This document shows, one piece after another, positions 1-32,226 of a DNA stretch of 32,226 nt; within the stretch, counting starts at the first letter, position 1; each line of letters begins with the position of its first letter. The DNA is from Eubacteriales bacterium. Its GTDB lineage: Bacteria > Bacillota > Clostridia > Oscillospirales > CAG-272. The translations under genes and the position numbers were made by a program. The stretch is taken from the NCBI GenBank assembly GCA_045593345.1, contig JAZNWM010000259.1:1-32226 (forward strand). The letters run 5' to 3'. The notes beneath the pieces are model-generated. The model was not told where the DNA came from. It searched no databases and saw nothing but the letters and a program-made list of their open reading frames with translations.

Positions 1-497
1 TGATATCTGTCCTCAAACTGACGCTTTACAATAAGTGCACCGCGGGACTCGTCGTAATCGATAGCAGCCGCATAGGTGATCTGAGGAATGCCGAGATGCT
101 CGGAGATCTGGGGACCAACCTGAGCGGTATCGCCGTCAATAGCCTGTCTGCCGCAGAATACAACGTCGGCACCGAGCTTCTTGATAGCAGCGGCAAGGAT
201 GGTGGAGGTAGCGAGAGTATCGCTTCCTGCAAATGCACGGTCGGTAAGGAGGAATGCCTCGTCAGCACCCATAGCGAGAGCCTCGCGAAGAGCCTTCTCC
301 GCCTGTGCGGGGCCCATCGTGATAACGGTTACGGTAGCACCGCACTTCTCCTTAAGCTGGAGGGCCGCCTCAATAGCGGTCTTGTCATCGGGGTTAATAA
401 TGCTGGGAACACCGTCACGCTTCAGCGTGTTGGTGATGGGATCGATTTTAATTTCGGTGGTGTTAGGCACCTGCTTAATACATACTATAATTTTCAT
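1..497 (-). CDS. etfB: Electron transfer flavoprotein beta subunit (EtfB), N-terminal 165 codons only; the gene runs off the left edge
   Basis: Absent from the ORF track because it is open at the window edge. The reverse complement from ATG at 497-495 reads MKIIVCIKQVPNTTEIKIDPITNTLKRDGVPSIINPDDKTAIEAALQLKEKCGATVTVITMGP..., a typical EtfB N-terminus. It starts 12 nt after the acyl-CoA dehydrogenase stop, with AAGGTG upstream, matching the usual bcd-etfB-etfA order. Confidence 0.85.
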   Translation of the reverse strand, partial: MKIIVCIKQVPNTTEIKIDPITNTLKRDGVPSIINPDDKTAIEAALQLKEKCGATVTVITMGPAQAEKALREALAMGADEAFLLTDRAFAGSDTLATSTILAAAIKKLGADVVFCGRQAIDGDTAQVGPQISEHLGIPQITYAAAIDYDESRGALIVKRQFEDRY

Positions 498-509
498 AAT
501 CTATTCACC

Positions 510-1646
510 TTACTTTCTGAGAAGAGCACCCGAGATAACCATTCTCTGAACCTCGGAGGTACCCTCGTAGATCTCGGTAATCTTCGCATCTCTCATCATT
601 CTCTCTACGGGATACTCACGGGTGTAGCCGTAGCCGCCGTGAAGCTGAACGCACTTGGTGGTAACCTCCATAGCAGTCTCAGCCGCGAAGAGCTTCGCCT
701 GTGCCGCGTTTACCGAAAGAGTGGGAAGCTTGTTCTGCTTCGCATCGGTAGCGATATAAACGAGAGCCTTTGCCGCTGCAATTCTTGTTGCGAGATCAGC
801 AAGCACGAACTGTGTATTCTGGAACTGAGAAATGGTTCTGTTGAACTGCTTTCTCGATTTAACGTATGCGATGGTGGTATCAAGAGCTCCCTCTGCAATA
901 CCGAGAGCCTGTGCCGCGATACCGATACGGCCGCCGTCAAGAGTCTTCATAGCGATCTTGAAGCCGTCGCCACGCTTGCCGAGCAGGTTCTCCTTAGGAA
1001 CCTTAACGTTCTCAAAGATAAGCTCGCAGGTGGACGAGCCGCGGATACCCATCTTCTTCTCCTTCTTACCTACGGAGAAGCCCTCGAATGCCGACTCAAC
1101 GATGAAGGCGGACATCTCGGGACCCTTGGGGCCCTTACCGGTGATAGCAATGATTATGTAGGTGGACGCATAGCCTGCGTTGGTGATAAAGATTTTGCTA
1201 CCGTTAAGGAGGTAGTGATCATCCATCTCAACGGCGGTGGTCTGCTGGTTTGCAGCGTCGGTGCCCGCATTGGGCTCGGTAAGACCGAACGCACCGATCT
1301 TTCTTCCGCTGGCAAGGTCGGGAAGGTACTTTCTTCTCTGCTCCTCGGTACCGTACTCAAGAATGGGAGCTACGCACAGAGACATATGTGCCGAGAGAAT
1401 AACGCCGGTAGTACCGCAGGCCTTGGAAAGCTCCTCAACAGCCGAAATATACATACGGTAATTGCCGCCTGCACCGCCGTATTCCTTGGGAACGATAATG
1501 CCCATAAGGCCCATCTTCGCCATTTTTTCTACGGTCTCGGCAGGGAAACGCTCCTGCTCGTCAACCTCCTGAGCAAGAGGCTTTACCTCATTCTCAGCAA
1601 AGTCCTTTATCATCTGCTCAAACAGAATAGACTTGTAATCTGCCAT
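510..1646 (-). CDS. bcd: Acyl-CoA dehydrogenase, short-chain / butyryl-CoA dehydrogenase type (Etf-coupled)
   Basis: 378 aa of full-length ACAD architecture. Visible motifs include GLTEPNAGTD, GGYGYTREYPVERMMRDAKITEIYEGTSEVQ (with the catalytic Glu of YEGTSE). AAGGAG RBS upstream; etfB lies immediately downstream. Confidence 0.9.
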   Translation of the reverse strand: MADYKSILFEQMIKDFAENEVKPLAQEVDEQERFPAETVEKMAKMGLMGIIVPKEYGGAGGNYRMYISAVEELSKACGTTGVILSAHMSLCVAPILEYGTEEQRRKYLPDLASGRKIGAFGLTEPNAGTDAANQQTTAVEMDDHYLLNGSKIFITNAGYASTYIIIAITGKGPKGPEMSAFIVESAFEGFSVGKKEKKMGIRGSSTCELIFENVKVPKENLLGKRGDGFKIAMKTLDGGRIGIAAQALGIAEGALDTTIAYVKSRKQFNRTISQFQNTQFVLADLATRIAAAKALVYIATDAKQNKLPTLSVNAAQAKLFAAETAMEVTTKCVQLHGGYGYTREYPVERMMRDAKITEIYEGTSEVQRMVISGALLRK

Positions 1647-1666
1647 TTTTCTATTTCTCCTTGAAT

Positions 1667-2068
1667 TTAGAATTTAACGGTTGCAACACCGGTAATAACA
1701 GCCTTACCGTCCTGGTTGTAGCAGGTGGTATTAAGCTTTACGATGTGCTTATCCTCGCGGATCTCGGCGATCTCGCACTCTGCGGTGATGGTGTCTCCGA
1801 GAAATACGGGAGCGGTGAATCTGAGCTCCTGACCAAGATAAATGGTTCCGGGGCCGGGAAGCTTGTTAGCAAGAACTGCCGAAATAAGACCGGAAGTGAG
1901 AATGCCGTGTACGATTCTCCTTCCGAAGATAGTTGTCTTGGCATATTCCTCATCAAGATGAATGGGATTGGTGTCAAGGCTCACCTCTGCGAATGCTCTG
2001 AGATCTGCATCGCTGAAGGTCTTCTGGACAGATGCCTTCTGTCCTACGTAAAGTTCGCTGAATGTCAT
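1667..2068 (-). CDS. MaoC-like (R)-specific enoyl-CoA hydratase / hotdog-fold dehydratase
   Basis: Hotdog/MaoC signature DTNPIHLDEEYAKTTIFGRRIVHGIL. The track ORF extends to 2107, but the ATG at 2068 (MTFSELY...) has a GGAGGA RBS 7 nt upstream, so I prefer the shorter form. It lies 20 nt upstream of bcd on the same strand. Confidence 0.8.
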   Translation of the reverse strand: MTFSELYVGQKASVQKTFSDADLRAFAEVSLDTNPIHLDEEYAKTTIFGRRIVHGILTSGLISAVLANKLPGPGTIYLGQELRFTAPVFLGDTITAECEIAEIREDKHIVKLNTTCYNQDGKAVITGVATVKF

Positions 2069-2221
2069 TTTGTTTTCCTCCATTTTTTGAATATGAATAT
2101 TGTTCATATTTTCTACATATCCATTATATCATCTTTTATTGTATTTGTCAATATTTAATATGTAAAACTTTGTTAAAAATTTATTTTTGTATAAAATGTC
2201 CAAAAAAATGAATTAACACTA

Positions 2222-2250
2222 TTGCAAAAGTACTCGGAAAATGTTATAAT
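2222..2250 (+). promoter_or_regulatory. Sigma-70/SigA-type promoter for the TetR gene
   Basis: TTGCAA (2222-2227), a 17-nt spacer, then TATAAT (2245-2250). This is ~30 nt upstream of the ATG at 2280, with GGAG at about 2270. Confidence 0.5.
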
Positions 2251-2279
2251 AAGGAGTAATTTATTGCAGAGGAGACGCT

Positions 2280-2915
2280 ATGGCAGACAAAATAATCGAA
2301 GTCAAGGGAATAAACCTACCCAAAACCGAGCTCGGAAGAATCAAAATGGAGAAGCTTCTCGCCTCATCCCAGGAGCTTTTTGCCAAGAACGGCTTTTACG
2401 CTACGTCTATATCGGATATATGTAAGCACGCCGGAACGGCAGTAGGCACCTTCTACATCTATTTTGAGACCAAGACCGACGTTTACAGATACCTTATGGA
2501 AACCTACAAGCACGAGATACGAACCCGTCTTGCGAAGAGTATAGAAGCCTGCGAGAGCAGATACGAGAAGGAGCGTGAGGGCATCAAGTGCTTCATTAAG
2601 TACGCCGTTTCCGAGCCTAACGTATACAACATCATCTGGGGAAGTCTTTCTATAGACCGCCAGATGTTCGTAGACTACTATAAATCCTTTGCAAAAAGCT
2701 ACGCGAGGGCATTGGCTGTTGACGGTGAGGTGACCCTTGCCGACACCGACTCGGTGGCATATATGCTGATGGGAATATCGAACTTCCTCGGCATCAAGGC
2801 GATGATTGAGGGGATGACCGATGATGAAATTGACAAAATGATGGATAATACCGTTATGCCCGCCATTGAAAAGGGGATTTTGACAAAAAAGCCCTGCGAC
2901 GATGAGGATAATTAA
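2280..2915 (+). CDS. TetR/AcrR-family transcriptional regulator
   Basis: 211 aa. The N-terminal TetR HTH reads LFAKNGFYATSISDICKHAGTAVGTFYIYFETKTDVY, followed by a helical C-terminal ligand domain. It is divergent from the MaoC-bcd-etfB operon. Confidence 0.88.
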   Translation: MADKIIEVKGINLPKTELGRIKMEKLLASSQELFAKNGFYATSISDICKHAGTAVGTFYIYFETKTDVYRYLMETYKHEIRTRLAKSIEACESRYEKEREGIKCFIKYAVSEPNVYNIIWGSLSIDRQMFVDYYKSFAKSYARALAVDGEVTLADTDSVAYMLMGISNFLGIKAMIEGMTDDEIDKMMDNTVMPAIEKGILTKKPCDDEDN

Positions 2916-2933
2916 CGAACCGAGACGATAATT

Positions 2934-3842
2934 ATGAAGATAAAAATTGTTATTTTCCTGCTTGTAAGCCTGCTCGCTCTGATCACACTATCCGCCTGCG
3001 ATGACGGCGGCATTGCCGATATCGGCATCGGTCACGATTGCTACGATGAAAATGCCGACCACAAATGCGAGCAGTGTGATAAAATATTCACCGCCTGTGC
3101 CGACACCGACAACGATCATAAATGTAATCTGTGCGGTAAGGAGACCTCCAGATGTCCTGTCGATCCGGGCTGGGATCACACCTGCGACTTGTGCGGCAGG
3201 ATCAGCGAATGTATTGACAAGGATAACACTCGCGTCTGCGACTATTGCGGTCTACCGATTCTTGACTGTGTTGACGTGAATTCTGATCATTTTTGCGATT
3301 TTTGTAACCTAAAGCTTACAGAATGCCGCGATTTTGACCAAAATCACGACTGTGATATATGCGACAAGCAGCTCCATTTTTGCACAGATACTACCCCTAC
3401 CGACCATATATGCGACTGGTGTGGAGACGTAGCCTCGTTGTGTAATGACGTGGACAAGGACCATTTTTGCGAGGTGTGCGGCGAAGCTGTATCCGAATGC
3501 TCCGACGGCGATAACGATCACCTGTGCGACTGGTGTGAGGACCGCATCAGCGACTGTCAGGCATCGGGAGTCAACCTTATCTGCAGCGTCTGCGGTGCAA
3601 GAATGGCTTATATTGCCGTCACAGCTCCCGAGGGCTACCTCGTAAACGGCCTTTTAATTGATGAGGAGTACCGCTACGGCAAGGCTCTGACCGTACGCTT
3701 CAGCACAACCGAGGGCGTGGATAGTCCCGCAGGCTATGTAATCTACCGCTCGGACGGAAGCGAGATTGCAAGAATTGAGGCAAATGGCTCTTACGTCATT
3801 GAGGAGATGGGAAGCTACTACGCCCTGCCGGTTTTTGAGTAA
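2934..3842 (+). CDS. Cys-rich tandem-repeat lipoprotein, function unknown
   Basis: 302 aa. The signal peptide plus lipobox reads MKIKIVIFLLVSLLALITLSAC. It has 31 Cys in total, with nine complete and one partial D-x-D-x-D-H-x-C-[DE]-x-C-G-x5-6-C unit of 19-20 aa. A ~75-aa beta-rich C-terminal domain follows. It starts 18 nt after the TetR stop. Confidence 0.75.
   Translation: MKIKIVIFLLVSLLALITLSACDDGGIADIGIGHDCYDENADHKCEQCDKIFTACADTDNDHKCNLCGKETSRCPVDPGWDHTCDLCGRISECIDKDNTRVCDYCGLPILDCVDVNSDHFCDFCNLKLTECRDFDQNHDCDICDKQLHFCTDTTPTDHICDWCGDVASLCNDVDKDHFCEVCGEAVSECSDGDNDHLCDWCEDRISDCQASGVNLICSVCGARMAYIAVTAPEGYLVNGLLIDEEYRYGKALTVRFSTTEGVDSPAGYVIYRSDGSEIARIEANGSYVIEEMGSYYALPVFE
3036..3596 (+). 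repeat. Degenerate in-frame tandem repeat (57-60 nt period, about 10 copies) encoding the CxxC-x6-7-C units
   Basis: Cys triads fall at residues 44/47/55, 63/66/74, 83/86/93, 102/105/112, 121/124/131, 140/143/150, 160/163/170, 179/182/189 and 198/201/208, then 217/220. Most are preceded by D-H two residues before the first Cys. Confidence 0.8.
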
Positions 3843-3924
3843 CCCCCTCTTTTTCGCATTTTTGTAACAAAAACGGCATACCGTTATGCCGAAACGTGAT
3901 AGGATTCATCAAGAAAGGAAAATT

Positions 3925-4911
3925 ATGGAATCGCTAATTTTCGCATTCAACTCGGTCGCACCGATAATTTTCACCGTTGCTGTAGGCTATTTCCTCAAGA
4001 AAATCGGCCTTATGGACGCAGACCTTTCAAAGAAGGCAAACAAGCTTGTCTTCCGCGTATTTCTGCCCGTAATGCTCTTCCTTAACGTATACGGAATACA
4101 AAGCATTGACTCGGTGGGCTTCGGCTACATTATCTACTCGCTTGTAGCCTTGCTTATAATCTTCGGCGTAGCCGTCCCCACTGTTTTTCTCCTTACTGAT
4201 AAGAAAAAACGCCGCGGAGCTCTGCTGCAGGGTGTGTTTCGTTCAAATTACGCCCTTATCGGTATTCCCCTGGCATCCAGCCTCTTCCCCGGTGAGGGGG
4301 CGGCGGTTGCAACGCTGCTGTCGGCGTTTATGGTTCCCGCCTTCAACATCCTGGCGGTTATCGGTCTTTCTATCTTTAACAACGACGGTGAAAAGCCGAA
4401 TTTCAAGAAGGTTCTGCTGGGCATTGTCAAAAATCCGCTTATTATCGGCATTGTGGCCGGACTTTGCTCGCTGGGTATCAGAGCACTGTTCGTTGAATGG
4501 GACGTATCCTTCAGGTTGTCCGAGATCCCTGCAATATGGAAGACGCTGAATTATCTTTCAAGCATCGCCACACCCCTCGCCCTGCTGGTGCTGGGAGCAC
4601 AATTTGAATTCTCTGCAATTCCCTCTCTCAGGCGAGAGATTATAGGCGGCGTAATAATCCGCAGCCTTATCGTTCCCCTCCTCGGCATCGGAGTGGCATA
4701 TTTTGCCTTTCGCAACAGCTTCGGCGGTGCACAGTTCGCATCGCTCGTGGCAGTTTTCTGCACGCCCGTTGCCGTTTCCAGCGTACCGATGGCACAGGAG
4801 ATGGGGGCTGACGCCGAGCTGGCAGGACAGCTTGTGGTATTCACTACAATATCCTCTGCGTTTACGGTGTTTGTAGCTTCCTTCATATTAAAGGCAGTGG
4901 GGATTTTCTGA
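3925..4911 (+). CDS. AEC (auxin efflux carrier) family membrane transporter
   Basis: About 10 TM segments. The N-terminus MESLIFAFNSVAPIIFTVAVGYFLKK and overall size (328 aa) are typical of the AEC/Mem_trans family. The track start at 3886 adds a hydrophilic MPKRDRIHQERKI; the ATG at 3925 has AAAGGAAA just upstream, so it is preferred. Confidence 0.75.
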   Translation: MESLIFAFNSVAPIIFTVAVGYFLKKIGLMDADLSKKANKLVFRVFLPVMLFLNVYGIQSIDSVGFGYIIYSLVALLIIFGVAVPTVFLLTDKKKRRGALLQGVFRSNYALIGIPLASSLFPGEGAAVATLLSAFMVPAFNILAVIGLSIFNNDGEKPNFKKVLLGIVKNPLIIGIVAGLCSLGIRALFVEWDVSFRLSEIPAIWKTLNYLSSIATPLALLVLGAQFEFSAIPSLRREIIGGVIIRSLIVPLLGIGVAYFAFRNSFGGAQFASLVAVFCTPVAVSSVPMAQEMGADAELAGQLVVFTTISSAFTVFVASFILKAVGIF

Positions 4912-4956
4912 CACCCAAAGCAGGCCGGACATTAGCGTCTATCTTAAACAATTTGC

Positions 4957-4992
4957 GACCGAGTCTGATACGGCTCGGTCCTTTCTTTTTTT
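4957..4992 (+). terminator. Rho-independent terminator after the AEC transporter gene
   Basis: Stem GACCGAG (4957-4963) / CTCGGTC (4974-4980), followed by CTTTCTTTTTTT. Confidence 0.65.
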
Positions 4993-5218
4993 CAATCCCT
5001 TTATATAATAAGTTGATATTTTTCCTTAAGACAAAATTGCTTTGTTGATTATGCACAAAAACGCCTGTTTTTTTTGTATGTGAGAGTTCATTTTTTACAT
5101 AAGAATATCAAAAAAATCAAGAGATAATTTTACTTCTGTCAAAATAATTAAGGCGAAGGTTTTTTGGTAGGTGTAAAATGAAACAACAATTATAAGGGGT
5201 AAGATGGCTTATTAAATA

Positions 5219-5824
5219 ATGAATAAAATAACCTTTAAGCAATATCGAAATATTGACCTTTTCATTTTTGGAGCCCTGCTTATCGTATCCGAGCTGATTG
5301 CCACCCTTGCATCTAACAAATGGTTTGTCGCACAGCCCATCGTAATTTCCACCACGCTTACCTTTATCTGTATCGTGATGATGCGTTGGAGCTGGTTCGC
5401 CCTGATTCCCGCCTGCCTTGGCGGTGCGGTATTCTGTATCGCGTCGGGAGCGAGCCCTGAGCAGTATCTCATCTACTGTGCAGGCAACTGTGCCGCACTT
5501 GTTGCCATGGTATACTTCAGAATCTGGGGTAAGGCCGGTGCGAGGAGCAGCAGAACCAGGCTGTTTATCTTCGTCGCAACTGCATATCTGTCGATGCAGG
5601 TCGCAAGATGGCTTCTGTCACTTCCCTTCGGCGGCAGGCTTGATACTCTGCTCGTCTATCTCGGCACAGATATTATCTCTCTGCTCTTTGCGGCGGTTGT
5701 GGTGATACTGATGAAAAATACCGACGGTATGATAGAGGATCAGAGGGCCTACCTCTTCAGGCTTCAGCGTGAGGCCGAGGCTAAAGGGCCAAATGACGGA
5801 TACGGCAATAACGGAAATGAATAA
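5219..5824 (+). CDS. Polytopic membrane protein (5-6 TM), family not recognised; first gene of the pectin-oligosaccharide operon
   Basis: 201 aa, hydrophobic throughout (LFIFGALLIVSELIATLA, IVISTTLTFICIVMM, FALIPACLGGAVFCIA and others) with a charged C-terminal tail. The permease gene follows after 47 nt on the same strand. Confidence 0.6.
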   Translation: MNKITFKQYRNIDLFIFGALLIVSELIATLASNKWFVAQPIVISTTLTFICIVMMRWSWFALIPACLGGAVFCIASGASPEQYLIYCAGNCAALVAMVYFRIWGKAGARSSRTRLFIFVATAYLSMQVARWLLSLPFGGRLDTLLVYLGTDIISLLFAAVVVILMKNTDGMIEDQRAYLFRLQREAEAKGPNDGYGNNGNE

Positions 5825-5871
5825 GCATTTAACATTTAATTAGTAAGTTTAACAACGGAGGAAGCACGTTT

Positions 5872-6933
5872 ATGAAAAAATTAGCATCCGATTATCTTGT
5901 GTACGACGAGGCCACAGGAAAATATCACGAGGATCCCGAGCAGGCGGTCAGAGATGACGTCGAAAAGCACCATTGGCTCAACGTAGCCCGCATAGTCCTT
6001 AAGGACTGGCGACTCTATCTTATGCTGGTGCCTATGCTGCTGGTATTCCTGTTCTGGAGATATTTCCCGATGTACGACCTTCTTGCCTGCTTCAAGATTT
6101 ATGACCAGAACACCGAGGTAGCAGACCAGTTTTATTCGGGCTTTAACTACTTCATTGAGCTGTTCCAGGGTACCACAGATTTGTCCAAGGATTTCTGGCG
6201 TGCGTTCCGTAACACCTTCGTAATTTCCTTCTACGGACTTTGCTTCGGCTTCCCTATGCCTATAATCATCGCTCTCTTCTTCAACGAGATCAAATCGAAT
6301 ATAGCGAGAAGCGTATATCAGGTTCTTACATATCTTCCCAAGTTTATGTCTACGGTTGTTATGACCACCCTTATTACTATGCTGGTGCGTCAGTCATCCG
6401 GTACGATAGGCGTAGAAATGGGTGTTATCTCAAGATTTCTCTTCAATCTCGGTCTGATTACCGAGGAGGTAGGAAACGCAGGTCTTTTAAATAATCCCGA
6501 TTTCTTCCGAGCAATATATCAGATAAGCGGTATATGGGAAACCGCAGGCTACGATTCCATCGTATTCTTCGCGGCAATAATCGCCATTTCACCCACAAGC
6601 TACGAGGCGGCACAGATTGACGGTGCAGGCAAGATGGCACAGATGAGATACGTTGTGCTTCCCTCTATCCTCTCCACCGTTGTAATTATGCTTATCACCC
6701 GTATCGGCTCGCTGCTTAACGTAGGATACGAGAAGGTTCTTCTTCTCTACAATCCCCAAACCTACATTACCGCAGACGTTGTTTCCACCTTCGCACAAAG
6801 ATACGGTATGGACGTTCCCAAGCTTCAGGGTATATCGTCGGCGGCAGAGATGCTGAACAACGTGGTCGGAATGCTTCTCGTTATCGGAGCCAACACCGTC
6901 GCCCGCAAGGCATCTAACGTTTCACTTTATTAA
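5872..6933 (+). CDS. Carbohydrate ABC transporter permease, LplB/YteP-like
   Basis: 353 aa, 6 TM. The EAA loop reads SYEAAQIDGAGKMAQMRYVVLPSI. GGAGGA RBS 9 nt upstream. A ~45-aa acidic/His-containing cytoplasmic N-terminal extension precedes TM1. Confidence 0.88.
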   Translation: MKKLASDYLVYDEATGKYHEDPEQAVRDDVEKHHWLNVARIVLKDWRLYLMLVPMLLVFLFWRYFPMYDLLACFKIYDQNTEVADQFYSGFNYFIELFQGTTDLSKDFWRAFRNTFVISFYGLCFGFPMPIIIALFFNEIKSNIARSVYQVLTYLPKFMSTVVMTTLITMLVRQSSGTIGVEMGVISRFLFNLGLITEEVGNAGLLNNPDFFRAIYQISGIWETAGYDSIVFFAAIIAISPTSYEAAQIDGAGKMAQMRYVVLPSILSTVVIMLITRIGSLLNVGYEKVLLLYNPQTYITADVVSTFAQRYGMDVPKLQGISSAAEMLNNVVGMLLVIGANTVARKASNVSLY

Positions 6934-6955
6934 TAGGAAAGGTTGGGAATAATTT

Positions 6956-7846
6956 ATGAAAAGAAAATTAGAAATATCCGAGCTTATCTTTAAAATACTG
7001 TCTTACCTTTTCCTTACGGTGTTTGCAATATGCTGTCTTTATCCCTTCCTTTACGCGGTCTTTTCTGCAATAAGCGGAAGAGAGGCGGTTGAGTACGGAC
7101 AGATCATCCTTTTCCCTAAGGATGTTCAGTTTGAAGCATTTGAGAGTATGTTTAACGATATGATGTTCTGGAACTCATACACCAACACACTCTTTATCAC
7201 CTTCTACGGCACTATTTGGGCAATGCTGGTAGCGATATTCGGTGCTTATGCTTTATCCAAAAAGAGACTTTTGTTCCGCAAATCATTCAACTTTTTCCTT
7301 GTATTCACAATGTGGTTCTCTGCGGGTATCCTTCCCCAGTATCTGAACTACCGTGAGACAAGAGACGTCTTCTATTCTATGGGAATTACCGACGATAAAT
7401 GGCTCGTCGTTATTGCCATGGGTATGGCGGCAATGAACATTATCCTTCTCCGTAACGCCTTCGAGGGTGTTCCCTCCGAGATTGAGGAGGCGGCCATCGT
7501 TGACGGTGCTACCGAAATGCAGGTTCTTACCAACGTTTATATCCCTATGTCCAAATCCACCATTGCAACGGTTGCACTCTTCTTTGCAATCTCCCGTTGG
7601 AACGGTTACTACTGGGCACGTAGAATGATGACCAATGCTAACGAGCATCCCCTTCAGGTATTTATCCGTCTTTCTCTTGAAAAATTCCAGGATCCCGACG
7701 TAATGGGCGGCTGGAATGAGCCCTATGCTGCAGACTCGGCAATTTACGCACTTATCGTCTGTGCAATTATACCTATTCTCGTTATTTACCCCTTCATTCA
7801 GAAATACTTTGCCAAGGGCGTAAATATGGGCGGCGTTAAGGAATAA
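6956..7846 (+). CDS. Carbohydrate ABC transporter permease, LplC/YtcP-like
   Basis: 296 aa, 6 TM. The EAA loop reads EIEEAAIVDGATEMQVLTNVYIPMS. It is adjacent to the first permease. Confidence 0.88.
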   Translation: MKRKLEISELIFKILSYLFLTVFAICCLYPFLYAVFSAISGREAVEYGQIILFPKDVQFEAFESMFNDMMFWNSYTNTLFITFYGTIWAMLVAIFGAYALSKKRLLFRKSFNFFLVFTMWFSAGILPQYLNYRETRDVFYSMGITDDKWLVVIAMGMAAMNIILLRNAFEGVPSEIEEAAIVDGATEMQVLTNVYIPMSKSTIATVALFFAISRWNGYYWARRMMTNANEHPLQVFIRLSLEKFQDPDVMGGWNEPYAADSAIYALIVCAIIPILVIYPFIQKYFAKGVNMGGVKE

Positions 7847-7925
7847 TCCATCGCCCAAATCCACTTCGGTTAGTATCGCATATTATGCGGCTAATAAATA
7901 AAATTTCTTTTTAGGAGGTCCCCCA

Positions 7926-10154
7926 ATGAAAACACGCAAAATCCTCGCACTCCTTCTCGTGCTCGTTATGACAATGAGCTTCGCACTCACAAGCTGTGGT
8001 CTCTTCGACAAGCCCAACCCTCCCGGTCCCGACCAGGGCGGTACAGGTGACGGCGGTACAGGTGACGGCGGCAACGACGGCGGCGACGTTGTAGTTGACC
8101 CCAACCTGGAAAACTACGCAGCAGCTATTGCTCTCGCAAAGGAATGGGGCACAGAAAGCTATCTCTATTATAAGCAGAACGCTTATGACAGACTGATGAA
8201 CTACTGGAAGAACCCCACCAACAACTCTATCGAAGGCTACGTTCTTAACTACGCAGAGGGCACAACCCTCAGAATGGCTACCGGTTACAACAGCAAGTCT
8301 ACCGGTCTGTTCTTCGATGCATCTCAGTTTGAAAAGTACCCTAACGGTATCACCCTTGCAGACGGCGTGACCTATAGTGCAGGCGACCTTAAGCCTACCT
8401 GGGTTGCAGTTTCCAACAAGCTTGGTATTAACTTTGAAAACAAGTATCAGGGTGGATCTGCTTCCAATGAGTTCAAGAGCTGGCAGAGTGATCTCGGCAG
8501 CGTAGATATGGTATCCGGTACCGCTACTCAGCTTTCTGAGTCCGGTGTTGCAGGCAACCTTATCAACCTTGCTGACTACCTCGATGCAATGCCTAACTTC
8601 AAGGCTTACCTTGAGGCTAACCCCATCGTACGTCTTTCCATTACCGGTGACGTTTCTACCGGTGCTATCTACTATTCTCCCTACTTCGACGGTGTTGACG
8701 ACATCGAGCGTATGCCCCTTATGAGAACCGACTGGGTTGAGAAGCTTCTCAACGGTGAGGGTCAGTTCTCCGCATCCGCATCCAAGAACCTTGCAGCAGC
8801 AGTTTACACTCCCTACATGCCCACCAGCGGCAAGGTAGTTGTAGACGCAGCTAACGCTGAGGGTACTGCAGTTATCCAGCTTACCAAGGATTACGATGCA
8901 GCAGGCAACATCATCAAGAATATGAACGATGCTCTTGCAGCAGGCACTGTTACCGGTGTTCAGGCAGTTAATATGCTTCGTGACTACATCGACAAGGCTT
9001 ATAACGGCTACTACGGCACTAACCGTGCTAACCTCTTCATCGGCCAGGATGCAGCTTGGGACGCAGACGAGCTTGTAGCTCTTCTTCGTTGCGTAGTTGC
9101 TAACCCCCAGACTCTCAACGGTACCGAGACAGTTAACGGTCTCTTCTCCAGAGAGGACGACAACAACCAGAGAAGAGTTGATATGTTCCGCTTCGCTGGT
9201 ACTCTCTTCGGCGTTCGTGGCCTTGAGTCCAGACAGGATTACCTCTACGTAGGTGCTGACGGCAAGCTTCACGATGCACGTCAGGAGCAGGATACATACG
9301 TTGCTCTCGCCAGAATGAACGCAATGGTATCCGAGGGTCTTATCTCCTCCTCCTTCGTAAATGGTGAGGACACCGAGACCAAGCTTATGCTTCAGAACGA
9401 CAACGGCTTCATGCACTATGACTACAACCAGACCCAGACCGTCTTCAACGAGACTCACCTCGACGATGGCGAGAAGTATATGGCAGTTATGGTTCCCGTT
9501 GCTCATTGGTTCGACGGCAGCGATCCTAACGGCGTTTATATGAGATTTACCGAGTCCTGGAGATCTGTTAAGACCGACGGTTGGGCAATCTCTAAGGCAG
9601 GTGTTGGTAACGACACTAACAAGCTTAATGCAGCTCTTGCTCTTATCGACTACGCTTACTCCAAGGAAGGTCAGATCCTTATGTCCTACGGTCCTGATTC
9701 ATTCATTAAGACCAATGCAGACGGCTCTTACGTAACCTTCAACTTCAACGGTCAGCAGATGCCCGTTATCGCAGACGCTACCTTCCAGGAGCTTTGGGAT
9801 AAGGCTTCCGGTAACTACACCAACTACGCTCGTCAGTTCCTTGGTTCTACTCTTTCCTTCGTAAAGAGCCAGGCATTCGAGTATCAGTGCACTCACATTG
9901 TTGGTAAGGAGGGTGCAGGTAACATTTCTACCGCTATCGGCCTTGGCCTTATCAAGCATCCTCTTCTTGAGGTTTCTGAGAACTCTTGGTACTCCATCGT
10001 TCCCACCTCTCTTCCCACCAACCAGTCCGAGAACGACGCTATCGCAGACCTTACCAACCTTTCCACCACCGGTAAGTTCTCTCAGTCCAAGGGTAGCGAA
10101 AACCTCTTCGTTGACATCATTCGTTACGGCTTCGAGGCTCTCGAGCAGAAGTAA
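7926..10154 (+). CDS. Extracellular solute-binding lipoprotein of the ABC importer (LplA-like but oversized, 742 aa)
   Basis: AGGAGG RBS 7 nt upstream. The signal peptide plus lipobox reads MKTRKILALLLVLVMTMSFALTSC, followed by a Gly/Asp/Pro linker (PNPPGPDQGGTGDGGTGDGGNDGGD). Its position directly after two CUT1-type permeases supports the call, which rests on context and architecture rather than a diagnostic motif. Confidence 0.75.
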   Translation: MKTRKILALLLVLVMTMSFALTSCGLFDKPNPPGPDQGGTGDGGTGDGGNDGGDVVVDPNLENYAAAIALAKEWGTESYLYYKQNAYDRLMNYWKNPTNNSIEGYVLNYAEGTTLRMATGYNSKSTGLFFDASQFEKYPNGITLADGVTYSAGDLKPTWVAVSNKLGINFENKYQGGSASNEFKSWQSDLGSVDMVSGTATQLSESGVAGNLINLADYLDAMPNFKAYLEANPIVRLSITGDVSTGAIYYSPYFDGVDDIERMPLMRTDWVEKLLNGEGQFSASASKNLAAAVYTPYMPTSGKVVVDAANAEGTAVIQLTKDYDAAGNIIKNMNDALAAGTVTGVQAVNMLRDYIDKAYNGYYGTNRANLFIGQDAAWDADELVALLRCVVANPQTLNGTETVNGLFSREDDNNQRRVDMFRFAGTLFGVRGLESRQDYLYVGADGKLHDARQEQDTYVALARMNAMVSEGLISSSFVNGEDTETKLMLQNDNGFMHYDYNQTQTVFNETHLDDGEKYMAVMVPVAHWFDGSDPNGVYMRFTESWRSVKTDGWAISKAGVGNDTNKLNAALALIDYAYSKEGQILMSYGPDSFIKTNADGSYVTFNFNGQQMPVIADATFQELWDKASGNYTNYARQFLGSTLSFVKSQAFEYQCTHIVGKEGAGNISTAIGLGLIKHPLLEVSENSWYSIVPTSLPTNQSENDAIADLTNLSTTGKFSQSKGSENLFVDIIRYGFEALEQK
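8037..8066 (+). repeat. Perfect 15-bp tandem duplication (GGCGGTACAGGTGAC x2) inside the lipoprotein linker
   Basis: Read directly from the sequence. It encodes GGTGD-GGTGD and is followed by degenerate GGCGGCAACGAC / GGCGGCGAC units. Confidence 0.9.
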
Positions 10155-10208
10155 TTGGTTTTTAGCAAGAATCCATAATTTATCAGCTTAATATCTGATA
10201 AACAATAC

Positions 10209-10233
10209 GGCAGAGGGGATTTTCCCCTCTGCC
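10209..10233 (+). promoter_or_regulatory. Strong GC-rich intra-operon hairpin after the binding-protein gene (no U-tract)
   Basis: A perfect 10-bp stem GGCAGAGGGG / CCCCTCTGCC with loop ATTTT, 55 nt after the stop. It is followed by AAAGCAAAAAAC, not a T-run. Confidence 0.6.
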
Positions 10234-10366
10234 AAAGCAAAAAACACTTTTATAGTTTATTAAAAAATCTAATTCGGTTAAATTTCGCTTATTTATAACT
10301 TATTATAATACACCATTACCCAAATTATTGTGCCGTCGCCCAGCTGACGGCGGATTGGAAATTACT

Positions 10367-10966
10367 ATGTACAGATTACAAATGAAGCTTCAAAGAATAA
10401 TTTCTTATCTCTGCCTTGCGGCTACCGCATTGACCTTTGCATACTCTCTCGGCGTATCCACCGATACATATTTCCTTTACAAGGTCGTTGCAATAAAGGA
10501 AACCTTTAAGGGTGTAGAAATGTTCTACGCTATGCAGCCCTTCAACAAAACCTTTACCGCACTCAGCGTTGTGCTTGTTATCCTGGCTGCATCCTGCCTC
10601 GTGTTCAATAATCACACACGCAGAAGATATTACGTTGCAAATTATTGTACAACTGTTATAAGCTCTGTTGCCAACGTCGGTGTGGCTATCTGGGGACTTA
10701 TAAATGTATTTTATTATAAAGCTATGTTTCTTGCAGTTGATTTCACAGAGCTTACCGATCTGATAGAAACGGCTCCCGAATCGGTATTTATCAGAAACGG
10801 TCTTGACCCCAACAACCTTGCCGGTCCCTACTCTACCTTCTGGTTTGATATTTCCGTCCTGGTGTTCGGTATCCTTGTTCTGATATCTCTGCTTAACGTT
10901 GCAAATATGGTATTCAAGACCGTCCTTATGAAAAAGGAAAAGCAGCTTCTGAAAGGAGAGGAGTAA
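10367..10966 (+). CDS. Small 4-TM membrane protein, unknown family (A)
   Basis: 199 aa from the ATG at 10367; the track ORF begins at a TTG at 10328. There are four hydrophobic segments and a basic turn NHTRRRY between TM2 and TM3. The tail is Lys/Glu-rich. Its stop lies 1 nt before the next ORF. Confidence 0.65.
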   Translation: MYRLQMKLQRIISYLCLAATALTFAYSLGVSTDTYFLYKVVAIKETFKGVEMFYAMQPFNKTFTALSVVLVILAASCLVFNNHTRRRYYVANYCTTVISSVANVGVAIWGLINVFYYKAMFLAVDFTELTDLIETAPESVFIRNGLDPNNLAGPYSTFWFDISVLVFGILVLISLLNVANMVFKTVLMKKEKQLLKGEE

Positions 10967-10967
10967 A

Positions 10968-11453
10968 ATGGCAAATATCGCAGACGTAAAAACCGATAGA
11001 ATGCGTTATACGAAAAATAAAATTTCGGCAAATCTCGCATACGTAGCTATCTTTCTCAACGCACTCTATTTTATCTCTATTTACACATCAGACGTAAGAG
11101 ATTATTATTACAACATTGAAATAGGCGTCTCCATTATCTACAATCTGCTCTTTATGCTGTTCGTATTCCTGTCAAGCGAGGGTGTTAAATCCTATGATAT
11201 GAAGTATTCTATCCTTCTTACAGTAATCGGAGTATTACAGATAGTGCGTATCTTCGGCATTCCTCTCAACGCCTTCTATACCTTTATTGAAATAAAGAAA
11301 AATCAGTATCTCCAGGTTATGGAGCCCCCTCAATTTTATCTTTGCGTTGCATATCTTGTTATTTCGGCAGCCTGTGCTATAACCGGCGGTATTATCGGAT
11401 GCATTAAATCCAAAAAGCTGGCTGAATACGAAAAGACATTAGTACAAGAATAA
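10968..11453 (+). CDS. Small 4-TM membrane protein, unknown family (B)
   Basis: 161 aa with four hydrophobic segments and a charged tail (KSKKLAEYEKTLVQE). It is tightly coupled to the preceding ORF. Confidence 0.65.
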   Translation: MANIADVKTDRMRYTKNKISANLAYVAIFLNALYFISIYTSDVRDYYYNIEIGVSIIYNLLFMLFVFLSSEGVKSYDMKYSILLTVIGVLQIVRIFGIPLNAFYTFIEIKKNQYLQVMEPPQFYLCVAYLVISAACAITGGIIGCIKSKKLAEYEKTLVQE

Positions 11454-11474
11454 TCAGAAAGGATTTTTCTCGGT

Positions 11475-12536
11475 ATGGCTTCTTTAAGTTTGAAAAATCT
11501 AAACAAAATATACGATAACAACGTTCAGGCGGTCTTTGATTTCAACATTGACATTGAGGACGGCGAGCTTATCGTTCTCGTAGGTCCCTCGGGCTGCGGT
11601 AAATCCACAACATTGCGTATGGTAGCAGGCCTTGAGGATATTTCCTCGGGTACGCTTATCATTGACGGTAAGGACGTTACGCAGATGCCCCCAAAGGATA
11701 GAGACGTTGCTATGGTATTCCAGAACTATGCACTTTATGCTCATATGACGGTATATGAGAATATGGCGTTTTCTCTTACCCTGCTTCACGAGGATCCCAA
11801 CGTTATCCACGAAAAGGTTATGGCGGCGGCAGAGATACTCGGTCTTACCGACCAGCTCAACAAGAAACCAAAGCAACTCTCAGGCGGTCAGCGTCAGCGT
11901 GTTGCTATGGGCCGTGCGATCGTTCGTACACCTAAGGTATTCCTCTTCGACGAGCCTCTCTCCAACCTTGACGCCAAGCTCCGCGGAGCAACCAGACGAG
12001 AGATCCTTCTCCTTCACAAGCGTCTCGGTGCAACGATGCTCTACGTTACCCACGACCAGACCGAGGCACTTACTCTTGCCGACAGGATCGTTTGTATGTC
12101 TATGGGCTACGTTCAGCAGATCGGTACTCCCCTGGAGCTGTACGATACCCCCGCAAACGTGTTCGTAGCAAGCTTTATCGGTCTTCCCCCTATGAATTTC
12201 TTTACCGCAACCGTGTCGGGAGATCATCTCGTTCTCGACGGCAGCATTAATGTTCCGTTAAGCGACGAGGAACGCTCACGCCTTGTATCCTATCAGGGCA
12301 AGGAGATCACCCTCGGCGTAAGACCCGAAAATATTGTTAAGGGCTGTGACGTCACCATCAAGGTTAACAACTGCGAGAACCTCGGACAAAGCACGCTTAT
12401 TCACGGTCATATTAACGGTCACAAGGTAACCGCCAAGTTCCGCGAATGGTCTAATTACAGTTACGGCGAGGATATCTCTGTTTCCTTCAACCGTATGCAC
12501 TTCTTTGATAAAGAATCAACCAACGCTATAAGATAA
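11475..12536 (+). CDS. Sugar ABC transporter ATP-binding protein, MalK/MsmK/UgpC type (copy 1)
   Basis: Walker A GPSGCGKST, signature LSGGQRQRVAMGRA, Walker B VFLFDEPLSNLDA and H-loop YVTHDQ. A ~115-aa MalK-type C-terminal regulatory (TOBE-like) domain follows. Confidence 0.92.
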   Translation: MASLSLKNLNKIYDNNVQAVFDFNIDIEDGELIVLVGPSGCGKSTTLRMVAGLEDISSGTLIIDGKDVTQMPPKDRDVAMVFQNYALYAHMTVYENMAFSLTLLHEDPNVIHEKVMAAAEILGLTDQLNKKPKQLSGGQRQRVAMGRAIVRTPKVFLFDEPLSNLDAKLRGATRREILLLHKRLGATMLYVTHDQTEALTLADRIVCMSMGYVQQIGTPLELYDTPANVFVASFIGLPPMNFFTATVSGDHLVLDGSINVPLSDEERSRLVSYQGKEITLGVRPENIVKGCDVTIKVNNCENLGQSTLIHGHINGHKVTAKFREWSNYSYGEDISVSFNRMHFFDKESTNAIR

Positions 12537-12548
12537 GGAAAGGCTGAT

Positions 12549-13160
12549 ATGAAAAACCAGAATTCTAAAAACGTATTTAAGGCATTTGGTGCGTGGATAA
12601 AAGAAAAAGTGCGTAAGTTCTTCGTTGCTCTCAAAAAGAATCCTCAGTCCATTCCTCTTGCAGCACTGCTTATCGCCTTTCTGCAGTATTCACTCAACCT
12701 TACCTACATATCAAACACTACGGCAAAGCTGGTAAGCTCAAGACTTGAGGGTACAAATGCAGGACTTGCAGCATTCGTAACTATGCTTTTAACCATTCTC
12801 TCCTTCGTGTGTATGCTTAATGCTTTCCCGAAGCGTCAGAAGCCGAAGGTTGGTATGATTATCTTAATGATGGTTATGTACGGAGTGATTATTTTCGCCA
12901 ACTGTCACTATCTATCCTGCATTTCTTACGCTCTGAATGTAGAGATCAATCCTAATCCCATCATTATCAGCGGCGGAGAAAACCAGTTTGTTATTACTGC
13001 TCGCGATACCATAACGCTTAACACTGTTCTTATTGTAATCACTATGATTTTCGTTCTTCTTGAGCCTGTGATTGCAAAGCTGCTTAAGAAGATCAAGACC
13101 TCTATTGAGGTTGAGGGCAGCGGAAACATTGCAAGCATCGATATCGCCAGCGAGGACTAA
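12549..13160 (+). CDS. Small 4-TM membrane protein, unknown family (C)
   Basis: 203 aa. A basic N-terminus is followed by four hydrophobic segments, with a basic turn PKRQKPK between TM2 and TM3. The C-terminal tail is acidic. AAGGAAAGG RBS upstream. Confidence 0.65.
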   Translation: MKNQNSKNVFKAFGAWIKEKVRKFFVALKKNPQSIPLAALLIAFLQYSLNLTYISNTTAKLVSSRLEGTNAGLAAFVTMLLTILSFVCMLNAFPKRQKPKVGMIILMMVMYGVIIFANCHYLSCISYALNVEINPNPIIISGGENQFVITARDTITLNTVLIVITMIFVLLEPVIAKLLKKIKTSIEVEGSGNIASIDIASED

Positions 13161-13169
13161 GGACATAAA

Positions 13170-13814
13170 ATGTCAGAAAAAAATACACCAAAGCCCGATA
13201 AGGGCAAAAATGAGTCTAAGCTTCCAAAAATCAACACAAACGCTGTTGACAGGCTCGTAAACGCAGATAAAAAAACCTATCCCAAATCCAATACAGACCC
13301 CGGAAAGAAATACCGCTCCAATGGATTTATTGACAAAATCCCCTCCCCCGTTAAAGCATTGTTTATCAAATTCTGGTTTAACGGTGCGGTATGCTTCTTC
13401 ATCTACTGGGGACTCGGTATGTATATCTGGGACACCCTTGATATGATCGTGGTTCTCGGCTTGGTTATGGGTATGGTCACCGACGTTCTTGTAAACAATG
13501 CTTTTCGTTTCTTCGCAATTACCCCGGATAGCAACAACAAATGGATGCTGTTCCCGAAAAGAAAATTCTGGACGTTCTTCACCAATATGATATATGGCGT
13601 AGTTGTCGTCTGGATTGTTGCGTGGATTTATAACACTGTCAACGTTATACTTAATACACTAAACGGTGTTGACGGACAGATATTTATCGGCGTTGAGCCC
13701 ATACTCTTCGGCGTTCTGTACGTTGCCGTTGATATGCTCTTCATTGGCATCAAGAATCTTCTGATAAAAATCATTAACGACGCTAAAGAAAAGGCTGATA
13801 CTATTTCAAAATGA
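13170..13814 (+). CDS. 4-TM membrane protein with a Lys/Pro/Asn-rich soluble N-terminus, unknown family (D)
   Basis: 214 aa. About 60 hydrophilic residues (MSEKNTPKPDKGKNESKLPK...) precede four hydrophobic segments. Its stop overlaps the GH28 start (ATGA at 13811-13814). Confidence 0.65.
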   Translation: MSEKNTPKPDKGKNESKLPKINTNAVDRLVNADKKTYPKSNTDPGKKYRSNGFIDKIPSPVKALFIKFWFNGAVCFFIYWGLGMYIWDTLDMIVVLGLVMGMVTDVLVNNAFRFFAITPDSNNKWMLFPKRKFWTFFTNMIYGVVVVWIVAWIYNTVNVILNTLNGVDGQIFIGVEPILFGVLYVAVDMLFIGIKNLLIKIINDAKEKADTISK

Positions 13815-15355
13815 TTAATTTACTATTCACCTCATCCACGTCGGCCTGCTTTGAATGGCAGAACGACCTTCCGTACTACAAGGACGGAGAATACGTGATC
13901 TTTCTTGACGGTGAACAGGTATTTTCAGGCGATACAAACGTTTTCTCGCTATTCAACCTGACACCCGAAACCAAATACACCCTGACCTCCCCTTCTCTCG
14001 ACGGAGAGCTGGTGTTTGTCACCAAGGGCGAAAGTGCGGCTATAAACGTACGCGATTTCGGTGCGGTGGGTGACGGTATTACCGACGATACGGTTGCCGT
14101 ACAAACGGCTATTAACTGTCTGCCACGGGGTGCAAGGCTGTATTTCCCCGAGGGAACCTATCTCGTATCACCTCTTTGCTTAAAGAGTCATATTACTCTT
14201 GAAATTCCCGAGGGTGCAAGGCTGCTGGGCTCGCCCGACAGATCAAAATACCCCGTTATCCCCGGTACCACTATTGATATGGTGACGGGCGGCGAGCATA
14301 TGTTCGGCGTATGGGAGGGCAATGCTATTCCTATGCACCAGGCACTTATCTTCGCCGAGCACGCCGATGATATTACCATTGTCGGACGCGGCATCGTGGA
14401 CGGCAACGCACCTGTTGGCGGCTGGTGGATCGACGTTAAGTCTCAGCCCTTCGGCAGACCGAGGCTTATGTTCTTCAACCGCTGTGACGGGGTCCGCATA
14501 CACGGCATTCACGCCTGCGATGCGGCAAGCTGGCAGATGCATCCCTTCTTCTCAAGGAACGTAAAATTCCTCGATATGTTTATCTCCGCCCCCAAGGACA
14601 GCCCCAACACCGATGCCATCGATCCCGAGGCCTGCGACGTCGTTGACATTATCGGCTGTCGCTTCAGCGTTGGTGACGACTGTATTGCCATCAAATCGGG
14701 CAAGATTGACATCGGCAGGAAGTATAAGACGCCTGCCAACCTTCACACCATACGCAACTGCCTTATGGAATTCGGTCACGGTGCGGTCACTCTCGGCAGT
14801 GAAATGGCGGGCGGTGTCACAAACCTTACGGTTCACCGTTGTGTTTTCAGACAAACCGACAGAGGCCTGCGTATCAAGACTCGTCGAGGACGCGGTAAGC
14901 ACGCAGTAATTGACGGCGTAGTATTTGAAAACATCAGGATGGAGGGCGTTATTACCCCCATCGTAATCAATATGTGGTACAACTGCTGCGACCCTGACAG
15001 AAATTCAGAGTACGTCTGGTCGAGAAAGGAGCTGCCCATTGACGAGCGTACTCCCTACCTCGGCAGCTTTACCTTCAGAAATATGACCTGCCTTGACTGT
15101 GAGGCAGCGGCCTGCTATTGCGACGGCCTGCCCGAGCGTCCTATCGACGAGATTACCGTTGAGAACATTCTCTTCACCTTCTCCGAGGATGCGAAGCCCT
15201 CAAGACCCGCTATGCGTGAGTTTATGGAGGAATTCTGTCGCGTGGGAATGTACTTTGACAACGTCAGACGGCTTGTTATCAAGGACGTTACCGTCAAGGG
15301 TGCTGTCGGCGACGAGCTTGTCGCGGATCATATTAGCGAGCTTATCAGAAAATAA
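13811..15355 (+). CDS. Glycoside hydrolase family 28 (exo-polygalacturonase-like), cytoplasmic
   Basis: The pectin-lyase-fold opener reads NVRDFGAVGDGITDDTVAVQTAIN. The GH28 catalytic set is NTDAIDP, GDDCIAIKSG, GHGAVTLGSE and RGLRIKT. A ~75-aa N-terminal FN3-like segment is present and there is no signal peptide. Confidence 0.9.
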   Translation: MINLLFTSSTSACFEWQNDLPYYKDGEYVIFLDGEQVFSGDTNVFSLFNLTPETKYTLTSPSLDGELVFVTKGESAAINVRDFGAVGDGITDDTVAVQTAINCLPRGARLYFPEGTYLVSPLCLKSHITLEIPEGARLLGSPDRSKYPVIPGTTIDMVTGGEHMFGVWEGNAIPMHQALIFAEHADDITIVGRGIVDGNAPVGGWWIDVKSQPFGRPRLMFFNRCDGVRIHGIHACDAASWQMHPFFSRNVKFLDMFISAPKDSPNTDAIDPEACDVVDIIGCRFSVGDDCIAIKSGKIDIGRKYKTPANLHTIRNCLMEFGHGAVTLGSEMAGGVTNLTVHRCVFRQTDRGLRIKTRRGRGKHAVIDGVVFENIRMEGVITPIVINMWYNCCDPDRNSEYVWSRKELPIDERTPYLGSFTFRNMTCLDCEAAACYCDGLPERPIDEITVENILFTFSEDAKPSRPAMREFMEEFCRVGMYFDNVRRLVIKDVTVKGAVGDELVADHISELIRK

Positions 15356-15373
15356 ATTTCAGGGGATGAACTT

Positions 15374-16516
15374 ATGCAGGACAATAACGCCTACATAAAT
15401 ATTGACAGATATATTGACCGTCTTATTACCGAGTCCACGCCCGACCTTCCTATATGGAATATTGAGAGCATAAGACAGGGTAAAAAGCCGCACTGGAACT
15501 ACATTGACGGCTGTATGATCACCTCGCTTTTACAAATGAGCGAGATCTCGGGTGATGACAAGTATTTTAAATTTGCCGAGAGCTTTATCGACTACTACGT
15601 AGCTGAGGACGGCAGCATTCTCGGGTATGATATTGAAAAGTACAATCTTGACGATATCAACGAGGGTCGGGTGCTGTTTGAGCTTTATCGCAGGACGGGC
15701 AAGGAAAAATACCGCCTGGCAATTGATAAGCAAAAGGCACAGCTTGACTCCCAGCCCAGAACCAATACGGGCAACTTCTGGCACAAGCTCATTTATCCCC
15801 ATCAGATCTGGCTTGACGGCATATATATGGCTCAGGTTTTCAGTGCACTTTATTCGAGAGAATACGGTGGCGGTGACTACTCTGATATGCTGAATCAGAT
15901 TGAAAATGTAAACAAATATATGCAAGATAAGGACACAGGGCTCTATTATCACGGTCTTGACTGCTCCAAATCTATATTCTGGGCGGATAAGGAAAGCGGA
16001 CTTTCACGCAATTTCTGGCTCCGTTCTATCGGCTGGTTTACCGTTGCACTCGTCGACATAATCGAGATCGTCGGTGAGGGTGAGGCAAAAGAGCGACTTG
16101 GTCGCATCTTCAGTCATCTTATTGATAGCATTACCGCCTTCCGCGACGACAGCGGACTCTATTGGCAGGTAGTGGATCAGCCCGGCCGCGAGGGCAATTA
16201 TCTTGAGACCAGCGGCTCCAGTATGATAGCCTACGCTATGCTAAAGGGTGCAAGGCTGGGGGTTATTGATAAAAAATACGCCTCGCTTGGCAAGGCGACC
16301 TTCGACGGCATCTGCGAGAGATATCTTAAGGTAAGCGACGCGGGTGAGCTTAATCTCGGCGGCATCTGTCTTGTGGCAGGCCTTGGTCCCGAGAACAATC
16401 TCCGTCGCGACGGCTCATACGAATACTATATCTCCGAGCCTGTGGTTGAGAATGATGCAAAGGGAGTTGCTCCCTTCGTGTTATGCTACACCGAGATTTT
16501 AAGGACGAGAGGTTAA
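15374..16516 (+). CDS. Glycoside hydrolase family 105 (unsaturated rhamnogalacturonyl / glucuronyl hydrolase, YteR/YesR-like), cytoplasmic
   Basis: 380 aa of alpha/alpha-barrel type sequence: WNYIDGCMITSLLQM, DDINEGRVLFELYRRTGKEKY, IWLDGIYMAQVF, FWLRSIGWF. No signal peptide. It sits next to GH28. Confidence 0.82.
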   Translation: MQDNNAYINIDRYIDRLITESTPDLPIWNIESIRQGKKPHWNYIDGCMITSLLQMSEISGDDKYFKFAESFIDYYVAEDGSILGYDIEKYNLDDINEGRVLFELYRRTGKEKYRLAIDKQKAQLDSQPRTNTGNFWHKLIYPHQIWLDGIYMAQVFSALYSREYGGGDYSDMLNQIENVNKYMQDKDTGLYYHGLDCSKSIFWADKESGLSRNFWLRSIGWFTVALVDIIEIVGEGEAKERLGRIFSHLIDSITAFRDDSGLYWQVVDQPGREGNYLETSGSSMIAYAMLKGARLGVIDKKYASLGKATFDGICERYLKVSDAGELNLGGICLVAGLGPENNLRRDGSYEYYISEPVVENDAKGVAPFVLCYTEILRTRG

Positions 16517-16520
16517 GTAT

Positions 16521-17381
16521 ATGAAATTAATGATACGTGCCCACGATCTCGGCTGTAAGGGTGAGGGGCGGGTTGCCGATGCGGTGATCAACGCAGGACT
16601 TGAGGGCGTTCAGCTGGTAGCATACAAATGCACCGAGGACGTAAAGTACGAAGAGGGCTTTATCACGAGTGAGCGTGCCGAAGAGATCGGACGTGCTTTT
16701 ACCGACCGCAACCTTCAGATTCCGCTTATCGGAGCGTATTTTAACCCCGTACATCCAAACGAAGAGAAGATCAGCCGCGGTATCGCAGTATTCAAGGACT
16801 ATCTTCGTGTGGCAGGCAATATCGGATGTGAGGTAGTCGGCTCGGAAACGGGCTCCTATAACGGCGATCCCTGGATATACCATCCGATGAACCACTCGGA
16901 CGAGGCACTTGACCGCGTTGTAGAATGCTTCGGCAATCTTGCAGATTACGCCGCATCACAGGGCAAATTTATCGGTATGGAGGGTGCCTTCGGTCACGTG
17001 TGTCACACTCCCGAAAGGCTTCGTGAGGCAATCAACCGTATCGGACGGGACAATATCCGCGTGATTTTCGACCTCTACAACTACCTTGATATTTCAAATT
17101 ACACCAACGCCTACGATATTCTTGACAGGGGACTTTCGCTTTTCGGCGAGCAGATACTTCTCTTCCATATCAAGGATTTCACAGTTGGCGAGAGTAAGCT
17201 TATACAGTGCGGTGTCGGCAAGGGTATACTTGACTATGACCTCATACTGAAAAAAATCTATGAGCACAATCCCGACGCCATCCTCGTTCTTGAGGGTACG
17301 ACGGGTGACGATATAGGATACGCGGTATCCTTCCTACGCAAGAAAATAAACGAAATTAATCAACCTGAAAGGAATGATTAA
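16521..17381 (+). CDS. Sugar phosphate isomerase/epimerase (xylose-isomerase-like TIM barrel)
   Basis: 286 aa. The pattern of beta-strand ends carrying E/D/H residues (VVGSETG, IGMEGAFGHV, VIFDLYNY, LFHIKDF, LVLEG) is typical of the AP_endonuc_2 / TIM-barrel family. The specific substrate cannot be called. Confidence 0.7.
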   Translation: MKLMIRAHDLGCKGEGRVADAVINAGLEGVQLVAYKCTEDVKYEEGFITSERAEEIGRAFTDRNLQIPLIGAYFNPVHPNEEKISRGIAVFKDYLRVAGNIGCEVVGSETGSYNGDPWIYHPMNHSDEALDRVVECFGNLADYAASQGKFIGMEGAFGHVCHTPERLREAINRIGRDNIRVIFDLYNYLDISNYTNAYDILDRGLSLFGEQILLFHIKDFTVGESKLIQCGVGKGILDYDLILKKIYEHNPDAILVLEGTTGDDIGYAVSFLRKKINEINQPERND

Positions 17382-17383
17382 AC

Positions 17384-18472
17384 ATGGCATATCTTTCATT
17401 ACAAGGAATTAACAAAATCTATCCCAACGGATTTCACGCCGTACACGACTTCAACCTGGAGATTGAGCAGGGCGAGTTTATCTGTCTTGTTGGCCCGTCG
17501 GGATGTGGAAAGTCCACTACCCTGCGTATGATTGCAGGCCTTGAGAATATCAGTAAGGGTGATTTCCTTATCAACGGCGTTCGTGCCAACGAGATGGGCC
17601 CCAGAGAGCGTGAGATCGCGATGGTATTCCAGAGCTATGCTCTCTATCCCCATATGTCTGTTTATGATAACCTTGCCTTCGGCCTTACCCTTCAGGGCGT
17701 TGACGATGACGTCATTGAAGAGAAGGTTACTAATATTGCGAGAATTCTCGGTCTTACCGACTATCTGGACAGAAAGCCGAGAGCTCTCTCGGGCGGTCAG
17801 CGTCAGCGTGTTGCGGTAGGCCGTGCCATTATTCGTAAGGTTGGCGTATTCCTTATGGACGAACCCCTCTCCAACCTTGACGCAAAGCAGAGAGTTACGA
17901 TGCGTTCCGAGATTACCGATATTCACAGAAAGGTTGGATCTACTACCATCTACGTAACCCACGATCAGACCGAGGCTATGACTATGGCTGACAGGATCGT
18001 TGTTATGAGGGACGGATATATCCAGCAGGTTGGTACTCCCTACGAGCTTTACTTCAACCCCGTAAATATGTTCGTTGCAGGCTTCATCGGTGAGCCCCCT
18101 ATGAACTTCGTTCGCTCTGTCACTGGTGGCGGTGTGATTAACGCCCTCGGTAGCCGCGTTGAGCTTTCGCATATTCTTTCGGACTCTACCGTAGCGGGAC
18201 TTGAGGGTAAGGAGGTTGCACTCGGCTTCCGTCCCGAGGGTATCCTTCTCGGCGAGCAGCCCGATTCCTACGTATTTGAGGCAACCGTTGACCTTACCGA
18301 GCTTCTCGGTGACAACACCAACGTTTACGTCAGCGTTGGATCGGACAGCCTTATTCTCAAGGTTGATCCCCACGATACACCCAAGCTTGATACCAAGATC
18401 ACCTTCTCCGTTCCCTACGCTAACGCATATCTCTTTGATTGCGAGAGCGAGAAGGTTATTGCAAAGAAGTAA
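17384..18472 (+). CDS. Sugar ABC transporter ATP-binding protein, MalK/MsmK/UgpC type (copy 2)
   Basis: Walker A GPSGCGKST, LSGGQRQRVAVGRA, VFLMDEPLSNLDA and YVTHDQ, plus a MalK-type C-terminal domain. By eye it is roughly 60 percent identical to copy 1 over the nucleotide-binding domain, with a far more diverged C-terminal domain. Confidence 0.92.
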   Translation: MAYLSLQGINKIYPNGFHAVHDFNLEIEQGEFICLVGPSGCGKSTTLRMIAGLENISKGDFLINGVRANEMGPREREIAMVFQSYALYPHMSVYDNLAFGLTLQGVDDDVIEEKVTNIARILGLTDYLDRKPRALSGGQRQRVAVGRAIIRKVGVFLMDEPLSNLDAKQRVTMRSEITDIHRKVGSTTIYVTHDQTEAMTMADRIVVMRDGYIQQVGTPYELYFNPVNMFVAGFIGEPPMNFVRSVTGGGVINALGSRVELSHILSDSTVAGLEGKEVALGFRPEGILLGEQPDSYVFEATVDLTELLGDNTNVYVSVGSDSLILKVDPHDTPKLDTKITFSVPYANAYLFDCESEKVIAKK

Positions 18473-18476
18473 TATT

Positions 18477-18510
18477 AAAAGGGGGAATTATAAATTACCC
18501 CTTTTATAGT
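18477..18510 (+). terminator. Rho-independent terminator ending the long plus-strand operon
   Basis: Stem AAAAGGGG / CCCCTTTT around loop GAATTATAAATTA, followed by a T-rich stretch. It starts 5 nt after the ATPase stop. Confidence 0.6.
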
Positions 18511-18518
18511 TGGTTATG

Positions 18519-18557
18519 AAAAATACAGAATGGAGGCATTCCACATTCTGTATTTTT
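18519..18557. terminator. Bidirectional terminator between convergent operons
   Basis: Stem AAAAATACAGAATG / CATTCTGTATTTTT with an 11-nt loop. A-run and T-run flanks allow it to work on either strand. It abuts the methyltransferase stop at 18557. Confidence 0.65.
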
Positions 18558-19336
18558 TATTTTTCATATTCGTATAATCTATACAGTTTTTTTGATATTC
18601 TGCCTCCGTAAACCCTGCGGAAGACTGCCCTTTCCACACCCGAAAGCTCGTCTATAAGATAATCGGGCGTCATATTGTGCTCGCTGATAAATCTGAGGCT
18701 GCAGTTTTCAAGGCTACGTGGCTCGTCAATACCAAAAACCAGCCTGACGCCTACGTCGTTTATGGGGTTCTTATATTTGGATGCCCTGGCGGCGAAGGTG
18801 GTGTAGCAGTCCATCAGCAAGGACACCCTGATAAATTTCTCTGCTATCCTGCCAAAAAATGCAGAAAGCTCGTCGGGAGAAAGATACATACTTACGCCCT
18901 CCATAATCAAGACGCAGGAGCCCCCGTCGGGAATAGCATCAAGCCAACCATCCTCGCGAATATCGCCACAAATCATTCTGTAGCATTCACTCTCATCAAA
19001 ATGACGCATACGCTCCTCTATTACAGAAGGAAAATCCACGTCATACCACGTTCCGCGGGACATACCAACCCTCGTGGCACGGCTGTCAAGACCGCAGCCA
19101 ACGTGGATTACGGTATGCTCACCCTCGGCCGTCCTGTGACGAACCCACTCGTCAAACACCCGCGACCGCATTCCCATATAAAAGGCAAGCCATTTTGACT
19201 TGGATTTACCCGAAAGCTTAAGCTCCGCACTCTGCCATATCTCCTCCGCCCGCTTGTCATCAAGGATAATTCCCCTCCCGCTGACGTAGGCTTTACCGTA
19301 CAGCGGTATGTATAGTGTTTTGTTTATCTCTGTCAT
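18557..19336 (-). CDS. Class I SAM-dependent methyltransferase, TcmP / leucine-carboxyl-methyltransferase-like (COG3315 type)
   Basis: 259 aa. The N-terminus TLYIPLYGKAYVS and the SAM motif I VIHVGCGLDSR, followed by an acidic loop, are typical of this family. Its start overlaps the GH4 stop (ATGA at 19333-19336). Confidence 0.75.
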   Translation of the reverse strand: MTEINKTLYIPLYGKAYVSGRGIILDDKRAEEIWQSAELKLSGKSKSKWLAFYMGMRSRVFDEWVRHRTAEGEHTVIHVGCGLDSRATRVGMSRGTWYDVDFPSVIEERMRHFDESECYRMICGDIREDGWLDAIPDGGSCVLIMEGVSMYLSPDELSAFFGRIAEKFIRVSLLMDCYTTFAARASKYKNPINDVGVRLVFGIDEPRSLENCSLRFISEHNMTPDYLIDELSGVERAVFRRVYGGRISKKLYRLYEYEK

Positions 19337-20712
19337 TTTATATACTCCGAAAGATAATTCTTGGTATTCTCCACCATCTCGTCAAAAAGCCCTCTTGCTG
19401 TGGCAAAATCAAGATCAACGAGAGGATCGTTTGCAAAGGCCTTGAATGCGAGATCAAGGTCACGCTCTCTTGCGGCTCTCGCCACGATCGTCTGTGCATC
19501 GGCGTGACGGGAAACAAGCTGCCACACGCCCTCGGGCACCTCGCCTGCAAACAGGGGCGTCACAGAATCGTCGCGAAAGGCGGCATTGGTCTCAACCACA
19601 ACGCCGAGAGGAAGATTGGAAATCTGGCCTACGTTAGGAAGATTTACGTTTGTGATATAGTCCTCGAGGCCGAGAAGAGCACGAATCTGTCTTACACCGT
19701 CCTCGCCCGTTTCCTCGATTCTGACATTTTCCTCGCCGCTGCAAAGACGCTCACTTCTCTCAAGCCTACGCTTAAGATCATCCTTTCTCCAGCTGACAGG
19801 AGTAAGGGCAAAGCCCCATTCGGTAATCTGCTCCTTGTCCTTGAGATACCAGCTACCCTCGCAGAATTCGGCAAGATGTCTGTCACCTGCGGCGGCAATA
19901 CAGCCGTATCTTCTGAAGAGATCGAACTTGACGCGGTGTTTTGCCTCAAAGGTAGAGTCGGGATGCTCCTTCTCAATACCGCTAACGTAGTATTTATCGG
20001 CAAAAGCTGCGTAAACCTTCATCACGTCAAGATTGCGATAGCTTGCGTCGGTAATCCAGGTGAAATGATTTACACCTACAACCTTGGTCTTTATATCCTT
20101 GCGGTCGGGTTCCGCCTCGCCGCTCACCTCGCTGACGGCCCTGGCAATAAGACGCTGAACGCCGAAAACCTCGTGACAGCAACCGAAGGCCTTTATATCA
20201 GGGAATGTGTCGTAAAGTGCCCTGATGCAGAGTGCCATCGGATTGGTGTAGTTAATAACCCAGGCTTTAGGGCAATACTCTCTGATAGCCTTGGCAATAA
20301 CTTCTATCATCGGTATAGTACGAAGCCCGCGGATAATTCCGCCGGGGCCTGTGGTGTCACCAACCGACTGGTAAATGCCGTATTTCTCGGGGGTATGAAC
20401 GTCACTCTCCATCTCGTCAAAGGTAGCGGGAAGAATGGAGATGATAACGAAATCCGCGTCGGAAAGTGCCTCGCCAATGCTTCTTTTGGCGGTGTATTTC
20501 CATTTTGCCGTTGCACCCTCGCAGGAGGCAAATTTGTTGCCGATAATCTCGTTTCGGTATGCGGCATCGTAATCTATGTCGTAGAGATCCACCTCGCCGC
20601 TGATATCAGTCGCAACCGCAAGGTCGCTCATAAGCTTCCACGCCCACCCACGCGAGCCGCCGCCAACGTATGCGATCTTGATATTTTCGACACCCCGATC
20701 GGTATATTTCAT
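19333..20712 (-). CDS. lplD: Glycoside hydrolase family 4, LplD-like (NAD+/Mn2+-dependent alpha-galacturonidase/alpha-glucosidase type)
   Basis: 459 aa. The N-terminal Rossmann segment reads IKIAYVGGGSRGWAWKLMSDL. The GH4 metal/catalytic segment FGCCHEVFG and INYTNPMA are also visible. Pectin-locus context supports the call. Confidence 0.82.
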   Translation of the reverse strand: MKYTDRGVENIKIAYVGGGSRGWAWKLMSDLAVATDISGEVDLYDIDYDAAYRNEIIGNKFASCEGATAKWKYTAKRSIGEALSDADFVIISILPATFDEMESDVHTPEKYGIYQSVGDTTGPGGIIRGLRTIPMIEVIAKAIREYCPKAWVINYTNPMALCIRALYDTFPDIKAFGCCHEVFGVQRLIARAVSEVSGEAEPDRKDIKTKVVGVNHFTWITDASYRNLDVMKVYAAFADKYYVSGIEKEHPDSTFEAKHRVKFDLFRRYGCIAAAGDRHLAEFCEGSWYLKDKEQITEWGFALTPVSWRKDDLKRRLERSERLCSGEENVRIEETGEDGVRQIRALLGLEDYITNVNLPNVGQISNLPLGVVVETNAAFRDDSVTPLFAGEVPEGVWQLVSRHADAQTIVARAARERDLDLAFKAFANDPLVDLDFATARGLFDEMVENTKNYLSEYIK

Positions 20713-20807
20713 TTTATTATCCTCCCGTAAAATAGTTTATCATCTTTAATTATATATCAATAAAGTCTTATCAGCCTTAAAATTTATATGTTTTTTAATA
20801 AAATTCC

Positions 20808-20836
20808 TTGATTTTTTTGATATTTTGTGCTAAACT
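20808..20836 (+). promoter_or_regulatory. Candidate extended -10 promoter for the AraC-family gene
   Basis: TTGATT (20808-20813), a 17-nt spacer ending in TGC, then TAAACT (20831-20836). It lies in the AT-rich divergent region shared with the GH4 operon. Confidence 0.35.
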
Positions 20837-20884
20837 ATATCCGTAATTAATTTTTCAGCCAAAGGCAGATAGTTGAGGAGCACT

Positions 20885-21679
20885 ATGGAACAAAAAATCA
20901 GCGGCAAAATTGATAATTATTATTTCAGCAAGGCAATTGATCGCCGTTACAGCGAGTCCACCCAGCATTATCACCCCCATTATGAAATTTACTATATGAA
21001 GGATGGCAATTGCCGTTACTTCATTGATGACCGTTCGTTTGACGTGGAGGCGGGTGACCTTATCTTTATTCCCGAGGGAATTATTCACCGTACCAACTAT
21101 ACCACCAGCTGTCACAGCAGACTTCTCATCAATTTCACCGAGGACTATATTCCCGCGGACGTGAAGGAGGTTATCTCAAAATCAAGGTATCTTTACCGTT
21201 CGCGAGAGATCGCGAAGAACGTAGAGGAGCTCTTCCGAAGGATAGAATATGAGTACACCCATCCCGACGAGTATACAAAGTCGCTGCTCTACTGCTACAC
21301 CGCAGAGATGTTTTACCTTATCCTGCGTCACCCGGGCAGTCTTGAGGAGGCTACTACGGGCAACGAGCTTATTGACAGCATCGTAAGGTACATAAAGGCG
21401 AATTATATGACCGATATCAAGCTGTCCACCGTTGCCAAGATGAAGTCCGTCAGTCCCGAGCATCTCTCCAGAACCTTCAAGAGCTGTACCGGTCTTGGCT
21501 TTAACGAGTACGTCACCCTACTCCGCCTGAGGCGTGCCGAGGAAATGATACGCTCCGAGCCTCATAAGACCATCAGCGAGATTGCATACGAGTGCGGCTT
21601 TAACGACGGAAACTACTTCTCCTACAAGTTCAAGAAGATGTACGGCATATCCCCTATCAAATTAAGAAATTCACAGTAA
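20885..21679 (+). CDS. AraC-family transcriptional regulator (N-terminal cupin sensor plus C-terminal double HTH)
   Basis: The cupin part reads HYHPHYEIYYMKDGNCRYFIDDRSFDVEAGDLIFIPEGIIHRT. The AraC HTH reads VSPEHLSRTFKSCTGLGFNEYVTLLRLRRAEEMI...ISEIAYECGFNDGNYFSYKFKKMYGISP. The ATG at 20885 has a GAGGAG RBS; the track ORF starts at a TTG at 20873. Confidence 0.9.
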   Translation: MEQKISGKIDNYYFSKAIDRRYSESTQHYHPHYEIYYMKDGNCRYFIDDRSFDVEAGDLIFIPEGIIHRTNYTTSCHSRLLINFTEDYIPADVKEVISKSRYLYRSREIAKNVEELFRRIEYEYTHPDEYTKSLLYCYTAEMFYLILRHPGSLEEATTGNELIDSIVRYIKANYMTDIKLSTVAKMKSVSPEHLSRTFKSCTGLGFNEYVTLLRLRRAEEMIRSEPHKTISEIAYECGFNDGNYFSYKFKKMYGISPIKLRNSQ

Positions 21680-21687
21680 TTATTGCG

Positions 21688-21725
21688 AGAGCTGTTCTGC
21701 AAAGGCACAGAACAGCTCTTTTTTG
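21688..21725 (+). terminator. Rho-independent terminator after the AraC gene
   Basis: A 12-bp perfect stem AGAGCTGTTCTG / CAGAACAGCTCT with an 8-nt loop, followed by TTTTTT. It abuts the metH stop on the other strand. Confidence 0.8.
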
Positions 21726-24095
21726 TTAAGTCTGATTTACATTTTTAACTCTTTCGGCATATCTTACCGCTTCCATAGCATCTCTGCCGTAGAAGTCAGC
21801 ACCGATAATTTTTGCGTATTCCTCGCTGAGAACGGCACCGCCCAGCATAATTTTACACCCGGGGGCACGCTCTCTGACAAGCCTGACCGTCCTCTCCATT
21901 GCGGGTAGCGTGGTGGTCATCAGGGCACTCAAGCCAAGGATATGAGCATCAAGACGGACAACCTCGTCGGCTATTCTCTCGGGGGGGACGTCCTTACCGA
22001 GATCGCTGACGGCAAAGCCGTAGTTTTCAAGAATAAGCTTCACAATATTCTTGCCGATATCGTGAATATCGCCCTCTACAGTGGCAATAACTATCTTGAT
22101 TCCATTGTTAGCACCTGCCTCGGAGGATTCCCTTATCACCTCAAAGGCGGATGATGCCGCCTCAGCACTCATAAGCAAGGATGGGAGGTATATTCTCTTC
22201 GCCTCATACTCCGCACCAACTGTATCAAGTGCGGGGGCAATATAGCTGTTTATTATATCAATCGCACTCTCACTCTTCAAAAGCTGGCGAGTAAGCTCAC
22301 CTGCTCTGTCGCGAAGACCCTTTATTATAGCAGTCTTAAGATCGCAGGAGGATAAATCAACGCTCACCGTCTGCTCGCTTACGTGGGATATGTAGCCCGA
22401 AAAATCGCTATCAAGCCCCGAAAGTGCCAAAAAAGAGTGATACGTATCCATAATTTCAGTACAAAGGGGGTTAATTATCGCCGCACTGAGCCCTCCCTCA
22501 AGTGCCATACCGAGAAAGGCAGAGTTGATAAGCTCACGCCGAGGCAGACCGAAGGATACGTTAGATATACCCAGCGAGGTATGGCATCCAAGCTCCTCGT
22601 GAATCATTTTTACCGCACGCAGAGTCTCGCGGGCGGCGTTTTTATTTGTGCTGACCGTCATAGCCAGCGGATCAAAAACAAGGTCGCAGGGTCTTATACC
22701 GTAGCGAAGTGCCTCATCATAAATACGCCTCGCAATAGCAAATCTTTCCTCTGCACCATCCGGAATACCCTTCTCATCAAGTGTAAGACACACCACAAGA
22801 CCGCCGTATTTTTTCACAAGAGGAAAGACGCTTGCCATACTCTCGGCCTTGCCGTTTACAGAATTAACCATAGCCTTGCCGTTATAGCAGCGAAGTGCAC
22901 GCTCCATCGCGACGGGATCGGCAGTATCGATCTGAAGCGGCAGATTTACGACCGCCTGCAGCCGCTTTATGACAAGGGGCAGAAGCTCGCTCTCACGTAT
23001 CTCGGGAAGTCCCACGTTTACGTCAAGAATATGGGCACCCGCCTCCTCCTCGGCAATCGCCTCGCGAAGAATGTAGTCAATATCTCCCGAGCGAAGTGCC
23101 TCCTTGAATCTGAGCTTGCCCGTAGGATTAATTCTCTCACCGATAAGGACGGGGCCGTCCTCAAAAACTACCGCGTGAGTATAGGAGGATGCAACGGTGA
23201 AGCTCTTCTTCTCTACAGATCTGTGAACAAAACCGCAAAGATGTTTTTTCAGGGCGGCAATATACTCAGGCGTTGTTCCGCAGCATCCGCCGAAAATTCC
23301 CACGCCAAGCAACGCAGCGTCACAAAGCTCCGCCGCAAACGTCTCGGGCGAAAGGCCGTACACCGTTCTACCATCAACGACAGAGGGAAGCCCCGCATTA
23401 GGCTTGAGGAAAACGGGTGTGGAGGAGTATTTGAGATACTCGGAAACTACAGGCATCAGCGTTCTGGGGCCAAAGGAGCAATTTACACCGATAGCGTCCG
23501 CACCCATTCCCTCAAGCATCGCCACCATTGCAGCAGGGCTCGCACCCGTCATAAGCTTGCCATCCTCGCCGTATGCATTGGACACGAATACGGGAAGGTC
23601 GCAGTTTTCCTTTGCCGCGAGAAGTGCCGCCTTTGTCTCATAGCTGTCCGACATCGTTTCAATAAGGATAATATCAACGCCGTATTTCACGCCAATCCTT
23701 ACGGTAGCGGCAAAAATCTCCACCGCGGCCTCAAAATCAAGCTCGCCGAGAGGCTTCAGCATCTTTCCCGTAGGGCCAATATCAAGGGCGATCCATTTTT
23801 CACCGTTATTTTTCGTGGTACGGACGGCCTCTCTTGCATTCTCCACCGCCGCCGAGATGATCTTCTCAAGCTCCTCCGGTGAAAATTTAAGTATATTAGC
23901 ACCAAAGGTGTTGGTAGAAATCAGATTTGAGCCTGCGTCAAGATATTCCCTATGAATTTTCGTCACAGCATCCGGATGGGTAAGGTTGGACACCTCAGGC
24001 AGCTCACCTATCGCAAGCCCCTCTGCCTGAAGCATCGTACCGAAGCCACCGTCCATAATAAGAATATTATTTTTAATAAAATCGGTAATTTTCAT
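21726..24095 (-). CDS. metH: Cobalamin-dependent methionine synthase, short form lacking the activation domain (Hcy-binding, pterin-binding and B12-binding modules)
   Basis: 789 aa. The N-terminal homocysteine S-methyltransferase domain ends with the zinc ligand motif GGCCGTTPEYI. A pterin-binding TIM barrel occupies the middle. The C-terminal B12 domain carries the DxHxxG motif (EGDIHDIGKNIV). Confidence 0.9.
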   Translation of the reverse strand: MKITDFIKNNILIMDGGFGTMLQAEGLAIGELPEVSNLTHPDAVTKIHREYLDAGSNLISTNTFGANILKFSPEELEKIISAAVENAREAVRTTKNNGEKWIALDIGPTGKMLKPLGELDFEAAVEIFAATVRIGVKYGVDIILIETMSDSYETKAALLAAKENCDLPVFVSNAYGEDGKLMTGASPAAMVAMLEGMGADAIGVNCSFGPRTLMPVVSEYLKYSSTPVFLKPNAGLPSVVDGRTVYGLSPETFAAELCDAALLGVGIFGGCCGTTPEYIAALKKHLCGFVHRSVEKKSFTVASSYTHAVVFEDGPVLIGERINPTGKLRFKEALRSGDIDYILREAIAEEEAGAHILDVNVGLPEIRESELLPLVIKRLQAVVNLPLQIDTADPVAMERALRCYNGKAMVNSVNGKAESMASVFPLVKKYGGLVVCLTLDEKGIPDGAEERFAIARRIYDEALRYGIRPCDLVFDPLAMTVSTNKNAARETLRAVKMIHEELGCHTSLGISNVSFGLPRRELINSAFLGMALEGGLSAAIINPLCTEIMDTYHSFLALSGLDSDFSGYISHVSEQTVSVDLSSCDLKTAIIKGLRDRAGELTRQLLKSESAIDIINSYIAPALDTVGAEYEAKRIYLPSLLMSAEAASSAFEVIRESSEAGANNGIKIVIATVEGDIHDIGKNIVKLILENYGFAVSDLGKDVPPERIADEVVRLDAHILGLSALMTTTLPAMERTVRLVRERAPGCKIMLGGAVLSEEYAKIIGADFYGRDAMEAVRYAERVKNVNQT

Positions 24096-24124
24096 TACAA
24101 ATACCTCGTAATGTAATCAATACT

Positions 24125-24730
24125 TTACATTTTTACGCCAATTATCGCGGTGACGGATTTTGTCGGGGTCATAAAAAGGTTCTCGCCGAGGCTGACGCCT
24201 ATCCTACGTGAGCATTCGAGAGAAGCAAATATTTCCCTCTGTAGATCAAGTGGTAGGTCTCCGTATCCGGGGCTGAACCGCACGGTAGTACTACCGCCAA
24301 AACGACTTGCTTCTCCGTCAATACGCAAGCAGAAGCTGTCGCATAGGGCCTCTACCCTCTCACTACCAAGAGCCTGCAGCATAACTGCACGTGCGGGAGA
24401 GGAAACCGAGTATCTTGCGATAAGTCTGTCAATTCCGACGCCTACGGTAGCACAAAAGAGTATTATTTTATTACAACCCGTAAGCCTTTTGGCAACCGAC
24501 GGGGAGTTGACGGTAGCAAATCCAAGATCAACGCTGCCCCCAAAATGCGAAATTTCAAGCATACGGTAGCACACCTTGTATACAAGACGGCCCTCTGCCT
24601 CACGAATACACTCCTCAAGCAGAGCCATCGCCTCGGGCGTGCTATCTCTCATCCCTGCGTAGCGTAGAGCCTCGGCTCTGTCAACCTCGGGTGCAGGCAG
24701 ACTCTCGGTCAGAATCGCGTTATTAATCAT
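24125..24730 (-). CDS. Stand-alone methionine synthase (MetH) reactivation/activation domain protein
   Basis: About 201 aa ending in RFSPGYGDLPLDLQREIFASLECSRRIGVSLGENLFMTPTKSVTAIIGV, typical of the Met_synt_B12 activation domain. The ATG at 24730 overlaps the metF stop by 8 nt; the track ORF starts at a TTG at 24736. Confidence 0.8.
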   Translation of the reverse strand: MINNAILTESLPAPEVDRAEALRYAGMRDSTPEAMALLEECIREAEGRLVYKVCYRMLEISHFGGSVDLGFATVNSPSVAKRLTGCNKIILFCATVGVGIDRLIARYSVSSPARAVMLQALGSERVEALCDSFCLRIDGEASRFGGSTTVRFSPGYGDLPLDLQREIFASLECSRRIGVSLGENLFMTPTKSVTAIIGVKM

Positions 24731-25610
24731 TATCAAGAATCTCCGACAGATTGTTAAGTATAGATCTCGCCACGTGGGGATTGTTCATCGTATAGACGTG
24801 GACGTTGGTCACGCCGTTTGCGAAAAGGTCGATTATCTGGTCTGTGGCGTAGGCAATTCCCGCCTGCATCATTGCGGCAGGATTTGAGCCAAACTTATCC
24901 ACAAGCGAGATAAATCTCTGTGGCATATAAGAGCCCGAGAGCTTTATTGCCCTCTCTACCTGGCTTGCCCTGGTGATAGGCATAATGCCGGGGATAATGG
25001 GAACGTCAATTCCCACGCCGCGAGCATCATCAAGGAAATTATAAAACAGAGCGTTATCAAAAAACATCTGCGTAGTAAGAAAATCGCATCCCGCATCCAC
25101 CTTCTCACGAAGGAAGCGAAGATCGTCGGCACGGCTGTCGCTCTCGGGATGTACCTCGGGGTAGCAGGCACCGCCGATGCAAAAATCATCTTCCAGACTG
25201 CGTATCTCACGGATAAGATCTACCGCGTGCAGATAATCCCAATCGGAACGGTCAAGCCCCCTCATCTGATCGGGAATATCTCCGCGGAGTGCCATAACGT
25301 TCTTTATTCCCGCCTGCTGCATATCTCTGATTCTTGCCCTGACTGTCTCTCTCGTAGATGACACGCAGGTAAGGTGAGCCAGGGTGGGAACACCAAAGCC
25401 CCGCTCTATATTTTTAGCAATTTCAAGCGTAAATCTGCTTGTACCGCCGCCCGCACCGTAGGTGACGCTCATAAAGGCGGGGGAGAGAGAGGCTATCTCC
25501 TCGGTCGCAGACCTGATGCTGTCAAAGGCTGATTCGTTCTTCGGCGGGAACACCTCGAAGGACAGGGTTAATTTATCTTTTTTCAGAATCTCGGATATTT
25601 TCATAGCCAT
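24723..25610 (-). CDS. metF: 5,10-methylenetetrahydrofolate reductase
   Basis: 295 aa: LSFEVFPPK, MSVTYGAGGGT, HLTCV, ALRGD and DFLTTQMFFD are canonical MetF/MTHFR motifs. Confidence 0.9.
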   Translation of the reverse strand: MAMKISEILKKDKLTLSFEVFPPKNESAFDSIRSATEEIASLSPAFMSVTYGAGGGTSRFTLEIAKNIERGFGVPTLAHLTCVSSTRETVRARIRDMQQAGIKNVMALRGDIPDQMRGLDRSDWDYLHAVDLIREIRSLEDDFCIGGACYPEVHPESDSRADDLRFLREKVDAGCDFLTTQMFFDNALFYNFLDDARGVGIDVPIIPGIMPITRASQVERAIKLSGSYMPQRFISLVDKFGSNPAAMMQAGIAYATDQIIDLFANGVTNVHVYTMNNPHVARSILNNLSEILDND

Positions 25611-25649
25611 TCCTCTTGTGACACCGTCACTCTATATTATTTATAACTA

Positions 25650-25678
25650 ATTATAGCATCTTTTTTTTTAATAGACAA
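25650..25678 (-). promoter_or_regulatory. Extended -10 promoter of the metF / activation-domain / metH operon
   Basis: On the minus strand: TTGTCT, a 17-nt spacer ending in TGC, then TATAAT. This leaves a ~40-nt leader before the metF ATG at 25610. Confidence 0.5.
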
Positions 25679-25684
25679 GTCTTT

Positions 25685-25721
25685 TTTAAAAAGAAACCGC
25701 TCTTTGGGAAAAAGAGCGGTT
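25685..25721 (-). terminator. Rho-independent terminator after the DUF1667 gene
   Basis: An 11-bp stem AACCGCTCTTT / AAAGAGCGGTT with a 5-nt loop, followed on the minus strand by TCTTTTT. It begins 7 nt after the stop at 25728. Confidence 0.8.
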
Positions 25722-25727
25722 CTCTTA

Positions 25728-26087
25728 TTATTTACTGTTAGCCGTTGCAATAACGTTGGCACCCGTACCGCAAACGTCCCTGATGATAATATCACCAATC
25801 TTAAGACAGTCCTCGGCTATAACAGAATTTATCTCTGCCATAACGTCAAGCATCCTATCCTTGGGAACGGTTCTGTCGGTCTTGACGGGAATCACCGCCC
25901 CCGATCTGCATCTTACGGTGGAGGTAACGGTTCTCTTGGGATTGGTGCATTCATCGTTCGCATAGACGAGACCACGCTTACAGAAATTGCCCTCTACCTT
26001 AATGACCTCACCGCTGTTGCCGAGCTCTACTCTCATCTGACAGCCTCTGGGGCATACTATACAGGTTAAAAATCTTTCCTTTGCCAT
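25728..26087 (-). CDS. DUF1667-domain protein (small Cys-containing subunit of GlpA-like oxidoreductase clusters)
   Basis: 119 aa. The N-terminus FLTCIVCPRGCQMRVE...VEGNFCKRG is the characteristic DUF1667 pattern. It is the third gene of the trio. Confidence 0.8.
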   Translation of the reverse strand: MAKERFLTCIVCPRGCQMRVELGNSGEVIKVEGNFCKRGLVYANDECTNPKRTVTSTVRCRSGAVIPVKTDRTVPKDRMLDVMAEINSVIAEDCLKIGDIIIRDVCGTGANVIATANSK

Positions 26088-26100
26088 TATGGTGCCCTCC

Positions 26101-27342
26101 TTACTGCTCTATTGAGAAGGAAAGCTCGCCGCCCGAGAGCGAGGAGATAATATCCTTCGTCAGCTCCACCTTCTCCATCTCGGCGGGTGCAAGCCTCTGC
26201 TTCTTCTTTGAAATAATAACTCTGTCACCGTCGCGAACAACTATTTTTGCATCGCGGAAAACGTCGCTGACTCTGAAATAGACCGACGTATCGGCAATTT
26301 CAGTAAGCCTCTGAGGTACGGTATACCTAACCCTGCCGTCGGTGACGAGGGATACGGAAATATCCTTATGACTCTCGCCGAGGATATATTTTGCCGCGGC
26401 ACGTCCTGCAATAGCAGACTCCTCCGAAACGTAGTCCACGAGATCGTGAACGTGGAGAACGTTACCGCAGGCGAAGATTCCGGGTATCTCGGTTTCTCTC
26501 TCACCGTTTACGGCAGCACCGCCTGTGACGCGGTCAAGCCTGATGCCAGCTCCCTTGGTAAGCTCGTTCTCGGGGATAAGTCCACAGGAGAGAAGCAGAG
26601 TATCACAGGGAATGTATTCCTCGCTCTCCTTGATGGGACGGCGATTTTCGTCAACCCTGGCAATAGTGACGCCCTCAAGACGCTCTCTACCGTGAATATT
26701 TACAACCGTATGGCTGAGCCTCAGGGGAATACCAAAATCGTTAAGGCACTGCTCGATATTTCTCGCAAGGCCGCCCGAATAAGGCATAAGCTCGCACACC
26801 GCCTTTACCCTGGCACCCTCAAGAGTCATACGGCGTGCCATAATAAGACCGATGTCACCCGAGCCGAGAATAACCACCTCGCGACCCGGCATATAGCCCT
26901 TCATATTAACGAACTTCTGTGCAGTTCCCGCGGTGAAGATTCCCGAGGGACGGCAGCCCGCGATATTGAGAGCACCCTTCGGTCTCTCGCGACAGCCCAT
27001 CGCAAGAACGACAGCACCTGCCTCCACCGAGAAAATACCCATTTCTCTGTTCATTGCGGTAACCACACGCTGGGGAGATACCTCAATAACCATAGTATTG
27101 AGCATATATTCTATTCCCAGCTCTGCTACCATCTTCTCGTATCTGTATGCATACTCGGGACCGGTAAGCTCCTCACCAAAGCGGTGAAGGCCGAAGCCGT
27201 TGTGAATGCACTGCCTTAAAATACCGCCGAGTGCATCGTCACGCTCGAGTATAAGAATATCTCTGATGCCTGCCTCGTGGGCAGCTACGGCCGCCGCCAT
27301 ACCCGCAGGGCCGCCACCGATTATTACCAAATCCTTCTTCAT
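26101..27342 (-). CDS. NAD(P)/FAD-dependent oxidoreductase (pyridine nucleotide-disulfide oxidoreductase fold)
   Basis: 413 aa. Two dinucleotide-binding motifs are visible: VIIGGGPAGMAAA at the N-terminus and VVILGSGDIGLIMA in the middle, plus FACGNV near the C-terminal FAD-binding segment. Confidence 0.82.
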   Translation of the reverse strand: MKKDLVIIGGGPAGMAAAVAAHEAGIRDILILERDDALGGILRQCIHNGFGLHRFGEELTGPEYAYRYEKMVAELGIEYMLNTMVIEVSPQRVVTAMNREMGIFSVEAGAVVLAMGCRERPKGALNIAGCRPSGIFTAGTAQKFVNMKGYMPGREVVILGSGDIGLIMARRMTLEGARVKAVCELMPYSGGLARNIEQCLNDFGIPLRLSHTVVNIHGRERLEGVTIARVDENRRPIKESEEYIPCDTLLLSCGLIPENELTKGAGIRLDRVTGGAAVNGERETEIPGIFACGNVLHVHDLVDYVSEESAIAGRAAAKYILGESHKDISVSLVTDGRVRYTVPQRLTEIADTSVYFRVSDVFRDAKIVVRDGDRVIISKKKQRLAPAEMEKVELTKDIISSLSGGELSFSIEQ

Positions 27343-27351
27343 ATCTTTATC

Positions 27352-28776
27352 CTACTTCGTCTTACCGTAATTAATATAGGAGCTACCTCCGAACTTTGTA
27401 ACCGCGGTGTAATCAACGCCCATCTCCCGAGCCAGAAGCTCAATTATATAAGGCGTACAGAAGCCGCCCTGACATCTGCCCATAGATGCCCTCGTCCTAC
27501 GCTTCACACCGTCAAGATCGGTGGGACGGGGATTGGTGCGGATTGCGTCGAGTATCTCACCCTCGGTGACCGTCTCGCATCTGCAGATAACCCTTGCGTA
27601 CTCGGGACGCTCCTTGATAAGCCTGTTCTTCTCATCAAGCGAGAGCATAGAGAAGAAATGCATCGGCCGTCTTGTACCAACAAAGTCCTCGCGTGGGGTT
27701 GCCTGATAGCCCGAATCAACAATAAGCGACAGGGCGTACTCGGCAATTGCAGGTGCGGAGGAGAGACCGGGGCTCTCAATAGCCGCAATATTAAGGAAAT
27801 GCCTCTTCGGCATACTAATAACGAAATCTCCCGTACTGCCCGACGCACGAAGGCCGGAGAAGGAGGTAATTACCTTGCTGAAATCAATACCCTTAACCTG
27901 CTCGGAGGCAAGGGTGCGAACCTTCGAAAGTCCCTCTGCCGTGGTAGCGGTGTCCTCCTTATCCTCAATATCCTCGGCAGTGGGGCCGACCAGCAGGTTG
28001 CCGTCAACCGTAGGAGTCACGAGAACGCCCTTACCCATCTTGGAGGGGCAGCGGAATACGGTGTGGCTGATATGACCGCCAACCTCACGGTCAAGAAGGA
28101 GATATTCGCCGCGGCGTGGCCTTACGGTAAAGGAATCGTCGCCCAGCATAGCGGAAATCTCGTCGGAATATACTCCCGCACAGTTGATAAGATACCTCGC
28201 CTCCACCGACTCGCCACCCGAGATTATTCTGTATCCTCCCTCGCACTCCTCAACAGAGTCGACGTGGAAATTAAGCTTCAGCGTAGCACCGTTGTCCATC
28301 GCGTTGCAAACCGCCGCCATACAAAGCTCGTAGGGACAGACGATAGCACCCGTTGGTGCATAGAGAGCAACCTTAACACCCTCTCCGATATTAGGCTCCA
28401 GTGAGAGGATCTCGTCGCGATATATCACCCTGACGCCCTCAACGCCATTCTGTCTGCCCCTCTCACAAAGGTCGTGAAGGGTACTCTCGTCATCCTCGTT
28501 AAAGCCTACGACAAGCGAGCCGTTGTTTCTGTACTTAACTCCAAGCTGTGAGCAGACCTCTGCCATCATCTTGGAGCCGCGGACGTTCATCCTGGCCTTC
28601 AGACTACCGGGGGCGGCGTCAAAGCCGGCGTGAACGATGGCACTGTTGGCACGGGTAGCACCAAGAGCTACATCAGCTCCCCTCTCAAGAATACAGACGC
28701 TTTTGGTATATCTGGTAAGCTCCCTCGCCACCATACCGCCGATAACGCCTGCACCGATTATCGCAAAATCAAACAT
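27352..28776 (-). CDS. FAD-dependent oxidoreductase, anaerobic glycerol-3-phosphate-dehydrogenase (GlpA)-like, with a BFD-like [2Fe-2S] domain
   Basis: 474 aa. The DAO-type N-terminus reads FDFAIIGAGVIGGMVARE. The C-terminal BFD-like segment reads ICRCETVTEGEILDAIR...RASMGRCQGGFC. Confidence 0.82.
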   Translation of the reverse strand: MFDFAIIGAGVIGGMVARELTRYTKSVCILERGADVALGATRANSAIVHAGFDAAPGSLKARMNVRGSKMMAEVCSQLGVKYRNNGSLVVGFNEDDESTLHDLCERGRQNGVEGVRVIYRDEILSLEPNIGEGVKVALYAPTGAIVCPYELCMAAVCNAMDNGATLKLNFHVDSVEECEGGYRIISGGESVEARYLINCAGVYSDEISAMLGDDSFTVRPRRGEYLLLDREVGGHISHTVFRCPSKMGKGVLVTPTVDGNLLVGPTAEDIEDKEDTATTAEGLSKVRTLASEQVKGIDFSKVITSFSGLRASGSTGDFVISMPKRHFLNIAAIESPGLSSAPAIAEYALSLIVDSGYQATPREDFVGTRRPMHFFSMLSLDEKNRLIKERPEYARVICRCETVTEGEILDAIRTNPRPTDLDGVKRRTRASMGRCQGGFCTPYIIELLAREMGVDYTAVTKFGGSSYINYGKTK

Positions 28777-28805
28777 AATTTCTATCTCCGTTTTGTCAGA
28801 TTTAC

Positions 28806-28834
28806 TTGACTTATTTATTACTTAACGATATAAT
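28806..28834 (+). promoter_or_regulatory. Near-consensus promoter for the M16 peptidase gene
   Basis: TTGACT (28806-28811), a 17-nt spacer, then TATAAT (28829-28834). Confidence 0.55.
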
Positions 28835-28861
28835 TATAATATAAATAAATAAATCTGTCAA
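28833..28861 (-). promoter_or_regulatory. Consensus promoter for the GlpA-like operon; its -10 box overlaps that of the opposing promoter
   Basis: On the minus strand: TTGACA (28861-28856), a 17-nt spacer, then TATAAT (28838-28833). A GGAG RBS precedes the ATG at 28776. Confidence 0.55.
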
Positions 28862-28892
28862 CCACAGGACAAAAAATAAACGGAGGATAAAA

Positions 28893-31763
28893 ATGATAAA
28901 TATTGAAAAATACGGCTTTTCGCTGGTACGCGAAAGCCCCCTTGACGAAATAGACGCCACTCTGTACGAGCTTTCTCACAACGGATGCGGTGCGAGGATC
29001 ATTTACCTCGACCGCGAGGACGAGAACAAGACCTTTGCCGTTGGCTTTGCCACACCGCCAACCGACGATACGGGCGTGTTCCACATTATCGAGCATTCTG
29101 TGCTCTGCGGCTCGGAGAATTACCCGCTGAACGATCCCTTTGCCGAGCTGCTTAAGGGCTCACTTAACACCTTCCTTAACGCGATGACCTACGAGGACAG
29201 AACGGTGTATCCCGTATCCTCAAGATGCGAGAGCGATTTTCTGAACCTTGCCGACATATATATGGACGCGGTCTTCTCCCCCAATCTTTTGAAGAACCCC
29301 TCTATTTTCAGACAGGAGGGCTGGCATTACGAATACGACGAGGAGAGCAATACTCTGAGCTATAACGGTGTCGTATATAACGAGATGAAGGGCGTGTATT
29401 CCTCGCCCGACGAGCTTGGAGCAGCAGCACTTAACTCCGCCCTCTTCAGCGGTACACCCTACTCCTGCGACTCGGGCGGTGCTCCGTCGGCAATTCCGAG
29501 CCTTACCTACGAGGGCTTTAAGGCATCTCACGAGAAATACTATCATCCCTCGGCCGCGAGAATCTTCCTTGACGGCAGGATAGATCTTGACAAGCTCCTT
29601 CCCCTTATCAACGCCCACCTTGAGGGCTATGAAAAACGCGAGCTTCTATACCTTGATGGCAGAAGTGAGCCCCGCGACGCAGGTGTGATAAATATATCCT
29701 ACGAGATTTCGGAGGGCGAGGAGGAGCACGGCAAGGCAAGAGCCCTTTACGGCTACGTCTTCACCGACTGGTCGGATGCCGAGGGCAATCTTACCGCCTC
29801 CATCCTCTGCGACCTGCTTTGCGGCTCCAACGCCTCGCCTCTTAAGAAGGCCCTGCTTGACGGCGGTCTTGCCAAGGATGCACAGATGTACGTTGTGAAA
29901 TCAAGAGAGCAGACCCTGGTTATTGAGGTTCGCGACGCCGACGAAACGCGGCTTGACGAGATTGACGCCGTTGTAAAGGGTGTTATCACCTCGATGATAG
30001 AGGACGGAATCGACAAGAACAAGATCACCTCTACCCTGAACAGTATAGAATTCAGACTGCGTGAGCAGGATTTCGGTGCACTTCCCACCGGAATCGTATA
30101 TGCAATGACTCTTTACGGTCATTGGGTTTACTCAGATAAGCCCGAGAAATGTCTTCTCCTTGATGCTCCTATAAAGGCAGTCAGAGAGAAAATTCCGACC
30201 GATCATTTTGAAAAGGAGCTTCGCCGTATGACTCTTGATAACAGTCACAAGGCGAAGGTCATTATGCTGCCCGACAAGACACTCGGCGAGCGTAATGCAA
30301 GAGCCGAGGCAGAAGGTCTTGCCGCAATACTTGAATCAATGAGCGAGGACGAGCTTCAGAAAATTCGCGACGAGGAGGCGGCTCTTCGCCTCTGGCAGCA
30401 GAGCGAGCCCACCGAGGAGGCACTTGCCTCTATTCCCAGGCTCAGCCTTAGCGATATACCCGAAAAAAGCGACCGTCCCTTCGCTACCGTAGGCGAGTGC
30501 GACGGGGTAAAAATCGTCACCTGTCCCATCAAAACGAACGGTATCGTTTACGTTTCGCTTCTTTTTGACGCATCCGACCTTGCGGGCGACGAGCTTGTAG
30601 GTCTGTCGATGCTGGCAGCTGCCCTGTTGAACTACCCCACCGAAAAATACGACGCCCTCTCGATGCAGAACGAGATAAAGGCAAATCTCGGCAATATGTT
30701 TGCCTCCTTCACCATAGGTAATAAGGATGGCATCGCTACCCCCTATCTTAAGATAGCTGCCAAGGCGTTGGATTCAAAGCGTGGAGACGTTATCCGCCTT
30801 ATCAGCGAGCTTCTCACCACAAAAATCGAGGATGCAAGCGAAATGGCAAACATTCTCGCCCAGACGAAGTCCAATATTGAGGATACTATTCTTCAATCGG
30901 GCGAGTCGGTTGCCCTCTCCAGAGCCCAGGCAGGCAGAAACGAGGTCGGTGCTGCATCGGAGCATCTCTCGGGCTATGAGGCATACTGCACGATCTCAAA
31001 AATTCTCAAAAATCAGGATACCGTCAAGGAGTTTACCTGCAGGGTTGCAGAGCTTCTTAAAAAGCTTATGACCAAGGCAAGACTTACCGTTGCGGTTGCG
31101 GGAGAGGCAGACGAGAAATTTATTTCCGAGCTTATTTCCCTCTTCCCCGAGGGCATATCTCCCGAAAGAAAGAGGACGCCCGTCTGTGCCGAGAAGAGCG
31201 AGTACTTCCTCCTTCCCTCCAAGGTAGCCTATGCGGTTATGGCAGGCGGATGCGACAGAGCTCGCGACAACCTTGGCATCCTTCGTGTAGCAAGATCCAT
31301 TCTGTCCTACGAATACCTCTGGAACACAGTAAGAGTACAGGGCGGTGCCTACGGAACGGGCTTCATACCAAGAAAGGATGGAGATATCGCCTTCTACTCC
31401 TACCGCGATCCCTCTCCCAACGGATCTCTCGGCTTCTACAGAGCAAGCTCGGATTACCTACGTTCGCTGGTAAGGGATGGCGTTGATATTACCAAATTTA
31501 TCATCGGTGCCATCGGTGAATACGATACGCTTATCACACCGAGAACGGCAATCGCCCTTACCACCGCCGACTATCTTAACGGCTGGAGCAGGGAGGATGA
31601 GGCGGCTGTTCGTGCCGATATGCTGAATATGACGGCAGAGGACCTTCTTACCGTAGCCGACATTATCGACGAGGCTCTCGCCGATGAGAGCATAATCATC
31701 GTCGGAGGCAGAGAGCAGCTCGACGCTCTTGATGAAAAGCCCGGTCGGATTATCACTATATAA
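28893..31763 (+). CDS. M16-family (insulinase-like, PreP/M16C-type) zinc metallopeptidase
   Basis: 956 aa. The inverted zinc motif HxxEH is present in FHIIEHSVLCGS, with the downstream YNEMKG segment. The size fits a four-domain M16C clamshell. GGAGGA RBS upstream and no signal peptide. Confidence 0.85.
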   Translation: MINIEKYGFSLVRESPLDEIDATLYELSHNGCGARIIYLDREDENKTFAVGFATPPTDDTGVFHIIEHSVLCGSENYPLNDPFAELLKGSLNTFLNAMTYEDRTVYPVSSRCESDFLNLADIYMDAVFSPNLLKNPSIFRQEGWHYEYDEESNTLSYNGVVYNEMKGVYSSPDELGAAALNSALFSGTPYSCDSGGAPSAIPSLTYEGFKASHEKYYHPSAARIFLDGRIDLDKLLPLINAHLEGYEKRELLYLDGRSEPRDAGVINISYEISEGEEEHGKARALYGYVFTDWSDAEGNLTASILCDLLCGSNASPLKKALLDGGLAKDAQMYVVKSREQTLVIEVRDADETRLDEIDAVVKGVITSMIEDGIDKNKITSTLNSIEFRLREQDFGALPTGIVYAMTLYGHWVYSDKPEKCLLLDAPIKAVREKIPTDHFEKELRRMTLDNSHKAKVIMLPDKTLGERNARAEAEGLAAILESMSEDELQKIRDEEAALRLWQQSEPTEEALASIPRLSLSDIPEKSDRPFATVGECDGVKIVTCPIKTNGIVYVSLLFDASDLAGDELVGLSMLAAALLNYPTEKYDALSMQNEIKANLGNMFASFTIGNKDGIATPYLKIAAKALDSKRGDVIRLISELLTTKIEDASEMANILAQTKSNIEDTILQSGESVALSRAQAGRNEVGAASEHLSGYEAYCTISKILKNQDTVKEFTCRVAELLKKLMTKARLTVAVAGEADEKFISELISLFPEGISPERKRTPVCAEKSEYFLLPSKVAYAVMAGGCDRARDNLGILRVARSILSYEYLWNTVRVQGGAYGTGFIPRKDGDIAFYSYRDPSPNGSLGFYRASSDYLRSLVRDGVDITKFIIGAIGEYDTLITPRTAIALTTADYLNGWSREDEAAVRADMLNMTAEDLLTVADIIDEALADESIIIVGGREQLDALDEKPGRIITI

Positions 31764-31770
31764 AAAGGAA

Positions 31771-31801
31771 AAGGCTGAATCCTGTGATTCAGCCTTTTTT
31801 A
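31771..31801. terminator. Bidirectional Rho-independent terminator
   Basis: Stem GGCTGAATC / GATTCAGCC with loop CTGT. An A-rich run lies upstream and TTTTTT downstream. It sits between convergent genes. Confidence 0.8.
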
Positions 31802-31817
31802 TCTCCGTAGATTTGCT

Positions 31818-32156
31818 TTATTTTGCGGTCAGAACGATTACGTGATCCGCATCCTCCCACTTGAACGTGAACAGATTCACGATAAGGGTCTTTGCTATCT
31901 CAATTCTGAAATTAAAATCACCCTCAAAGGTCTTGCCGTCACCGTAGGTGTACTCAAGCTCTTCGCCTGTAATAACGTCCTTGACATCAAGGGTAAGATC
32001 GGAAACGACTCTTACGTCCTCCATACGGGCAACCTGAAAATCACCCTTCATAAATACCAGATCAACGGTTGCAAGCAGAGTGTATACAACAAGCAAAAGC
32101 ACAAGTGCCAGCAGAACCGAGATTATTCCTGCATTGCGACGAACTATATCCTTCAT
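31818..32156 (-). CDS. Small hypothetical protein with one N-terminal TM anchor
   Basis: 112 aa from the ATG at 32156 (AAAGGA RBS 9 nt upstream; the track ORF starts at a TTG at 32174). One hydrophobic helix (IISVLLALVLLLVVYTLLATV) is followed by a beta-rich soluble part. No family recognised. Confidence 0.5.
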   Translation of the reverse strand: MKDIVRRNAGIISVLLALVLLLVVYTLLATVDLVFMKGDFQVARMEDVRVVSDLTLDVKDVITGEELEYTYGDGKTFEGDFNFRIEIAKTLIVNLFTFKWEDADHVIVLTAK

Positions 32157-32226
32157 TGTCAAAATTCCTTTCAAAATATATTTGAATAGTGTACTATAAA
32201 GATTATATCACCAAAGTGGGCGATTG

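Follow-up and report, generated by a model that had tools for sequence, protein, structure and literature searches.

Five unannotated small membrane proteins are co-inherited with an AlgM-type importer in a conserved pectin-oligosaccharide uptake operon

The alginate importer is described as the permeases AlgM1-AlgM2, a dimer of the ATPase AlgS and the binding protein AlgQ, and it brings in acidic uronate chains that are then degraded in the cytoplasm (PMC7055323). Oligogalacturonides are taken up in Dickeya dadantii by TogMNAB, a CUT1 importer of the class in which two permeases work with a MalK-type ATPase and a binding protein (PMC7055323). Accessory membrane proteins are not described for TogMNAB, which is compared here by description only and shares its presumed substrate class, pectin oligosaccharides, with the locus studied below. 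In Bacillus subtilis, sugar ABC operons that serve pectic substrates encode multi-pass membrane proteins of about 200 aa, namely YesL, YesV and YteU of the uncharacterised DUF624 family. In the SBP-dependent TRAP and TTT systems, the poorly conserved 4-TM, N-in/C-in proteins DctQ and TctB scaffold a larger transport subunit; their likeness to the small 4-TM proteins reported here is a functional analogy, with no homology claimed, and those systems are secondary transporters, not ABC importers.

The window, a stretch of 32,226 nucleotides, contains an operon (Table 1) whose engine is, by homology, an ordinary AlgM1/AlgM2-like (polyuronate) type I ABC importer, with two EAA-loop permeases, a large presumed binding lipoprotein and MalK-type ATPases. 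The permeases P1 and P2 are homologous to those of the Sphingomonas sp. A1 complex AlgM1M2SS-AlgQ2 (PDB 4TQU, E = 3e-62 and 4e-74), carry the EAA loops YEAAQIDGAG and EEAAIVDGAT, and show median identities of 80% and 82% across loci. Both ATPases match AlgS at about 1e-101 to 1e-105, and ATP1 (median identity 81%) also scored above the cutoff for the UgpC-type subfamily in NCBIfam and matched MsmX (2.7e-106) and AlgS (3.7e-105) in PDB. The presumed binding protein (SBP, median identity 72%) gave no Pfam match at E<=0.1, and its PDB matches were weak and confined to family-1 binding proteins (5gx8, 5gub and 5xs8, E about 0.002); its hydrophobic N-terminus ends in LTSCG, which we read as a lipobox.

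Both this system and the alginate complex bring in acidic uronate chains for degradation in the cytoplasm. The alginate complex is described as a pair of permeases with a homodimeric ATPase and a binding protein (PMC7055323), whereas the operon in the window usually has two different ATPases, a much larger and divergent lipoprotein, a pectin context instead of alginate and five membrane proteins more, here called A to E. The AlgM1/AlgM2-type core does without such extras, so A-E add to the basic mechanism and do not belong to it. The flanks of loci with this module encode UxaA/B/C, KduI, a KduD-like SDR, pectinesterase, KdgA and KdgK, which indicate pectin/galacturonate as the importer substrate, and the region belongs to a conserved operon for the uptake of pectin oligosaccharides. 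The terminator-like hairpin, separated from E by a 238-nt gap, is the probable upstream operon boundary, and we infer that the second hairpin may serve in mRNA stability or attenuation.

Table 1. Features of the operon and its borders in the window
Feature	Position	Strand	Description
Terminator-like hairpin with T-run	4957-4980	+	Consensus scan; after upstream AEC permease gene
E	5219-5824	+	201 aa; six long helices (about 6 TM); conserved cytoplasmic C-terminal helix
P1	5872-6933	+	Type I ABC importer permease, AlgM1 homologue; PDB 4tqu_M E=3.4e-62; Pfam BPD_transp_1
P2	6956-7846	+	Type I ABC importer permease, AlgM2 homologue; PDB 4tqu_N E=3.7e-74; Pfam BPD_transp_1
SBP	7926-10154	+	Unusually large lipoprotein, 742 aa; presumed solute-binding protein; far from known families
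GC-rich hairpin, 12 bp	10208-10234	.	Just 3' of SBP gene; + strand without T-run
A	10367-10966	+	199 aa; 4 TM, N-in/C-in; invariant basic cytoplasmic turn RRxYYxxNY
B	10968-11453	+	161 aa; 4 TM, N-in/C-in; invariant R94 inside TM3; SEGxK cytoplasmic turn
ATP1	11475-12536	+	MalK/MsmX/AlgS-type ABC ATPase with OB/TOBE regulatory domain; Pfam ABC_tran and OB_MalK
C	12549-13160	+	203 aa; 4 TM, N-in/C-in; basic amphipathic N-tail; FPKRQKP cytoplasmic turn
D	13170-13814	+	214 aa; 64-aa basic cytoplasmic N-tail, 4 TM
GH28 glycosidase (polygalacturonase family)	13811-15355	+	Pfam GH28; no signal peptide; NTD/GDD/GHG/RIK motifs intact
Unsaturated uronyl hydrolase, cytoplasmic	15374-16516	+	PF07470, GH88/GH105 family; Pfam E=1.5e-82
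Xylose-isomerase-like TIM-barrel protein	16521-17381	+	Sugar isomerase/epimerase family; Pfam AP_endonuc_2 E=3.3e-28
ATP2	17384-18472	+	Second MalK/MsmX/AlgS-type ATPase, TOBE domain; 52% identical to ATP1

The four reading frames that the initial annotation had placed between the binding-protein and glycosidase genes are genuine genes, and its description of operon-tight packing was borne out directly from the sequence: A and B are 1 nt apart (TAA-A-ATG), the gaps at B/ATP1, ATP1/C and C/D are 21, 12 and 9 nt, and the stop of D overlaps the start of the GH28 gene in ATGA. Across loci the module genes are closely packed or overlapping (median gaps -1 to 35 nt). The TTG at 10328 is merely the longest-ORF start of A; the ATG given in Table 1 is the supported one, since 39 homologues all share M1 and Y2. 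The count of four was incomplete, since a fifth small membrane protein, E, had been missed upstream of the first permease gene.

The gene neighbourhood, to which the initial annotation had looked for an answer, is conserved. Among the reference loci, drawn from 80 species-level genomes and scored for order only where the flank sufficed, the order E-P1-P2-SBP-A-B-ATP1-C-D was kept in 57 of 57, so E is as invariant as A-D. Among the very distant, AT-rich loci of lineages with 28-33% GC, all of sufficient length (L081, L088 and L090) have the nine genes in the same order, and the order is intact as far as the contigs reach in the shorter L083, L084 and L085 and in L091 (48% GC). D-like proteins outside the module were found in none of the sampled loci. 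Thus, E, A, B, C and D are co-inherited strictly with the AlgM-type importer. The enzyme genes are less fixed: GH28 and GH88 are optional inserts, with GH28 directly after D in 54 loci, while in 19 loci ATP2 directly follows D and GH28 is not adjacent. ATP2 adjoins the module in most loci, not all; in 53 of 62 loci it lies no more than 5.5 kb downstream of D, in L025 it comes straight after D, in L063 and L065 it stands upstream of E, and it is absent near the module in six (L069, L071-L074 and L077), which leaves ATP1 as the sole local ATPase for P1/P2. The idea that pectin loci carry a recurrent and uncharacterised membrane module therefore stands, given the fixed order and the pectin flanks, whereas its restriction to Firmicutes does not, as a few module loci are labelled Sphaerochaetaceae or Coriobacteriaceae.

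Consistent with the earlier view of A-D as orphans, none of A-E matched Pfam (including DUF624), NCBIfam or PDB sequences, their homologues are labelled 'hypothetical protein' by the source databases, and we found no earlier description of the five-protein set in the literature. The suggestion that A, B and C are distant paralogues was not upheld: hhalign probabilities among A-E were 12% or less, compared with 85% for the P1/P2 control. By these profile comparisons, E, A, B, C and D form five unrelated, unannotated families. The suggested link to DUF624 likewise found no support, for this family gave no match at E<=1 among the proteins of the window and none at E<=0.01 among 140 members of the families; the proteins of that family are also membrane proteins of roughly 200 aa in pectic ABC operons, but here five unrelated families stand in a fixed order. 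No EAA-like coupling helix or EcfT/CbiQ-like protein was seen in A-D, in agreement with the statement that they are not extra permeases of the EAA type.

Family-averaged hydropathy and the positive-inside rule recovered the four hydrophobic segments noted for each of A-D, with both termini of each inside, as well as the arrangement common to A, B and C (TM1 and TM2 joined by an outside loop, TM2 and TM3 by a short basic cytoplasmic turn, TM3 and TM4 by a longer outside loop, then a charged tail) and the long soluble N-terminus of D. The five proteins together have about 22 TM helices. Each of the A-D reading frames was matched in 75-80 of the 80 fetched reference-genome loci (A in 75, B in 77, C in 80). 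Of the five, D is the most conserved; it has more than 1000 database homologues and 353 clusters at 50% identity, and E has 278 homologues. Conservation in A-D was 0.64 in TM and 0.62 in cytoplasmic parts and lower, 0.48, outside (p = 3.5e-7). Where synonymous sites were unsaturated, dN/dS was about 0.05-0.3 (0.14-0.28 for A), indicating purifying selection on all five. D has invariant acidic residues within its TM helices or at their ends (D91, D105, E176 and D188), and invariant charges lie inside predicted TM helices of B (R94), D (D105 and D188) and E (R56 and R130), a pattern that would fit hetero-oligomeric packing. Distances of A and B co-varied after removal of a tree proxy (0.43-0.48; P1-P2 control, 0.58-0.67), and the two probably form a pair; the other mirror-tree signals varied between locus sets.

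The AF2 model of E was confident (pLDDT 82.9), and its predicted fold is similar to that of an ECF S-component. The best seven Foldseek matches were S-components, with further ones at ranks 10, 22 and 27; these gave TM scores of 0.46-0.59, and the remaining matches 0.27 or below. ThiT, RibU, YkoE, FolT and PanT likewise have about 200 aa and six long helices, and the model of E superposes on S-components alone. Profile searches, however, gave no sequence match of E to any S-component family, and the operon differs from ECF transporters in having no EcfT or EcfA/A' and in its adjoining MalK-type ATPases. E also differs in its conserved cytoplasmic C-terminal helix DGMIEDQKAYLFRL, which to our knowledge is not typical of ECF S-components. 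The model of D reached pLDDT 70, and Foldseek gave no match to it, including none to EcfT or an ABC-TMD.

Twelve distinct D::GH28-like fusion proteins (601-676 aa), from independent datasets and one Bacilli lineage, are encoded in the same module. Because D is N-in/C-in and the GH28 protein of the window has no signal peptide, the GH28-like domain of the fusions would face the cytoplasm. Its catalytic GDD, GHG and RIK motifs are mostly lost, and a domain without them cannot be an ordinary hydrolase in this lineage.

Several readings of A-E were weighed. That A-D are chance hydrophobic frames or decaying gene remnants agrees only with the missing database annotation; length, order and sequence conserved in 80 or more loci, the dN/dS values, the invariant motifs and the confident model of E all oppose it, and we regard this reading, of negligible probability, as refuted by the conserved loci and dN/dS. 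A-E might otherwise be very divergent DUF624 members sharing the role of YesL, YesV and YteU, and so no new kind. Their similar size, their placement in pectin/rhamnogalacturonan ABC operons and the position of E as the first gene of the operon speak for this, but with the searches of that family and NCBIfam empty, and with five mutually unrelated proteins of which at most one could be DUF624-like, it is very unlikely.

A-D, with or without E, could also be a second, independent translocator powered by ATP1, most specifically an ECF-like unit with E as S component and A-D in place of the EcfT scaffold, while P1/P2/SBP would draw on ATP2 or on a shared ATPase of the MsmX type. The S-component-like model of E, the invariable position of ATP1 between B and C, the usual presence of two distinct conserved ATPases and the frequent reliance of Firmicute CUT1 importers on a shared MsmX are in its favor. 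Yet the two ATPases are of the typical MalK/MsmX/AlgS type with TOBE, not EcfA-type, the searches of A-D showed neither an EcfT/CbiQ-like protein nor an EAA-like coupling helix, the model of D matched no EcfT or ABC-TMD, E is unlike any S-component family in sequence, and in six loci P1/P2 have no local ATPase other than ATP1. We therefore find this reading rather unlikely. Also unlikely, if slightly less so, is that the small proteins have a membrane role of their own in the pathway and are not transporter subunits, acting as anchors or chaperones of enzymes in the cytoplasm (in the case of D, of GH28), as sensors or anti-regulators for adjacent AraC, GntR or PucR proteins, or as by-product exporters. 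The fusions connect D with an enzyme and not with the permeases, regulators recur beside the module (AraC in 50 of 80 loci, GntR and PucR-HTH in the AT-rich lineage), and conservation concentrates on the cytoplasmic side. Against this, the order interleaved with ATP1 is invariant across phyla while GH genes and regulators vary, no sensor, DNA-binding or enzymatic domain was recognisable in any of A-E, and D remains where GH28 is not adjacent.

We put at about an even chance that A-E are accessory membrane subunits forming a platform around the importer, tied to cytoplasmic glycan-processing proteins. They would be stoichiometric subunits packed round P1/P2, with conserved cytoplasmic turns and tails that may contact the ATPases and the glycan-processing proteins. 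D above all would keep the GH28 protein where the transporter opens into the cytoplasm. Emerging long acidic oligosaccharides would be captured or trimmed there, giving a transport metabolon or ratchet, and E could be another subunit or an element that binds a small ligand. Counted for the platform are the fixed order, the restriction of D to the module, tight packing, selection, the fusions, TM and cytoplasmic conservation, the buried charges and the A-B co-variation. Counted against it are that anchoring an enzyme takes one TM helix, not 16-22, that D is kept in the 19 loci without an adjacent GH28 gene, that the fused domains mostly lack catalytic motifs, that ATP1 lies among A-D and not beside P1/P2, which also suits a separate ATP1-driven unit, that mirror-tree signals apart from A-B were not stable from one locus set to another, and that the model of D is of moderate confidence. 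A pectin importer accompanied by five small membrane proteins in uncultured gut bacteria suggests a transporter more elaborate than the textbook four-part design.

The initial annotation had described four orphan membrane proteins (A, B, C and D) among the genes of an ABC importer, and their lengths, coordinates and junctions were all right when read from the sequence: A and B are 1 nt apart, further gaps are 21, 12 and 9 nt, and D overlaps the GH28 glycosidase gene at ATGA. The four proteins are real, and the number had to be revised to five. A protein of 201 aa encoded upstream (E) belongs to the set, because the order E-P1-P2-SBP-A-B-ATP1-C-D, where P1 and P2 are the permeases, SBP the presumed binding protein and ATP1 one of two ATPases, was kept wherever the upstream sequence was long enough to show it (57/57 loci). 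Hereafter, these nine genes are called the module.

Genes of the window and of the D::GH28-like fusions (positions refer to the window unless a locus is named)
Feature	Position	Strand	Family or protein
TetR regulator	2280-2915	+	
Cys-rich lipoprotein, no family	2934-3842	+	
AEC-type permease	3886-4911	+	Mem_trans
E, small membrane protein, no family	5219-5824	+	
P1, permease	5872-6933	+	
P2, permease	6956-7846	+	
SBP, 742-aa lipoprotein, presumed binding protein	7926-10154	+	
A, small membrane protein, no family	10367-10966	+	
B, small membrane protein, no family	10968-11453	+	
ATP1, MalK-type ATPase	11475-12536	+	
C, small membrane protein, no family	12549-13160	+	
D, small membrane protein, no family	13170-13814	+	
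GH28 glycosidase	13811-15355	+	
GH88/GH105-family hydrolase	15374-16516	+	PF07470
TIM-barrel isomerase-like protein	16521-17381	+	AP_endonuc_2
ATP2, MalK-type ATPase	17384-18472	+	
Leucine carboxyl methyltransferase-family gene, downstream of operon	18557-19336	-	
GH4 glycosidase, downstream of operon	19333-20712	-	
AraC regulator, downstream of operon	20873-21679	+	
D::GH28-like fusion genes	L081 10001-12028; L083 7303-9174		P0377, P0390-P0400

Several other elements were observed in the window. A 12-bp GC-rich hairpin (10208-10234), with no T-run on the coding strand, lies directly 3′ of the SBP gene inside the 212-nt gap ahead of A, and a second hairpin of 6 bp (approximately 10332-10353) lies immediately 5′ of the A start. 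The former may be an mRNA-stabilising or attenuating element that keeps the binding protein in excess over the products of the downstream genes. The Cys-rich lipoprotein (302 aa) is composed of about nine tandem repeats of approximately 20 aa, roughly C-x-D-x-D/N-x-D-H-x-C-D/E-x-C-G; it had no match in a Pfam search and may bind metal. Together with the AEC-type permease it is kept directly upstream of the module in the closest relatives (loci L001, L003, L004, L006, L008, L010 and L017). Long antisense ORFs run against the SBP gene (7911-9506, minus strand) and ATP2 (17399-18373, minus strand), and a third (96-1664, plus strand), which had no match in the family scan, is antisense to the well-supported acyl-CoA dehydrogenase gene at 510-1646 (minus strand). 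We take all three to be shadow reading frames, not genes. RNA families were absent from the window according to the Rfam scan.

Over 1000 homologues of D are present in the databases, with identities of 59-98% among the best 120; all are without a Pfam domain and the few named ones are called 'hypothetical protein'. When a single genome was scanned for each species, relatives of D turned up in 113 species, and 80 loci were fetched; a metagenome scan had an alignment of six sequences as its query. Most of the 80 loci are labelled Eubacteriales, Clostridia, Lachnospiraceae or Oscillospiraceae, with smaller shares of Christensenellaceae and Erysipelotrichaceae and a few Sphaerochaetaceae or Coriobacteriaceae. 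All seem to come from assemblies of uncultured bacteria, mostly of the herbivore gut, and no cultured isolate is evident among them. One contig carrying the full module (L069) is labelled Corallococcus sp. (a myxobacterium MAG); considering the other hosts of the module, a mis-binned contig is a likelier explanation than Corallococcus as the real source. D is followed by GH28 in 54 loci and by ATP2 in 19, and GH28-GH88-(isomerase) is an optional insert. Of 62 loci, 53 have ATP2 within 5.5 kb downstream of D. In L025 ATP2 comes directly after D, in L063 and L065 it lies upstream of E, and it is absent nearby in six Oscillospiraceae-type loci (L069, L071-L074 and L077). D-like proteins outside the module were not seen in the sampled loci. 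Short (about 180 aa) distant D-like proteins were considered as a sign of other genomic contexts, and this was dropped because the five loci long enough to judge (5/5) all have the same module, with all nine genes in L088 and L090 and the downstream part in the same order in L084, L085 and L091, which are cut by the contig end.

Family-averaged hydropathy and the positive-inside rule gave four TM helices for each of A-D, with both termini inside, and D has in addition a basic cytoplasmic N-terminal tail of 64 aa. The dN/dS values of A-E are about 0.05-0.3. Evolution is faster in the small proteins than in the core: median identity to the window proteins is 43-55% for the former and 72-82% for P1, P2, SBP and ATP1. 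Within A-D, conservation is 0.64 in TM segments, 0.62 in cytoplasmic segments and lowest, 0.48, outside (p = 3.5 × 10-7), a pattern that speaks for membrane and cytoplasmic partners and not for contacts with the binding protein. Invariant charged residues are located within predicted TM helices of each small protein. In mirror-tree partial correlations, A and B co-varied once the tree proxy was removed (0.43-0.48), as did P1 and P2 (0.58-0.67). Only these two pairs were reproduced; co-variation of ATP1 with D and with E, seen in a 49-locus set, faded in a 32-locus set. In the AT-rich Bacilli lineage, the B homologue (L081 7636-8385) is lengthened at its N-terminus by about 100 soluble residues and the E homologue (L081 1601-2407) at its C-terminus by about 70; the predicted location of both extensions is cytoplasmic, and they might provide additional docking sites.

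P1 is homologous to AlgM1 (E = 3.4 × 10-62) and P2 to AlgM2 (E = 3.7 × 10-74), the permeases of the alginate importer of Sphingomonas. The EAA loops noted by the initial annotation were read directly in both permeases, and with MalK-type ATPases carrying the regulatory domain, the core of P1, P2, ATP1 and ATP2 is of AlgM1M2SS/CUT1 type. ATP1 and ATP2 match MsmX and AlgS (E about 10-101 to 10-109), are 52% identical to each other with canonical motifs in both on reading of the alignment, and are each about 80% conserved across loci. Two distinct MalK-type ATPases in one CUT1-type operon are, to our knowledge, unusual, as such importers normally use a homodimer, and this suggests a heterodimeric ATPase pair. 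SBP occupies the position expected of a family-1 binding protein and is very divergent, without a Pfam match at E ≤ 0.1 and with matches to family-1 binding proteins of the PDB only at E of about 0.002. The alginate importer is described as comprising AlgM1-AlgM2, an AlgS homodimer and AlgQ1/2, with breakdown of the polymer in the cytoplasm (PMC7055323). An importer of this type works without proteins like A-E, whereas the system of the window carries five of them.

Recurrent neighbours of the loci are an AraC regulator, UxaA, UxaB, UxaC, KduI, a KduD-like SDR, pectinesterase, GH4, GDSL esterase, KdgA and KdgK, all indicating pectin or galacturonate as the substrate context. The AraC regulator, of the type encoded downstream of the operon in the window, adjoins the module in 50 of the 80 loci and is its likely regulator. 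By inspection, GH28 and GH88/105 of the window have no signal peptides, indicating that breakdown is intracellular. This GH28 matches its Pfam family at E = 2.8 × 10-33, with the NTD, G/QDD, G/SHG and RIK motifs all intact.

An exhaustive profile search with D, which returned 353 clusters, uncovered a fusion of D to a GH28-like domain in one lineage. In a 623-aa protein (P0377), residues 3-176 match D (E = 5 × 10-23) and residues 185-620 match the whole GH28 of the window (E = 5 × 10-32). Eleven more full-length fusions, 41-69% identical to P0377, were obtained from four independent sources, and two of them are named from 'Bacilli bacterium' MAGs. The gene order of L081 is ATP2 (minus strand), E, P1, P2, SBP, A, B, ATP1, C, D::GH28; L083 starts at P1 and continues in the same order. 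In these two loci, whose GC content is 31-33%, each small protein present was found by its family HMM at E = 10-9 to 10-29. A frameshift artefact was rejected for P0377 because the fusion recurs, as an intact ORF of 600-676 aa, in 12 diverged sequences from independent sources. The topology of D predicts that the fused GH28-like domain faces the cytoplasm. Unexpectedly, the fused domains have mostly lost the catalytic motifs (GDD to NLNN, GHG to SKG, RIK to LIK or LVK). The domain resembles a pseudo-enzyme that is kept for a binding or structural role, and in the Bacilli lineage such a role is more probable for it than hydrolysis.

As to the family to which the small proteins belong, the suggested link to DUF624 (PF04854; YesL/YesV/YteU) was not borne out, since A-E matched no Pfam profile of it at E ≤ 1 and, in a pooled scan with Pfam covering 28 homologues from each family (140 in all), DUF624 was absent at E ≤ 0.01. 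Extreme divergence from DUF624 is thus very improbable. Pfam and NCBIfam scans of the window proteins gave nothing for A-E, and the pooled scan revealed no recurrent family, none being matched by more than three members; a weak ECF_trnsprt match of A (E = 0.04) did not recur in homologues and was treated as chance. When PDB sequences were searched with the five family profiles, the only match was a chance-level one of E to EMC4 (E = 0.018), and the D model gave a soft negative in Foldseek (best E = 1.3, TM ≤ 0.34, model pLDDT 70). The view that the proteins are not type I ABC importer permeases was upheld for all of A-E: BPD_transp_1 was unmatched in Pfam, an EAA-like motif is absent from the conserved cytoplasmic loops, and the hhalign probability against P1 or P2 profiles was at most 2%, versus 85% for the P1-P2 control. 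By contrast with that control, all pairs among A-E scored 0.2-11.9% in the all-against-all comparison, and BLASTP among them found no significant match; the proposed paralogy of A, B and C is therefore unsupported, and what they have in common is the 4-TM layout only.

The AF2 model of E (pLDDT 82.9, pTM 0.77) resembles the ECF S-component fold. The seven top Foldseek matches in the PDB are YkoE, ThiT, RibU and FolT, while PanT comes tenth and TmRibU 22nd and 27th in the ranking; the TM-scores to S-components are 0.46-0.59, with probability up to 1.0, and the remaining matches have TM ≤ 0.27. S-component sequence families were unmatched by E in Pfam and NCBIfam, and the PDB profile search had none at E ≤ 10. 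This is weak counter-evidence because known S-component families are very unlike each other in sequence. The fold of E might suggest that A-D, with or without E, form an independent ECF-like unit driven by ATP1. An EcfT/CbiQ-type protein and EcfA/A' are absent from the operon of the window, and both ATPases are of the MalK/UgpC type, not the partner type for ECF; we consider such a unit improbable. That A-E are pathway-associated membrane proteins outside the transporter (such as anchors, sensors or exporters) appears unlikely. Accessory membrane subunits best fit genes that are strictly inherited together, interleaved with ATP1 and tightly packed.

We therefore give about an even chance to the reading that A-E are such subunits, which would form a platform around the importer linked to cytoplasmic glycan-processing proteins. 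Accessory subunits are also favored by the ability of AlgM-type importers to work in the absence of similar proteins, by the fusion of D with GH28 and by conservation that faces the cytoplasm; we infer the association from the gene context, a single Rosetta-stone fusion and the single-chain models of D and E. A more far-reaching proposal, which we put forward tentatively and regard as rather doubtful, is an ABC importer supercomplex of a kind unseen before, where the AlgM-type pair would be joined by five obligate subunits of new families, one with the S-component fold, and import of long polyuronates would be coupled to cytoplasmic capture or hydrolysis by docked GH28, giving a membrane transport metabolon or ratchet with a heterodimeric MalK-type ATPase pair.

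Type I ABC importers are four-part in the textbook description, with two permeases, two ATPases and a binding protein. In the literature, we found neither an account of the present proteins nor one of an ABC importer equipped with accessory subunits of this sort; new here are five candidate accessory protein families on a type I ABC importer, whose homologues were hitherto 'hypothetical'. These five unannotated families are defined with a clear genomic signature, and the D-GH28 link provides a concrete, testable hook. Five extra membrane proteins that are always carried would add subunit classes to a well-studied transporter family, and the supercomplex or metabolon, if true, would notably extend the architecture known for ABC importers. 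The module is widespread, with 113 or more species-level genomes of bacteria from gut and rumen, and several deep lineages, carrying it, and its nine-gene signature could be used to mark uptake of pectin oligosaccharides when metagenomes from gut and rumen are examined. It would suggest a route by which Gram-positive fibre degraders take in long acidic pectin fragments and pass them to intracellular enzymes.
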